DNA from: Lytechinus pictus | Taxonomy: Eukaryota | DNA length: 64,000 nucleotides | Assembly (NCBI RefSeq): GCF_037042905.1 | Contig: NC_087246.1 | Span: 45,632,001-45,696,000 of the forward strand | Direction of reading: 5' to 3' | In this document: in pieces, positions 1 through 64,000 of the stretch | Numbering within the stretch: position 1 is the stretch's first letter | How the letters are laid out: every line of letters begins with the position of its first letter | Translations under genes and position numbers: made by a program | Notes under the pieces: generated by a model | Told to the model about the DNA's origin: nothing | What the model saw: the letters and a program-made list of their open reading frames with translations, nothing else | The model's database searches: none

Positions 1-1429
1 AACGTGGTATAGTTCCTGTTCTCAACGAACCTTTATTTCCGGATTACCGAACCTTCAGAATAACGAACCTTATTCTATTGTTGGAGTAGATAACCTTCGG
101 AATAACAAACGATTTTTTTTTTATTAACATGCTGATCATTCGACTTTCATATTGAGAATTGCAGGAACGTTTCATTAAATTATAAAAAATGACCTAGAAG
201 AATACGAAGAAGAGCACAGAGAGGAGAAAATATCTTGATCTAGTTGAAACCGAATAAAATATAGTTAGGCCATAATTCAGTATATGTAATTTCTACGTGA
301 CTTTGCAAGATAATGCGAGGTTGAATGTAGTGAAAATCTTTCTCTAGAACATGTAGAATATTCAATTTTTATCATATTTGAACAAACAAGAAGAAGACCA
401 TGTAATTTTAGAATTGTTAGGAGAAATGGTCTGGCAAAGAACTTTTAAAACATAAGAAGTATCGCTCTTACCGAGTATAAGATGAGTTGTGCAAACATGA
501 AATAAATACACTCCATTAAGGGCAGGATATGCATAACCTAACAGAAAAGATGGACATCATGCTTGGACGCTTATTCTTCTGCGCATTTGACATTTTCTCA
601 AGGTGGGTGGATGGATGGCCGACTGCTTTTCAAAAGATGGCTCGAATCCTGTTGAAAATGGACGTACATTTAATAAGGTATTCCTTTTAACATGTTTAAG
701 GTACGAGCATGGTATGGAATTGGAAATTACTCTTAAGATTTAAAAACGAATCACATTTCAAGACTTGCGTTGTTGTTTTGTTTTGATTTAGTAACGGTAA
801 AAATGTACCCCTACAAAAAACCACGACGTTTTTCCTCAATCTCTCATTTTTTCATCGTCAATTTTTCTGCCACAGACCATGGGTTGTTTGCGTTTAATTA
901 CAGTCAATCAAATGAGAGGTTGGGTGTCTAGGATTCTCTAGAAACAGGCACGTTCGTCATTTTGCGACATGTTTCAGACGAAATAAAGATCGAAGACATC
1001 ATTAAAAGTTGAGCATCAAATTACAGTGTACTGGAAGACGTGTCGTGTAGTCATGGTAGTGTTGGGCAAATAATTATTTGGTAGCTCTGCTGTCGCCGTA
1101 AATTGGTATTTCAAGTAATTTTCGATTCTCAACCATTCTCATTTGTAATAAAGTTATTCCCCTGATACACTGAAGTAGGATCCGGGATTATACAATTAGG
1201 TGTTTGCACTGAACAATGAACCACTCACGTTTGATATTGACATTGTGAAATTAACGAAAGCGTGTAGTATTTTTTCGGATGCAAAAATTTGAATTGTTCT
1301 TGGATATTTCATATCATCAATCGTCATGCCCATCACAGTGCTATACCGGGTACTCTAACCTCAACGATCCCTCGATATTGTTCCGTAATTTATGTAAGGC
1401 CTACTGCTTTCTATGTCTAGATTTTCAAG

Positions 1430-2725
1430 ATGGAGAATACAACCACGTCGATTCTCCGCAATCTTTCTGACCTAAGAATGACAGAATCGAGTGAGGCGAC
1501 TTTCCAGTTTTCAGTAAAATCCAAGGTTGTTTTCTCCGTAGAACTGTTGCTGGCCACTGTGACCATCGGAATGAATATCGTTATTCTGATAGCTTTCCAC
1601 ATCGAGAAAAGGTTGAGGACCTACTCCAACCAGTATATCATCAACATCACCATTTCCGATCTCCTTGTGGGGTTCATCATGTTGATTCGTTCTACCTTCG
1701 CCCTCTACAGAACCTGGGTATTTGGTGATGCTCTATTCTATGTCTTTGTCGGCGTTCAGAACACTCTTCTTGGAGTTTCAGTTCTCGGTGTTATTGCAAT
1801 TTGCATAGATCGTTACCTCGCAACCTGGTATCCGATTCATCATTTCCAAAGAAGAAGCAAAACGGTCGCACATGTCGTTAATGCTATCACCTGGGTCTTG
1901 TCCATTTCTTTCTGGATACCAATCGCAACAATCTGGGACTTGGTTAGCGGAGGAAAATCTAAGTCAAAGAGCATTGTGTTCAGCCCAAATTATGGTAACC
2001 ACGTGTATTCTATTGTTGGTGTCACACTCTGCCGCATGGCCATTCCCTTTGCTGTGATCCTGGTTCTTTACTTGAAGATCTGTGTTCGAGTCAGAACTAG
2101 ACGAAGGGAAAGAATTTTGAAGAGATTCAAGAGGTCTTCGAAAGTTGGAGTTGGGACTGAACCTCTTGCGGTAAAGGAGTATAAGATGAAAAATTCGTGG
2201 ACGAAACCACGAGATGATATTGATTTAAGAAATAATGCTTCTCGAAACGGTGTAAATCATTCTTCTCACGACCATACGATTCCTTGCTCCTCAAATTTCG
2301 GTCAACGTCGTATCAGAGAACAGATCAAGGTTAAGGAAAGTAAGAGAGGAGATCATTCTGGCATTTCTATTGTTGCGCCTTCATCTGAAAAGAAGCCAGC
2401 ACGTCAAATTACTGATCATGGGGTATCAACGACCATATCTGCAAGGTTGCAACATCAACAAAACAACAATGCTGGTCATATACCAGTTTCAGAAAACAGC
2501 AAAGTTATGTTAACCCTGACATTCATAGTAGTAGCCTTCTTCGTAACGTGGTTACCTAACGCCGTTAGTTTAATCTATAATAACGTGTTGACCAGTGACT
2601 ACGTGTTGAATGAAGTAACTCGCTGGATCACCTTCAGCAACAGCTTGCTCAATCCAGTTGCTTACGCTATGGCACAGCCGTTGTTCCGTACCACAATCGC
2701 GAGACTTGTAAAATGTCGTAAATGA
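1430..2725 (+). CDS. Class A (rhodopsin-like) GPCR 1, aminergic/muscarinic-histamine-like scaffold, orphan, single coding exon
   Basis: 431-aa ORF with 7 hydrophobic segments; GMN (TM1), SDLLVG (TM2), ICIDRY (TM3), FFVTWLP (TM6), NSLLNPVAY (TM7); long ICL3; splice-acceptor-like tttctatgtctag ends at 1420, just before the ATG. Confidence 0.95.
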   Translation: MENTTTSILRNLSDLRMTESSEATFQFSVKSKVVFSVELLLATVTIGMNIVILIAFHIEKRLRTYSNQYIINITISDLLVGFIMLIRSTFALYRTWVFGDALFYVFVGVQNTLLGVSVLGVIAICIDRYLATWYPIHHFQRRSKTVAHVVNAITWVLSISFWIPIATIWDLVSGGKSKSKSIVFSPNYGNHVYSIVGVTLCRMAIPFAVILVLYLKICVRVRTRRRERILKRFKRSSKVGVGTEPLAVKEYKMKNSWTKPRDDIDLRNNASRNGVNHSSHDHTIPCSSNFGQRRIREQIKVKESKRGDHSGISIVAPSSEKKPARQITDHGVSTTISARLQHQQNNNAGHIPVSENSKVMLTLTFIVVAFFVTWLPNAVSLIYNNVLTSDYVLNEVTRWITFSNSLLNPVAYAMAQPLFRTTIARLVKCRK

Positions 2726-2944
2726 ACGTCAACGTTTAAGAACTTTCATGATTCCGAATATTTGCTTTTGCGTTGGATACTTACCTACATACATGTAACT
2801 ATGTAGATTTGGTACAAGTGTTCGTGACAATTACAGTTGTACGGTGAAATCCATCATATTTTACTGGTCTAAGCATAAACAAGAAATTATTATCATGAAT
2901 GTGAATTAACGGATTCTATATTTTTTTCCACTCGTGGGCTGGAT

Positions 2945-3600
2945 AGCCCTCTTCAGCCACAGGCTGTTCTTCAGAGGGGTCCAGTGGACACGTTTAAAAA
3001 TACAAACATACAATATACAAACAAATACATATATTAAAGAAAACATAAATCAATCCTATACAAGATAGTTAGGACTACAAATTACAACTTATACAAATGT
3101 TTTGTTTTTTAAGTGGGATGGGGGATGGTGGGGGGGGGGGGGGATGGTAGCATGCAGTAAGGGGGAATCATAATAGGTGTTGAGCTAATGTGGTCCGAAG
3201 CTTTATCTTGAAGGTAGAAAGATAAGTTTCAGGAGGGATGTACGATATCAACTTGTTCCATAGCTTTCCGCCTTGAAACAAGAAACGTCTTTAATGTGCC
3301 ATATTCAGTTTTGGGGCAGCTCAAGGCCAGTTGCTATTTTCCTGACCTTGTTTTGTATATAGATTTATGGGAAATAAATATATCGCTAAGATATGGTGGA
3401 CCAAGACAATGTACGGATTTAAACATGACAACGGCCAAGTGTTTGGCCCAACGAATTTTTAGATTATCTATATTAAGCGAAGAATAAAGGAGTTTCGATG
3501 GATATAGGTAGTCAACCTGTAATCAGTTTTCAATGCTCTATTTTGTAATGTTTGCAATTTCTTATATTTGGTTTGGGAAGTTTTTCCCCATACAGTGCAA
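2945..3600 (-). mobile_element. 3' fragment of a CR1/L2-group LINE
   Basis: Minus strand 3540-3600 reads CTVWGKTSQTKYKKLQTLQNRALKT, typical of the RT C-terminal region of these LINEs; decayed; boundaries approximate. Confidence 0.55.
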
Positions 3601-4501
3601 CGAAGACTATGCCTTGAATTTTAACATATCATTAAATTTTCTTATCTTAATCGTTTTATTTTTTTTATTATCATTATGAAAAATATATGAAAATCTATTC
3701 GTGAAAACAATTTTGGCATATTCAATTTTCAATTTCACTTTGAATTTTCATTTTTGTCCATATGTCATCGTTCTAATCCTATTTACATGTCTTTTTACAG
3801 AAAAAAATTTGCAAGAAACAACCTTTTCCTTTGTATTTATGTTTTTAAACTTTGTTATGTATTTATTTCTATCGTTTCTTCTACATTGTTTTTTAATGAA
3901 AATTATTACAGACCATTTAACAATTAATTCAATCTTAAACTATTTCAGCAAACCAATTAGAAAGAGAGTAATGATCATTTTATGAATTTCATCTCGGTTC
4001 AAAAATTTACACAAGACTTCAAACAAAAAAGGTCATAAGATTTCGCGTTCCGAGAATATCGCGCGAATCGTTAAGGGGGCCCCTCGTCCTTTTGGGACAT
4101 CCTGATAATAAATGGCGAAACAGATCGTGCTAGTTTGTTACGTATAATAATATTGACTTTGCTTCTGAATCCCCGCAATCAAATAAAATTGTCAAATTAC
4201 AAGACAAGTATTGACCCTGTCGTGTCTGTCAAACCGAATAATGGAAAATGAGACCCTCGCATCTCGCCAGTTGACTTTGCCGGAGGCTGGAAGGCAAAAG
4301 GACTGACTAGAAATAATTGTCTCATCGTTCATGTTTTTTTTTATTCATAAACATGTATTCTTTTTTATAATTGTGTAATTTCCTTGTTTGTTTTATTAAT
4401 ACGTTTTGTTGTTTTGCATCGGTTGAATAGCGCTTTTGTCGTAAATAAAGGTAACAGAAGATATACATTTCACGTATTTTTCGACAACTCTGCCTGCAAC
4501 A

Positions 4502-4790
4502 CACTGGCGTACCTAGGATTTTCCAGAAGGGGGGCAAATTTTTTTGGAGGATATTTCGTCCGCGAAAAAATTGGACAAGCAAAAAAAAAAGGGTCTTCAA
4601 CCAAATAAAATGATTTCTTACCGGAAAAAAAGGTCTTCAGGTTCAAAAGAGGGGGTACACGTCTGTTTTTATTGCATTTTTACATTAAAAATTATTAATT
4701 TCGCTTCTCAAAAGGGGGGGGGGGCACGTCCCCTGCATGAGTTGTGACTCGTCAGGGGGGAGTCTGCCCCCCCCCTTAGGTACGCTAGTG
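4502..4790. mobile_element. hAT-like MITE (CA[CG]TRGCGTACC family)
   Basis: TIRs cactggcgtacctag / taggtacgctagtg; 8-bp TSD ctgcaaca (4494-4501, 4791-4798); relatives at 21653 and 54789. Confidence 0.85.
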
Positions 4791-5129
4791 CTGCAACACC
4801 TGTGCATCTTGAAAACGCAAATAATTTATAATGATTACCAAAACGAAACAGGACACGTAATACATAAGACATATCAATCATGCCCATCCTCGCCCAAATT
4901 GGTCTCAGACCTCTAGTCACGAAGACCTAAAATCGTTCCAAAACTTCTCAGATTGATAAAATCCCCGGAGAATAATAGATGAAAATGATTGACGAGAAGA
5001 AAGAAATGCTAAGAGATAGAGAGAGAGATGACGGGGTTCAATGATAGAAAGATGAAATGCCATGTATGATACAATGAAAAATAAGAAAAGAAAAAACCTC
5101 TCGCAGAAAAAGAAAAAAATAGGAAGAGG

Positions 5130-5192
5130 AAGATGGTGATGGTGGTGTTGTTGATGAGGATGATGATGATGATGGTGGTGGTGGTGGTGATA
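5130..5192. repeat. (GAT/GGT)n low-complexity trinucleotide tract
   Basis: gatggtgatggtggtgttgttgatgaggatgatgatgatgatggtggtggtggtggtgat. Confidence 0.8.
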
Positions 5193-5611
5193 TTGATAGA
5201 TTATATGCCTATCTATGGACTGGTGGTGGTAGTCATGGGAATGTTGCTGATGGTATGATGGACACACATAATGAGACTTGCGATTTGCAAATACATAAAC
5301 GAAATCAATCAGATCTTTATGCGGCCCATAATATAAACAGCATGACATCAAGAATAGATGGAATACAATGTAATCATTGTACGACTTGCCATTTTCTAGT
5401 TTGCATTAAATCATAAAAAAATCAATCATACATGTTTTCCGACTCATTTTCCGTGCATGAATAGGTACATCTCTGAATTATGGAATATTAGGTTCGATCA
5501 CTGACACATTTTTCAATTACCCTCAATCGGATTTTTTTTTGTCGTCCGTAATGGGCTACATGGTAAATTTTGTTTCTCAAAATCCCTTGTTTTCAGAGAT
5601 TCGCATCAATA

Positions 5612-5948
5612 GGAGCGTCGTGGTGTAGCGGTTCTGACTCTCGCCTTGCAATCAGAGGGACATGTGTTCGAATCCCTCCACGGCCCAGTGTCCCTTTGGT
5701 AAGGCGTTAATCCACACTTTGCCACTCTCTACCCAGGTGTTAAATGGGTACCCGGTAGGATGCGAAAGCCTATGTAGTATGCCTAGCAATTGAGTCTTGG
5801 AACTCTTGTAGTAATGCCACCCCGGGAGTGGAGATAGTGCATATATTGTGTGCAGGGATGTGAGGATCCGATGACCGGGGTAATAATAATTGCAATGTAA
5901 AGCGCTTAGAAACAAAGTGTAATAAGCGCTATATAACTATTATTATTT
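5612..5948 (+). mobile_element. tRNA-derived SINE, apparently full length
   Basis: Pol III A box tggtgtagcggt and B box gttcgaatcc; core cccaggtgttaaatgggtacc; LINE-like tail aagcgctatataactattattatt. Confidence 0.85.
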
Positions 5949-6084
5949 TCAATAGATGCAAATAATACCATGAAAACAATACATCAAGTTTCTTGACATA
6001 AAAGGTAAATTAGAGGTTAGGTGGTACTTTCGTATCGTGCCTAAATGGGACTGTCACACATGAGTGCGTTAACCAGTAACACCT

Positions 6085-6241
6085 GAGCCCCGTAACACAA
6101 AGGTTAGCGATGAATCGCTTATTTGAAAGAGTAATTCTAATTGGTTCCTATTCAGTGAGCTGAGCAACAAATGTACCGCAATGATTATCTTGATAGGCCG
6201 TTTCATTTACCGAATAATCGGCGACCTTTGTGTTACGGGCC
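6085..6241. mobile_element. Small MITE (PIF/Harbinger-like, CTG flanks)
   Basis: TIRs gccccgtaacacaaaggt / acctttgtgttacgggcc; relative at 57791-57951. Confidence 0.65.
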
Positions 6242-6500
6242 CTGGACACTAGATCAGTGGCCCTGGACAATCCTTCCCGAGTACTCAAGAGGGCGTTGTT
6301 TCACATGCGTATGCGCTGCGGATGGGGCCAGCTTCCCATTGACACCGACGTTATACGACGATTACGCATATGTCAAGGTCTGAATGCCCGAAATGTAATG
6401 ATTCTCAAAATGTTGAGTATGCTTCGGATTCTGTTCGAAGATCCTGGCAGGTAACGCCCTGACTCCTTCTAGTGGGTGAAGTGACGTCATCAGATGTTTT

Positions 6501-6777
6501 AATAATAATAACGCAGTTCTTGTATAGCGCATATCACATTATGTCATGCGCTTCCAAAGGACTTGGATATACCCTGGCTTTAGCCCCAAAGCCTTTTACA
6601 GCTCGGTGGCATTTCAAGGAATAAATTCCAGTCAGGTGCCCATTCATCTCACCTGGGTTGAGGCATCACAATGTGGATGAATTCCTTGCTGAAGGAAATT
6701 ACGCCATGGCTGGGATTCGAACCCACGACCCTCTTTTTAAAAGTCAGAAGACTAATCCACTGGGCCACAACGCACCA
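6501..6777 (-). mobile_element. tRNA-derived SINE
   Basis: Reverse complement shows tRNA head (B box gggttcgaatccc), core cccaggtgagatgaatgggcacc and an (att)n tail. Confidence 0.8.
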
Positions 6778-7029
6778 CAACGCGCCAGCGCCGAAATTCA
6801 TATACCTATGGATACCCATGGATGATAATGAACGAAGTCTCTGTATTCAACTCTAATTCCTTCTCCTCTTTAGGTTGGCTGGATCATGTCCTGGTAGGTC
6901 AGCGTCAAACTGGTCCACATCTCCAATATTTATCCAGTCCTTTCTCGAAGATGTGGACAGTGGGTGCATTAACTAATTCATTACTCTATTTCAAGGTTTT
7001 CTCATTCTTATGTAAAAAAATTATTACGT

Positions 7030-7560
7030 TTGTTAGTGACTGACCTCGGAATGTACAATTCTTTTGTTATGACCTCTAGTTGGCCCATGCGCCTCAACCA
7101 AATCTGGGACTACCTCCTGGTCATACCTGTGAAATAACTTGTATGTTTCAATCATATCTCCTCTCGCACGGCGATATGTCAATGTAAGAAGTCTTAGGTG
7201 AATCAATCTTTGTTCGTATGGAAGCTTCTTTATCTCAGGTACCACTTTAGAGGCCCTTCTTTGTGCATTTGTTATGGACTCCACACGGCAAGAGTATACT
7301 CCAAATGAGGTCTAATCAATGCTTTGTACAGGAGTAAAAAGTTCTTGTGAAGATAAACAAATGTTCTTCTTGTTAGATTCATTAGCCTATTGGCTTTATT
7401 TATCTTTTACTGACAGTGCTGGCCAAAACTAAGCTTTGTGTAAACTATCACTCATAAATCTTTACTTGCATCAAATTATGTGTGACAAAGTATGTGTGGC
7501 ATTATCATGTGTCAGTGTACAGTCATTAAATTCACCTTTTTTCAATTGCAAGTACACAAC
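7030..7560 (-). mobile_element. CR1-type LINE ORF2 C-terminal fragment (disrupted)
   Basis: AQRRASKVVPEIKKLPYEQRLIHLRLLTLTYRRARGDMIETYK is a hallmark CR1 ORF2 C-terminus. Confidence 0.85.
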
Positions 7561-7929
7561 ATTTATCCTGGTGGAACTTTCATAGCCACTTGTCCGACCA
7601 TGAAAGAAGACGATCTAAGTCTGCTTGTAATAGGTCAGCATCATTGTCATTTTTACAAGCCTGTATGTCTCAGTGTCGTCTGCAAATAAATAAATATCAC
7701 TGCCAAATGTTGCAGTCTGTCAATCTGTGGAGGTACCCCGAAAGAAATTAAGTTCTCAATCGGCACATAAAGTATTCGTTCAATCAGAGAAAAGCCGCAC
7801 GAATTTCTGGGGTCAAATATCTGTTTCAGTGGCAAACCAGCTGAAGTAAATGATTTTGTCAATAAGGAAATTGCTGACAGAATCCAAAGAGTAGACGAAT
7901 TATCCGTACGTCCTGAGTTTGAAGTTGCC

Positions 7930-8490
7930 ATTTACTCACAGTTCATACATTACAAAAGACCCACTTAGATAAACTCGACGTGCTAACCGATAAATACCTG
8001 AATAATTGGATAGGTATCCCTTCTCGAGGTGCCAGCATTGCTGTGGTCCACTTACCTCAAGGTCTCAATATCCCTAGACTATCCGACATTTACCGCCAAT
8101 CCCAATCCACCGCTTTTAGCAGATCGAGAGTTAAAAGCGGATTCAGTATTTAATCAAGCTATTGACTCTGCTATTGAAAGAGAGTCACAATGGTCACGAA
8201 AACAATCAACTGGAAAAGGAAAGTCACAAAGTATGACTCGATCGTTAGGGATATCAAGGAAAAGGGGTACACAGTGTCATTCTACGCTGTAGAAGTCGGG
8301 GCAAGGGGCCTAGTAAACCGGAATAATAAACACCGCCTTCAAAAACTCCTCAGAACAACAAATTCAAAAATCCGACCAACCGAATTTTCCATACCCTTTC
8401 TGAACTCGCCATACTCTCCTCTTTTTCGATATTTTACGCAAGAAAAGAGCGAACCTGGGGGAAGGTACGACACTTGGACCCGTAACCATC
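7930..8490 (+). mobile_element. Relic of a restriction-like-endonuclease non-LTR retrotransposon (HERO/NeSL-like), internally deleted
   Basis: LDKLDVLTDKYLNNWIGIPSRG (post-RT region), followed after frameshifts by KRKVTKY...FYAVEVGARG (RLE KxxKY / EVGxRG motifs). Confidence 0.7.
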
Positions 8491-9612
8491 CCCAAGGGCC
8501 CAAGATAATTTGCTTAGTTATGTTTTTTTAGCGTAAAGCAAATGTACTTTACTAATATTTCTTTCATAACTTTGTGATGTCAAAAGCTAATTAAGTTGAT
8601 CTGAATACACAAAGACATATTATGATCACGTCCATATATAATAATAATAATAATTAAGACGATATCGTAGTGGAAATTGGATATGTAACACCTCTCATAA
8701 TATTATCTGTACATTTCAAATTATACGTAATAATTGATTAACTCCATTTACATATCCAACTCTAATTTAGGAAATTTGATGAAGTTTTTTTTTCTTTCAA
8801 CGTGATATTAACGACAGCTTTAAACGATTATTTTCCTGCATTTATGTTACTCTAAATAATTTTCTATATTTGTATATACGTGTTACTTGTTTTGTAATCC
8901 ATGCATTGACCTGCCATTTGTTTGGAATGGAAACGGTGGACCTGGTCTCTTTATTTATATATATTATATCAGTGTCTTTGAACTTGAATAAAGTCATGAT
9001 GAAACTACAACGAAATCTGGTCTGGCAGATCATTGATGTATATTACAAAAAAGCAGGGGTCCGAGGACACTCCCTTCTGGTATTCCTCTGGTTACATCGG
9101 CCCAGTCAGAGAACACAGAGTCATCAAAAATACAGTGGTTGCTAAAACATAGGGGTTTATAGCCAAAGCCCACCCCCATCATACGCCATCTAATATAAGC
9201 ATGCGAAAAGAAAATTGGATGCTAGACACCCCCAAAGGCAACATCAACGATTTAAAAAATATTTTAAGCTTGAAAAATTACATAAGCTTTAAAATAACTT
9301 GTCAAAATTGATCAACAATAAACCCCCCAAAAAAATCTCAAAACAAAAAGAAGGAGGAAACAAGTTTTGACGTTCAGGGTTCTCTCAAGCGTGAGATGTG
9401 GACACTGCAGTTCGCAAATTATGGTGTCAAAGAAATCCACTGTATCTTGTCTTTTATTCATCTTTACAACTTCAAATTTTAACAGCATGAACAGGAAAAA
9501 TCATGTCCAATTTCCTAATTTGGCTTTTTGAAGACCAATTTAGTATTTTTGCTATATAAGATAACATTTCTTGACAACTTATTGTTGGTTTTGATGTGGC
9601 TGGTCTTATTTG

Positions 9613-10872
9613 TTATCGTCGAAATTTCAGAATCCTTAGAATGTTTTCACGAAAAATAGGCTGAGCAAAAGCATAGGAGATCGGGTTAATAAGGCTGTTG
9701 AGGTAAGTCACCCAGCGGGAAATTTCAGCAAAGACCGGATTGTTGGACGCCACATAGAAATAAATAACATTAATACTGTTGGGTAGCCAAGTAATGAAAA
9801 AGGCAGCCGTGATGAAGGTTAGTGTCCGCATGATCTTGTAGTTGTCACGAGTGGAAAGGCGATCTTTTCGGCTCCTGGGGAAGCCTTTTGAACGCGATGG
9901 CATTGATGCGGCGTCGCCTGGTTTTTCTAGTTGGTTAACTGAACTCGAGTGGCCATTGTTTTGTCGCAGACCGGCGGTATCATGTAACGCAAAAGGTTGT
10001 CTTATCGAAGAAGCTTTCCGAATGTATATATCTTTGGCATTGTCGACTGCGTAGTCGTTTGCACTTTTGTGATCATTACGGTGTGCCACGCAGTTCTTTG
10101 CACTTAGTTGACATTGTATCGTCGCCACGGTATTTCCTCTCGTTCCCCTTGTTTCCTCTTTTGTCTTTAACTCAAATTTGTTTGAAAGATACTTGCTTCC
10201 CGATCCTTTTACTCGGATATAAATCTTGAGATAAAGGGTTGCGATGATGATGAATGGAATTGCCAATCTACAAACTGCAAGTGCCACAGTAGAATAGATG
10301 TAATTACCGTAATTAGGAGCAAAGGGGTCATTTTCATCCTTCGGTGCAGATGGTTGGACAAAGTCCCAGATCACCGCAATAGGTATCCAAAAGGCCAAGG
10401 ACACCATCCAGATAATGGCGTTGACCATGTATGCTACTCTCTTTTTCTTACGTTGGAAATGGCGAATCGGATGATACGTCGCGACGTAACGGTCCAAGCA
10501 AATAGCAATAATTCCCAGGACTGATACTCCAAGAACTATATTCTGGACACCAATAAAAATAATTCCGAGGTCGTCCCCAAAGATCCATGTGCCGTACAGG
10601 ATAATCGAACACCGAATGGCCATAACGAACCCTACTAGGAGATCAGAGATGGTGATGTTAAGGATGTACTGGTTGGAGTAGGTACGCAACCGTTTGTCGA
10701 TGTGAAACGCCCTCAGAATCAACAGGTTCATGCCGACGGTCATCACGGTCAACAAAAGTTGGACGCAGAAAATAATAATGGAATTTGGGGATGGGTCAAA
10801 ATTCCATAGTGTAGAAGCTGGCATAGTCGTATCATCGAACAAGCCAAGAGGGATGTTTGTTAGTTCGTCCAT
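9613..10872 (-). CDS. Class A GPCR 2 (paralog of GPCR 1 and 3)
   Basis: 7TM with ICLDRY, FFITWLP, NSLINPISY. The ORF is open to 11010, but acceptor cctttacttgcag (AG at 10895-10894) precedes the coding exon, so the start is likely MDELT (10872) or MNKVA (10887). Confidence 0.93.
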   Translation of the reverse strand: MDELTNIPLGLFDDTTMPASTLWNFDPSPNSIIIFCVQLLLTVMTVGMNLLILRAFHIDKRLRTYSNQYILNITISDLLVGFVMAIRCSIILYGTWIFGDDLGIIFIGVQNIVLGVSVLGIIAICLDRYVATYHPIRHFQRKKKRVAYMVNAIIWMVSLAFWIPIAVIWDFVQPSAPKDENDPFAPNYGNYIYSTVALAVCRLAIPFIIIATLYLKIYIRVKGSGSKYLSNKFELKTKEETRGTRGNTVATIQCQLSAKNCVAHRNDHKSANDYAVDNAKDIYIRKASSIRQPFALHDTAGLRQNNGHSSSVNQLEKPGDAASMPSRSKGFPRSRKDRLSTRDNYKIMRTLTFITAAFFITWLPNSINVIYFYVASNNPVFAEISRWVTYLNSLINPISYAFAQPIFRENILRILKFRR

Positions 10873-11199
10873 GGCCACTTTATTCATGAAATTCTGCAAG
10901 TAAAGGAATAGCGCGAAAAACCCAAGTTGCATGACTATCAAATTATAATACGATGGTGAGACACATGGCCGTACGCAGCAAAATTCACCCAAAGTATGCA
11001 TGAAATCCAATAATTATTTTACTGGGTCGCAAAAAAGTTTACCCTTCTCATGCGCGTATTCTGGGCCCGGTCCCCCGAGTAGGCGAAAAGGGGGCGCCAA
11101 ATAGAGAAAGAAAAGAGGGGGAAAAAAGGGGAAGAAAAAAGGAGGGAAAGAAGAAGAGAAAGAAAGAGATAGGGAAATAATAAGGGAGAGTGAAGGGGG

Positions 11200-12190
11200 G
11201 GGGGGCGCCGAATCAATGTCTGACACAGGGGCGCCGAATTAATGATCGACATATATAGGGGCGCCTAATCGATGTCCGACATAGGGGCGCCGAATTAATG
11301 TTTGACATATATAGGGGGCGCCGAATTGATATCCGACCTAGGGAGGCGCCGAATTGATGTTCGACATAAAAGGCGCCGAATTGATTTTCGACCTAGTGGC
11401 ACCGAATCGATGTCCGACATAGGGGCGCAGAAACGAAGTTCAACCTAGGGGAGGCGTTGAATTGATGTCCGACCCAGGGGCGCCGAATTGAAGTTAAACC
11501 TAGGGGAGGCGTTGAATTGGTGTCCGACCCAGGGGCGCCGAATTGAAGTTCGATATAGGGACGCAGGGTTGATCTTCAACCTAGGGGGGCGAATTGAAGT
11601 TCGATATACGGGACGCCGAATCTGTGCTCGACCTAGGGGGCGCCGAATTGATGTTCTACCTAGGGGCGCCGAATGAAGTTCAACATAGGGGCGCCGAATC
11701 GGTGTTCGACCTGGGGGGCAAATTTACGTTCTATCTAGGGGTGGGGGCGCCGAATTGATGTTGAACATAGGGGCGACAATTTGATGTTTCTCCTGGGGCG
11801 CCAAGTTCATCTTTGACCCTTCAGACGACAATTTGATCTATGTCCTGGGGCAGTAAATTCATGTTCACCCTAAGGAGGGGGGCGCCAAACTCATATTCGA
11901 CTTTTGGGGCGTCAAATTGATGTTTATCCTAGGGCGCCGAAGTCATAGTCAACCTAGGGAGGGAGGCGCCAAATTCATATTCGACCTTTCGGGAGCCAAT
12001 TTGATGTCTGACCTGGGGCGCCAAATTCAAGTTTCACATGCGGGCGGGGGGCGACAAATTAAACCTGACCGGAGGCGCTAGATTGACCTGAAACAAGGGG
12101 CGCCAAATTGACCTGAAGTAAAGGGGCACCAAAATGACCTTAATCTCGTGGGGGTGCCAAATCGATGTTTGACCGGGGGCGCCAAATTTC
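11200..12190. repeat. GC-rich degenerate minisatellite (~31-35 bp, ggggcgccgaattgatgttcgacctag) inside an older repeat
   Basis: Roughly 30 degenerate copies; shorter homologous array at ~18910-19570. Confidence 0.85.
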
Positions 12191-13277
12191 TGTTTCACAT
12201 GAGTTTGGCGCTCCTGCTCGCATCAATTGATAAGTTAGATGACCATCCTGTTCATGATTACCAAAAGTGCTTAGAAAGTCAACATTTTCGGTCAGAATAT
12301 CATAAATTTTTATCTCGCTCTTCGCGCTCGCATCAATTGTTTAGTAAGGTGACGATCCCGTTCATGGATAGATAACTGCTTAGAATGTCCAACTTTGTAT
12401 CGAAATATCAAAAATTTTCAGCTCGCGCTTCGCGTTCGCATTTAATGTTTTGTTAGATACTCGTCCTGTTCATGATTACCAAAAAATTTTACTCGAATGT
12501 CCAACTTTTATAGTCAGAATATCAAAAATTTTCACCATGCGCTTCGTGGTCTTCGATTGTGTTTTTTCACGTGATAATAAAATAAGATAATTCAACACGC
12601 ATTTTTTTGAAATGGCGCCTCCCCTCCCCCCCCCCCCCCCTATCCCGTCAGTCAAACATACGTGCCTGAAGGCACGTATGTTTGCCTGGCGGGAGGAGGG
12701 TGCCATTTTCCGAAAAAGTTCACAGGGGCGCCAAAATTAGGTCGGGGCCCCGGGGAACAAAATCCTGGATCCTGCTCCTCCCCCCTCCAAAGCAAAAAAA
12801 AAATCTGCGTACGGCCATGGTGACACAGATTTATAAAGTGCGTCTTGAAAATTAGATACCGCAAAGATCGAAAGCACACTGTGACAAAAGCGCGCATCAG
12901 CATTGGATATTATTATTTTTTATTTAAGATGTAAAGTATGCGTAATTCATACATTTCAATTAATGTGCATAAACCACTGGTTCAACGGCTTACAAAACCA
13001 CCTCTGTGAATTTGGGTTATAATTGATCAAATTGCGAGCAGCAATGCCGAGACATCGATAAATCAACTCTTCCTTATGAACTTTATTACCACCATCATTT
13101 TATTTTCTTGGTCTTGAAACGTTTTTGAGGGACGAGGGTGTGACCCCCAGCCCCCCCCCCCCGACCTTTTGTACGCCAGTGATTATGGTCACACTCATGT
13201 CACGCTATTAGAAATATTAACATAGCACACAGTTTTATTGGAATAAACCGAGATTGATTTTGCCTTCACCATAATAT

Positions 13278-13317
<40 letters not shown>

Positions 13318-13320
<3 letters not shown>

Positions 13321-14137
13321 TGCGTCCCACAAAAAACGAAACCGAGATTAAGCGATGATTTATCATAACTTAATCACAAATACAATAGACAAATGACCTA
13401 CCAATTTAAAGCTTAGAATCCCCTCTTTCATCTGATATTACTTAGATTATTTCTCATTCACGCATGAGTGAGCAAAAACAATTTGAAGAAAGGATACCAA
13501 AAACTCATTTGGCGGGGTGTATCTGAATTTCAAAAAGAAAATCACATGCCTAAAAAGTTCAAAATCTGCTCTTTTATTTGATACCTTAATCACAAAAAAA
13601 GGTCAAGAAGTAAAAAAAGTTATGTTCCCTCGAAACAATGCTTGTATTTCCATAATTTCATTAAATAAACGTGTTTTCACCGGTTTCCCACAGAAGCTGT
13701 CGCATGGTTAACAAAATACTTAATTGCATGGCTGATCGTCAACAAATCGGAGTGTCAAGTGAGTTTGGACGCTTGCCTGTAGAACCTCTTAATTTTATGA
13801 AATTATTGAAATTCAAGCCTTTTTTCAAATAACCAGAACTTTGTTATTTCTTGACCATTTTCTGTAATTGAGGTATCAAATTAAAAAGCAGATATTGAAC
13901 TTTTTAAAAATGTGGTTTCTTTTTGAAACCCAGATACAGCCCGCCAAATGACTTTTCGGTATCCCCTCTTCAAATTGTTTTTGCTCACTCATGCCTGAAT
14001 GAGAAATAATATAAGTAATTGCAGATGAAAGAGGAGATTCTAAGCTTTACTATGATAGGTCATTTGTCTATTGTATTTGTGATTAAGTTGTGATAAATCA
14101 TCGATAAACCTCGGTTTCGTTTTTTGTGTGGGACGCC

Positions 14138-14140
<3 letters not shown>
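13318..14140. mobile_element. Tc1/mariner-type MITE with ~300-bp TIRs, flanked by (TA)n
   Basis: cagtgcgtcccacaaaaaacgaaaccgag ... ctcggtttcgttttttgtgtgggacgccctg; TA runs on both sides; absent from duplicate copy 2 (~20835). Confidence 0.9.
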
Positions 14141-14227
<87 letters not shown>

Positions 14228-14585
14228 TAACAAAGAACAGCTTACCTTTTGATGCAGCACTATGTTTATAGTTTGAGGGGTTTCCTAATAATTCTTCAAA
14301 ACTTATCACCGGAAAGCTATAGCAATACATGCACCGAAATAGATGAAGTTTTAAGGCCTGAGCACACGTCGCCTTCTGGCTCAAGAGCTCAAACAAAGAT
14401 GTATTATATAAATTGATCAAAAAATCCCAATGCCCTTTTGAACAGGGGCATAACCTTCGCAGATGTAATTATGGGATTAACTTTGCAGAATATGATACCT
14501 GATTCTCAGTTGCCCCACCCACGTCCTGACTACCGTGATGCGAAAGCAAATATTATATTTACACATCGGTATCATTAATGCATCT

Positions 14586-14751
14586 CGTGTTCATGCTGAA
14601 AAGTGAATATGAATGAGCGAAAATCTAACATAATGAATCTGGGAGTATAAAAGTATCGACTGACTGATCGTGTTCATGCTGAAAAGTGAATATGAATGAG
14701 CGAAAATCTAACATAATGAATCTGGGAGTATAAAAGTATCGACTGACTGAT
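14586..14751. repeat. Perfect 83-bp tandem duplication
   Basis: cgtgttcatgctgaaaag...gactgactgat at 14586 and 14669; single copy at ~21238. Confidence 0.95.
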
Positions 14752-15682
14752 GAAACTCAATCTAGCAAAGTCGGGGAGATGCCAAAGTTACTGATTGGCA
14801 TTATGGTGAAATTAAAAAAGAGAAGAAGAATCGCTTTTTATTTGAGCTTGCTTTTAACTGAATGTTTGGTTTAGAAGTGCTGCGTCAAGATTGTGTTCTT
14901 ATATATCTCAACTTTTTAATATACCTCAACAATTTAAAAAGGTCTTTCTGTATTTTTTCTGTCTATTTATACCATTCTTTCTCCCTAAATACCTGCCACC
15001 CCTTTCTCTTTATCTCTCTCATCATCTCAATCCCTGGTTAATCCTCTATTCTCGTATACCTATACCTTTCTTATGCAAATGAACAAAATCTTGCAAGAAG
15101 GTGTAAAATGCCCTAACAGTCCGCTTACCTAAGTCTTTGATATGTTTGACAGCTTTGACGTCTTTTCGATAGTCACAGTTTTTTTAATTACGTGATGAAA
15201 TATTTACCTCTTTAATCAGCAGTCCTCATAATAATTTCTGTAATCTCGTAAACCTGTCAATCATGTATCATTAGTTCTGTATCACGCATCCACTACCATC
15301 TTCATCAATCTCTCTCATTTTCCTTACCATGTCCATGATATTTACCTCTCTATATTATAACTCCTTTCATTTCCATTTCATTCTATTCGGTTTCTTTCCT
15401 TTCTATTTCGTCATTTCCATGAAGTTACACATTTTCCAACCCTTCCCTTTCTATCTCTCTTTTTTGCTCTTCATGCCCATCTTATTTCTCCTTATCCTTT
15501 CCTATCCATACACAAACAGCGATCTTTTGTTTTTTTATCTTTGATCTTCTTGTGCAAATGCATGAGTTTATTATAATACATTTTGATTACTCTCATTTTC
15601 AAAATATCTAGAAAGCCACCATCTCTATTTTGTAAGTTGCACTTATTTATTCTCTCGAATGAGCACTACGTCAATCCAGCTA

Positions 15683-15906
15683 CAGTCGTGCTCAAAAGTT
15701 GGTGAACCCCACCACAAAATGCACTCCTTCATGCTGAGTGTTGAATGTAGACAACACTACATGTACAATGTTTGGCGAGTCCAAAGGAACAAACTTTATT
15801 GAATATAATGTTTCACCTGACTTCACAATTAAATATGTAAAATATGGCAGAACTTGAACACTTTAAACATGTTCTGGTGGGGTTCACTAATTTTTGAGCA
15901 CCACTG
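15683..15906. mobile_element. Tc1-like MITE (TA TSD), present in both duplicate copies
   Basis: ta|cagtcgtgctcaaaagttggtgaacccca ... tggggttcactaatttttgagcaccactg|ta; second copy at 24448-24677. Confidence 0.85.
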
Positions 15907-16305
15907 TATGTAATTGTTTTGTTTTATATAAGTATTCACTTCTTGGTTTGATCGGAAATTAAACTGTAAAAGTAACCAAAAACGTTCCTAAAATTCAGAA
16001 CCATCTTTCCACAAATGCACATGCAATACAAGTAATATTGAATGGATTCGTTCCTTGGGAAGAATATATTGATGTAAAGATTGAGTCGAATTTTACCCCT
16101 GGTATTAAGCATAACCAAAGACAAGCTGAACAAAACTCGGAAAAAAGTTTGACAGATGTTCGATAATGGATAATAATACACGCAGCACCCCCCGCTTCAC
16201 AGGGCCATGTGAATTATTAAACACATCGCGGCCATCCAAATATTATAGCTGGAAATGAGAAGTGGTACATGGGCTGCTCCTATCGAATCATTACCAGATG
16301 ATCTG

Positions 16306-16461
16306 GGGCCTGTTGCATAAAACTTTTTACCTGAGAAAACTCAGGTTGATTTTACCGGAGTTTTTGCCCTGTGTTAAAGTCAATGGCAAAAATCAGACTA
16401 ACCTTGGTTTTCAGTTTTTACCAGAGTTTTCTAAGGTAAAAAGGTTTTATGCAACATGCCC
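16306..16461. mobile_element. MITE with CTG TSD (PIF/Harbinger-like)
   Basis: ctg|gggcctgttgcataaaact ... ggttttatgcaacatgccc|ctg. Confidence 0.75.
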
Positions 16462-17320
16462 CTGGTTGAAAAGCAAACTTGGATTAGACCATGTGGGATG
16501 AGACCAAACCGAAAGTAGACAAAGTGGGTGAAGACAAAATGGCAAGTTACCAAAAATAATCTGATGATAAATATTCTGATGGTACATTACATTCCTTGCG
16601 TATATCAACATTTTTCAAAACGCTCTAAGTAAATGCCAATTTATAGAGTTCATGTTGCCTTTTATCAGGCCATTGGAGAAGTCACAACATATAAATAAGA
16701 AATCACAATTATGTTATTCACCAAACGTTTATCATATTCATTAACATGATTCAATTTCCTTATTTCTTTAATCCCAAACTTTTTTCATTATTTTTCCGAA
16801 AACACGATAGGCCTACCAGTCACCAAAAATACAGTGGTTGCTAAAATATATAATTGGGGTTTATAGCCAAAGCCCACCCCCATCATACGCCATCTAATAT
16901 AAGCATGCGAAAAGAAAATTGGATGCCAGACACCCCCAAAAGAAACATCAACTATTTACAAATATATGTTTAAGCTTGAAAAATGACATCCTAAGCTTTA
17001 AAATAACTTGTCAATATTGATCAACAATAAACCTAAAAGAATATCTCTTAAAAAACAAAAAAAGGAGGAAACAAGTTTTGACGTCCAGGGTACTCTCAAG
17101 CGTGAGATTTGGACACTGCAGTTCGCAAATTATAGTGTCAAAGAAATTCATTGTATCTTGTCTTTTATTCAACTTTACAACTTCAAATTTTAACAGCATG
17201 AAAAAGAAAAATCACACCCCTTTTAGGTATGCTAATTTCCTAATTTGGCGTTCTGAAGACCAATTTAGTATTTTTTGCTATATAACAGAACATTTCTTGA
17301 GAACTTATTGTTGGTTTTTG

Positions 17321-18589
17321 TTATCGTCGAAATTTCAGAATCCGTAGAATGTTTTCACGAAAAAGAGGTTGAGCCATAGCATAGGAGATCGGGTTAATAA
17401 GGCTGTTGAGGTAAGTCACCCAGCGGGAAATTTCAGCAAAGACCGGATTGTTGGACGCCACATAGATATAAATAACATTAATACTGTTGGGTAGCCAAGT
17501 AATGAAGAAGGCAGCCGTGATGAAGGTGAGTGTCCGCATGATCTTATGGTTGTCACGAGTGGAAATGGGATCTTTTCGGCTTCTTGAGAAGCCCTTTGAA
17601 CGCGATGGCATTGATGTGGCGTCGCCTTGTTTTTCTAGTTGGTTAGCTGAACTCGAGTGGACATTGTTTTGTCGAAGAACCGCGGTATCATTTAACGTAA
17701 AAGGTTGTCCTCTTGCAGAAGCTTTCCGGCTGCATATATCTTTGGCATCGTCGACTGCGTTGTCGTTTGCAATTTTGTTATTCTCATGGTTTGCCACGCA
17801 GTTCTTTGCATTTATAGTTAGTGGACATTGTATCGTCGCCACGGTATTTCCTTTCGTTTCCCTTGTTTCCTCTTTTGTCTTTAACTCAAATTTGTTTGAA
17901 AGATACTTGCTTCCCGATCCTTTTACTCGGATATAAATCTTGAGATAAAGGGTCGCGATGATGATGAATGGAATTGCCAATCTACAAACTGCAAGCGCCA
18001 CAGTAGAGTAAATGTAATTACCGTAATTAGGAGCAAAGTGGTCATTTTCATCCTTCGGTGCAGGTGGTTGGACAAAGTCCCAGATCACCGAAATTGGTAA
18101 CCAAAAGGCCATTGACACCATCCAGATAATGGCGTTGACCATGTATGCTACTCTCTTTTTCTTACGTTGGAAATGGCGAATCGGATGATACGTCGCGACG
18201 TAACGGTCCAAGCAAATAGCAATAATTCCCAAGACTGATACTCCAAGAACTATATTCTGGACACCAACAAATATGATTCCGAGGGCATCCCCAAAGATCC
18301 ATGTGTCGCTCAGGATAATTGAGCACCGAATGGCCATAACGAACCCCACTAGAAGGTCAGAGATGGTGATGTTCAGGATGTACTGGTTGGAGTAGGTACG
18401 TAACCGTTTGTCGATGTGAAACGCCCTCAGAATCAACAGGTTCATGCCGACGGTCATCACGGACAACAACAGTTGGACGCAGAAAATAATAATGGAATTA
18501 GGGGATAGGTGAAAATGCCATAGTGTAGAAGCTGGCATAGTCGTATCATCGAACCAGCCACGAGGGATGTTCGTTGTTGTTTCTTCCAT
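17321..18589 (-). CDS. Class A GPCR 3 (recent duplicate of GPCR 2)
   Basis: TM segments nearly identical to GPCR 2; the same upstream acceptor (cctttacttgcag) supports a start at MEETT (18589); ORF open to 18697. Confidence 0.93.
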   Translation of the reverse strand: MEETTTNIPRGWFDDTTMPASTLWHFHLSPNSIIIFCVQLLLSVMTVGMNLLILRAFHIDKRLRTYSNQYILNITISDLLVGFVMAIRCSIILSDTWIFGDALGIIFVGVQNIVLGVSVLGIIAICLDRYVATYHPIRHFQRKKKRVAYMVNAIIWMVSMAFWLPISVIWDFVQPPAPKDENDHFAPNYGNYIYSTVALAVCRLAIPFIIIATLYLKIYIRVKGSGSKYLSNKFELKTKEETRETKGNTVATIQCPLTINAKNCVANHENNKIANDNAVDDAKDICSRKASARGQPFTLNDTAVLRQNNVHSSSANQLEKQGDATSMPSRSKGFSRSRKDPISTRDNHKIMRTLTFITAAFFITWLPNSINVIYIYVASNNPVFAEISRWVTYLNSLINPISYAMAQPLFRENILRILKFRR

Positions 18590-19614
18590 ATCCACTTTAT
18601 TCACGAAATTCTGCAAGTAAAGGAATAACGTGAAAATGCAAGTTGAACGACTCTCAAATTTTGATACGATGGTAAAACACATGGCCGTACGCAGCAAAAT
18701 TTAGCAAAAGTATGCATGAAATCCAATAATTATTTTACTCGGTCGCCAAAAAGTTAACCCTCCTCATACGCGTATTCTGGGGGGCCCTCGGGACCCAACC
18801 CCCCGTGTAGGCGAAAAGGGGGGCGACAAAAAGAGGAAGAAAAGAGAGGGGAAAAGGGGGAGAAAAAAGGAGGGAAAGAAGAAGAGAAAAAGGGAGAAAG
18901 GAGAGGGAAGGGGGCGCCGAATGGACGTTCGACATATATAGGGGCGCCGACTTGATGTCCGACCTAGGGTGGCGCCGAATTGATTTTCGACTTTGTGGCA
19001 CCGAATTGATGTTCGACATAGAGGCGCTGAAACGAAGTTCAACCTAGGGGCGCCGAATTGAAGTTAAACCTAGGGGAGGGGTTGAATTGATGTTCTATCT
19101 AAGGGCACATAATTGCAGTTTAACATTTGGGCGCCGAATCTGTGTTGACCTAGGAGGGTAGGTCGAATTGATGTTCTATCTAGGGATGGGGTATGCCGAA
19201 TTGATGTTCAATATAGGGGCGACAATTTGATGTTTATCCTGGGGCGCCAAAGTCATGTTCAACCTAGGGAGGGGGGAGTGGCGCCAAATTCATCTTTGAC
19301 CCTTGAGACGACAATGTGATCTTTGTCCTGGGGTGGCAAATTCATGTTCAACCTAGGGAGGGGGCGCCAAACTCATATTTGACTTTTGGGGCGTGAATTT
19401 GATGTTTGTCCTAGGGCGCCGAATTCATAGTCAACCTAGGAAGGGAGGCGCCAAATTCATATTCGACCTTTCCGGCTCCAATTTGATGTCTGACCTGGGG
19501 CGCCAAATTCAAGTTTCACATGCGGGCGGGGGGGGGGGGGCAAATTGATGGCTGACCGGGGGCACCAAATTCCTGTTATACATGAGTTTGGAGCTCGCAT
19601 CAAATGCAAAATTA

Positions 19615-20047
19615 AGGCAACCGCACACCTTACGTCTGGGCCACGATTCGATTTGGGAATAAATCGCATTTTGCTGATTTTCTGAAAATGTAAATGAAAA
19701 GTATTTTTCATTTGAGGTTCGAATTGTTTGAAAGAATACTAATATAGCAATTTTGAATTATTTCAATCCTTTATTTTGGAGCAAAGGCCAAAATACAGTA
19801 GTTTCAAATCGAAGCCAATCGTACAATTGCAATGACGTCATTACGACTAAATATTAAATTCGCTTTTATTCTAGCAAGGACGATACCATAGTCACAGATT
19901 TGAACATAGGTATTCAAACGATGATTTAAAACATTACACAGTAAGTTATTCCATGTCTCAATATTAGCATCAAATTCTACTACTACCATGACTACGTTTT
20001 TATTCCAAAATCGGGTCGCAGACCAATCGTAAGGTGTGCGGTGGCCT
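19615..20047. mobile_element. PIF/Harbinger (Tourist-like) MITE, TTA TSD
   Basis: tta|aggcaaccgcacaccttacg ... cgtaaggtgtgcggtggcct|tta; empty site (single tta) at ~12235 in copy 1. Confidence 0.88.
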
Positions 20048-21541
20048 TTAGACGCCCATTTGGTTCATGATTACCAAAAGTGCTTAGAAATTCCAAATTT
20101 TTGGTCAGAATATCATAAATTTTCATCTCGCTCCTCGTGCTCGCATCAAGTGTTTAGTAAGGTGAAGATCCTAGATAACTGCTTAGAATGTCCAACTTTC
20201 GGTCGAAATATTTGTTAGATACTCATCCTGTTCATGATTACCAAAAATGCTTACTCGAATGTCCAACTTTTAGGTCAGAATATCAAACATATTCACAACG
20301 TGCTTCGTGGTCTTCAATTGTATTTTTTCACGTGATAATGAAATAAGATAATCCAACACGCATTTTTAAATGCCCCCCCCCCCTCCCGCCAGGTAAACAT
20401 ACGTGCCTTATAAGACACGTATGTTTGCCTTGCGGGGGGTGCCATTTTTCGAAAAGTTCACAGGTCGGGCTTCCGGGGAGCAAAATCCTGGATCCTGCTC
20501 CTTCCCCCTCCAAAGCAAAAATTAATTCTGCGTACGGCCATGGTGACACAGATTTATAAAGTGCCTCTTGAAAATTAGATAACGCAAAGATCGAAAGCAC
20601 ACTGTGACAAAAGCGCGCATCAGCATTGGATATTTTTTTTTTATTTAAGATGTAAAGTATGCGTAATTCATACATTTCAATAAATGTGCATAAACCACTG
20701 GTTCAACGGTTTACAAAACCACCTCTGTGAATTTGGGTTATTATTGATCAAAATGCGAGCGGCAACGTCAAAACATCGATAACATAACATAAAACACAAT
20801 TTTATTGGAATAAACCGATATGAATTTTGCCTTGAACAAATAAATAACAGCTTACCTTTTGATGCAGCACTATATTGTTTATATTTCGGGGGTTTCCTAT
20901 TAATGCTTTAAAACTTCTCGCCGGAAAGCTATATAGCAATACATGCGCCGAAATAGATGAAGTTTTAAGACCAGCACACGTTGACTCAGCTTCTGGCTCG
21001 AGAGCTGAAACAGAGGTATTATATACTAGTTATTCGTCGAAAAGTCGCAATGCCTTTTTGAAAAGGGGCATAACCTTTGCGGATATGATTAGGCGATTAA
21101 CTTTGCAGAATATGATATCTGATTGTAATGTCCCCCACCCTCATTCCCGACTACCATGATTTTGTGCGAAGGCAAATATTCTATCAAGGAGCTTCCAACA
21201 CTGATTCTATTGACACATCGCTATCATTAGCGCATCTCGTTTTCATGCTGAAAAGTGAACATGAATGAGCAAAAATCTAACATAATGAATCTGGGAGTAT
21301 AAAAGTATTAAATGACTGATGAAACTCAATCTAGCGAAGTCGGGGAGTTATTGATTGGCATTATGGTGAAATTAAAAATGGAAGAAGAATCGCTTTTTTA
21401 ATTGAGCTTGCTTTTATTAAACTGACTGTTTGGTTTAGAAGTGCTGCGTCAAGATTGTGCTCTTATACATCTCAAGTTTTTAATAAACCTAAACAATTTT
21501 TATATGGTCTATCCGTGTTTTAATTTTGTGTGTGTATATTT

Positions 21542-21579
<38 letters not shown>

Positions 21580-21598
21580 TCCTTTCTATCTAAATACA

Positions 21599-21866
21599 TA
21601 GTCTGCTGGGCAAACCCTTCACTCGAGTAAAGGGTCTGAATTGCAGCCTACTCACTAGCGTACCTACGGGGGGGGGGGGGCAGGGGGGCAGTCTGCCCCC
21701 CCTGACGAGCCACAACCCATGCAAAGGACGTATCCCTGCCCCCCCCCCTGACGAGCTTGAAGACCTTTTTATTTATTTTTTATTTATTTCTTTTTTATTA
21801 TTTTTTTTTTTGCTTGTCAAATTTTTTTCTGGAACAAATGCCTTTATTTGTGATTTAAGTTGAAGA

Positions 21867-21900
<34 letters not shown>

Positions 21901-22173
21901 TGTCAAATTTTTTTCTGGTACAAAAGCCTTTATTTGTGATTGAAGAACTTTTTTTTTTTTTTTTTTTTTTTTTTTGGGGGGGGGCTTGTCATATTTTTTG
22001 GCGGACGGTTTTGCCACCCCTGTGGAAAATCCTAGGTACGCCACTGAGCCTACTCATGCCTTGTGTACTGAAGGCCCTCTCGCTCAGGAACAGCAAGTTT
22101 TGTATGTGCTAGTCTTTGCGTGGTGGCACACTTGTTGATCAAAGTTCCAATCAGGGTCTGTGCCTGCAGACTA
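21599..22173. mobile_element. TAG...CTA MITE with 9-bp TSD (AcademH-like?), with a nested hAT-like MITE
   Basis: ctaaataca|tagtctgctgggcaaaccct ... agggtctgtgcctgcagacta|ctaaatacc; empty site ctaaatacc at ~14985. Confidence 0.75.
21653..22046. mobile_element. hAT-like MITE (same family as 4502)
   Basis: TIRs cactagcgtacc / ggtacgccactg; 8-bp TSD agcctact. Confidence 0.85.
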
Positions 22174-22616
22174 CTAAATACCTGTCACCTCTTTCTCCTC
22201 TCATCTCAATCTGTATCCTCGTATCCCTGTATTTTTCTTATGCCAATTAACAAAATCTTTCTCGTACCATGCCCAAGGTGTAAATTGTCCTAACAGTTCG
22301 CTAAACCCAGTCATTATGTTTGATAGATTTGACGTCTTTTCGATAGTGACAGTTTTTTTATCACGTGATGAAATATAAATCTCTTCAATCAGCAGTCCTC
22401 ATTATAATTTATGTAATCTCGTAAACATGTCAATCATGTATCATTCGTTCTTTATCACTCATACACTACCATCTTCATCAATCTCTCTCATTTTCCTTAC
22501 CATGTCCATTATATTTACCTCTCTATAATATAACTCCTTTCATTTCAATTTCATTCTATTCGGTTTCTTTCCCTTCTATTTCGTCATTTCCATGAGGTTA
22601 CACATTTTCCCAACCC

Positions 22617-24197
22617 CAGCGGCGTAACAGGGGTCGGTGGCCAGAGAGGGAGGGGGTGGGGGGCAAGAGCCAAAGATTACCCGGTAATATCATGGTATGA
22701 ACAGGCGTAATCAAATGAGGAGGCGACTATTTTGAGATGGCCAGATATTGCGTATATCGGGCAGAATTTATATTTTTTTAAAAGTTGCGAGCGAGCAATA
22801 ATTTTGACATTTCTAATACAAAAATTAAATTTTGTGATAGATTTTGACATGATATCCGAAGAATAATATATTTCACTCTTCTCTCTTTGCATTCTTTTTT
22901 GTGGTCTGTACGCCACTGTGAACAGGATTCTTTGCGGCAGTATAGCGTGAAGAGTAAAAAGAAAAAACCAGGGGCACAGTATAGCACATGTGCTAAAAAA
23001 CTGCTTTATATAAGTCCCGAGCGAGCGAAGCGATCGAGAAAAAAAAACCTTTCATGAAAATCTAACTTTGAGCTATTTTTTGAAATTATATTCAGAAAAT
23101 AAAATCATATTCTACACTTTTCCTTTGCTTTCCCTTCCTCCTTTTTTTGTTCTTCTTTGTGGAACTTTTGGGGGCCTTGGCCCAACACTTCCATACGCAG
23201 TGCTGTGCGGTTGGGGTCCGGGGCGGAGCCCCCGGAACTTCTCGATATCAAAGCCATTTAAACCTCGCAGATTGCCGCTATTTTAATCAAATCGCGGGCA
23301 TATACAGAATATAGCTTTTACACAACACATTTTTAAAACCCAGTTGCGTAATGAAGCAAATATTTTGAGGGGGCAAAACATAGCAATGTGGGGTAAAAAG
23401 CGAGCTCGAAAAAAAATTGCCTATTGAAATTAAATTCTAATTATGTAATAGATTTTTCCATTATATTCAGCAAAGAACACATTTCATTGTTTCCATTCAT
23501 TTCATTATACGTTGTCTCCTATAATTTCTTTTATTCCTCTTGGGTGTGGAACCAAGACCCCCCCCCCCCCCCGCCTGTATGCCAGTGATTGAACGTGATT
23601 GAACGGGGGCGTTATAGAGCCATTTGAAGGTTAAAAATGAAGAGCCCCTACTGCATGCGTGGGGTCTGGGGCAAAGCCCCGGTAGCTTATTTGCATAAAA
23701 CTTAGCAAGCTTATAGCACAATGTTGTATGCAGTCCATCTTTCTTCCCGCTCTTTAATTTCAATCATCGGCAGCCCGGTCGTTTTATTATTTTTTTCTTG
23801 TCCCTTTTCTTTGTTTTCCAAATTAGCTTTTGACTAATTACATTCTACCTTCGTTTCCCGCTATTGTTTGCCATTTTGTTATCTTTTAATCAATTTGTCA
23901 CTTTGCTATTGCATTACATAGGCCTATTTCGGAATGATTTGTTCTTTCTCAAATGTTCTTCTTTCGTACATGATTTTCCCGCTTTCCTTCCCTTTCCATT
24001 AAAAAAAAAGTTTTTTCTTCGTTTTCTTTTCACTTTTCCATTTCCCTTTCCTTTTCCTCCTTTTCTTTTCCCCTTTGCTTCCCCTTTCCCTTTCTTTCTC
24101 CCTCCTTTTTTTCTTGTTCCCGTTTTTCTTTTATTTTCCCGGTGAAATCCGCCAGGGGGGCAACTTGCCCCCCTGCCCCCCGCCTGTTACGCCACTG
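22617..24197. mobile_element. 1.58-kb non-autonomous hAT-like element
   Basis: cccaaccc|cagcggcgtaacagg ... cctgttacgccactg|cccaaccc; empty site at ~15436; inverted relative at 33155-34645. Confidence 0.88.
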
Positions 24198-24447
24198 CCC
24201 AACCCCTCTCTTTTTATCTCTCTTTTCGCTCTTCATGCTCATCTTATTTCTTCTTATCCTTTCCTATCCATACACAAACAGCGATCCTTTGTTTTTTGAC
24301 GAGCTTTGATCTTCTTGTACAAATGCATGAGTTTATTAGAATACATTTTAATTACTCTCATTTTCAAAATATCTAGAAAGCCACCATCTCTATTTTGTTT
24401 GTTGCACTTATTTATTCTCTCGAATGAGCACTACGTCAATCCAGCTA

Positions 24448-24677
24448 CAGTCGTGCTCAAAAGTTGGTGAACCCCAACACAAAATGCACTCCTTCATGCT
24501 GAGTGTTGAATGTAGACAACACTACATATACAGTGTTTGGCGAGTCCAGAGGAACAAACTTTATTGAATGTAATATTTCACCTGACTTCACAATTAAATA
24601 TGTAAAATATGGCAGAACTTGAACACTTTAAACATATTCATGTTCTGGTGGGGTTCACTAATTTTTTAGCACCACTG
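24448..24677. mobile_element. Tc1-like MITE (duplicate of 15683-15906)
   Basis: Same TIRs and TA flanks. Confidence 0.85.
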
Positions 24678-25752
24678 TATGTAATTGTTTTGTTTTATAC
24701 AACTATTCACTTCTTGGTTTGATCGGAAATCAAACTGTAAAAGTAACCAAAAACGTTCTTTTTAGTAAAGGCCTAAGATTCAGAACCACCTTTCCACAAA
24801 TGCAGATGCAATACAAGTAATATTGAATGGATTCTTCATTGGGAAGAATATATTGATGTAAAGATTTAATTGAATTTTGTTCCTGGCATCAAGCATAAAC
24901 AAAGAGAAGCTGAACAAAACTCGGAAAAAGGTTTTGACAGATGTTCGGAACCTAAAGAGCGAAAATTTAAACTCAAAGTGACTCTGCTCGAGTATTTTTT
25001 CCTTATATATAATAATATACAATTGCCTTTATTCAAAGCCCTAGCGTACAGATGGAGGGGGGGCCTTGGAGGCCATGGAACCTCCCCCCTCCCCCCCAAA
25101 AAAAAAATAGAGATAGAGAGAGAAAGAGAGAGAGAGAGTAAAAACAGAAAGGGAAAGGAAAAGGGTGAAATATGATTTTATTTCCTCAATATTATGTCAA
25201 AATATATCACATATTTTTTTGCATTAAAACGGTCAAAATAACATTTTGGATGGCTTCGCTCGCTCGCAGGTTAATTTCCCCATACGCCATGTCTGGCCCA
25301 CTCAATATTTTTTTAATCAGTACGCTACTGGTTTCAATGGCAATTTGGAAGATAATGCCCGATGTATTCTTAATGCATTCATGTCCAAAAAGACCCGAAG
25401 AGACAATGTATCAACAAACACTACCCTGAAGCAATGGTTGCTGGTTTGATCAATGCAAAGAAGGAAATAAGTTTAACAATTAAACTGAATACAATAATCG
25501 AGTCTTTCAAGATTATGTTGATATGATGATACAACCACAAAGATCAACGAGTAAATTAATATAGAATTTTGTTTTCGTGTTTCGGACAATGCCAAAGTAG
25601 GGAAGTGTTCTCTATTTGATGGGTGCTACGGATGTCGCAAAATAGACGTGCCCCGAACGGAAAATGAAAATACAGCCTAGTGTATAAGGCTTGAATTTGG
25701 AGAGGATGATTTAACCACCCCCACCCCCCACACACACACACAGCCCATTCCT

Positions 25753-25758
25753 TTTATT
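25753..25758 (-). promoter_or_regulatory. Candidate polyadenylation signal of the CAP-domain gene
   Basis: AATAAA on the minus strand ~1.1 kb after the stop, followed by a GT-rich tract (tgtgtgtgtgggggtgg). Confidence 0.4.
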
Positions 25759-26038
25759 GTGTAACGTATACATCAACATCCAACCAACAACCATATTTTC
25801 TCACTCACGGAAATATAATACGCGCACATCCTCACGCACGCACACCCTCACACACAGACCCACCTCAGTCTATATGTACACATTCGTATCATTTGTAGAC
25901 ACTATAAAAAACACTTTACAATGAATACTAGAATGAAACATCCACAAATGAGCGCTATACATTCAGCAAACCATAATGCTTTTAACATTATTTCAGTCAG
26001 GAGTCAAATTAAACACTTTTGTTATGCGATATTATAGT

Positions 26039-26520
26039 AAAAGAATCATTTTGGCAGACTCGGAAAGCGAACCTCGATGTTTGAAGAAAAAAAACAGGGA
26101 ACAATATAAATCATGATTAAAGAGCCGAGCAAATACATATCAGACGCATGACATCACTTCTACATGTACATGTATATAATAGAAGTATATTAAACTTCCC
26201 TTTTCATGAGATGATGGATTATAAAGAAACCGTCAAGTTTGGGATGTCAGAATCGATTTGTTAATAAAAGCAGCTAGAAATGCAATATTATATTAAAAGA
26301 ATCATTTTGGCAGACTCGGAAAGCGAACATCGATGTTTGAACAAAACAGGGAACATTATCAAACATGATTAAAAAGCCGAGCAAATACATATCAGACGCA
26401 TGACATCACTTCTACATGTACATGTATATAATAGAAGTATATTAAACATCCCTTTTCATGAGATGATGGATCATAAAGAAACCGTCAAATTTGGGATGTC
26501 AGAATCGATTTGTTAATAAA
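26039..26520. repeat. ~256-bp tandem duplication in the presumed 3' UTR
   Basis: aagaatcattttggcagactcggaaagcg at 26041 and 26297. Confidence 0.9.
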
Positions 26521-26891
26521 TAACTGTTCACGACATCGATACATTGATTCAGGATGAAATGAGCTATATACGCATTAGTGTGTTCGATCATCAATGGTAG
26601 AATATAGATCCAAAACATAGTTGCCTGATCACGAAAAAATATAGTGTCTGAAAATAAATGTTCATTAATCATACTAAAAAAGAATCGCTTTTCTCGAGTG
26701 CTCCCTGTGTTGACCTAAATTATTCACTTTCACTATTTTACTATTAAAATGAACTACCACATTGCAATACTTTCATGGTTTATGATAATCGAACGTGCTT
26801 TTCTTTATACGATGAGTCATTTATCTATACTTTTCAAAAGTCAATTATAGTATTCTTATACTTGAAGGTGGGATATTATTATAGACCCGTG

Positions 26892-26964
26892 CTAAAACTG
26901 TGAGCTAGATAGGTTGTGTGGTTTCCGTTTTCCTCCTGAAATCTTCTTCGCAGAGTCAGTATTC
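26892..26964 (-). CDS. Terminal exon: cytoplasmic tail (R)NTDSAKKISGGKRKPHNLSSSQF*
   Basis: Acceptor tttcactatcttcag; phase fits the phase-2 donor at 42428; basic juxtamembrane tail ending in S-x-F. Confidence 0.7.
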
Positions 26965-29900
26965 CTGAAGATAGTGAAATCAAATAGATGGGGATTTTTT
27001 TGGTTAGTATAGGAAGGATTAATGAGAGTAATACAGAAAAAAAAAGACCAGTTATACAAGGTGTTATACACTTCTACATGCATTAATCTTCAAAATATAC
27101 ACACACTTAAAATGTTGGGCAACATACTGTCCACTGAGTTGGGTAATGTATGTTGTAATATATATATATATATATATATATATTTTCTGGGCAATTATTA
27201 TCCAGTTGAGCAAATTCATTACCCTATTTGTTTTTATTACCCAATTTGGGCAGATTTTAACTAATAGTTGTGTGGACAGCATGTTGCCCCGGGTTACTTA
27301 AAAGTTGGGCATTTTTCATGGGTGTCTGGAAAACGAAGACCGAAGACCGAAGACCGGGGACTCATATCACACTCGTGTGAAAGCGTTTGTAGTTCACGCC
27401 CAGTGTGTACAAAGCAGTGCAAAGTGTGTACAAAACACGTGCGCGGGTTAGAATGGACTTTGGACCTTGCCCCGACACATGTTCTCCCATTGACAATGCA
27501 CGGGTCCCCGGTCTTCGATCTTCGTTTTCCAAACCCGTTGTTGGGTGTCTGGAAAACGAAGACCGAAGACCGGGGATCGCATTCGTTTAGCTAAGATACC
27601 ACTTATAAATGTCATTATGAAGGCCTCTATTATTCAGCTCAAATTCAAGAATATTCTGATCTAGAATACATTATATCACTAATTGGCTGATAATGAAGTC
27701 ATGTTAATTGCTTGTGTCAATAAATAGTATAGTTAGACCAGTTGAAGCGGGATAGGTCTCCCATTTTACACCACTATTCCACTGAGACAAGTAACAAACT
27801 CCAGTAATCAATCAGACCAGTTTCAAATTTCCAGTTAAAGGTTAACTCTAGACCAGTAATTTCAGACCAGTTTAATTCTTAACTGGTCCAGTAAAGTGAA
27901 CTCGACCAGTTAGACCAGTAAGCCGTTTTTCCATCTTCCAGAATTACATTCTGTGAACTGGTTTTTCCTTCTTAATTGGCTGACATTAATTTGCAATTTT
28001 ACTACCATTGACGTAACGCATGTCCCCGGTCTTCGGTCTTCGTTTTCCAAACCTGTTGTTGGGTGTCTGGAAAACGAAGACCGAAGACCGGGGATCGCGT
28101 CAATTCGTCTAGCTAAGATAGGCCTATAATATTCAGCACCAGTTTAAGAATATTCTGATCTTGGATACGTCATCAGCTATGATTGGCTGCGGATAAGTTA
28201 TGGTCATTTGTGTGAATTTCGTTATCAGCTAGGGCATGATATTAAGGATAACGTACATATTTCACCCACGGAATTCAGCCATTGCAATTCTGAAAACTGT
28301 CATAAAACTGAAAACTTGCATACAATACACCTCATACTGCGCAATCACGTACAAGCAGACTCAACTCATCTGGCGTTTGCAACTATTTTACTACCATTGA
28401 CATTACGCATGTCCCCGGTCTTCGGTCTTCGTTTTCCAAACCTGTTGTTGGGTGTCTGGAAAACGAAGACAGAAGACCGGGGATTGCGTATTCGTCTAGC
28501 TAAGATAGGCCTATAATATTCAGCTCCAATAATATTCTGATCTTGGATACGTCATCAGCTATGATTGGCTGCGGATAAGTTATGGTTATTTGTGTGAATA
28601 TCGTTATCAGCAAGGGCATGATATTAATGATAACGTACATATTTCACCCACGGAATTCAGCCATTGCAATTCTGAAAACTGTCATAAAACTGAAAACTTG
28701 CATACAATACACCTCATACTGCGCAATCACGTACAAGCAGACTCAACTCAACTGGCGTTTGCAACTATTTTACTACCATTGACATTACGCATGTCCCCGG
28801 TCTTCGGTCTTCGTTTTCCAAACCTGTTGTTGGGTGTCTGGAAAACGAAGACAGAAGACCGGGGATTGCGTATTCCTCTAGCTAAGATAGGCCTATAATA
28901 TTCAGCTCCAGTTTAAGAATATTCTGATCTTGCCCAGAAGGAAAAACCAGTTCCACTGGACCAGTTAGACCAGTACAATTTTTACTGGTAACTCTGGAAA
29001 TTGGAACATCGGTTTATTGGTCTAACTGGTCATACTGGTCCAGTTAAAATTTTACTGGTCCAGTTAAAAATTAAACTGGTCTTGAATTACTGGAATTTTA
29101 TACTGGTCTTGTTTCTGGTGGTTGTTGTTACTGGTCTCACTTGTCTCCAATTCAAGCTGGTCTTTACTGGTATTTTCTACTGGTCTGACTGGTCCTCGAA
29201 CTGATCGAACTGGTCATCGTATTGGTCTTAACTGGATCAATTTATTACATGCATGTGGTTTGTTATATACCATGGTCAGTGAAATGTGATAGAAAAGATG
29301 GTTAGTAAATTAATCTTTCAGCTGTTATTTTAAATGTGATATATAAAATTACACATTTTCATTGTGAATTAGTTCACACACTTATTTGGAAAGTTTTTAA
29401 ACAACAATGAGTGCCATTGCAAGGATATTCCATTCTAAATCCTGATTTTTTTTTTAAAATAGGAAATATGCAAATGAGGAAAGCCACGTGATCAGCATCA
29501 TCAGAATTACTGGTATTACTGGTCTTGACCAGTTCAATTTCAAACAATGAATTACTTTAGACCAGTTGACTATATCAGAGGAATACATCTTGCTTTGATC
29601 ATAATCATGATTAAAGGAAATAATTATTTTAATGATAATGTTAATACTTGATAATCATGATAATATTAATAACAATAATTACAATATCAATAACAATGAT
29701 AACAGCAATAAGAATGATAACAACAATGATCATAATAATCACGATAATTATAAGAAGAATGATGATAACAATAATAACGATAATAACTTTCTCTAAATTG
29801 CAAGATTCATTTTCCATAATTCGTCAAATGATCTGACTTGAAATAAAGTCATTATTTATTGGACCAGTAACACCAGTTTGATGAAAAACAATTTAACTGG

Positions 29901-32900
29901 TATTACTACTTTGCTTCAACTGGAATGCAATTGTTGGAACTGGTCTCCAGATGATTTTTAATGGTCCAGTTAAAAATCAACTGGTCCAGTAAACATATAC
30001 TGGAAACCAGTTAAAATCTACTGGAAACCATTTATTGGACCAGAAACACCAGTTTGATGAAAAACAATTTAACTGGTATTACTACTTTGCTTCAACTGGA
30101 ATGCAATTGTTGGAACTGGTCTCCAGATGATTTTTACTGGTCCAGTTAAACATATACTGGCCCAGTTAAAATATACTGGAAACCAGTAAAATTCTACTGG
30201 AAACCAGTAAAAATTCTTACTGGTCTTACTGGTTTTTCCTTCTGGGTGGATACGTCATCAGCTATGATTGGCTGCGGATAAGTTATGGTTATTTGTGTGA
30301 ATATCGTTATCAGCTAGGGCATGATATTAAGGATAACGTACATATTTCACCCACGGAATTCAGCCATTGCAAAACTGAAAACTTGCATACAATACACCTC
30401 ATACTGCGCAATCACGTACAAGCAGACTCAACTCAACTGGCGTTTGCAACTATTTTATACTACCATTGACATTACGCATGTCCCCGGTCTTCGGTCTTCG
30501 TTTTCCAAACCTGTTGTTGGGTGTCTGGAAAACGAAGACAGAAGACCGGGGATTGCGTATTCGTCTAGCTAAGATAGGCCTATAATATTCAGCACCAGTT
30601 CAAGAATATTCTGATCTTGGATACGCCATCAGCTATGATTGGCTGCGGATAAGTTATGGTTATTTGTGTGAATATCGTTATCAGCTAGGGCATGATATTA
30701 AGGATAACGTACATATTTCACCCACGGAATTCAGCCATTGCAATTCTGAAAACTGTCATAAAACTGAAAACTTGCATACAATACACCTCATACTGCGATA
30801 TCACGTACAAGCAGACTCAACTCAACTGGCGTTTGCAACCGACTATTTTACTTCCATTGACATTACGCATGTCCCCGGTCTTCGGTCTTCGTTTTCCAAA
30901 CCTGTTGTTGGGTGTCTGGAAAACGAAGACAGAAGACCGGGGATTGCGTATTCGTCTAGCTAAGATAGGCCTATAATATTCAGCTCCAAGAATATTCTGA
31001 TCTTGGATACGTCATCAGCTATGATTGGCTGCGGATAAGTTATGGTTATTTGTGTGAATATCGTTATCAGCAAGGGCATGATATTAATGATAACGTACAT
31101 ATTTCACCCACGGAATTCAGCCATTGCAATTCTGAAAACTGTCATAAAACTGAAAACTTGCATACAATACACCTCATACTGCGCAATCACGTACAAGCAG
31201 ACTCAACTCAACTGGCGTTTGCAACTATTTTATACTACCATTGACATTACGCATGTCCCCGGTCTTCGGTCTTCGTTTTCCAAACCTGTTGTTGGGTGTC
31301 TGGAAAACGAAGACAGAAGACCGGGGATTGCGTATTCGTCTAGCTAAGATAGGCCTATAATATTCAGCTCCAGTTTAAGAATATTCTGATCTTGGATACG
31401 TCATCAGCTATGATTGGCTGCGGAGAAGTTATGGTTATTTGTGTGAATATCGTTATCAGCTAGGGCATGATATTAAGGATAACGTACATATTTCACCCAC
31501 GGAATTCAGCCATTGCAAAACTGAAAACTTGCATACAATACACCTCATACTGCGCAATCACGTACAAGCAGACTCAACTCAACTGGCGTTTGCAACTATT
31601 TTATACTACCATTGACATTACGCATGTCCCCGGTCTTCGGTCTTCGTTTTCCAAACCTGTTGTTGGGTGTCTGGAAAACGAAGACAGAAGACCGGGGATT
31701 GCGTATTCGTCTAGCTAAGATAGGCCTATAATATTCAGCACCAGTTCAAGAATATTCTGATCTTGGATACGTCATCAGCTATGATTGGCTGCGGATAAGT
31801 TATGGTTATTTGTGTGAATATCGTTATCAGCTATAGGGCATGATATTAAGGATAACGTACATATTTCACCCACGGAATTCAGCCATTGCAATTCTGAAAA
31901 CTGTCATAAAACTGAAAACTTGCATACATATACACCTCATACTGCGCAATCACGTACAAGCAGACTCAACTCAACTGGCGTTTGCAACTATTTTACTTCC
32001 ATTGACATTACGCATGTCCCCGGTCTTCGGTCTTCGTTTTCCAAACCTGTTGTAGGGTGTCTGGAAAACGAAGACAGAAGACCGGGGATTGCGTATTCGT
32101 CTAGCTAAGATAGGCCTATAATATTCAGCTCCAGTTTAAGAATATTCTGATCTTGGATACGTCATCAGCTATGATTGGTTGCGGATAAGTTATGGTTATT
32201 TGTGTGAATATCGTTATCAGCAAGGGCATGATATTAAGGATAACGTACATATTTCACCCACGGAATTCAGCCATTGCAATTCTGAAAACTGTCATAAAAC
32301 TGAAAACTTGCATACAATACACCTCATACTGCGCAATCACGTACAAGCAGACTCAACTCAACTGGCGTTTGCAACTATTTTATACTACCATTGACATTAC
32401 GCATGTCCCCGGTCTTCGGTCTTCGTTTTCCAAACCTGTTGTTGGGTGTCTGGAAAACGAAGACAGAAGACCGGGGATTGCGTATTCGTCTAACTAAGAT
32501 AGGCCTATAATATTCAGCACCAGTTCAAGAATATTCTGATCTTGGATACGTCATCAGCTATGATTGGCTGCGGATAAGTAATGGTTATTTGTGTGAATAT
32601 CGTTATCAGCTAGGGCATGATATTAAGGATAACGTACATATTTCACCCACGGAATTCAGCCATTGCAATTCTGAAAACTGTCATAAAACTGAAAACTTGC
32701 ATACAATACACCTCATACTGCGCAATCACGTACAAGCAGACTCAACTCAACTGGCGTTTGCAACTAGCTATTTTACTACCATTGACATTACGCATGTCCC
32801 CGGTCTTCGGTCTTCGTTTTCCAAACCTGTTGTTGGGTGTCTGGAAAACGAAGACAGAAGACCGGGGATTTCATTCGTCAAGCTAATTACCACATATAGC

Positions 32901-34333
32901 GTGCTATGGACACGTTTCCGTGCAATTGTACTTCGTTTTCTTCATGCTGGCTGATAAACAGACCTTAAAACAACCGATATACGTGGATACAATATTCCAT
33001 GAAATTGTCATATCGTTTTTAAAGAAAACAAATTTTCAAACTGAAAAAATGCATGCAATTAATAGATGCTTACATAGAATCAGGGGCGTAGCAGCGTTCG
33101 GTGGCCAGGGGAGGGGGGGGGGACGAGAGCCAGAAAATTCCCGGTCATTATCATCAGTGGCGTAATTAAGAAAAACGGGAAAAAGAAAAAAGGGAGGGAG
33201 AAAGAAAGAAAGAAATGGAACTGGGGAAGGAAATGGGAAAAGGAAAGGAGGAAAAGGAAAGGGAAAATTGAAAAGAAAACGAAGAAAAAAACTTTTTTTT
33301 TGAATGGAAAAGAAAGGAAAGCGGGAAAATATACGAAAGAAGAACATTTGAGAAAGAACACATCATTCCGAAATAGGCCTATGTAATGCAATAGCACGGT
33401 GGGAAATAATTTAAAAGATAACAAAATGGTATGAAGAGCGGGAAAAGAAGGTAGAACGTAATTAATCAAAAGCTAAATTGGAAAAAAATACAAGGGAAAA
33501 AAGGACAAGAAAAAAATATTAACACGACCGGGCTGCCGATGATTGAAAAGAGCGGGAAGAAAGATGGTCTGCATACATTGTGTTATAAGCTTGCTAGACT
33601 TTATGCAAATAAGCTACCGGGCCTTTGTCCCAGACCCCACGCAGTATGGGCTCTTCAGCATTTATAACCTTTAAATGGCTATATACCTATACCCCCGCGC
33701 CCCCCGTTCAACAATGTTCAATCAATGGCATACAGGCGGGGGGGGGTGTTCCACACCCAAGAGGGAAAAAAAGAAAATAGGAGACAAAGTATAATGAAAT
33801 GAATGGACAATGAAATGTGTTATTTGCTGAATATAATGGAAAATATATCACATAATTAGAATTTAATTTCAATAGGCAATTTTTTTCCAGCTCGCTTTGC
33901 ACGCTAGCGACTTTTTTTCCACGTTGGTATGCTTTGCCCTATAAATATTTGGTTCATTACGCAACTGGGTTGAATAAATGTGTTGTGTAAAAGCTATAGT
34001 CTATGTAGAATGCGATTTGATTAAAATAGCGGCAATCTGCGAGGTTTAAATGGCTTTGATATCAAGAAGTTTTCAGGGGGCTCCGCCCCGGACCCCAACC
34101 GCACATCGATCACTGCGTATGGAAGTGTTGGGCCATGGGCCCAAAAAGTTGTACAAACAAAAACACAAAAAAAGCAGAGGAAAAGTGTAGGATATGATTT
34201 TATTTACTGAATATAATGTCAAAAAATAGCTCAAAGTTAGATTCTCATGAAAAGGTGATTTTTTTATCGCTCGCTTCGCTCGGGACTTATATAAAACAGC
34301 TTTCTTTAGCACATGTGGTATACTCCACCCCTG

Positions 34334-34364
<31 letters not shown>

Positions 34365-37300
34365 CTTCACGTTACAGCCGCAAAGAATCCTGTTCACAGT
34401 GCGCGTACAGACGACAAAAAAGGAATCCAAAGAGAGAAGAGTGAAATATCATTCTCTGGACATCATGTCAAAATCTATCACAAAATTTGATTTTTGTATT
34501 AAAAAGGTCAAAATTTTTGCTCGCTCGCACTTTTTTAAATAAAAGATAAATTCTGTCCGATGCACAATATCTGGCCTTCTCAAAATAGTGTCGGCTCATT
34601 ACGCCTGTTTATACCATATAATGTGACCAGGAAATTACGCCGCTGCATATCATGGTGTGAAGAGCGGTCTGTCCCCTGGATAGGAACATCGGCAGTAATT
34701 GGGCGATATCTTGAAGTTCACTAATTTGTGTCCCCTTATGATTGCGGCTAGTTGCGTGAAATCAAAATAGGCTATTATATACACGTCATACCCACACACC
34801 AGCCGAGTCTTTCTTACCGTTCTTGATTTTCAACCTCGGTATCCCGGTTGTGTTCCAGTGGCGTAGCTAGGATTTTTTTCCTGGGGGGCACTGGGGGTCC
34901 TTGCTTTGAGTCAGGGGGGCACCATTTTTATCCGGTGTGTACTTGTCACAAGGGCCCGAAATTATCTTCACCTATATTTTTCCCGATCAGTCACTTCTTC
35001 GTTATATTCTTATAAAACAGCATAAACATGAAATAATCTCATAAGCATTATAAAAAGTGCGAGCGCGAAGCGCGAGCGATTTTTTTTTTATTTGTTACTT
35101 TCATGTAATATTCTGGGCAATGTTATGTGTGATCCCGATCAAGATTCGTATGTAACTAGATGGTTACTGCGAACGCCAAGCGCGAGCAGAAATTTTTATT
35201 AACTGTTCTAGCATTATCGAAAAGGGACCTGTTAAGTGCACTTATATAGGTACCCACGAAGATGGTATATATTTCAATAATGCAATTTTTTTGACATTCC
35301 GACCTAAAAGAATGGTAATTCTAAGCACTTTTTGTATCAATAAATGGGATAGGTATGTAACGAAACAATGGATGCGAGCGCGAAGCGCGAGAGGAAAAAA
35401 AATGAGATTTTAGACCTAAAAGCGGGACACTATTCATATTTTGTAAATCATAAATAGGATATAATTAATTGGGTATCATTAATTATGCTATCGTAAAGCG
35501 CGAGCAGACAATTATTTATATTCTGATGTGAAACTGGATAATTCAAGTAGATTTTAAATAAAGAACATGCATGCTATCGCGCATGTTTTAGATTTAGACC
35601 TAGAATCTGGGCATTCTGAATATATTTCTTTTAATGGAACATTTTAATGGAACATTATGGAATACATGTAGACAATAGGAACTTGGCAAATCAAACAATG
35701 TGACCACGCAGCGTGAGCTTTAAAAAAAAATGCTGATATGTAGACAATAAAACGGACATTTTGCAGAGCACTTAAATTTGTAAATGAAAAAAATATTGAA
35801 AGCTCGATGTCCGAGCTAATTATGTTTTGTATAATGACTTCAAAACTTGCTCCATATCAGCCTATTGAGCAAGATATGAATCTCATCGAACAGTCAATTC
35901 TGGCGCGAAGCGCAAGCAAATATTTTTTATAGTAACATGAAAGAATTGTTTCTTTTTTGGCAAGTCTTCCCCTCACATTATTTCATTCATTCGTCTCCCT
36001 CCTCTAATTTTCCTCTTCTTTTTTCTTCTGTCTTTCTTCTTCTTTTTCTTTTCTTCTTTCTCCCTTTTTTTTTTGCTCTACCAATTTTTTTCCAGGCGGG
36101 GCACCTGATGGGGGCACACCAAATCTCAGGGAGGGGGGGGGGGCTCCCAGCCCCCCCCCCCCCCCCCCCCGTAGCTACGCCACTAGCTGTTGTGTTCTTA
36201 ATTTCTTTCTTTTCCCCTCTTGTTTTTTCTGTTTTCTATTCCGATTTCATGTTAGCATTTTCGCATCCCGTTTATTTTGGCCTCTCTTCCTTCCCTTTCC
36301 CGCCTAAAATTTCCGTTCCACTTTGCCATCTCTTTATTTCTAACCCCTTTCTCACTTGTTTATTAGTAGGCCCTATTTCAGGATGATTAGATTTGTTTGA
36401 TCATTCCAATTATTGGCCCTTTTCCTTTCTCCTTTCTTCCTTCTCTTTCTCATTGTTTGTCTCGCCCGCAAGAGGTGAAGGCGAGACTAAGAGATCCAAA
36501 TGTCGTCCGCCCGTCGATTCCCAAAGAGGGTAAGCCGATTCTGCGGTGCAAGATAGACCAAAAGCCAATTCTGCATCGGCTTTTGGTTCTGAACCAAAAG
36601 CCGATGCACGTGTAAACAGGGTAATTTTCTTCCAAACGCGTACTGAATTGTTGCTCTCGAAATGTACGCGTGGGAACGTCTCGGGTTTAACCGCAAAGTA
36701 GTAGCGACACACTTGTGTTTCATGTGCGCCGACCGTATAGAAAACATCGCATACCGGCAACAGCATTCTACAAAAGCACGCTTGCCACCTGTCTTATAGG
36801 TCGATGACATTGCTTTCTATTACAATTAGGTTTATTTTATACGGAGCCTTTAAAGGGATGGGCGGGCTGAAAGCATGTATAGCTTAATGAATAGAGTAAA
36901 ATTCCTCGAGCAAAATATCGAAAATTTCATCAAAATCGGATAACAAAGTTATTGAATTTTAAAATTTAGCAATATTTTGTGAATACAGTCGTCATGAATA
37001 TTCATTAGGTTGGCTGATGATGTCACATCTCCACTTGTTCTTTTGTATTTTATTATATGAAATTAGGTTTATTCAAATGTTTTCATCCAAGAACAAAAAA
37101 GTAGAAAAATTGGATTGGCAACTGATTTAGTGCATTAAAAATTCATTGCTGCAACTTGTTTCATTATAAGGGAGACATATATATTATTAGCACAAATATG
37201 AAATAATGTAAAAATTATGATTATATATAATAACATAGGGAAACGGAGAGTGGAGATGTGACATCATCAGCCCACCTAATGAATATTCACGACGACTGTT

Positions 37301-40300
37301 TTAACAATATATTGCTAAACTTTAAACTTCAATAACTGTTTACTTGTTATCCGATTGATGAAATGTATTAAGATATAAATATTTTCAGCCAGGACCATCC
37401 CTTTTACATGTTTTAATTGCCATCGACTTGGCGAGAAACTTAATTATGCCATGTCGACATAATGTCGACATGGCGAGATACGTTATCTCGCCATGTCGAC
37501 ATATATGACCTTTTATAAGTCGACTTGGCGAGATATCGTATCTCGTCATCTGGATGTGAACGATATTCACACAAATAACTATAACTTTTCGGCAGCAAAT
37601 CATAGCTGATGACGTATCCAAGATCAGAATATTCTTGAACTGGTGCTGAATATTATAGGCCTATCTTAGCTAGACGAATTGACGCGATCCCCGGTCTTCT
37701 GTCTTCGTTTTCCAGACACCCAACAACAGGTTTGGAAAACGAAGACCGAAGACCGGGGACATGCGTTATGTCAATGGTAGTAAAATAGTTGCAAACGCCA
37801 GTTGAATTGAGTCTGCCTGTACGTGATTGCGCAGTATGAGGTGTATTGTATGCAAGTTTTCAGTTTTATGACAGTTTTTGGAATTGCAATGGCTGAATTC
37901 CATGGGTGAAATATGTACGTTATCCTTAATATCATGCCCTAGCTGATAACGATATTCACACAAATAACCATAACTTATCCGCAGCCAATCATAGCTGATG
38001 ACGTATCCAAGATCAGAATATTCTTAAACTGGAGCTGAATATTATAGGCCTATCTTAGCTAGACGAATACGCAATCCCCGGTCTTCTGTCTTCGTTTTCC
38101 AGACACCCAACAACAGGTTTGGAAAACGAAGACCGGGGACATGCGTAATGTCAATGGTAGTAAAATAGTTGCAAACGCCAGTTGAGTTGAGTCTGCTTGT
38201 ACGTGATTGCGCAGTATGTGGTGTATTGTATGCAAGTTTTCAGTTTTATGACAGTTTTCAGAATTGCAATGGCTGAATTCCGTGGGTGAAATATGTACAT
38301 TATAATTGTCTATCCTTATTAATCATGCCCTAGCTGATAACGATATTCACACAAATAACCATAACTTATCCGCAGCCAATCATATAGCTGATGACGTATC
38401 CAAGATCAGAATATTCTTAAACTGGAGCTGAATATTATAGGCCTATCTTAGCTAGACGAATACGCAATCCCCGGTCTTCTGTCTTCGTTTTCCAGACACC
38501 CAACAACAGGTTTGGAAAACGAAGACCGGGGACATGCGTAATGTCAATGGTAGTAAAATAGTTGCAAACGCCAGTTGAGTTGAGTCTGCCTGTACGTGAT
38601 TGCGCAGTATGAGGTGTATTGTATGCAAGTTTTCAGTTTTATGACAGTTTTCGGAATTGCAATGGCTGAATTCCGTGGGTGAAATATGTACATTGTAATT
38701 AGTATCTATCCTTATTAATCATGCCCTAGCTAATAACGATATTCACACAAATAACCATAACTTATCCGCAGCCAATCATAGCTGATGACGTATCCAAGAT
38801 CAGAATATTCTTAAACTGGAGCTGAATATTATAGGCCTATCTTAGCTAGACGAATACGCAATCCCCGGTCTTCTGTCTTCGTTTTCCAGACACCCAACAA
38901 CAGGTTTGGAAAACGAAGACCGGGGACATGCGTAATGTCAATGGTAGTAAAATAGTTGCAAACGCCAGTTGAGTTGAGTCTGCTTGTACGTGATTGCGCA
39001 GTATGTGGTGTATTGTATGCAAGTTTTCAGTTTTATGACAGTTTTCAGAATTGCAATGGCTGAATTCCGTGGGTGAAATATGTACATTATAATTGTCTAT
39101 CCTTATTAATCATGCCCTAGCTGATAACGATATTCACACAAATAACCATAACTTATCCGCAGCCAATCATATAGCTGATGACGTATCCAAGATCAGAATA
39201 TTCTTAAACTGGAGCTGAATATTATAGGCCTATCTTAGCTAGACGAATACGCAATCCCCGGTCTTCTGTCTTCGTTTTCCAGACACCCAACAACAGGTTT
39301 GGAAAACGAAGACCGGGGACATGCGTAATGTCAATGGTAGTAAAATAGTTGCAAACGCCAGTTGAGTTGAGTCTGCCTGTACGTGATTGCGCAGTATGAG
39401 GTGTATTGTATGCAAGTTTTCAGTTTTATGACAGTTTTCGGAATTGCAATGGCTGAATTCCGTGGGTGAAATATGTACATTGTAATTAGTATCTATCCTT
39501 ATTAATCATGCCCTAGCTAATAACGATATTCACACAAATAACCATAACTTATCCGCAGCCAATCATAGCTGATGACGTATCCAAGATCAGAATATTGTTA
39601 AACTGGAGCTGAATATTATAGGCCTATCTTAGCTAGACGAATACGCAATCCCCGGTCTTCTGTCTTCGTTTTCCAGACACCCAACAACAGGTTTGGAAAA
39701 CGAAGACCGAAGACCGGGGACATGCGTAATGTCAATGGTAGTAAAATAGTTGCAAACGCCAGTTGAGTTGAGTCTGCTTGTACGTGATTGCGCAGTATGG
39801 GGTGTATTGTATGCAAGTTTTCAGTTTTATGACAGTTTTCAGAATTGCAATGGCTGAATTCCGTGGGTGAAATATGTACATTATAATTGTCTAATCCTTA
39901 TTAATCATGCCCTAGCTGATAACGATATTCACACAAATAACCATAACTTATCCGCAGCCAATCATAGCTGATGACGTATCCAAGATCAGAATATTCTTGA
40001 ACTGGTGCTGAATATTATAGGCCTATCTTAGTTAGACGAATACGCAATCCCCGGTCTTCTGTCTTCGTTTTCCAGACACCCAACAACAGGTTTGGAAAAC
40101 GAAGACCGAAGACCGGGGACATGCGTAATGTCAATGGTAGTAAAATAGTTGCAAACGCCAGTTGAGTTGAGTCTGCTTGTACGTGATTGCGCAGCTAGTA
40201 TGGGGTGTATTGTATGCAAGTTTTCAGTTTTAATGACAGTTTTCGGAATTGCAATGGCTGAATTCCGTGTGTGAAATATGTACATTATAATTGTCTATCC

Positions 40301-43300
40301 TTATTAATCATGCCCTAGCTGATAACGATATTCACACAAATAACCATAACTTATCCGCAGCCAATCATAGCTGATGACGTATCCAAGATCAGAATATTCT
40401 TAAGCTGGAGCTGAATATTATAGGCCTATCTTAGCTAGACGAATACGCAATCCCCGGTCTTCTGTCTTCGTTTTCCAGACACCAAACAACAGGTTTGGAA
40501 AACGAAGACCGAAGACCGGGGACATGCGTTATGTCAATGGTAGTATAAAATAGTTGGAAACGCCAGTTGAGTTGAGTCTGCTTGTACGTGATTGCGCAAT
40601 ATGAGGTGTATTGTATGCAAGTTTTCAGTTTTATAACAGTTTTCAGAATTCCAATGGCTGAATTCCATGGGTGAAATATGTACGCTATCTTTGATATCAT
40701 GCCCTAGCTGATAACGATATTCACACAAATAACCATAACTTATCCGCAGCCAATCATAGCTGATGACGTATCCAAGATCAGAATATTCTTGAACTGGTGC
40801 TGAATATTATAGGCCTATCTTAGCTAGACGAATTGACGCGATCCCCGGTCTTCTGTCTTCGTTTTCCAGACACCCAACAACAGGTTTGGAAAACGAAGAC
40901 CGAAGACCGGGGACATGCGTAATGTCAATGGTAGTAAAATTGCAAATTAATGTCAGCCAATTAAGAAGGAAAAACCAGTTCACAGAATGTAATTCTGGAA
41001 AATGGAAAAACGGCATTCTGGTCTAACTGGTCGAGTTCACTTTACTGGACCAGTTAAGAATTAAACTGGTCTGAAATTACTGGTCTAGAGTTAACCTTTA
41101 ACTGGACATTTGAAACTGGTCTGATTGATTACTGGAGTTTGTTACTTGTCTCAGTGGAATAGTGGTGTAAACTGGGAGACCTATCCCGCTTCAACTGGTC
41201 TAACTATACTAAGTATTGACACAAGCAATTAACATGACTTCATTATCAGCCAATTAATGACATTAATGTATTCTAGATCAGAATATTCTTGAATTTGAGC
41301 TGAATAATAGAGGCCTTCATAATGACATTTATAAGTGGTATCTTAGCTAAACGAATGCGATCCCCGGTCTTCGGTCTTCGTTTTCCAGACACCCAACAAC
41401 GGGTTTGGAAAACGAAGATCGAAGACCGGGGACCCGTGCATTGTCAATGGGAGAACATGTGTCGGGGCAAGGTCCAAAGTCCATTCTAACCCGCGCACGT
41501 GTTTTGTACACACTTTGCACTGCTTTGTACACACTTCGGGCGTGAACTACAAACGCTTTCACACGAGTGTACTATGAGTCCCCGGTCTTCGGTCTTCGGT
41601 CTTCGTTTTCCAGACACCCATTTTTCATCCAACTATTCAAGAAGTCTTTGTCACAAGTATAGTTGAACCGGAGCACTAGCAGCTCCGCCCTAGATTAGCA
41701 GCGATTAATTGCAAATTTATTGTTCGCCCAGAATCTGCTGTTTTTGGTTCACCAATTTTTGACATCTGCTCCTTGACGGGTATTGAACAATATTCTCTTC
41801 TTGAAGTGCCGGTAGGTCGCTGATGGAAAATTTCCTTATTATGTTGCATAGGCATGAATGGTATCATTTATGTTGGCTAAAAAAGTTCGGACCGATCATA
41901 ATTTATGGACCTTTCAGCCAGTTAGGATTTTAACCCCCCTCCCCCCCCCCGGGCTCCCTTAAGAAAAGCGAAGGTTCACACTATAACCATTCCTCATTTC
42001 TGTTGACATAGGGCGCGCAAGCAGGATGGTGGCGATCATAGTACATCACTGCTCATACATGTCATAGCCACTGGGTCAAACTAACTTGTCAACCCCCCCC
42101 CCCCCTCTTAGCAGAAAGCTAGACCCACCACTGATTATTTGGCAAAAGTATAACTCTGTGACTAATGCCACGAGCTACATTTTAATGTGTGAAATGGCTT
42201 CATGGTCTTTATTAAGACATGAATGACTGTGACCATTCAGGTATACACTTTGAATTCAACTTGCATTTATCAACCATACGGTCGTTTTCTTTAAGATGAT
42301 TGTTCGCACTCAATGAAATATACATCTATAATGTGCAGTAGATCAGTCCCAAAATTACCGTTTCACCTTCATTAATACGTGGTTAAATAATTGCTTCTCA
42401 AAAGTATGTTGCCATGAGTAATATTACCTTCCCCAGCAAATGGTGATGATTGCTAGGACGATGGCCAGGGCTACGATGATGGCAATGATGATGATGAGAA
42501 CGTATTGGAGCTCTAACAGAACTTCACCTTCCTCGACGGCACCCCTGGTCACCTCCAAGACCGTCACATTGACTTCTCTTGCAATGGTGTCGATGTTAGC
42601 AGAGACTGCTTCATACAGCGCTCCTTGGCTCAAGTAACCTAGAATGTGATCAAAGCAAAGGTAAACATGATTATTTTGTTCTTATTCTACCACGTAAATG
42701 AAACATGAATCTTGATATAAAGTATAAAAGTCTTTCGTTAACTTATTTACATTCAAATGGTGGATTATTGAACGTACAAATCCAGGTTATTTTTTCAAGA
42801 GGCCTTCAGAACCTTAGTTCGTGAGTATACTCTTAAAAGGAATAAAGTAACCAATAGATTGGTGAATATGTGCCCGACCCATAGATAAAAACGGTCAATA
42901 TCAAGCAGATTATAACTTATCAATTGCTTGATATTTACCATTTTTGTCGGTCGGACACATATTAACCAAAGTATTGTTTATTTCCACTAACCCTAAAAGT
43001 GCGTATGTTGCTATTCTTCATTAGTATTAACCCTAAGCATTTACCAAATAGAAGAATACTGTTAACATACCCTCCGAAGAAGAGTCTGTCTGCCTTTTGT
43101 CTCTTGGTATCACATGCAATTGGGCATCTCTTCTTTTTCGACCAAGTGCCCAGTTCTCCATGCAAAGATCACTTGGTGTTGGGGGCGTTATGAGCAGCAT
43201 GACCGCGAAGGCTTCTATTGGGTCGTATTGAGGGCGCTCTTCGGGGTAGCCATCTGCTACGGACACGTGGCTACTGTCGACATAATTCAATGTCAGGTCA

Positions 43301-46300
43301 CTGTGATGTATCATGGAGGTTGTGGAAGAAAGAGGAAACGTTTAATGCCAAATGTTTTCTTTCGTTTTATTTGATTACTTATCCGATTGAGTGACATATC
43401 GTTAAAAATATTCAACATTAGGCCTAGTACTGTCCAAGTAGAAAATGCTAGCACACAAGCATATAAAAATTATGTACGACATGGGGACTGTGTTGCATAT
43501 AGTGTTGAGATTGCAACAAAAGGTTTTTTTTTGTTTTTCACTCTTACATGTGCTAAACGTGCTGACTGAAGCTTCAATATCTTAAAATAATCATGGTCAT
43601 CATCTTACCCTATTAAGCAGATAGTCGGAGATAAGAACGTGGTTGGTGCTCAAGTTTATTACCTAGTAAACGCTCGCATTGATCCTAGTATCAAGACGTA
43701 CGGTTGCTATATTTGTAGACCCCAATCAATGTTCATGTGGTCTTGAATCCCTAAACATTATATTCCTTATGAATGTGTGAGGGTATCTTTATTTGGTGTT
43801 GAAGTAAGTACTTCTTAACATCAGTTCTACATTTTTAGCATCAGCTTGTACTTTGCCGTTTCTAACTCCCCTTATGGTATCGGAATATTTCCAATGCTGT
43901 GGTACGAATATTCAAATCAATGTTACACTGCAGTCTGTATAAAAGACCGATATACATATTGTTGCTACTGAACTGATATAGGCATAGGCCCTACATTGAA
44001 ATAATTATTTGAGTAATGAGCAGAACATGTTGATCTATATCTCTTGGCCTGAATATTTGAAATGTCCTCAAAATCTGTTTTTACTGGTTGGCAACCACCT
44101 TGCATTTTTAAAGAGATACCAAAGTGTTTAACTGCATTCGTGCTAATTCCATTATTCCATTTCTACCATGTCTCGCATGAGCATTGTAATCCCGCGAAGA
44201 GTAGTAAAAACACGGTGCTTGCTTGGCATTGACAGTATTGATCATCGCGAAAATAATGTCATATATTAACCCGAACATTTGAAACGCTCGTAAGATAATT
44301 CACATTATGAGTAGAAATTATTTCACGAGAATAGCCAAATATATTTATCTGCATTCTTGGTTGTTGTGTCCCTCTTCTGTTTAAGTCCCAAAAAGAGTAC
44401 TTAAAAGTCACTGGAGCTCTATTTCTTAAAGAACTGCTATTATGGTCACCTTGCCAATTATTGTACCATGCTAGCATGGTGTCAAAGCGGCATGGTTCTA
44501 AACAAGTGAACCCGGGGGCCGTTTCACAGAGCTGTTCGTGAGTTGGGAGCGACTGGTGATCCTTTCTTACGCGTTAAACCATCGCCAATTTATCATACCA
44601 TTTGCCACTGACAAGAAAGTATCACCAGTCGTTCTTGGAGTCGCTCTTGACTTGCGAACAGCTTTAAGAAATGGCGCCCTGTTATGACTCTCAGAATTAT
44701 GGTAACAACCAGGGACAAAACACATCACCATTTTTGCAAATGTAAATGTGTATAGACAATCGTGCAGCTGCGACTAAGTTTAGAACCAGCCGGTTCGTTG
44801 TCATGACATCGTGAAGTCACACTTTGGTACTCTATGGCAAAGTTACTAGTAACACTAGTCTGTAACTAATCAAAGTGCCCCTAAACAATCCGAAGCTTTC
44901 TCAGCATTGAGGTAAACAATGATCATGATACAATACTTACGTATCTTTTCCGGTACCTCCTGGGCAACAAAGGGGGTAGAAGATATCGCCATTACAGACG
45001 CCTGTGACCAGTCGGCTGACTAACGCAAAAAGCAGATCGCGAATTCGTGGGAACTGTAGCAAAGACAAGATGTATTTTTTTTCTGTATTTGAATCAGTGA
45101 GGAAATTACCGTCTTCACACTGGCCACAAACACCGACAGTACCGGGACTGTCCCGATACTGTAGCGGTGTTGCTTTAAGTGTGAATTCTCTGACCCGCAT
45201 AAACTACCCTAGGATAACCTCGCCTCGCTATATAACTCCGCAACAACCTATCGCTAGAAAAGCCATAGTAATAGCAGCGGGAAAGCCCCGCGACTGTCGC
45301 GGTGTTCTTTCAGTTTGAAGGCACACCGCTACAACACCGTTATAATCCGCTTGTGATAATTATGTTAACTATATACATGTATAATGTGGGGGCGTCGTGA
45401 TATTGTGGTTATGACTCTCGTCTTTCAATCTGAAGGACGTAGGTTCGATTCCCCACCCTCAATCATTTCCGGTGTATCAGAGACGGGTCATGATTCACGG
45501 GGTCACAAAGCCTATACGGAGGTCATAACAATCACTTGCTGCAAAATAAATATGGTAAATGGATGCATGAAATTTACCCCTGGACTGTGCCGGGTTAACG
45601 TTTATACTGTGAATGCATTTATAGCAGGTTTATAGCGATGTCACTGTCCCGCGACAGCACCGGGATAAATTTGAAAACCAGCGTGAAGACGGTATTCGAG
45701 ACCAGTCATAACCACCTGTATCGGCAGCACAGAAACGTTGTTAGTGCTAGCTATGCGCCAATAGAGGCTCTGTTAACGGTTAACCTGTAATATCGCAGCC
45801 GATGCCTAATGTCACAACAATGCGTTATATGGATCAACGTTTGACATCACGATCCGAAAGAGGCCACCGGGCCTACTGATAGTGCTCTGGTAGCGCTAAC
45901 AGCGTTTCTGCGCCTCCGGTGTTGATTTCGTGCGACCACCTGGAACAACTACGATCACTCTCAAGGCAATACTATTACCCAGTCACTTTCAAAATATGTA
46001 AATCACAAAGAATAAATAAACAAAAGTCATTTTATAGAGTGCTCTTCATTAACGTTTCACGGCGCTTTTCAACATAACATTATTAATTATTAAAAAGGAA
46101 TACATCACTTAAATCTGAAATTCACAAATACGCATTTTTATCAATTCACATACAATATTTTATCAGGTATTATGATTACTACTTTTATTCAAATTCAAGT
46201 CATTTTGGTGAAAATGTTTCGCCTTATCATTGAATACACACGGAAATATAAAATGTATACTGTACATAAAATGTCATAATAATTAGTAACGAATAGGTTT

Positions 46301-49300
46301 TAAGCAATGACTTACAATGCTTATATCTGCACCAATGGTGAGTTCTACCCCATACCGGACTTGAGTCTTTAAATCTGCGAGAAAATGAGAAGCGAGAAGG
46401 GGGGTTGGAAGAGTGTGAAAAAGGGGTGGAGAATAAAAATAGGAAGGTGATATTAACAAATTATTTTTCATCGAGTCTAGCGAATAAGGGGATTTGAGAA
46501 TGGCAAGAAAACAAGTTCTTCGGGCGTTCGGGTGCATGGTGATCCAAATCACTACCATAATCAGAGGGGCACTGGACATCAGCCACGCCCATTCTATACA
46601 CAATATCATCGTAAATCATGTTGGGATTTCAGGTTAATTTAAAATGTTAATTGGTTTTGATAGGTACATCATCCTTCGGGATACGACCATTACGAATGAG
46701 AATAAATCTTTGTCCAAACCTACTTTGGCACCGGCTTCCCTGGTATTGTGAAAGGCAGTTGCATATACACTGGCGTGAATCCAGTCTCCCGCCATTCAGA
46801 CAAGTCAACGTGCATGGCGGTTCCGTCGTTGTGGCGACAGTACTAGGTGTCGAAGGTGCTTCTGTTATGGGCATGCGTGTTGTCATGGGCGATTGTGCAG
46901 CAGCAGTTGCTGTTTGTGTAGTAGGTGTGGTGGTTGTGGGAGCTTGGGTAACCTCTGGAGTTGTTTGCGGGAGTTGTGTGGTGGTTGTGGGAGCTTGGGT
47001 AACCTCTGGAGTTGTTTGCGGGAGTTGTGTGGTGGTTGCGGGAGCTTGGGTAACCTCTGGAGTTGTTTGCGGGAGTTGTGTGGTGGTTGAGGGGGTCGTG
47101 GTTGGTGCTATTCGCGTCGTTTGATGAAAAGGACAAACGAAAATCAATTACCATATATTTCATTCAGCATTTCCAACCAATAGTGATCTAGTAACTTTAA
47201 AGATAGATATAACATGGAGATTAGTTGTGGAAAAATGTAATCTTTTCATGAATTGTACTTACAACATATGAAATCCGGATCAGCTGGATCTGTAAAAGAG
47301 AAGATATTAAAAGAAAACGGTTCACATGGTTTCGGAAATAATGCCCATTAATACGTCATGTTGTTGTACAAACGGTTCACCATTTTTTTCATCTCTTTTA
47401 AATAATAGGGAAATGTACGTTTATGTCAAAATACAAGTTGATATTATGGACCTTTTGTATTCAATTCACACGTACATTCAATGATTCATAATCGGCAACA
47501 TATTAGCACTAATTGCGAATAGTAATAGTGTAGGAGAAGAAAAAGAAGAAGTTGTAGTAGTAGCATGGGCGGAAATCCCAGGGGGACGCGTCCCCCTTCC
47601 CAAAATAGTAGGGGGACACAATATCAAATGCCCCCTACTATTTTTGGTCTTTTATGATGGAAAGATTCAAAAAATCAAAATCATTCAAATCCGAAATAAA
47701 ACATGTATTTTGGATGAGATGACCTAACTTTTTAGGTTATAACCTTTTTTTTTTGCTTGTCAAATTTATTTTGGTCGAAATGACCTAACATTTGGGGTCA
47801 TTGTCAAATTTCAAATTTTCCAGCCCTTGGTCCCCATACCTTTGGGGAGAGATTTCCGCCCTTAAGTAGTAGTAGAGATAGTTTGCTATAAAAAAAAGAA
47901 TGATTATAAAACATGTAAAGAAAGCTGATGTATTTATCCTCAAAATCTAGTTTCGAGCTCGATATGACCACTTTGCAATCAGGAAATCCTATGGTTTGAT
48001 GGTAGAGTGGTTGTAAGGAAAGTGGCCAGGTGACACATCCAAATATCGGATTAAAATCTTTAGCAACGAACGTAGAGGGCGACAACATTTTGCAGAGTGT
48101 TGACGCCCTCTTCTTTCGTTGATCTTCAGTTACTGGTCGCCGGAAGTCAGGTAATTGTTTTACATTTTGTTATTATAATATTGTCATGACCACGCAGGTT
48201 TTGTCTGTATTTGACTCGTATGATAGAAAACACCGGTGCAGTGCCACAGGAGTGGATGTGGGCTAGCAGACTCTTATTATTATTTTAGTAGTGACAATGA
48301 AGAACAGAAGACGAGGGAGGACGATAAGGGAATAACGAAGAAAGACGAGTTTCACCAAATAATCTGGATCTTGTAACTCAAAATGACACCACCTTTCTAA
48401 GGTCGTCTTGTCCTATTCCCATATCAAATGGCATCGTTGTTGTCCATTCCAACAAAACTTATTGTGTTGCGGCGTCAGCAGACGTTTACTCACTGCAATA
48501 GCCACATAGGAGATGACAAGCTGCATCAACAAATGGAAACTGACTGTCACCGCACCATGATGTTGGCCATCCATTGCCGCATCGGATGTCGGTGTTTTCA
48601 CATTCTCCTAAGTATGGAATATAGATGTAATGGTAGACATATCCATGAGTAAAAGATAATGTTTTAGCAAGCCACAACTCCGAAACATCAAACATAATTC
48701 CTAAATGTTTCCGATTTGTTTAAGAATGAGTTTTATTGATTTCTGGCCTTTCGTTTATATTGCGACTCTTTTGGCAATTCACACTAGTTTGAGTAAAATG
48801 TTAAAAAATACCGGGATTATCGTAAAACTCCAGTAAAATGCCTCATGGATTATTCCTCAGTGCGACGGCGAATAAAGAATTTTAAAGATGATTTAGCCTC
48901 GCTATTTAAAGGTCAAGTCCACCCCAGAAAAAGCTGATTTAAATGAATTGAGAAAAATCAAACATGAATAACGCTAGAAACTTTATCAAAATCGGATGTA
49001 AAATGAGAAAGATATGACAATTTAAAGTTTCGCTTATTTTTCACAAAATAGTTCTATGCTCAACTCAGTGAAATGCAAATGAGAGAGTCAATGATGTCAC
49101 TCACTCACTATTTCTTTTGTTTTTAATTGTTTGAATTATACAATATTTCAATTTTTACAATTAGGATCTCCTCGCTTGAACCACAAAATGTTAAGATAAT
49201 GGAATTCCACGTGTTCGGGGAGGAATGAAACTTTGTTTCACATGACAATGGCGAGAAAATCAAAATATTTCATAATTCATATAATAAAATACAAAAGAAA

Positions 49301-52300
49301 ATAGTGAGTGGGTGATGTCATCGGACCCTCATTTGCATACTGAACAGGATGTGCATATAACTGTTTTGTGAAATTAAGCGAAACTTCAAAATGCCATAAC
49401 TTTCTTATTTTACATCCGATTTTGATGAAATTTTCAGTGTTATGCTTGTTTGAATTTTCCCTTTCTATTCAAATCAGTTCTTTGTTTGGGTGGACTTGTC
49501 CTTTAAATAGTGTATGAAGGGGGATGTGTGTTAACTTGAAATGAAAATCGCGTGTTGTCAATATGATATAAAAAACGGTACGTACGTCCTACAACTAACA
49601 TGACTAAAAGAAGGGGGATGATAAAAGTTCTACAACGAAACTATAATATGGAGCTCCTGCAACAGCTTTGCTGAGGACAATTTCCCGAAGTCCTATTATA
49701 TAAATTACCCGTTTTATCGTCATTTGTGTATGGACTGATGAATCAATACTACACTCCAAAACGATTGAGTAACACTTTTGCTATTGTTGGGTCAAATGGG
49801 AACGTGCAGGATGTAAAGTTGTATAAATCGTGTTTCACGAGTAAATTTTTAGGCTTACGAGCACAGTTAGGTCCTCGCCATCCATCTCTGCAAGTGCATG
49901 AGCAGTCGCTGTTCATTGTCCCACAGTTATGACACTCAGCCCTACATTCTGTGAAATTTGTTAACAAAAAAACAAAAACATACGTTTATATGTGCAAATT
50001 GATCGCACCCAGTGGTTTCAAGGCTCGGTCATTCGTGTTAAGCACTGACACTGTAATTTTCTTTTCAATAAATGTATCATATTTTTGTTTATTTATCTAT
50101 TCATTCTAGTTGTATAACTTGTTTGTATCCAGAGTGATCTCTTCAGTTCGATACAGAAGTACATTAGATTACACAAAAAATGTTAATAGAAAAAAGCACA
50201 TGGTCTTCCGCAGGACTCTTCATTACTGTCTCCATGCATGCCATACATGATACATAAAACACAAAGTGCATAGCATGAGGTAAATAAATAAAAAATCATT
50301 ATAAGAATCAACATCGAAACAAAAATAAATTACTTATCAATGTAAGAATAAAAAAACGGTGAGACAGAACCTAATTAATCAAAGAAATTATAGCTTAGCA
50401 GTCGCTGCAATATTTCACAAAATATATTTTAAGAGGATCTCGGGGAGCGAGCAATCCCTCTCATTCAGGCATGCTTTAGTCGACTATCATGACTATCCTT
50501 TATTTCACAGGAAGATCAACATTTATTTATTGCATTTCAGGGATAAAACTTTGATTTTAAGAGAATATCATTTTGCCAGTCGATCACTTCGCTCAATTGT
50601 AAGCAGGCCAGGAAAATACATTATCCGAATAGACATGATAAAGTCATTTTCGACAAGTATTTTACTTCAGGTTTCTGAAGTTTATAATGTCAATGAATCC
50701 CGATGTTCTCATTGACATGAATGCCAATCATAACTCACGTAGTGTTCTAACTTCGCAATTTCAGCAGCATATAGGTATCTTAATAAAAAAGAACATTTTT
50801 TTAAATTCTTACCAAGACAGTGGAAAAAATATAAATGAATACAGCTCCCGAATAAATGATAGTATTCAAATATATTGCTTTGAGTAAGTAAAGCGGGAAT
50901 TATTTTGTCCGAGGTTGGCAATATGGTTCTTTGTTTAAGGGCAATAAGGGCAATATTATTATCTACTATGTGTTAGTTCTCAAACTGGTTAGCTATCAAA
51001 ATCGGCTCCTACTGCGCAAGCGCACAAGCAGAAATATGGCCAAAGTTGCCTCTGTTTTTGTACAGTATTTCTATGGGCAAAGCCCGGAGAGAGTAACATG
51101 CCCAAATGTTTACCCCGTTGGTCTCGGATTGAAAGTAGCGAGCGAAATATGGCAATTATTATCTGCTAAAATGCCTTGTATGGGTAATAAAATAATAATG
51201 TTTTATATCCTACATTTAATAATTTAGAACAGATTTGATAATATAGTTCTGTACACGTAGTTCATCTTTTTCTTTTTTTTAATCTGAACCAAAATATAGA
51301 TAAAGCGATGCGCTGACTGACCTACTTTTCCTATTAGCCACGCACTCAGCGGAACGAGGATTTGTGCCGTTGCCGTCCCTTCACGGGACTTCAGTTGCCC
51401 GGTAGAATCACCTCGCTGACCGGTGCGCCCGAGAGATTGCATGATCTGTGTCAGACCTGTGACGTCAACGATGGAATAGTGCACTATTCCATCATCGACG
51501 TCATGGAATAGTTTTTTTTTTCGATGGTCGTTTCATATTCAACATCATCGCAAAATAGTGAGAATATGTTTGGCCATATGATGCTATTTAATCCAATCAG
51601 AATACAGGATTTAATTAATGTAGGATATGATAGAAACTAAGTACAGTCGTCATTCTGTGAAATGCAAGTGATATATATTTTTTGAAGAAAAAAAATAAAG
51701 ATACATGCCAAAAAGTGCATGGTTTTGGTCAAAGGTTGGTTTATATGCTCATTTCTCTGCTGTATGATGAAAAAGCCCATCAATTTAGCATTCTACAGGA
51801 AAGAAAGCAGGCCTATGAGAATGTGATGGTGAGTTAACAAATGTGAAGATACATATTTTTTTCCTTTAAAACTTTAAAAATACCGCCCTATACAGATTAT
51901 GAACGACTGACAATTGAAACATCAAAATTCATGACTACACACTTCAGGAAATACACCCCCCCAAAAAAAAAAAAAATATATAATAATAATAATAATAATA
52001 AAGCTGGTAAAAAGATGTCCACTGGAGCACCGGTGACCCTTTTCCCGACTTGACTAAATACGTTATTCAAAATATTAAAAGATATTTACTCCAACGTCAT
52101 AAATATTCTTACCACATGGCTCAGAATGGTCCGAACAGGGTCCTGCAAAACAAGAAATAAAAACAACATGATTTTACATGTTTTAATATCATAATAGGGA
52201 ATTTTCGCCTTCTGGAACGCAGGGAATCTATTGTCAAAATCCCTTCATGAAAAACAGTCTTTATCAGAAATCAGGGAATCTAAACAGCAGGACAAACATC

Positions 52301-53848
52301 ATATTTGCAATTTTTTATCCCGTCCGAATCTAAAGGCGATCTGCTACCCCGGTCCACGAACTTTCCAATATCAAATCTTGAAATGATATCTATTATTATT
52401 AAAGGTAAACTTTCTGTGTAATGGAAATTTAATTCAGGCTGATTACCGGAGGAAACTCAGTTGGATTTGGGGTTTGTAAATAATAAACCTTTAAAAATCA
52501 ATCAATGAAAAGAATGATAATAATAATCAGAAGAAGAAGAAGAGGAGGAAGAAGAAGAAGAAGAAAAAGAAGAAGAAAAAAAAAATAAACAGTTACTTAC
52601 TGCAAAGATTATTGAAGCATTCCCCGATGCCTGATGAACATTCAGTACAGCTTGGACCAGGAAGATAAACATCCTGCCCAACAATATTTCCACTGGTAGG
52701 GCAGGAAGAGATTTGGTAAATTATAACAATGATAATAATAACCAAATTAACGAATGTTTATGTAATGTATGATATGAATTATTCGCATCGATTCGTATGG
52801 TTTCGATCCATGGGAACATGGAAACACCCCCCTCCCCTTCCCAAAAAGGATGGGACTGACATGATAATACATGTGCCACCTAATTCTTGAAGGGTTGACT
52901 TTGTAACACTGTGCCAATAGTGTTCTTGAATGTTAACATAAAGCAGATCAAATTTGATTGTGTTTCATCTAGACATGAGGGAGTTTTTGCAAAGCGACGT
53001 ACGGAGGTTTCAAGAACTGAGAAAATCATGAACAAAGAACAACCAAGAATTCTTTGTCGAAGATTGGTGAAACAAAACAGCAGTTAAGTCCCTGACTCTG
53101 GACAAATGACATATTTGCAATTTTTCGTCATCTCCGATTCTCGAAAAAAACCTCCCAGCTTTGCTTTGTTATTTGGGGGGCATATATCAATATATTTCCA
53201 GTGTTTCTGAATCCTTCTAATGTCTAGATGTAACAGAGTTATAGTCAATCTGCAATCATCCGTAATATCAAAAGTTCTTGGACATTTTTTCCACATAAAT
53301 TCGGCTATTGACCGTTGAGGTAGGTCTATAATTTCCTGAAAATTGTACTTATTTAATAATCATTGGTTTGTTCGTATCGATAACAAATTTGATACAAGTA
53401 AAAGACAATAAGCACATGCTTGAAAGAAAAACGTCAGTGTGTTTTACGAGGAATGATAACAATGAAATAATATATAAATAAAAAAACAATATAATATTAT
53501 ATATTTTCCGACACTTAGCATGTACATCGCCTACTCCCTTGAGGTTGGTCATCTGTAGTGTGGTAAGGGTCACCTTTCTTCTGCTAAATACCGTCGAAGC
53601 ATACGTGGTATTTTACTGTTTCACTACCATTATGTCAATTCTATGCATGGGATAAATTACGTATTTGTAACGAAGTCACTTTGGAAGAATGAATGTTAAT
53701 TTGATTTAATTTAAATGATTGGATATAATATCAATACTAACCCTGGACCATAGTTGCAGGTTATTATGTACGTATTTGGAAAATAATTAACAAGGCTGCT
53801 GCAAAAGGTTCGTCCACACCCGACTGCGTAAGACTCGGCCCAAACCAC
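26892..53848 (-). CDS. 5'-incomplete multi-exon gene: type-I membrane CAP/SCP - EGF - ShKT - mucin - EGF - SEA-like - TM protein
   Basis: Exons 53848-53742, 52692-52601, 52142-52113, 49948-49859, 48607-48494, 47289-47263, 47107-46724, 46374-46316, 45053-44941, 43300-43071, 42638-42428, 26964-26892. All are GT-AG, the phases match, and they total 1530 nt (509 aa + stop). Confidence 0.85.
28061..32898 (+). repeat. Left-arm tandem array, 9 units of 371-391 bp
   Basis: Unit starts at 28061, 28450, 28832, 30519, 30910, 31294, 31665, 32055, 32444, then a last terminus copy at 32835. Confidence 0.95.
28933..30246. mobile_element. EnSpm/CACTA-like non-autonomous element (CCC...GGG, 2-bp TSD)
   Basis: tg|cccagaaggaaaaaccagt ... 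actggtttttccttctggg|tg; sibling units give the empty site gatcttggatac; many actggt/accagt subterminal motifs; internal ~175-bp duplication and an ATA-rich tract. Confidence 0.85.
33155..34645. mobile_element. hAT-like element (inverted relative of 22617-24197) inserted into a left-end fragment of its own family starting at 33081
   Basis: cagtggcgtaatt ... aattacgccgctg; imperfect TSD attatcat/catatcat. Confidence 0.7.
34856..36189. mobile_element. 1.33-kb non-autonomous hAT-like element
   Basis: ttgtgttc|cagtggcgtagcta ... tagctacgccactagctg|ttgtgttc; internal gcgagcgcgaagcgcg motifs. Confidence 0.8.
36854..37402. mobile_element. Kolobok-type palindromic MITE (TTAA)
   Basis: ttaa|agggatgg...ctgaa ... 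ttcagccaggaccatccct|ttta; internal inverted symmetry. Confidence 0.7.
37559..40875 (-). repeat. Right-arm tandem array, 8 full units plus 1 partial, inverted relative to the left arm
   Basis: Hairpin/terminus motifs at about 37720, 38108, 38500, 38894, 39288, 39682, 40081, 40483 and 40875. Confidence 0.95.
42428..42638 (-). CDS. Exon encoding the transmembrane helix (YVLIIIIAIIVALAIVLAIITICW)
   Basis: cattctag acceptor, AG|gtaata donor. Confidence 0.9.
43071..43300 (-). CDS. Exon: juxtamembrane SEA-like region with RKRR and RDKR sites
   Basis: catcacag acceptor, G|gtatgt donor; in frame with both neighbours. Confidence 0.85.
44941..45053 (-). CDS. Exon FPRIRDLLFALVSRLVTGVCNGDIFYPLCCPGGTGKD
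   Basis: ttgctacag acceptor, gtaagt donor. Confidence 0.85.
45388..45455 (+). mobile_element. SINE tRNA-like head fragment
   Basis: ggggcgtcgtg...gactctcgtctttcaatc...ggttcgattccc, homologous to the heads at 5612 and 58008. Confidence 0.6.
46316..46374 (-). CDS. Exon (N)LKTQVRYGVELTIGADISI
   Basis: ttttctcgcag acceptor, gtaagt donor. Confidence 0.85.
46724..47107 (-). CDS. Exon: Thr/Pro mucin stalk (3 x 17-aa / 51-bp repeat) plus EGF-like domain
   Basis: TTTQLPQTTPEVTQAP x3; CTLTCLNGGRLDSRQCICNCLSQYQGSRC; donor gtaggt. Confidence 0.9.
47263..47289 (-). CDS. 27-nt micro-exon (N)PADPDFIC
   Basis: ctcttttacag / gtaagt; phase 1-1. Confidence 0.75.
47564..47864. mobile_element. hAT-like MITE
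   Basis: agtagtag|catgggcggaaatc ... gatttccgccctta|agtagtag. Confidence 0.7.
48494..48607 (-). CDS. Exon: ShKT-like 6-Cys domain
   Basis: CENTDIRCGNGWPTSWCGDSQFPFVDAACHLLCGYC (terminal CxxxCxxC); gtgagt donor. Confidence 0.88.
48910..49502. mobile_element. Kolobok-type palindromic MITE
   Basis: ttaa|aggtcaagtccaccc ... gggtggacttgtcct|ttaa. Confidence 0.85.
49859..49948 (-). CDS. Exon: EGF-like domain
   Basis: CRAECHNCGTMNSDCSCTCRDGWRGPNCA; tttcacag / gtaagc. Confidence 0.9.
52113..52142 (-). CDS. 30-nt micro-exon (R)PCSDHSEPC
   Basis: ttttgcag / gtaaga; phase 1-1. Confidence 0.75.
52601..52692 (-). CDS. Exon: end of the CAP domain and hinge GNIVGQDVYLPGPSCTECSSGIGECFNNLC
   Basis: CRISP-type hinge (Y..G..C..C...C.NNLC); gtaagt donor. 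Confidence 0.9.
53742..53848 (-). CDS. Exon: CAP/SCP domain core VVWAESYAVGCG...TCNYGP
   Basis: Canonical CAP motifs (VVW, VGCG, CNYGP); ttcccttcag acceptor; the preceding GHYTQ exon was not found in the window. Confidence 0.92.
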
Positions 53849-54788
53849 CTGAAGGGAAAGAAAACAAACCTCCGTTTAGACTGATCGTAAAAGAAGATTT
53901 AGAAGGATCTTAACGTATTATGAAGGTGATACTTCTGTGATGAAGGTAATTATGCTTGTCCTCGTATTTATTCCCTGTATTCATTATACATAATCGTATG
54001 ATGAGACTTGATATGTCACATTTTCAAACTGATCTTGAAACAAGATTATAATTACTATAATTAAGCATTTACCTCTTTATTGAGAATGGATGCTGTACAC
54101 CTTCTAAATTAAATGTAATATTTTACTTTACATTCATTCAAAACTATTTTATTCCTATGACTGATCAAACAATGATTGAAAAATGAAGATTTTTTTAAAG
54201 TTTGTAGTAAACTTTCATCTATCGGGGATGAGCGAATATTAAAAATTAATTAGTTTTGTACAAACCTATTTCTTTATATAAATTTTTACTAGCGCACTAT
54301 CAGTTTTGCCTCAACGGTTATGAATAATTTCAGATGAATATACAGAACGAGTTCAAACATGATTTTTCATCTTTGGCCTTTGATTGATTTACTTTCAGTT
54401 CTTAATAATTAGACAGATATCATGGATATAGAGTATTTATATTGCACAAAATTATGATTATGATATTAAACACCTTGTTAGCCTCGTACTCAATGCGCTT
54501 CGATCTTTACAATTTCGGTGCACGCTCTCATGATTTGTTTATTTAGATGGACATTCTGTTCAAATGTGCTCAAAACGGCCCCATTGGATCTAATCCACGT
54601 ATTCCCCTTAAAAGGGGCTCCAAAGTGTATTCGATATAACGATCAAGGAACCACATTAACACAAGACAATTATTTTTAGCGGTCAATTTCTCTGCATAGG
54701 GAACAAGACGTAATATGACGGGCAATGTTTTGGTTGTTTGTTTGCCTGTTGTTGGCATACGTACATGTTCGGCGGATTCTCATACACG

Positions 54789-55004
54789 CACTAGCGTACC
54801 TACGGGGGGGGGGGGGGGGGGCAGAGGGGGCAGTCTGCCCCCCCCCCCTGACGAGCCACAACCCATGCAAAGGACGTATCCCTGCCCCCCTGACGAGCTT
54901 GAAATACCTTTTTTGCCCCCCCCCTCTGACGAGCTTCAAGACATTTTTTGGTGGACGGTTTGTCCCCCCCCCCCCCTCTGTGAAAAATCCTAGGTACGCC
55001 ACTG
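54789..55004. mobile_element. hAT-like MITE (same family as 4502 and 21653)
   Basis: 8-bp TSD catacacg; TIRs cactagcgtacc / ggtacgccactg. Confidence 0.85.
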
Positions 55005-55732
55005 CATACACGTATACCATGTACCGTCAATGGTGATTTTGTATATAGGCATATTGCATTCATAATTTTAGGATATATGGCCAAATAACTCCTTATTGGA
55101 ATAACGATGCAACCTTCTTCTTTTTACAGCTTTTCCCCGTGTTGGTTGGTCGTTTTTTTCTCTCCAAAAGTTACAAACATCAGTTCTTCATATAAAACCT
55201 GAAAAATATCGAAAAAGAGACAGCGATGTCCAATTTTGCTAAACTTTGTCAGCACCTCGACCTCTATTGTTATTATTATTTTAATTATTTATTCGGCATA
55301 ATCAAACACATAAACAACATATACAAACAATAGGATAAGGAGAGTCACATGGATGCCGGGAAAGGAAAAAGATTAACTAAATAACTATAACCCGAAGGTC
55401 TTCCTTTCCAATCCATGTGACTTTACAAAGATAACATACATGTAATACAAAATAGTAAAATACAACTATATAGTTATTGAAGATGACAACAAATTAAATT
55501 AGAATATTACGGTGGCACCAATTTTTATGTTTCGAAAATAAATTCTGCTAGTTTTGTACAATGTACGAGATTATTTGTTTTTATTTTTGGTAAAAAGGAC
55601 CTTTTTGTTATGCCCTCGCTTGTAGGGACCACATTCAGCTCAGATATACTATCGGACGTTCAGTTTGGTCAACATTCCGAATCGGATGGTGGTACTTCGT
55701 CCGTTTGATTAATAGTCATCTAGCTACCTGAC

Positions 55733-55907
55733 TGGTATGCAAGTACAGACTCATATTTGATATTAACCAATTGTGTCTACACCGGAGACAATACGACAAA
55801 GACTCTGTCTACGTCTGAGAGCCAGCCACAGTGAAACTAGTCTCACTTCTTCAAACGTTGCATTATACACTATGCGAACTGCAAAAAAGGTATGTGCCTG
55901 CAGACTA
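55733..55907. mobile_element. TAG...CTA-family MITE with 9-bp TSD
   Basis: ctacctgac|tggtatgcaagtacagac ... gtatgtgcctgcagacta|ctacctgac. Confidence 0.75.
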
Positions 55908-56885
55908 CTACCTGACTATTTGTACAACCCTCACTTGGATGCTGCAATATACTTTTTTATATATTTTTTTGTTTTTCATTCATTTTAGTCTCATAATCTC
56001 ATAATCAATATTATTTGACTAACAATGACTAATTAAAATATCGACATTTCTTTTCCAGAGATGGGCTTATTATTTTTTTATTGTTAGGATGATATGTTGA
56101 GCACAACATAGTTTTCAATTAGATGTCCTCTATCAGCTTCTTAGTCAAATATAATTTATAGATAAATATCAAAGAATGAGCAGCTGTATGTGTTAAAGGA
56201 GTGCAATATTTACTCATTTGATCAGATACGGATAATGATTGTTTTGCCCACAAGAGAAAATGTTCTTTGTGTGCATATTTCACGGGTACACTTTGGAACC
56301 AGCTATGATGACGACAGTTGACAGTTGAAAATCAGAATGTCTGAAATATTCACCGAGTAGAATTCACCGAGCAAACACTGAAAAAATGGGTGACATCTGA
56401 TAACAAGTAACAAAGTTATTGCATTTTTAAAACTTTAGCATTACTTTGGGAGAACAGTTCATAATATGCACACCCTCATATTCATTAGGTCGGCTGATGA
56501 TGTCATGTTTTCATTTACATTTTTCTCATGTTATCACATGGAATGATATTAAAATCATAGTTTCATACATGTGTGCATGGTAAAGGTATTTGATTTGATT
56601 TGATTTGATTTGAATTTATTTGAATACATAACAATATAATATAACATAGATGTAACAAACATATATTGACAATAAATCAGGTATAAATCATTTAGCATAA
56701 AATTAATAGCAGAAGATGGATTGCCATAGTAAGCAAAAAAATGCTTGAAAAATATGACAATCCGAAACATATTTTAACCATATAATCATATTATGAGCAG
56801 AATGGAGAATAACAAATTATTAAAGTATCAATTAAGTATAATATAAAAAAGAGAAGAACAAAATCTAACAAGCCAAAACTTGCTA

Positions 56886-57016
56886 NNNNNNNNNNNNNNN
56901 NNNNNNNNNNNNNNNNNNNNNNNNNNNNNNNNNNNNNNNNNNNNNNNNNNNNNNNNNNNNNNNNNNNNNNNNNNNNNNNNNNNNNNNNNNNNNNNNNNNN
57001 NNNNNNNNNNNNNNNN
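56886..57016. other. Assembly gap (131 N)
   Basis: Run of N. Confidence 1.
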
Positions 57017-57790
57017 GTAACAAAATAACGGTTGCAGCAATGATTACCTTACACATTACATCAGTAGTCAATATAGTTTGATAAAAATAAAGAAATTCTA
57101 TATGTAATGGAATGCAAAATATGCCATCAGCAGCTTTCTCACTGCACATTCATAAAGACATGCACAGAAATGTTTCAACGAAATAATGCAACGCTTTATA
57201 AGATGTCATAACTTTGTTACTCCTTGTACAATGATTACATTTCTAGTGTCTTGTTTGTCTGATTTCACCATGTCTTTTCAAATCATAATATTTTCATCCT
57301 GAAATACCAATTTATTATATTTATTTTTTTACTTTATGTCATGATTAATTAATTAATGTTTACAGATACTAAGGGTCCCTTAACACCATGTGGCTTAACA
57401 TCGATCTATTGGAGGCATAATAGTCATGATAGTGATCCAGTCGGAAGCCTTTATCATCAAATGTTTTTAAAGGGTTTACTCTGATTTCATATCTGTTTTT
57501 CATAATAATTTTCTATTTCAAGATGAAAAATGAAACATATTACGTGGCTTTAAAATTTTGGTCGTACAGTCCAGAATCTAGATTATTCTATCTCTCTTCT
57601 TTTTTTTTTACTCTTTACAAATCTAACGCCATTTCCACGAGTTGTCGTACGCCGTAGATGGCGTTGTATCGCCCCCTCCCTCTTGAAATGATTGCTCTCT
57701 ATCAGCTAGACATCTTAGTAGCTCTTCTGATATATTAAACGCCACCTCTTGCAGATTGCAAGAAGAGAGAGTTAGCACAAGAGAACATAT

Positions 57791-57951
57791 AGGTCCCGTA
57801 ATACAAAGGTTAGCGATTGATCGTTAATTTCAAAGAATAATACTGATTGGTTCATAGTCAATCTATACTTGGCAAAATCCGCATGCTATGAGGATCTTGA
57901 TTGGTCATTTCATATAGCGATTAATTGCTAACCTTTGTGGTACGGGAACCT
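57791..57951. mobile_element. Small MITE (relative of 6085-6241)
   Basis: ggtcccgtaatacaaaggttagcgat ... attgctaacctttgtggtacgggaacc. Confidence 0.65.
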
Positions 57952-58007
57952 TGTCTCACGTGGTAGCTGTTGGCAGGTAACAAACTATTGAAGCATACCC
58001 TTGAGTT

Positions 58008-58160
58008 GGGGGCGTCGTGGTCTAGTGATTACGACTCTCGTCTTTCAATCAGAGGAACTTGGGTTAGAATTACAGCCTTCAGCAAGAAATTTACCCACAT
58101 TGTGCAACACTTAACCCAGGTGAGGTGAACGGGTACCCGGCAGGAATAATTTCTTGAATG
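58008..58160 (+). mobile_element. 3'-truncated tRNA-derived SINE
   Basis: ggggcgtcgtggtctagtg head; cccaggtgaggtgaacgggtacccggcagg core. Confidence 0.7.
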
Positions 58161-60288
58161 CACCAAGCGCCTTTGGCAGCTGACGCCATTGCCAAGGTAA
58201 CATATAATGCGTCATTAAATTGGGAAAATAGACAATTATTGGCTCCTCATGAATGCTACATACATGACATAGGCCTAATACTAAAATCGTGGTTATTATG
58301 TTTCGCACATTTTTTTTTTCCAAATGAAAATCAGCTTGAGATGAACCTTGACCTCCTTTCAAACATTTCGGTATCATCTCAGACAACCCTGTCTTTTTGT
58401 AAAGAATACGTGAATAAATGAATATATAAATATATAACTAAATTAATTAATTAATAATGTTGATTGAAAGCGGCATGCAGCAATAATGGACATCAACAAA
58501 TGGTTTACCATGCGACTTGTGTTTTAGCCAACGCGGCAATGATTTATGTTTAATTTCACATTTCCACTCAAGGTCATTTCAAGTTTTCTCTGTAGGTCAT
58601 TCAAGGGTAATTCCATCAGTAATATTCCATCGAGTGTGTTTACCTCAGCTTGGAAATTGCTGACGTCGATATCGATAAAGGTGCGTTTTATTAATTGCGA
58701 CATTCATATGTATATTATTTTGATAGGTTGCTTCTGCCATTTATCAGATTTACCATGTTTGATCACATGTTGAAGCTCTCACAAACGAACGAGATAATTT
58801 TGATTGGTTTGCGAAATTATTGTTATATGCGCCACGCTGGCAAGATTGAAATCATTTTCTGATTTGGCTTCTTAGCTGCAAAAAAGGTAAGTTTGTTCCG
58901 ACGTACTGCCGGTATAGTGAGAAACAAGGTACTAGTAGAAACTTCTTCTAGACATGTATTTCTGAAGTCATAGTTGCACAAAAACTTTCATTGATATCAT
59001 GTAATGAGGTGAAGTATTGCTTTATTCATGATTAATTATGTTAATCCCTACAAAATACATAATTTATTAGATTTAGTCATTAGAGTGAAACTTTTTAAGT
59101 ACTTTTTTTTTATTTTGAAATGATTCACACTGTGGATTCTTTGAGGTTCTATGTAATTACCAAATAATAATCACATTTAATAATCATTCTGATATTCTAC
59201 TGAAAATTATTTTTGTTTAATACAATCTCTCCTTATAATGTATTAGAGTCTACCTTGCGATGTTCATTTGCTTGCTGCGTTGGTAGGAGAAAAAAATCAC
59301 ACTTAAGTCCACGTTGTTTTCAAACAGTGCAAGCATATTATTTTTTACACTTCGGTGACGACATTTCTTGACAACTGATCAAACCTTAGTCGTAAATATA
59401 CATTATCACATTTTGTTAGCAGTCATGCCTTTGACTAAATATAAACCTATAGTCATAGGCAAGAACGCATAAACCTATACACCTGGAATGTGGTTCAAGA
59501 AATCGTATTTTTCTGGGTTTCCCAAAGTTCTAATTTAATGGTATTGTTTAACTTTGTGAGCAGCCGATTAAAAAAATTCTCAAACCAAGATGAATCATGT
59601 GTACAAGTGCATGTATTAGAACTAATAAAACCCTGAAAACAACCATTATTGAGAATAAAAAGCTAAAACTACAAGGCAAACCCCGATTTTGTAAATAGGC
59701 GTCTTATAGACGCCTAAATAGTACACATAAGTGTATGGGATGAAATTAAGATGGTGTTTTCGGTCACTTTATATTTCAATTTTTGAAGCACTAAATAATA
59801 ATTTTCGAACGCAATTTTTTCTGGGCTTCATTTTTGTAACATATCACAAACATAGGTGACAAGTGTGACCTTCTAGCTCAGATTTTTTTAAGTCAAACCA
59901 ATGTTAACCAATCACTTAATGAAAGCGGTAAGTCCCTCTTGGCAATGGGTGGGCTTTTATGTACGACAGGTATACAATTTTCAATATACTTGGTCATAAA
60001 TGAGACTGAAAATATTTTTAGAAATGATGCAATTATGATGTCACTAAATCATGTGATAATAGGTATCAGGTTCATGTTGGTTTTCATAATATTTTGTTGA
60101 TTTTGATGCTTGCGTCGCACACATTCCTGGGTAACTTTTAAGAGAGTATAGGCTTTTGCGCTAACCGTTCTCTGCGGCCTCGAATGACTCCTCTCCCGGA
60201 TGATTGTTGAGGAACTCTACGCTGCGGGCGCGGACGCGACTCTTTCGGAAGACAAACCCAAGGCCTAAGATAACAGCGGTATCTATGA

Positions 60289-63200
60289 GGCGCCGAATGT
60301 ACCAATATTATATAGAACAATTATTTGTTATATAATCATTATTTATTAAATAATAACTATTATTTATATATAATTTACATTTTATTTGTAAATAACTACT
60401 ATTATATAAAATATCATTTCTAATTATTTATATATAATTCCAAGTAATACTTCATTATTTGTAATTAATAATAGTTCGACATTCCATTATTTATAAATAA
60501 TGATTATTTGTTTTTCATTTAATATTTATAAATAATGATTATTTGTTTTTCATTATTTATAAATAATGATTATTTGTTTTTCATTATTTACAAATAATGA
60601 TTATTTGTTTTTCATTATTTATAAATAATGATTATTTGTTTTTCATTATTTACAAATAATGATTATTTGTTTTTCATTATTTATAAATAATGATTATTTG
60701 TTTTTCATTATTTATAAATAATGATTATTTGTTTTTCATTATTTACAAATAATGATTATTTGTTTTTCATTATTTATAAATAATGATTATTTGTTTTTCA
60801 TTATTTATAAATAATTATTATTTGTTTTTCATTATTTACAAATAATGATTATTTGTTTTTCATTATTTATAAATAATGATTATTTGTTTTTCATTATTTA
60901 TAAATAATTTGTTGAGTTTTCCATTATTTATAAATAATGATTATTTGTTAAATAATGAAAACGTCTACTTCATTATTTATAAATAATTTTTTCGAGTGCA
61001 CCTTTATTCTCATTATTTATAAATAATCATTATTTAATGTTCGAGTTTTCCATTATTTATAAATAAAGATTATTTGTTAAATAATGAAATATCTACTTCA
61101 TTATTTATAAATAATAATTTTGTTTCAATATCCCATTATTTATAAATAATCATTATTTATAAACAATTTTTACAGTTTGCCATTATATACAAATAATCAT
61201 TATTTATATACAAATAACCATTATTTATTAAATAATGCCATTATTTATTAAATAATGCCATTATTTATTAAATAATGGAAAACTCGCTATAACATGCAAA
61301 TGTGGGACCGCCCATGATATGAATATTCATGATGCGATTTCCTTTTTCGTGATTTTTCTTCACAAATTTTTGTCCATTTCCTCTTCATAATGACATTTCT
61401 TGAAGCAATTTTCTAGGGATATGGTCTGATTGTAATATTCTTCATTTTCTATATAACTTCGTCTTCGTAGAAATATCAAAAAGTGTAATTTTATACGATT
61501 TTTCCTACAGTTCACATTCCCCATAGGCGCGCGTGTACGGTAGGGACAACCGGTGAATCGACGGAGTGCTCTTCATCGAAATACTACGTTGGTTGGTCCC
61601 CGGAAGTGGCGGGCGGAATTTAGCCCGAATCCTCGATGGAAGTCGATCAAGTGCATATGAGCTGAGAGAGTGAAATATCAGTGTACTTAATTGTACAGGC
61701 CCTTCTACTTTATTTCTTGTTGCTTTTTTTGTTAAGTTAATTTTTCCTGGTGTAGAGATAAGTTTCAGTTCTAATAATGCACTTCAAATACATTTTGGAG
61801 TGTTTGAGGCGCTTGGGGCGATTTCACCCTGGCCCCAAAATGCTCGCAACGACAATACGGGGGCATGATGACCCCTAAATTTTTAAAAACTTATTTTTCT
61901 ATTGAAAATTATCACAAAATTCACCAAAAGTGTGCACGAAAGCCTTCGTATTTCACTTTTAAAACTCCAAAAAGTGCCCAAATGACAAGCTTGGTCGCTT
62001 CGCTGTGTCGCTTTCAACTTGAGAACGTTTACGCGTCTGCTTCCCCCCCCCCCCCCTCCTCCGAAAGAAATTCTGTATACGGCCATGCTGTAAAGAGCCT
62101 GGCACATTGATTTATGTATACTTCATTTTCATTATTTTTATCTCATTATCATCATGGCCTTACGCAGAATTTTTTCCGGGGGGGGGGGTGGGGGGAGCAG
62201 GACGCGCGTAAACTTTCTCATAAAAATCTTGAAAAAGCGAAGCGACCAAGCTTGTCATTTGAGCTTGGTCGCGTCGCTGTCTCGCTTTCAAGATTTTTTT
62301 GAGAAAGTTTACGCGCGTCATGCTCCGGCCCCGGCCCCCCTGGAAAAAAATTCTGCGTAAGGCCATGTTGATAATGAGATAAAAATAATGAAAATGAAAG
62401 TATACATAAATCAATGTGCCAGGCTCTTTAGAGCATGGCCGTATACAGAATTTCTTTCGGAGGAGGGGGGGGGGGAAGCAGACGCGTAAACGTTCTCAAG
62501 TTGAAAGCGACACAGCGAAGCGACCAAGCTTGTCATTTGGGCACTTTTTGGAGTTTTAAAAGTGAAATACGAAGGCTTTCATGCACACTTTTGGTGAATT
62601 TTGTGATAATTTTCAATAGAAAAATAAGTTTTTAAAAATTTAGGGGTCATCATGCCCCCGTATTGTCGTTGCGAGCATTTTGGGGCCAGGGTGAAATCGC
62701 CCCAAACGCCTCAGACACTCCAAAATGTATTTGAAGTGCATTATTAGAACTGAAACTTATCTCTACACCAGGAAAAATTAACTTAACAAAAAAAGCAACA
62801 AGAAATAAAGTAGAAGGGCCTGTACAATTAAGTACACTGATATTTCACTCTCTCAGCTCATATGCACTTGATCGACTTCCATCGAGGATTCGGGCTAAAT
62901 TCCGCCCGCCACTTCCGGGGACCAACCAACGTAGTATTTCGATGAAGAGCACTCCGTCGATTCACCGGTTGTCCCTACCGTACACGCGCGCCTATGGGGA
63001 TTGTGAACTGTAGGAAAAATCGTATAAAATTACACTTTTTGATATTTCTACGAAGACGAAGTTATATAGAAAATGAAGAATATTACAATCAGACCATATC
63101 CCTAGAAAATTGCTTCAAGAAATGTCATTATGAAGAGGAAATGGACAAAAATTTGTGAAGAAAAATCACGAAAAAGGAAATTGCATCATGAATATTCATA

Positions 63201-64000
63201 TCATGGGCGGTCCCACATTTGCATGTTATAGCGAGTTTTCCATTATTTAATAAATAATGGCATTATTTAATAAATAATGGCATTATTTAATAAATAATGG
63301 CATTATTTGATAAATAATGGTTATTTGTATATAAATAATGATTATTTGTATATAATGGCAAACTGTAAAAATTGTTTATAAATAATGATTATTTATAAAT
63401 AATGGGATATTGAAACAAAATTATTATTTATAAATAATGAAGTAGATATTTCATTATTTAACAAATAATCTTTATTTATAAATAATGGAAAACTCGAACA
63501 TCAAATAATGATTATTTATAAATAATGAGAATAAAGGTGCACTCGAAAAAATTATTTATAAATAATGAAGTAGACGTTTTCATTATTTAACAAATAATTA
63601 TTATTTATAAATAATGGAAAACTCAACAAATTATTTATAAATAATGAAAAACAAATAATCATTATTTATAAATAATGAAAAACGAATAATCATTATTTAT
63701 AAATAATGAAAAACAAATAATCATTATTTATAAATAATGAAAAACAAATAATCATTATTTGTAAATAATGAAAAACAAATAATCATTATTTATAAATAAT
63801 GAAAAACAAATAATCATTATTTATAAATAATGAAAAACAAATAATCATTATTTATAAATAATGAAAAACAAATAATCATTATTTGTAAATAATGAAAAAC
63901 AAATAATCATTATTTATAAATAATGAAAAACAAATAATCATTATTTGTAAATAATGAAAAACAAATAATCATTATTTATAAATAATGAAAAACAAATAAT
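60289..64000. mobile_element. Giant near-perfect palindrome / Foldback-like element centred at ~62260; right end outside the window
   Basis: 62101-62110 pairs with 62411-62420, and the symmetry continues to 64000 with only scattered mismatches; outer domain of 31-bp tandem repeats; left boundary approximate. Confidence 0.8.
60485..60910. repeat. 31-bp AT-rich tandem repeat containing the palindrome cattatttataaataatg (mirrored at ~63630-64000)
   Basis: Period 31 (60551, 60582, ...); decays inward into degenerate cattattta motifs. Confidence 0.92.

What the first reader, a model, noticed from the sequence alone, without database searches (positions are those of the whole stretch)
1430..18589. 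Three aminergic-scaffold GPCRs with a charge-reversed ligand pocket (Q3.32; R2.60, R5.46, R7.39)
Seen: counting from D2.50, DRY, P5.50 and NPxxY, all three receptors have Q-N at 3.32-3.33, Arg at 2.60 (M[LA]IR), Arg at 5.46 (CR[ML]AIP), Asn at 6.51, and E7.36/R7.39 next to W7.40. Known: amine receptors bind the cationic amine through Asp3.32, and W7.40 with a long ICL3 is typical of that class. Inference: conservation across the divergent GPCR 1 versus GPCR 2/3 suggests an amine-receptor-derived family retooled for an anionic ligand (carboxylate, phosphate or sulfate), possibly chemosensory.
Basis: partly seen in the sequence, partly recalled or inferred. Interest (0 to 1): 0.72.

Follow-up and report, generated by a model that had tools for sequence, protein, structure and literature searches.

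The report
Sea-urchin amine-like receptors with arginine pocket
Three intact sea-urchin receptor genes belong to a small urchin-only family that looks like acetylcholine/amine receptors but has swapped the acidic amine-binding residue for a conserved set of arginines, so it probably senses a negatively charged small molecule that nobody has identified yet.

Summary
The window (Lytechinus pictus) holds three intronless class-A GPCR genes: 1430-2725 (+), 9613-10872 (-) and 17321-18589 (-). All three carry Q3.32, N3.33, R2.60, R5.46, N6.51, E7.36, R7.39 and W7.40.

They belong to a family found only in echinoids, with about 10 genes in L. pictus and members in Strongylocentrotus and Diadema.
- In 25 non-redundant members, R5.46 is kept in 25, Q3.32 and N3.33 in 24, R7.39 in 23 and W7.40 in 25.
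- R2.60 (21), E7.36 (19) and N6.51 (13) are looser.

The nearest sequences and folds are muscarinic, histamine and 5-HT receptors. In trees, however, the family sits in an echinoderm-only clade that is separate from true muscarinic receptors.

Mean net charge at pocket positions is +2.3, against -1.2 in muscarinic-type receptors. Pocket positions are more conserved than the other TM positions, unlike the diversifying sister clade. TM-core dN/dS is 0.16-0.35.

An anionic or zwitterionic small ligand is the best reading, but it is untested. I could not check side-chain orientation or expression.

The scan had already flagged a related array elsewhere in this genome (s1-323354). That array falls in the sister clade.

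The parts
1430..2725 (+). GPCR 1: intronless CDS, 431 aa. R87 (2.60) at 1688-1690, Q110 (3.32) at 1757-1759, N111 (3.33), N187 (ECL2 PNY), R202 (5.46) at 2033-2035, N377 (6.51), E395 (7.36), R398 (7.39) at 2621-2623, W399 (7.40). F at 3.25.
   Evidence: 98% identical to an L. pictus protein that NCBI names 'histamine H2 receptor-like'
9613..10872 (-). GPCR 2: intronless CDS, 419 aa from the conserved ATG at 10872. R87 (2.60) at 10612-10614, Q110 (3.32) at 10543-10545, R202 (5.46) at 10267-10269, R386 (7.39) at 9715-9717. G at 3.25.
   Evidence: The NCBI model of this gene (P0004, 376 aa) starts inside TM1, but the longer N-terminus and its ATG are conserved in both L. variegatus orthologs.
17321..18589 (-). 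GPCR 3: intronless CDS, 422 aa, a young tandem duplicate of GPCR 2 (88% aa identity, dS 0.12). R88 (2.60), Q111 (3.32), R203 (5.46) at 17981-17983, R389 (7.39) at 17423-17425.
9340..22615 (.). Two copies of a tandem duplication unit of about 7.7 kb that carries GPCR 2 and GPCR 3. Matching segments are 92-95% identical, with start-to-start spacing of 7.2-7.7 kb.

Best explanation
The three genes encode working G-protein-coupled receptors of an echinoid-only family (about 10 genes per genome). The family arose inside an echinoderm-only branch of the amine/muscarinic-like receptors.

The activation machinery is canonical: the D2.50/S3.39/N7.45/S7.46 sodium site, DRY, P5.50-V3.40-F6.44, W6.48, NPxxY, and a long ICL3.

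The orthosteric pocket has been rebuilt. The amine counter-ion D3.32 is Q. The muscarinic Tyr lid residues Y3.33, Y6.51 and Y7.39 are N, N and R. A5.46 is an invariant Arg. R2.60 and E7.36 are usually present, and an invariant Asn follows the ECL2 Cys position.

Inferred mechanism:
- A small anionic or zwitterionic ligand (carboxylate, dicarboxylate or amino acid, phosphate, sulfate, or an anionic lipid head group) sits in the old amine site.
- It is held by the guanidinium groups of R5.46 and R7.39 on opposite walls, with Q3.32, N3.33, N6.51 and the ECL2 Asn as hydrogen-bond partners. R2.60 and E7.36 may act as an auxiliary pair.
- Variable neighbouring positions (3.29, 5.39, 5.42, 5.43, 6.51, 6.52, 6.55, 7.35) tune each paralog.

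Shown here: gene integrity, purifying selection, family limits, conservation and pocket charge. Inferred: that the arginines face the pocket (from homologous positions in solved amine receptors) and the chemistry of the ligand.
For: - Intact ORFs and 7tm_1 hits.
- The AF2 model has TM pLDDT above 90. Its best solved-structure matches are M5, M4, M2, H1 and H3, with target-normalised TM-scores of 0.87-0.90.
- In the alignment to M4, Q falls on D3.32 and R on A5.46.
- Family conservation in 25 non-redundant members: R5.46 25, Q3.32 24, N3.33 24, R7.39 23, W7.40 25, R2.60 21, E7.36 19.
- Nine L. pictus paralogs carry the signature.
- Members come only from Lytechinus, Strongylocentrotus and Diadema.
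- The family is monophyletic at 91/97 support. The echinoderm-only clade is separated from muscarinic/amine receptors at 100/97.
- Mean net pocket charge is +2.3, against -1.2 for muscarinic and -2.0 for other D3.32 receptors.
- Pocket entropy is 0.27-0.30, below 0.34 for other TM positions. Muscarinic receptors show the same pattern; the sister clade shows 0.42 against 0.31.
- TM-core dN/dS is 0.16-0.35, while ICL3 ranges from 0.31 to 1.06.
- R5.46 is kept through CGC and AGA codons.
- Basal Diadema members have the Arg signature together with the C3.25-ECL2 disulfide. The arginines therefore did not arise to replace the disulfide.
- From my own knowledge: positions 3.32, 5.46, 6.51 and 7.39 line the orthosteric site in M2 and other amine receptors, and Arg7.39 anchors anions in SUCNR1 and P2Y1.
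Against: - No ligand, docking or coordinates. The tools return no model coordinates, so side-chain orientation was not tested.
- A helical conservation-moment test was inconclusive.
- By the crude count, GPCR 1 has net pocket charge 0 (3+, 3-), because of E1.39 and an Asp at the TM7 top.
- E7.36 sits one turn from R7.39 and could neutralise it.
- Q3.32 is also common in peptide receptors (my own knowledge).
- No expression evidence was obtained.
Confidence: 0.5

Rival explanations
1. These are peptide receptors. Q3.32 and the pocket arginines would recognise a neuropeptide's free C-terminal carboxylate, acidic residue or sulfotyrosine rather than a small metabolite.
For: From my own knowledge, Q3.32 is frequent in peptide receptors (NPY, orexin, vasopressin/oxytocin), and arginines bind peptide carboxylates in NTSR1 and AT1R. 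The conserved pocket fits a conserved endogenous ligand.
Against: The 60 listed sequence hits and the 50 listed fold hits are all aminergic receptors, none a peptide receptor. The N-terminus is short (about 30 aa). ECL2 is short, is modelled as coil plus one helical turn rather than a beta-hairpin, and has no disulfide in most members.
Confidence: 0.15
2. The arginines are structural rather than ligand-binding. An internal polar network (R2.60-E7.36, R7.39-E7.36, R5.46-N/Q) would fill the pocket and give a constitutively active or ligand-independent receptor, or stabilise a bundle that lost its disulfide.
For: E7.36 lies one turn from R7.39. R2.60 and E7.36 are both lost in three members (P0012, P0013, P0026; listing). 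Most members lack the C3.25-ECL2 disulfide. Orphan amine-like receptors with self-occupied pockets exist (my own knowledge).
Against: Basal Diadema members have the Arg signature and the disulfide together. The invariant R5.46 has no conserved acidic partner among pocket positions, and mean net charge stays at +2.3. The covariation test had only 3-4 independent contrasts and showed nothing. The sodium site and microswitches are those of ligand-gated receptors.
Confidence: 0.15
3. These are environmental chemoreceptors of the lineage-expanded sea-urchin type (surreal-GPCR-like), detecting diverse waterborne cues.
For: The genes are intronless, tandemly duplicated and echinoid-specific. Their sister clade forms large tandem arrays with a hypervariable pocket. 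Sea-urchin expanded GPCRs are reported in tube feet and pedicellariae (PMC7042368, PMC5442662).
Against: There are only about 10 genes per genome. Pocket positions are more conserved than the rest of the TM bundle, the same pattern as in muscarinic receptors. TM-core dN/dS is 0.16-0.35. No expression data were obtained.
Confidence: 0.15
4. They are still amine or acetylcholine receptors that use a non-canonical counter-ion such as E7.36.
For: The scaffold is amine-like and keeps W7.40 and Y/F7.43. E7.36 is present in 19 of 25 members. Some fish TAARs moved their counter-ion (PMC8890504).
Against: D3.32 is absent in every member. Three cationic side chains at ligand-contact positions would repel a cation. 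Nine of the 14 M2-type orthosteric residues are changed.
Confidence: 0.05

Closest known systems
Muscarinic acetylcholine receptors (M1-M5) and histamine H1/H3 receptors
   Same: They are the best sequence matches (E 3e-29 to M4) and fold matches (target-normalised TM-score 0.87-0.90). Shared features: long ICL3, short C-tail, W4.57, W6.48, W7.40, Y/F7.43, V3.40, the sodium site, DRY and NPxxY.
   Different: There is no D3.32. Y3.33, S3.36, T5.42, A5.46, Y6.51, N6.52 and Y7.39 are all replaced, by N, L, V, R, N, A/S/T and R. Most members lack the C3.25-ECL2 disulfide. In trees the family lies outside the muscarinic clade, in an echinoderm-only clade.
Echinoid 'DRH' muscarinic-like arrays, e.g. 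L. pictus C8:21.9-22.0 Mb (earlier finding s1-323354)
   Same: This is the sister clade in both trees. It is echinoid-only, has no D3.32, and often has a basic residue in the pocket: R3.32 in many members and R5.46 in the C8 array.
   Different: It keeps C3.25, has DRH instead of DRY, and in the genome matches only TM1-TM5 lies in one open frame. It forms large tandem arrays and has a hypervariable pocket (entropy 0.42 against 0.31 for other TM positions). It lacks the Q3.32-N3.33/R7.39 signature.
Anion-sensing class-A receptors (SUCNR1, P2Y1, hydroxycarboxylic-acid and free-fatty-acid receptors, prostanoid receptors)
   Same: Functional resemblance only: arginines at pocket positions, notably 7.39 or 7.40, anchor carboxylates or phosphates (my own knowledge).
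   Different: They are not related beyond class A. None of them appears among the 60 PDB sequence hits listed. Arg at 5.46 and 2.60 is not their pattern.
Diamine-sensing TAAR13c and other retuned olfactory TAARs
   Same: An amine-receptor scaffold whose pocket charge pattern was rewired to a new ligand class. In TAAR13c two acidic anchors hold a di-cation, and here two invariant arginines could hold a di-anion. TAAR13c structures are among the hits (PMC8890504).
   Different: The charge has the opposite sign. The TAARs keep the disulfide and are vertebrate genes.

Membership tests
Class A (rhodopsin-like) GPCR, Pfam PF00001 | 7tm_1 profile match above the gathering score | tested here: met
   126-135 bits against a cut-off of 30.5
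Class A (rhodopsin-like) GPCR, Pfam PF00001 | Seven TM helices with N1.50, D2.50, D/ERY, W4.50, P5.50, WxP6.50 and NPxxY | tested here: met
Biogenic-amine / muscarinic receptors | Asp3.32 counter-ion for the ligand's cationic nitrogen | tested here: not met
   Q3.32 in all three genes and in 24 of 25 family members; the other has H
Biogenic-amine / muscarinic receptors | Muscarinic orthosteric set (Y3.33, S3.36, T5.42, A5.46, Y6.51, N6.52, Y7.39, Y7.43) | tested here: not met
   Only Y/F7.43 (plus W4.57 and W6.48) is retained
Biogenic-amine / muscarinic receptors | C3.25-ECL2 disulfide | tested here: not met
   Both cysteines are absent in the window genes. Both are present only in basal Diadema members.
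Biogenic-amine / muscarinic receptors | Placement inside the muscarinic or amine clade in a phylogeny | tested here: not met
   The echinoderm-only clade is separated from D3.32 muscarinic/amine representatives at 100/97 support. The tree is unrooted and its sampling is limited to the best 150 representatives.
Biogenic-amine / muscarinic receptors | Closest overall sequence and fold similarity; W7.40; long ICL3 | tested here: met
Sea-urchin surreal-GPCRs (Raible et al. 2006, groups A-F) | Assignment to one of the published groups | not testable with these tools
   The defining paper is not held. No paper in the library cites the S. purpuratus accessions.
Sea-urchin surreal-GPCRs (Raible et al. 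2006, groups A-F) | Rapid lineage-specific expansion in tandem arrays of intronless genes | tested here: inconclusive
   The genes are intronless with local tandem duplication, but there are only about 10 per genome and the pocket is conserved.
Known anion-sensing class-A receptors (SUCNR1/P2Y/HCA/FFA) | Sequence relatedness to those families | tested here: not met
   All 60 listed PDB sequence hits are aminergic (amine or muscarinic) receptors.
Known anion-sensing class-A receptors (SUCNR1/P2Y/HCA/FFA) | Activation by an anionic ligand through pocket arginines | not testable with these tools
   This needs a receptor assay and mutants.

The most novel reading that the evidence does not exclude
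The family is an echinoid invention: a transmitter- or metabolite-type receptor family for one class of small di-anionic or amino-acid-like ligands (for example dicarboxylates, acidic amino acids, nucleotides or sulfated metabolites). It was built on an amine-receptor scaffold by placing two invariant arginines (5.46 and 7.39) across the old amine site. This would be the charge mirror image of diamine-sensing TAAR13c, and a new ligand class for the aminergic branch of class A.
Probability: 0.3. Interest if true: 0.7.

Novelty: new variant of a known kind. Interest (0 to 1): 0.45.

Why it matters
Every characterised receptor of the amine branch of class A that I know of binds a cation through Asp3.32. 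A conserved, selected subfamily that puts arginines at ligand-contact positions on this scaffold would show how a receptor pocket can be recharged for an opposite-sign ligand.

It would also point to an unknown signalling molecule in sea urchins, which are major developmental and ecological model animals. The family offers a defined, small set of deorphanisation targets with obvious mutants (R5.46, R7.39, Q3.32).

It also corrects database names. These proteins are labelled 'muscarinic M5-like', 'histamine H1/H2-like' and '5-HT1A-like', yet they lack the residues needed for those ligands.

Tried and rejected
1. Expression. The single sequencing-run search found one run of unknown type. Laying it on 1-6000 gave short, low-depth contigs over both gene and intergenic DNA, which is the pattern of low-coverage genomic DNA. 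There is therefore no RNA evidence either way.

2. Side-chain orientation. The structure tool returns no coordinates. A substitute test, the angle between each residue and the local helical conservation moment, gave moments no stronger than shuffles.

3. Covariation of R2.60 with E7.36, and of R7.39 with N6.51, on the family tree. Only 1-4 independent contrasts were available, so no inference is possible.

4. Literature. No paper in the library describes this family or cites its S. purpuratus accessions. Raible et al. 2006 is not held.

5. DNA of the S. purpuratus ortholog of gene 1 (P0003) is not on record, so ortholog dN/dS was done only for genes 2 and 3 against L. variegatus.

6. Pseudogene or artefact: rejected. 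The ORFs are intact, dN/dS is below 1, and the family is conserved from Diadema to Lytechinus.

7. 'True muscarinic paralogs': rejected by pocket residues and by the tree.
Full report
**What is there.** The window lies on Lytechinus pictus chromosome piece C2 at 45.63 Mb. It contains three uninterrupted ORFs:
- 1430-2725 (+), 431 aa;
- 9613-10872 (-), 419 aa counted from the conserved ATG;
- 17321-18589 (-), 422 aa.

Each matches Pfam 7tm_1 at 126-135 bits. Genes 2 and 3 are 88% identical and lie in a tandem duplication of about 7.7 kb. Gene 1 is 43-45% identical to them.

NCBI models of the gene-2 type start inside TM1. However, the longer N-terminus and its ATG are conserved in both L. variegatus orthologs, so the full ORF is the better model.

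**Check of the observation.** I counted positions from the x.50 landmarks and cross-checked them against the HMMER alignment to human M4. In that alignment Q falls on D3.32, N on Y3.33, F on C3.25 and R on A5.46.

All three genes have R2.60, Q3.32, N3.33, R5.46, N6.51, E7.36, R7.39 and W7.40. In addition, all three lack C3.25 and any ECL2 cysteine.

**Family and distribution.** A word-indexed search, an exhaustive HMMER search of 1.84 billion representatives and a family-profile search all recover the signature only in echinoids: Lytechinus pictus and L. variegatus, Strongylocentrotus purpuratus, and Diadema setosum and D. antillarum. A few unnamed ENA and metaclust entries also appear. Diadema (Diadematoida) and Lytechinus (Echinacea) are deep branches of the euechinoids.

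In the L. pictus genome nine ORFs carry the signature, with a tenth partial match. Three are in this window, two or three at C11:14.64-14.67 Mb, three on C9 and one at C2:64.46 Mb.

Conservation among 25 members made non-redundant at 90% identity:

| Position | Members with the residue |
|---|---|
| R5.46 | 25 |
| W7.40 | 25 |
| Q3.32 | 24 |
| N3.33 | 24 |
| R7.39 | 23 |
| R2.60 | 21 |
| E7.36 | 19 |
| N6.51 | 13 |

An Asn in a P-N-Y motif just after the ECL2 cysteine position is invariant. On the family tree R7.39 changed once. R2.60 and E7.36 changed four times each, and N6.51 seven times. R5.46 is Arg in all 25 non-redundant members.

**Relationship to known receptors.** The 60 listed PDB sequence hits are all aminergic, led by M4, M2, M3, H1 and 5-HT1. 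The AF2 model has TM pLDDT above 90 and pTM 0.73, with ICL3 disordered. Its best fold matches are M5, M4, M2, H1 and H3, with target-normalised TM-scores of 0.87-0.90.

The trees do not place the family inside the muscarinic clade.
- One tree is a quick tree of 145 sequences. The other is a careful LG+C20 tree of 66 sequences.
- In the careful tree the family is monophyletic at 91/97 support, or 99/94 when the Diadema protein P0043 is included.
- Its sister is an echinoid 'DRH' clade.
- Both lie in a clade whose named members are all echinoderms: crinoid, asteroid, ophiuroid, holothurian and echinoid.
- That clade is separated from the D3.32 muscarinic and 5-HT-like representatives at 100/97 support (names).
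- The trees are unrooted and cover only the best 150 representatives.

Members of this echinoderm clade that branch outside the Q3.32 family and its nearer relatives still have D3.32. Other branches have K3.32 (asteroid), E3.32 (crinoid), S3.32 (holothurian) or R3.32 (echinoid DRH clade).

The DRH clade includes the C8:21.9-22.0 Mb array that the scan flagged earlier as s1-323354.

**Order of changes inside the family.** P0043, the earliest Diadema branch, has R2.60, Q3.32, E7.36 and R7.39, but still has T5.46, Y6.51 and C3.25. Other early-branching Diadema members have the full Arg signature together with C3.25 and the ECL2 cysteine. In all other members the two cysteines are lost together. 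The arginines therefore did not appear as a replacement for the disulfide.

**Selection.** Across all pairs of L. pictus genes 2 and 3 and their two L. variegatus counterparts, TM-core dN/dS is 0.16-0.35 and ICL3 dN/dS ranges from 0.31 to 1.06. dS is 0.12-0.16 both between paralogs and between species. The duplication is therefore about as old as the species split, or it was homogenised by gene conversion. Gene 1 against gene 2 has saturated dS and a ratio of about 0.2. R5.46 is encoded by CGC in gene 1 and by AGA in genes 2 and 3.

**Pocket properties.** I used 43 generic class-A pocket positions; the list itself comes from my own knowledge. At these positions the family averages 3.3 basic and 1.0 acidic residues, a net charge of +2.3. 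For comparison:

| Group | Mean net pocket charge |
|---|---|
| This family | +2.3 |
| 51 muscarinic-signature representatives | -1.2 |
| Other D3.32 receptors | -2.0 |
| Other D3.32-less sequences (mainly echinoderm) | +0.4 |

Genes 2 and 3 score +2. Gene 1 scores 0, because of E1.39 and an Asp at the top of TM7.

Pocket positions are more conserved than the other TM positions (entropy 0.27-0.30 against 0.34). Muscarinic receptors of similar overall divergence show the same pattern (0.20-0.30 against 0.37). The sister DRH clade shows the opposite (0.42 against 0.31).

This is the pattern of receptors for one conserved ligand class, with an invariant anchor and variable selectivity positions. 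It is not the pattern of diversifying odorant receptors.

The sodium site (D2.50, S3.39, N7.45, S7.46), DRY, Y5.58, P5.50-V3.40-F6.44, W6.48 and NPxxY are conserved. These look like ordinary ligand-activated receptors.

**Interpretation.** The descriptive part is well supported: an echinoid-specific, selected, amine-like receptor family with a rebuilt and positively charged pocket.

The mechanistic part is inference. It rests on two pieces of established knowledge. First, positions 3.32, 5.46, 6.51 and 7.39 line the orthosteric site of M2 and other amine receptors. Second, pocket arginines, notably 7.39, anchor carboxylates and phosphates in SUCNR1 and P2Y1. The proposal is an anionic or zwitterionic small ligand bridged by R5.46 and R7.39, with Q3.32, N3.33, N6.51 and the ECL2 Asn as polar partners.

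Several rivals remain open: a peptide ligand, a purely structural internal salt-bridge network, environmental chemoreception, and a relocated amine counter-ion.

I could not test side-chain orientation because no coordinates are returned. I could not test expression because the only run found looks like genomic DNA. No paper in the library describes the family.

**Verdict.** This is a new variant of a known kind and a reasonable deorphanisation target of moderate interest. A related array in the same genome has already been reported by this scan.

Noticed in passing
window 11202-11717 and 18939-19515: A minisatellite of 26-28-nt units containing GGCGCC lies about 330-350 bp upstream of the ATGs of genes 2 and 3 and is part of the duplicated unit. 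It accounts for the local GC peak (0.44-0.47) and the positive GC skew.
   Followed up: partly
window 9613-10872 and 17321-18589; L031, L032: Public gene models of the gene-2 type (376-378 aa in L. pictus and L. variegatus) start at a Met inside TM1. The upstream 43-codon extension with its own ATG is conserved in four genes of two species, so those models look N-terminally truncated.
   Followed up: yes
L031 and L032 (L. variegatus CM031016.1, 35.79 and 35.89 Mb): The two L. variegatus counterparts of genes 2 and 3 lie about 94 kb apart, not 7.7 kb as in L. pictus. dS is similar within and between species (0.12-0.16), so either the duplication is old and was rearranged, or there was gene conversion.
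   Followed up: partly
G000 C8:21.89-22.02 Mb, C5:4.85-4.94 Mb, C7:48.78-48.83 Mb (L010-L030): Large tandem arrays of the sister 'DRH' clade. They keep C3.25, have a variable 3.32 (R, S, F, N, A, T) and R5.46 in the C8 array, and only TM1-TM5 lies in one open frame. Their pocket is hypervariable, consistent with chemoreceptor-like diversification.
   Followed up: partly
just upstream of the window (earlier notes s1-324909, s1-325072): Earlier notes describe nearby genes upstream of the window: a catalytically dead CD73-like (5'-nucleotidase-like) gene and a hydroxyacid-oxidase paralog with an altered carboxylate-binding Arg. Both families handle anionic metabolites. This is probably coincidence and I did not examine it.
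   Followed up: no
window 56886-57016: A run of 131 N (assembly gap or masked), outside the finding. I left it untouched.
   Followed up: no

Follow-up and report, generated by a model that had tools for sequence, protein, structure and literature searches.

Positions 27320-41619 of the 64-kb stretch of Lytechinus pictus DNA analysed here (the window) are occupied by an element of 14,300 bp, whose ends read GGGTGTCTGG...CCAGACACCC and which is bordered on both sides by an exact 9-bp target-site duplication, ATTTTTCAT. The left junction has the form ...gttgggc ATTTTTCAT followed by GGGTGTCTGGAAAACGAAGACCGAAGACCGAAGACCGGGG; the right end of the element is the exact reverse complement of its left end and is followed by ATTTTTCAT ccaac. 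The structure is confirmed as a genuine non-coding foldback transposon, lodged near the end of a MITE, with the following features:

27101-27319, forward strand: left part of the host MITE, beginning CACACACTTAAAATGTTGGGCA, interrupted by the element
27311-27319, no strand: left target-site duplication, ATTTTTCAT
27320-32886: left arm, 5,567 bp, comprising A, B, nine full C units and a 52-bp partial unit (counts as assembled)
27320-27542, forward strand: left terminal A unit, 223 bp, beginning with the terminus GGGTGTCTGGAAAACGAAGACCGAAGACCGAAGACCGGGG
27543-28060, forward strand: left B unit, 518 bp
28061-28932, forward strand: left C units 1 and 2 and the initial 101 bp of C unit 3
28933-30246, no strand: nested 1,314-bp element inside C unit 3, with perfect 19-bp TIRs (CCCAGAAGGAAAAACCAGT)
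30247-32886, forward strand: remainder of C unit 3, C units 4-9 and the 52-bp partial unit
32887-37558, no strand: non-coding middle segment, 4,672 bp, common to a non-autonomous subfamily
37559-41619: right arm, 4,061 bp, comprising A, B, eight full C units and a 163-bp partial unit (counts as assembled)
37559-40875, reverse strand: right C units, the 163-bp partial and eight full units, inverted
40876-41394, reverse strand: right B unit, 519 bp
41395-41619, reverse strand: right terminal A unit, 225 bp, ending ...CCAGACACCC
41620-41628, no strand: right target-site duplication, ATTTTTCAT
41629-41648, forward strand: final ~20 bp of the host MITE, CCAACTATTCAAGAAGTCT, versus CCCAACTATTTTAAGAGTGT in the paralogue consensus

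The host MITE is itself abundant: a first look at the genome turned up more than 1,300 candidates, and the 40 copies that were scored are 80-90% identical. Comparison with its paralogues, drawn from ten 3.2-kb genome loci, revealed that they run through the insertion point unbroken (...AAAAGTTGGGCATTTTT-TGCCCAACTATTTTAAGAGTGT), providing a paralogous empty site, and that the window minus the element and one copy of ATTTTTCAT is colinear with them. The original prediction, made from the letters of the window, had described a 14.3-kb element with an exact 9-bp duplication that interrupts the end of a MITE starting near 27100, and had proposed a search for the empty site; both descriptions hold, and the unbroken MITE supplies that site in paralogous form. 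Long inverted arrays of near-identical units nonetheless assemble poorly, and the C-unit counts of the two arms derive from the assembly. Four read runs on 40876-43560 yielded only contigs of 100-360 bp, none of which, short as they are, bridges the junction at 41619/41620. These points would accommodate an assembly artefact (for instance a palindrome that is collapsed or chimeric) or an immobile inverted duplication of local origin, an explanation to which we give almost no credence in view of the exact duplication at both ends, the colinear flanks, the occurrence of thirteen more copies with the same termini and a perfect duplication of their own, and a centre shared by some 22 copies.

The arms follow the order that had been predicted, A, B and then eight or nine C units, with measured lengths of 223-225 bp for A, 518-519 bp for B and ~390 bp for C (full C units span 371-391 bp in the left arm and 387-403 bp in the right). 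Left and right A units are 98.2% identical and left and right B units 97.7%, and one stretch of 272 nt is 100% complementary between the arms. Higher-order duplications are also present, involving three units on the left (units 2-4 and 5-7) and two on the right (units 4-5 and 6-7), and are not alike in the two arms. The nested 1,314-bp element, which lies outside the foldback family, entered C unit 3 at a later time; the paralogous unit C6 is unbroken and 98.9% identical to the split unit. A 23-nt terminal motif recurs throughout, with 12 forward-strand occurrences in the left arm and 11 reverse-strand occurrences in the right, and is absent from the rest of the 64-kb window even when three mismatches are allowed. 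Every arm unit opens with the element-tip sequence (GGGTGTCTGGAAAACGAAGAC...), which at each unit junction pairs with its own inverse to form a palindrome with a 26-bp stem; the predicted hairpin has an energy of -35.4 kcal/mol (z = -10.9). In the four read runs on 40876-43560, read word depth is ~10^5 in the bins that contain the hairpin motif.

ORFs in the centre do not exceed 149 aa, and comparison of this segment with the transposase and kinase of the family, described below, disclosed neither a match nor a remnant. Dispersed repeats, at least three in number (segment coordinates ~282-1731, ~1969-3298 and ~3966-4478), make up at least 3.3 kb of its 4.67 kb, so that it lacks the host gene fragments between TIRs that define Pack-MULEs. 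The original expectation of a centre composed mostly of other transposable elements and devoid of transposase was accurate, but the further notion of cargo needs correction: the centre was not acquired individually by this copy, as ~22 other family copies carry the same 4.67-kb block at 92-96% identity. Compared with the interiors of the giant copies, the segment has one ~470-bp repeat in common and nothing else beyond arm-unit edges included in the query; its derivation by deletion from an autonomous copy was rejected on this ground.

A genome-wide search with the A unit, as had been proposed, uncovered 40 or more further A units, 96-100% identical to it, which pair as forward and reverse ends. 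Among the pairs with both flanks in hand, the window element included, 14 of 14 carry perfect duplications that differ from pair to pair (9 bp in seven, 10 bp in the other seven), and the elements so delimited extend from 1.4 to 75 kb, placing the 14.3-kb copy in the middle of the family range. The shortest copies consist of arms only (3.4 kb for C19, 1.37 kb for C5 and 1.46 kb for C15), with loops of 4-7 bp. Other copies have interiors of 4.7 kb or of ~55-64 kb, those of the other mid-size copies being known from search coordinates; the non-autonomous subfamily with the common middle segment spans 10-26 kb and shares with the giant copies its arms and, apart from the one ~470-bp repeat, none of its interior. 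Arms across the family reach 4-19 kb, and the order of A, B and C units varies. Tandem-unit inverted arms, a middle that is variable or absent, and duplications at independent insertions together place the family in the foldback class, and its duplications agree with the ~9 bp (range 8-11) of Mutator/MULE elements. The earlier designation of the window copy as Foldback-type, Mutator-like and non-autonomous is borne out, as are its multi-kb tandem arms and 9-bp duplication. A proposed role in seeding a ~385-bp satellite fared less well: among 95 first-look candidates for C-unit arrays in the assembled sequence, all 16 that were scored lie in or beside family copies, and no free-standing satellite was seen. 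Divergence between copies is 4-8% in the middle segment versus ~1% in A units; this may mean that the family burst is not very recent, or that selection for mobility or gene conversion has preserved the similarity of the termini.

Two family members, of 62.9 kb and 74.9 kb, contain the genome's only two full-length copies of an 894-aa transposase gene, and the search recommended in the original prediction, for a MULE transposase bordered by this terminus, thus has a positive outcome. The ORF is intact in the 74.9-kb copy only (G000:C4:3049977-3124902), whose first 40 terminal bases are the same as those of the 14.3-kb element. The protein scores 30.7 bits against PF10551 (curated cut-off 27.6), and its neighbours in the atlas are MULE/SWIM clusters. 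All of 15 homologues share, without variation, the candidate DDE residues D301, D370 and E503, the CxxH motif (C391/H394) and the SWIM motif (C691-x-C693...C702-x-H704). A second gene of the autonomous lineage encodes a 341-aa Ser/Thr kinase; its only genomic copies are located in the two giant elements, and the current annotation lists it among host genes under the name 'serine/threonine-protein kinase 4 homolog B-like'.

Relatives in other marine invertebrates link this transposase to the same kind of terminus. In five foreign loci (L047, L049, L050, L051 and L064), homologues with 40-50% identity lie between or beside a conserved terminal motif, GG(G/T)TGTCT..AAAACGAAGA(C/T)CGAAGAC. The L050 element spans 6.8 kb and is delimited by a 9-bp duplication, CAAAATATT; that of the sea cucumber Apostichopus japonicus (L051) spans 14.9 kb, with a 10-bp duplication, ACCACTCTCC, and units of ~411 bp. 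The same terminus is present in L047, in L049, where no recognisable target duplication was found, and in the coral locus L064, where arm units form hairpins. All five have long arms of tandem sub-repeats, with units of 29 to ~411 bp. Since the gene is found in the L. pictus genome only between these termini, and between or beside homologous termini in five foreign loci, the transposase appears to be tied to these ends, a co-occurrence suggesting that it acts on them.

We consider it likely, with a probability of roughly 85%, that the sequence at 27320-41619 is a non-autonomous copy of a Mutator (MULE) Foldback family, whose movement putatively depends on the 894-aa MULE/SWIM transposase acting in trans. 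Two other accounts accept a real foldback family and assign its movement elsewhere. In the first, which we regard as unlikely, the MULE ORF of the giant copies would be an unrelated nested transposon or passenger, and another enzyme would move the family. The ORF does lie tens of kb from either terminus, in interiors filled with other repeats and a LINE, and non-autonomous and giant copies share only the ~470-bp repeat internally; set against this are the absence of the ORF from the rest of the genome, its pairing with the same terminal motif in five independent foreign loci, the delimitation of two of those elements by 9-10-bp duplications, and the agreement of such duplications with the MULE superfamily. 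No inverted-repeat pair bracketing the ORF was found within the giant copy, and the specific case of an independent MULE nested there between TIRs of its own was rejected accordingly. In the second account, less probable still, the foldback shape would be convergent and the family a derivative of another superfamily (P/Galileo-like, hAT-like or classic TU). Duplications are 7 bp for P and 8 bp for hAT and TU elements, and all 14 pairs observed here have duplications of 9-10 bp; moreover, a MULE/SWIM protein is the only transposase found between these termini, in L. pictus as in other species.

Under the preferred reading, that of a MULE foldback family served by its own transposase, the 14.3-kb element would have inserted by cut-and-paste into the end of the MITE, generating the 9-bp duplication, with the 894-aa protein supplied in trans to this non-coding copy. 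The motifs repeated in each unit (AAAACGAAGAC) may represent putative transposase-binding sites, only the outermost of which would be cut, and the unit arrays could grow and shrink through unequal exchange. We infer that the family is currently active.

The kinase gene is a recurrent companion of the transposase, lying upstream on the same strand in 7 of 9 foreign loci from marine invertebrates ranging from corals to sea cucumbers. At L047, the kinase tail at the edge of the locus is identified by a precomputed Pfam label and gave no alignment to the L. pictus kinase. Kinases from seven loci are all ~36-48% alike. Co-divergence of kinase and transposase was not supported by pairwise identities over these loci (Spearman 0.06), the Pearson coefficient of 0.64 being driven by one close pair. 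The conserved position of the gene, rather than phylogeny, suggests a single ancient acquisition. Kinase-encoding MULE or foldback elements were absent from the literature searched, which did not extend to Repbase-type reports, and as far as could be found, a recurrent kinase gene within such elements appears to be undescribed. We tentatively propose, at somewhat less than even odds, that an old clade of autonomous Foldback-type MULEs, represented in coral, sea cucumbers and sea urchin, has kept both a divergent upstream same-strand Ser/Thr kinase and arms of repeated palindromic units with putative binding sites, and has moved in L. pictus as units exceeding 60 kb.

For many foldback families, Tetris among them, the autonomous partner is unknown (PMC4079207). 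A single genome here contains a complete system, from pure-arm copies through a non-autonomous subfamily of 10-26 kb to two copies of 63-75 kb with a transposase predicted to be catalytically complete. Conservation of the terminal motif across species ties enzyme to ends, and the role of the repeated sub-terminal putative binding sites is therefore directly testable; so is the maximum size open to cut-and-paste transposition, given that perfect duplications border copies exceeding 60 kb. If the kinase genuinely belongs to the transposon and regulates its transposase or the response of the host, it would constitute a new accessory function for eukaryotic cut-and-paste transposons. From the standpoint of genome annotation, a transposon-borne kinase is presently labelled as a host gene in L. 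pictus.

The family combines features of several known systems. TU elements of the sea urchin Strongylocentrotus purpuratus, attributed to Liebermann et al. 1983 and Hoffman-Liebermann et al. 1985, reportedly have arm repeats of ~15 bp and an 8-bp duplication, and are said to be modular, one class having long inverted repeats and a common middle that is prone to deletions and insertions and contains sequences dispersed elsewhere. The L. pictus family is likewise a modular sea-urchin foldback with dispersed sequences in its middle segment; given the values reported for TU, its ~390-bp units and 9-10-bp duplications probably set it apart. The Foldback elements of Drosophila melanogaster (FB, FB-NOF) have 9-bp duplications and tandem-repeat arms with units of tens of bp; many copies lack a centre, a few long copies carry coding sequence, and FB arms can move very large segments. 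We know of no kinase gene in FB. The L. pictus elements resemble FB in their 9-bp duplications, tandem-repeat arms, arm-only copies and few long coding copies, but differ in having units of ~390 bp, each with a palindrome of 26-bp stem. Ising's FB-flanked giant 'TE' has been described (PMC6431247).

MuDR and other MULEs generate 9-10-bp duplications, encode a DDE transposase with CxxH and a C-terminal SWIM motif, may carry a second ORF and have many non-autonomous derivatives; their TIRs are typically 100-400 bp, and their accessory ORFs (mudrB, mutB, vanB/C) are not kinases (PMC6446971, PMC5499845). The present family shares the duplications, the transposase architecture and a second ORF, and is distinguished from typical MULEs by TIRs that are multi-kb arrays and by a kinase as accessory gene. 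Pack-MULEs carry host gene fragments and measure less than ~7 kb (PMC6431247), unlike a family with a non-genic centre and copies of up to 63-75 kb. Galileo, a foldback-like member of the P superfamily, also has long, internally repetitive TIRs, whose repeats hold extra transposase-binding sites, and employs a P/THAP transposase (PMC3688188, PMC3573991). The TIRs of the L. pictus family are similarly long and internally repetitive, in conjunction with a different transposase. Galileo duplications are 7 bp, a length that also differs from those found here.

The closest published analogue, likened on structure, is Tetris of Drosophila virilis. Its TIRs combine a terminal flanking domain with a variable number of ~220-bp tandem repeats that share a terminus motif (Dias et al. 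2014, PMC4079207); the middle domain is variable and non-coding, target duplications measure 8-10 bp, and affiliation with Mutator has been proposed, as has the idea that repeated motifs serve as added transposase-binding sites (PMC4079207). Tetris arms extend to ~1.7 kb, its repeats also form free satellite arrays, and its transposase is unknown (PMC4079207). The ~220-bp units of Tetris (PMC4079207), together with the ~411-bp units of the A. japonicus relative, render outdated the earlier statement that known foldbacks have short units. A flanking unit, long motif-bearing tandem repeats and a variable non-coding middle are common to Tetris and the L. pictus family. The latter differs in that no free satellite arrays of its C unit were seen (16 scored of 95 candidates), in the dimensions of its arms (4-19 kb, with ~390-bp units), and in possessing a candidate autonomous copy.

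Boundary and unit mapping bear out the original prediction of a 14.3-kb element with a 9-bp target duplication and arms composed of unit arrays. Exact 9-bp direct repeats of ATTTTTCAT enclose 14,300 bp; on the + strand the sequence passes from ...gttgggcATTTTTCAT to GGGTGTCTGGAAAACGAAGACCGAAGACCGAAGACCGGGG... at 27320, and from ...CCAGACACCC to ATTTTTCATccaac at 41619.

Features of the element and its surroundings (window positions)
22692-24130, opposite strand: 82%-identical copy, outside the element, of a ~1.45-kb dispersed repeat corresponding to positions 282-1731 of the middle segment
26024-26520: 252-bp unit in two tandem copies (93% match), immediately upstream of the host MITE
27101-27319: left flank, a MITE
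27320-41619: the element
27320-32886: left arm, with A unit (223 bp), B unit (518 bp), nine full C units (371-391 bp) and a 52-bp stub
28933-30246: nested foreign element of 1,314 bp with perfect 19-bp TIRs CCCAGAAGGAAAAACCAGT, splitting left-arm C unit 3
32887-37558: centre, 4,672 bp
37559-41619: right arm, with A unit (225 bp), B unit (519 bp), eight full C units (387-403 bp) and a 163-bp stub
56886-57016: run of 131 N (assembly gap or mask)

The left arm is the longer because of the nested foreign element in its C unit 3, where an apparent 2-bp (TG) duplication marks the insertion. That element carries numerous sub-repeats of the CCAGTTAAAA type, and a related ...CTGGTTTTTCCTTCT stretch lies within the B unit, which may for this reason be a C-type unit holding the remnant of an element of the same kind. 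Mirror symmetry of the arms is limited to the A and B units (98.2% and 97.7% identical between left and right, respectively) and the first C unit, and includes one 272-nt stretch that is 100% complementary between arms. Deeper in the arrays, a separate higher-order duplication is found on each side (left-arm units 2-4 and 5-7, 98-99% identical; right-arm units 4-5 and 6-7, 99.7-100%), which argues that the two arrays probably evolve independently through unequal exchange.

Every unit opens with the 23-nt tip sequence (12 occurrences in the left arm, 11 in the right), always in the orientation of the tip itself, and this sequence is found nowhere else in the 64-kb window. At unit junctions its inverse precedes it, creating the arrangement CCCCGGTCTTCNGTCTTCGTTTTCCA, an 18-nt spacer and TGGAAAACGAAGACNGAAGACCGGGG; this palindrome is predicted to fold as single-stranded DNA at -35.4 kcal/mol (z = -10.9). 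By analogy with the foldback-type element Galileo, and following the proposal made for Tetris, we take the repeated motif to be a putative binding site (PMC3688188, PMC4079207). In contig sets from four runs, the bins containing the palindrome and terminal motif (window 40876-41595) reach a summed word depth of 10^4-10^5, versus tens to hundreds on the neighbouring flank; the hairpin motif is therefore very abundant in the samples of those runs.

The MITE forming the left flank has more than 1,300 first-look candidates in the genome, and in six of nine paralogues examined its sequence continues uninterrupted (...AAAAGTTGGGCATTTTT-TGCCCAACTATTTTAAGAGTGT). Removal of the element and one ATTTTTCAT from the window restores a match to these paralogues, which constitute a paralogous empty site and confirm that the element interrupts a MITE. 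The core reading of a non-autonomous Foldback/MULE element, precisely inserted, was right.

A genome search with the A unit, in which 40 of 601 candidates were scored, revealed no fewer than 40 near-full-length copies, 96-100% identical. These pair up as +/- ends with distinct target duplications, as had been anticipated: in all 14 end-pairs with both flanks examined the duplications are perfect and mutually different, 9 bp long in seven pairs and 10 bp in the other seven. Six of the seven longer ones have a C as first base or a G as last base and may therefore represent 9 bp plus one additional terminal base. The 14 members measure 1.37, 3.4, 4.9, 10.7, 10.8, 12.0, 14.3, 17.3, 22.5, 22.8, 26.4, 43.5, 62.9 and 74.9 kb, and the 14.3-kb copy is an ordinary member among them. 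The smallest are arms alone, separated by a loop of 4-7 bp, and the order of units differs among copies; in that on contig C4, for example, C units directly follow A. The 26.4-kb copy (G000:C16:20129296-20155668) has two 4.7-kb middle segments in the same orientation within a single 9-bp duplication, suggesting a dimer-like element or one duplicated internally.

Neither an ORF exceeding 149 aa nor any trace of a transposase or kinase was found in the 4,672-bp centre. The same block occurs in ~22 other places at 92-96% identity, nearly all of them within or beside known family copies, and parts of it also occur as independent dispersed repeats (segment positions of about 282-1731, 1969-3298 and 3966-4478). 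Together these features argue that the block probably arose by one assembly event, in the founder of a non-autonomous subfamily that later amplified; the notion of a private TE cargo is not supported. A units are more alike among copies (~99%) than is the centre (~95%), a pattern to be expected if mobility is retained only where the termini are good. Nor did the genome sustain the proposal that the element seeds a ~385-bp satellite: a four-unit C query returned only 95 first-look candidates, and every scored match falls inside a family copy or next to one, including those spanning ~19 kb at one end of the 43.5-kb copy on contig C22.

Scanning the genome with the Pfam MULE profile gave one match within an end-pair on contig C5 and another of equal score on C4. 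Both lie in giant family members bearing the family 40-nt tips, one of 62,925 bp (C5:27290437-27353361, duplication GTACTTGCC) and one of 74,926 bp (C4:3049977-3124902, duplication TGAATATTA), so that a MULE transposase flanked by the same terminus, the object of one proposed check, does exist. The interiors of these copies are colinear at 97-99.8% identity while their flanks differ, which argues that an element of ~60 kb transposed as one unit. They share with the centre of the window element a single ~470-bp repeat and nothing else. They contain the only full-length copies of the MULE ORF in the genome, 894 aa in length, intact on C4 (C4:3097446-3100127) and with one in-frame TGA on C5; we found no inverted-repeat pair of its own around this ORF. 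Residues D301, D370 and E503, C391-x-x-H394, and the C-terminal SWIM motif C691-x-C693...C702-x-H704 are invariant in 15 transposase homologues, and the two giants are candidate autonomous copies. Immediately downstream of the transposase gene are about four tandem ~1.9-kb repeats (G000:C4:3101848-3107787 and C5:27304885-27307053), each with a decayed remnant of the transposase C-terminus, 55-74% identical and interrupted by stop codons. The 74.9-kb copy also has an intact-looking 994-aa LINE ORF with endonuclease and reverse transcriptase (L039:3272-6253, a stretch of C4; G000:C4:3081272-3084253), an open frame that is absent from the 62.9-kb copy.

Transposase homologues in other assemblies reside in elements with the same tip.

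Ends and arms at foreign marine-invertebrate loci
L050: tip GGGTGTCTACAAAACGAAGACCGAAGACC; 6.8 kb; 330-bp TIRs of ~94-bp units; 9-bp duplication CAAAATATT
L051, Apostichopus japonicus: tip GGGTGTGTCTAAAACGAAGACC; 14.9 kb; ~1.5-kb TIRs of ~411-bp units; 10-bp duplication ACCACTCTCC
L049: 14.9 kb; ~1.6-kb TIRs of ~173-bp units; no recognisable target duplication
L047: right arm of 22 tandem 29-bp units, with CGAAGACCGAAGAC in each
L064, coral Desmophyllum pertusum: tip GGTTGTCTCCAAAACGAAGATCGAAGA, then ~93-bp units, at least one predicted to fold into a CTACAAAACGAAGACC palindrome

This conservation of the tip, in company with homologous enzymes across species, is the chief ground for assigning the MULE protein to the family as its putative transposase and for considering the repeated tip motif probably functional. 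At L047, sequences of 168 nt with poly-G/C ends form an inverted pair (699-866 and 14140-14307) that adjoins the 29-bp array at its inner end and probably represents an unrelated MITE family.

Both giant copies encode a 341-aa kinase (C4:3065934-3066956 in the larger), with 100% identity between the two and no further copy in the genome; it has a full set of kinase motifs (GRGQFGEV, VMK, HRDLKPGN, DFG, APE) and distant similarity to solved kinases (best SLK, TAK1 and CTR1, E about 1e-13 to 1e-14). Of nine foreign loci with a transposase homologue, seven (L047, L049, L051, L066, L067, L062 and L064) also have a Pkinase gene, on the same strand as that homologue and upstream of it. At L051 it falls within the duplication-delimited element, and at L062, from Holothuria leucospilota, it accompanies a transposase only 24% identical. 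It is absent from the 6.8-kb L050 element and from the distant Mytilus locus L065, and a Ptychodera flava kinase locus (L063) has no transposase within 10 kb. The conserved position suggests a single ancient capture, which is not shown by phylogeny because pairwise kinase distances do not track transposase distances; the element kinases are mutually 36-48% alike, one close pair excepted. Two equal-scoring matches of 36% identity to the element kinase (G000:C14:19492904-19493824 and G000:C15:17985066-17985986), each in a 1,393-aa open frame, may mark another repeated kinase-bearing element. A literature search found no paper describing a kinase gene in MULE or foldback elements.

Drosophila FB elements generate a 9-bp duplication and include arms-only copies, both of which also characterize this family. 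The classic sea-urchin TU elements have a modular logic in common with it, and their ~15-bp repeats and 8-bp duplications set the L. pictus family apart, so that it is not classed under TU. The closest published analogue is Tetris of Drosophila virilis, in which a terminal domain is followed by ~220-bp tandem repeats carrying a motif common to the terminus, the middle is variable and non-coding, the duplications measure 8-10 bp, and there is no known transposase (PMC4079207); long units in foldback arms thus have precedent, and the original view that known foldbacks have short repeat units does not hold. Movement of very large segments likewise has a parallel in large FB-flanked 'TE's (PMC6431247). 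Four features distinguish the present family: multi-kb arms whose units bear palindromes, copies of 63-75 kb flanked by perfect duplications, a candidate transposase that can be identified, and a recurrent kinase gene.

Follow-up and report, generated by a model that had tools for sequence, protein, structure and literature searches.

The repeat array studied here is probably the left arm of a non-autonomous Foldback-type MULE with subterminal satellite arrays, and we regard a protein of 891 aa as the likely driver of its movement. The window (the whole 64,000-nucleotide stretch of Lytechinus pictus DNA that was analysed) holds this element from end to end over 14.3 kb, with perfect inverted ends (Table 1), and the element is a young non-coding sea-urchin transposon of the Mutator/Foldback kind. 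Composite TIRs made up of tandem repeats, and TSDs of 9 bp, characterise Foldback elements, which have been assigned to Mutator (PMC3169594, PMC4079207). The traits seen in the present family are tandem-repeat TIRs that vary in number, copies that consist of nearly arms only, and a 4.9-kb core whose ORFs, like those of the array, had no Pfam match. TSDs were found in 8/8 elements, measuring 9 bp in six (one with a single mismatch) and 10 bp in two, which lies within the 9-11 bp of MULEs.

Table 1. Features of the element, in positions of the window.
Feature	Position	Strand	Remarks
Complete non-autonomous Foldback-type MULE	27320..41619	.	perfect inverted termini, TSD and ~35-copy family
TSD, left copy	27311..27319	.	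9 bp ATTTTTCAT, same 9-mer at 41620-41628
Unit A, left	27320..27542	+	outer terminus, three GAAGACC heptamers; 99-100% identity to A units elsewhere
Unit B, left	27543..28060	+	518 bp; C-like, carries an old fragment of the 'ccagtt' TIR-element family
Left array	28061..32834	+	nine C units of 371-391 bp, the third interrupted
Example junction near-palindrome	28413..28482	+	~70 nt; degenerate outward and perfect inward end on either side of TGTTGTT
Nested unrelated element	28933..30246	.	1314 bp, perfect 19-bp TIRs, within the third C unit
Conserved non-coding core	32835..37721	+	from innermost left terminus to innermost right-arm terminus
Truncated C unit	37560-37721		final ~160 bp of the core
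Right array	37722..40875	-	eight C units of 387-403 bp, two-unit higher-order repeat
Unit B, right	40876..41394	-	519 bp; 98% identity to left B
Unit A, right	41395..41619	-	outer terminus
TSD, right copy	41620..41628	.	matches the left 9-mer

Anatomy of the element

The ~35 such elements in the genome have a common unit order, A-B-C(n)-core-C(n)'-B'-A', in which A units measure 223-225 bp, B units 518-519 bp and C units 371-403 bp. Where the nested element interrupts the left array, C-unit sequence picks up again at 30247. The first 266 bp of the core occur once per element, on a single side, at 98-100% identity in ~25 copies, and both core flanks align to another copy at 93-96%. With 99-100% identity of A units from copy to copy, the family is very young.

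Termini and junctions

The 21-nt terminus GGGTGTCTGGAAAACGAAGAC, for which the chance expectation is 0 copies, occurs 12 times on the + strand (27320...32835) and 11 times on the - strand (37721...41619), with 1 mismatch in one copy, and this count agrees with the 12 left and 11 right inward-facing termini of the original prediction. Each internal terminus is preceded by a degenerate outward end (...gttttccaaacc) and a 7-bp spacer, TGTTGTT, such that the predicted head-to-head joining of a degenerate right end to a perfect left end is seen at 11 junctions in the left arm and 10 in the right. Departures from this spacer are CGTTGTT at the A|B junction and TGTTGTA in one copy, and at four right-arm junctions the degenerate side is short of one heptamer. 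Degenerate end, spacer and perfect inward end together form a near-palindrome of ~70 nt, in which each array unit re-creates the element end as had been proposed; the example at 28413-28482, folded as single-stranded DNA, reached -29.5 kcal/mol (z = -8.7 against shuffles).

Internal inward termini agree with two-heptamer A ends over 34 nt. The earlier description of the units as MITE-shaped holds for their own ends, which are inverted and imperfect over ~26-33 nt, but individual units come without a target duplication, and the terminal GGGTGTC is missing from the outward end. The 7-bp spacer between monomers is constant in the window, with GTT standing before nearly all exact-match internal termini genome-wide, and because of this constancy we conclude that the junction was copied together with the unit.

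End usage across the genome

The genome contains at least 761 perfect termini, with ~700 internal termini against ~70 real ends, a ratio of ~10:1. All 65 outer ends scored are of A type (46 with three heptamers, 19 with two), and only the outermost A-unit terminus ever occurs at an element boundary. Exact-match B/C-type or two-heptamer termini without a junction in front number only 24, comprising 19 A ends, 3 point-mutated junctions, 1 fragment of 80 bp and 1 recombinant chimera. No element ending at an internal or degenerate terminus, and no degenerate end directly against flanking DNA, was found in this genome survey by exact patterns, although it would miss roughly one in four unpaired degenerate ends. 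Solo units were absent among exact-match termini genome-wide, the 80-bp fragment being the most that was seen; a survey by exact patterns could overlook solo units that are old and diverged.

The original prediction had pointed to solo A, B or C units with their own 9-bp TSDs and to elements starting at internal termini; none of the former was found among exact-match termini and none of the latter among the 65 outer ends. Within that survey, this is essentially the outcome that the prediction had set against itself, with units that never occur solo and copies that start only at the A terminus.

Array turnover and short derivatives

Near-identical multi-unit blocks come in periods of 2, 3 and 5 units. 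The left array has a periodicity of three units (4, 7 and 10 nearly identical, 6 close to 9) and the right array a repeat of two (6=8, 7=9), and because these blocks are near-identical we attribute amplification to tandem block duplication. Among three copies the number of C units per arm ranges from 3 to 10, with 3 versus 8 in the arms of one copy. Taken as a whole, these patterns show that the arrays expand and contract via tandem block duplication and unequal exchange. Divergence in the arrays is 1-3%, and because they are so young the perfect conservation of the motif may reflect recency rather than selection.

In six short elements (1.4-5.3 kb) the left end is still A and both termini are perfect; all six carry a chimeric junction of a perfect terminus with the right-end interior of a unit. 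Structures among the copies include A-B-B'-A' and A-B-C-A', and short copies have one to three units per arm. Because each junction is near-palindromic, any junction of the left arm is at the same time a direct repeat of those in the right arm, and the chimeric junctions of 6/6 short elements agree with this. The breakpoints indicate that short derivatives are arm-to-arm recombinants formed via the palindromic junctions, by homologous recombination and not by alternative end use, and the Russian-doll series of derivatives once envisaged finds no counterpart in them. Excision plus end joining was ruled out as their source, because at their central junctions a perfect terminus is still joined to an interior that does not belong to it. 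An origin of the arms as a MITE concatemer built by serial insertion was likewise ruled out, because the spacer is constant.

A candidate transposase and homologous elements in other species

An 891-aa ORF at L070:619-3291 scores above the cut-off for PF10551 and has the hallmarks of a MULE protein, namely a DDE transposase with MULE domain, a C/DxxH motif and a SWIM finger; D298, D367, E500, C388-x2-H391 and the SWIM finger residues C688/C690/C699/H701 are conserved among 21 homologues. Only two full-length copies of this gene exist in 812 Mb, and both lie between inverted A-type ends, the intact gene in an interval of 75 kb at C4:3049977-3124902 and the broken gene in one of 63 kb at C5:27290437-27353361, with 20-47 kb between gene and A-type end. 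A rare variant of the degenerate end is situated exactly 2193 bp from each end of the C4 interval. The DNA surrounding the gene (L070, L071, L076-L081) contains no GAAGACC heptamers and no clear terminus copies, and has only unrelated small repeats in common with the window. The link between transposase and A-type ends in the sea urchin is a likely one, based on this co-location and on orthologous elements, and the MULE/SWIM protein, newly identified here, is the probable cognate transposase of the family.

Homologous transposases were found in a sea cucumber and in three ENA assemblies (49, 49, 48 and 40% identity), and the distance from these genes to near-identical termini in the other species is 1.7-8.6 kb. 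The elements there additionally carry a conserved protein-kinase gene. All four homologues are flanked by termini of the type GGGTGT..AAAACGAAGAC with heptamers. TSDs of 9 and 10 bp delimit two of the orthologous elements; the ends of the L084 element, for which no matching TSD was found, may therefore be something other than a simple pair. Subterminal tandem units of the four elements measure 94, 29, 173 and ~410 bp and each repeats the end motif, with head-to-head motif pairs in two of the four (94- and 173-bp units); the unit interiors are unrelated among them and the end motif is common to all. By this comparison the elements form a Foldback-type MULE clade with conserved reiterated end motifs, which are probably transposase-binding sites.

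Proposed role of the arrays and alternative explanations

The boundary of each repeat unit carries a head-to-head pair of the ~26-nt end motif (TGGAAAACGAAGAC plus GAAGACC heptamers). We propose that the reiterated motifs serve as transposase-binding sites, and not as cleavage sites, and assist in capturing the two ends and pairing them. The outward copy may owe its degenerate tip to trimming of the centre of a perfect palindrome. Such a role would parallel proposals for other Foldback and subterminal-repeat transposons. The earlier suggestion that the array acts on the transposase is plausible in this form, as a candidate set of binding sites. More tentatively, an echinoderm-centred MULE clade may have kept terminus and motif-repeating array through ~50-60% transposase divergence, with the arrays as required cis-acting landing pads from which the enzyme could mobilise very large elements (the 75-kb and 63-kb copies); we see this as possible and somewhat doubtful.

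The original prediction took the arms for tandem MITE concatemers, in which any left-right pair of termini could be a transposase substrate and inner pairs would give rise to nested smaller derivatives that leave satellite behind. Tandem units that re-create the end are indeed present, bounded by inverted end copies of which the inward ones are perfect to the last base, and there are short derivatives; the part that does not stand is concatenated MITE insertion, given a constant spacer in place of a variable TSD and the duplication of whole blocks. Despite the excess of internal termini, 0/65 outer ends begin at a B or C terminus, and in the exact-pattern survey no degenerate end met flanking DNA. 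Moreover, the chimeric junctions of the short derivatives are not expected from excision and end joining, and no two of these derivatives have a common structure showing copying by transposition. After the genome survey the model of live internal substrates is close to refuted, and we consider it very unlikely.

The arrays might instead be a neutral by-product, in which unequal exchange amplified a subterminal segment that happened to hold a palindromic motif pair and is now carried along without any part in transposition. Block duplications, very unequal arms and short copies with so few units speak for such fast and sloppy turnover, but the four homologous elements, with unrelated interiors and units of 29-410 bp, all reiterate the end motif, and because the same reiteration is hard to obtain four or five times by chance we find this explanation unlikely. 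The number of internal termini relative to real ends, and to a single intact transposase gene, would suit a transposase sponge that titrates the enzyme from productive ends and thereby limits the element itself or out-competes other copies; we give this very little credence, as the array is also present in transposase-bearing elements of other species, where pure self-inhibition would be selected against. The unit could also stem from a small element that was excised and circularised, with rolling-circle copying of the joined ends before re-integration; this would account for a junction that resembles abutted ends with a short spacer, but the outward end is truncated, the spacer is common to A, B and C units, and blocks of 2, 3 and 5 units are better explained by repeated local duplication than by a single event, which makes that origin highly improbable.

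Significance and comparison with known systems

Foldback transposons have been known since 1980 and, because most families to our knowledge have no identified transposase, the origin, role and mover of their repeat-built arms are poorly understood. In the family described here, a probable intact transposase is combined with dozens of recent copies that differ in their arrays and with natural deletion derivatives, and there is cross-species evidence that end-motif reiteration is a conserved design. Its palindromic junctions make such elements self-recombine, which bears on the seeding of satellites and on rearrangements. If the landing-pad reading is true, the movement of Foldback elements could for the first time be studied in a tractable system, the sea urchin with its one intact gene and ~35 near-identical non-coding copies.

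Two ends that face each other across a few bp recall the circles and dimers of the bacterial IS30, IS911 and IS256, whose junctions have both ends intact and are hyper-reactive transposition intermediates; in contrast, the outward end here is truncated at the tip, and nothing that would result from use of the junction was seen. The subterminal regions of En/Spm (CACTA) hold many short motif copies in both orientations that are bound by TNPA, Galileo TIRs hold multiple THAP sites, and these motifs are thought to bring the ends together. Our element resembles both in having many copies of a putative binding motif, in both orientations, across its subterminal regions, but they belong to different superfamilies, with 3-bp and 7-bp TSDs, and their motifs are not copies of the cleavage terminus. 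Among sea urchins, the TU elements of Strongylocentrotus purpuratus, described in papers of 1983-85 (Liebermann et al. in 1983 among them), are foldback transposons with long modular inverted arms in which tandem repeats occur, the outer domains using ~15-bp repeats; they resemble the present family as sea-urchin foldback transposons with modular arms and differ from it in this repeat length.

MITE-derived satellites and TE tandem dimers (Xstir, miDNA4, DTC84) are similar in forming tandem arrays of a monomer that resembles a small TIR element, and a double-insertion model has been put forward for such dimers (PMC5932611, PMC12628747). The junction may have its remote origin in a double insertion, with unequal exchange afterwards. 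Unlike those satellites, the present arrays have neither dispersed solo monomers nor a variable TSD between monomers, and they are confined to the arms of a larger mobile element. There is a close structural likeness to Drosophila FB, D. virilis Tetris and root-knot nematode Tm1, which share long composite tandem-repeat TIRs with copy number varying between arms and copies, TSDs of 8-10 bp (mostly 9 bp), a majority of non-coding copies, some of them nearly arms only, and a MULE-type transposase where known (PMC3169594, PMC4079207). The present family differs from these in its unit length of ~390 bp versus 10-220 bp, in arms of 4-5.5 kb that probably reach tens of kb in coding copies, and in the ~70-nt near-palindrome that gives each unit a base-perfect copy of the extreme terminus.

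Anatomy of the element and of neighboring repeats

The 21-nt terminus GGGTGTCTGGAAAACGAAGAC, of which chance would yield no copies in the window, is present in 12 plus-strand and 11 minus-strand copies, the outermost pair delimiting a 14.3-kb element with the 9-bp duplication ATTTTTCAT on both flanks. In front of each internal terminus lie a degenerate end copy that faces outward (GGTT in place of GGGTGTC) and then a 7-bp spacer, just as the original prediction had described the junctions and counted the termini. The resulting 70-nt junction near-palindrome has a folding energy of -29.5 kcal/mol (z = -8.7). We identify the element as a Foldback-type Mutator-like element (MULE).

Features of the window and of related loci
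Feature	Location	Size and composition
Window (part of a sea-urchin chromosome)	G000:C2:45632001-45696000	
Termini, plus strand	window 27320 to 32835	12 copies
Termini, minus strand	window 37721 to 41619	11 copies
Unit A		223 bp; outermost in arm
Unit B		518 bp; inside A
C units		nine left, eight right; 371-403 bp each
Core		4.9 kb; non-coding; between left and right C units
Unrelated TIR element	window 28933-30246	1314 bp
Palindromic MITE	window 36850-37400	~550 bp
AT-rich arrays, inverted pair	window 60485-60949; 63589-64000	31-bp repeats
Repeats between the AT-rich arrays	between the two arrays	129 bp and 17-20 bp
GGGGCGCCGAATTGATGTTCGACCTA arrays	window 11202-11717; 11865-12140; 18939-19515	26-28-bp unit; 83-84-bp relatives
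Small MITE, further occurrence	window 13280-14190	
Tandem array downstream of transposase gene (L079-L081)	G000:C4:3101848-3107787; C5:27304885-27308937	~1.9-kb period
Protein-kinase gene (Pkinase/PK_Tyr_Ser-Thr)	L084:4104-5099; L085:6826-9967; L083:1-352	upstream of transposase

Several other repeats accompany the element. The unrelated TIR element, which has perfect 19-bp TIRs (CCCAGAAGGAAAAACCAGT), many internal ACTGGTC/CCAGTT motifs and an apparent 2-bp (TG) duplication, splits the third left C unit; an older fragment from this element's family lies in unit B. The palindromic MITE lies within the conserved core, where other element copies have it too. Farther out, the AT-rich arrays, about 2.6 kb apart, form a second foldback-like structure that continues past the window's end, and the GGGGCGCCGAATTGATGTTCGACCTA arrays occupy two sites separated by about 7 kb, both adjoining purine-rich tracts.

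The family in the genome and the use of its ends

Genome-wide, we found at least 761 perfect termini. The outer ends (46 with three GAAGACC heptamers, 19 with two), when paired, delimit about 35 elements ranging in length from 1.4 to about 40 kb, together with two intervals of 63 and 75 kb. Target-site duplications (TSDs) of 9 or 10 bp flank all eight elements in which both flanks were compared, with a single-base difference between copies in one. Copies are 99-100% identical in unit A and about 98% in unit B, the core's first 266 bp occur once per element at 98-100% identity, and both core flanks align to another copy at 93-96%, the core being common to copies. Given this high identity in A, B and the start of the core, the family is very young.

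The original prediction had further proposed that any left-right pair of termini could be a transposase substrate, yielding nested derivatives. Exact-match searches of the genome with three complementary patterns for B/C-type or two-heptamer termini lacking a preceding junction returned 24 matches, comprising 19 A-type ends, three point-mutated junctions, one 80-bp fragment adjoining unrelated repeats and one chimera, while the six degenerate ends genome-wide whose next base is not T are all junction variants with C there. None of the 65 outer ends was an internal terminus, though internal termini outnumber outer ones by about 10:1. Only A ends are used as element ends, the very outcome that the original prediction had said would refute its nested substrates, a sample of this size being compatible with internal use below roughly 5%.

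Short copies have another signature, a chimera in which a perfect terminus is fused to interior sequence from the right end of a unit and which occurs ten times in the genome and in 6 of 6 elements of 1.4-5.3 kb; every short copy has such a junction. The structures of those that were read are A-B-C, junction and inverted A; A-B, junction and inverted B-A; and A-B-C-C with a perfect terminus at its end and the TSD retained. Because the junction is a near-palindrome, left- and right-arm junctions are also mutual direct repeats, and crossing-over or repair template switching within their shared 26 nt would remove all that lies between them and leave exactly the observed chimeras. The breakpoints thus point to deletion by recombination through junctions, and there are two reciprocal chimera types, so the events were independent.

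Growth of the arrays

Comparing 37 C units of three element copies by pairwise distance, we found near-identical units at 6 and 8 and at 7 and 9 in the window's right arm, at 4, 7 and 10 in its left arm, at 4 and 9, 5 and 10, and 7 and 11 in the second copy, and in four adjacent positions in the third. The outermost C units are mirrored across one copy's two arms and common to different copies, and arm lengths within a single copy can be unequal (e.g., 3 vs 8 C units). This pattern marks growth by tandem block duplication, through unequal exchange or slippage that affects chiefly the inner array. Were the arms concatemers of MITEs, as had been supposed, each junction would be newly made by insertion; instead, it is copied along with the unit. 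A double insertion is a possible remote origin of the junction (PMC5932611).

A candidate transposase and its relatives

Searched in six frames with the MULE domain, the 812-Mb genome yielded 17 matches, two of them inside the two largest intervals flanked by inverted A-type ends. Both are copies of one gene, which has no other full-length copy in the 812 Mb: contig C4 has an intact 891-aa ORF and contig C5 a frameshifted version (98.6% identity over 3.3 kb). The gene lies 47 (C4) and 40 kb (C5) from the upstream A-type end; to the downstream one the distances are 25 and 20 kb. A rare degenerate-end variant sits exactly 2193 bp inside each end of the C4 interval, and both intervals contain a chimeric unit, oriented alike, close to the upstream end. 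In the protein we found the catalytic D, D and E of MULEs, a CxxH motif and a SWIM finger, and 21 homologues conserve them all. Each unit of the tandem array downstream of the gene holds its decayed C-terminal ~100 codons and a small MITE that recurs in the window.

We found 44 homologues, from sources including sea cucumber, coral and ENA or Logan assemblies, and we examined the loci of four (L082-L085). L082 (49% identity to the 891-aa protein) is a 6.8-kb element with a 9-bp TSD; its terminus, followed by six heptamers, has 2 mismatches across the 21 positions of the sea-urchin terminus, and its 94-bp subterminal units each contain a 50-nt end-motif palindrome. L083 (49%) has one end with a related terminus and 23 copies of a 29-bp unit repeating the motif in direct order; L084 (48%) has two related ends about 14.9 kb apart, a TSD match being absent, and in each arm about nine 173-bp units that contain two motifs placed head to head. 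L085, from the sea cucumber Apostichopus japonicus (40%), is a 14.9-kb element with a 10-bp TSD and related termini; each arm has four ~410-bp units, and every unit contains two motifs that face outward. Related termini and motif-bearing units at these loci indicate that the end motif travels with the transposase clade. Subterminal tandem reiteration of this motif is a conserved design, despite unrelated unit interiors and sizes, and the sea-urchin family is its extreme case, the inward copy being perfect to the last base.

The kinase gene lies inside the TIRs in L084 and L085, whose kinases share 40-46% identity, a divergence about that of the transposases, and one database protein, P0040, carries the annotation of a kinase-MULE fusion. 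A transposon-borne kinase, if conserved, would be unusual.

Comparison with known systems

Foldback elements whose TIRs consist of repeats and whose TSDs are 9 bp long are established and placed in Mutator (PMC3169594, PMC4079207); no echinoderm clade of this type appears in surveys of MULE diversity, which give arthropod MULE lengths of 1.4-10 kb (PMC6446971, PMC13359780). The conserved architecture, candidate transposase and possible giant copies make the family worth following, even with the striking claim of nested substrates not borne out. The end motifs are probably transposase-binding sites that aid end finding and pairing; cleavage would require something given only by the A unit or by a non-palindromic context, and the outward copy's trimmed tip may reflect instability of a perfect palindrome centre. 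Foldback elements of sea urchins, the TU elements, were reportedly described in 1983. Among known systems, the reiterated motifs compare most closely with En/Spm subterminal repeats and with Galileo, which has multiple THAP sites.
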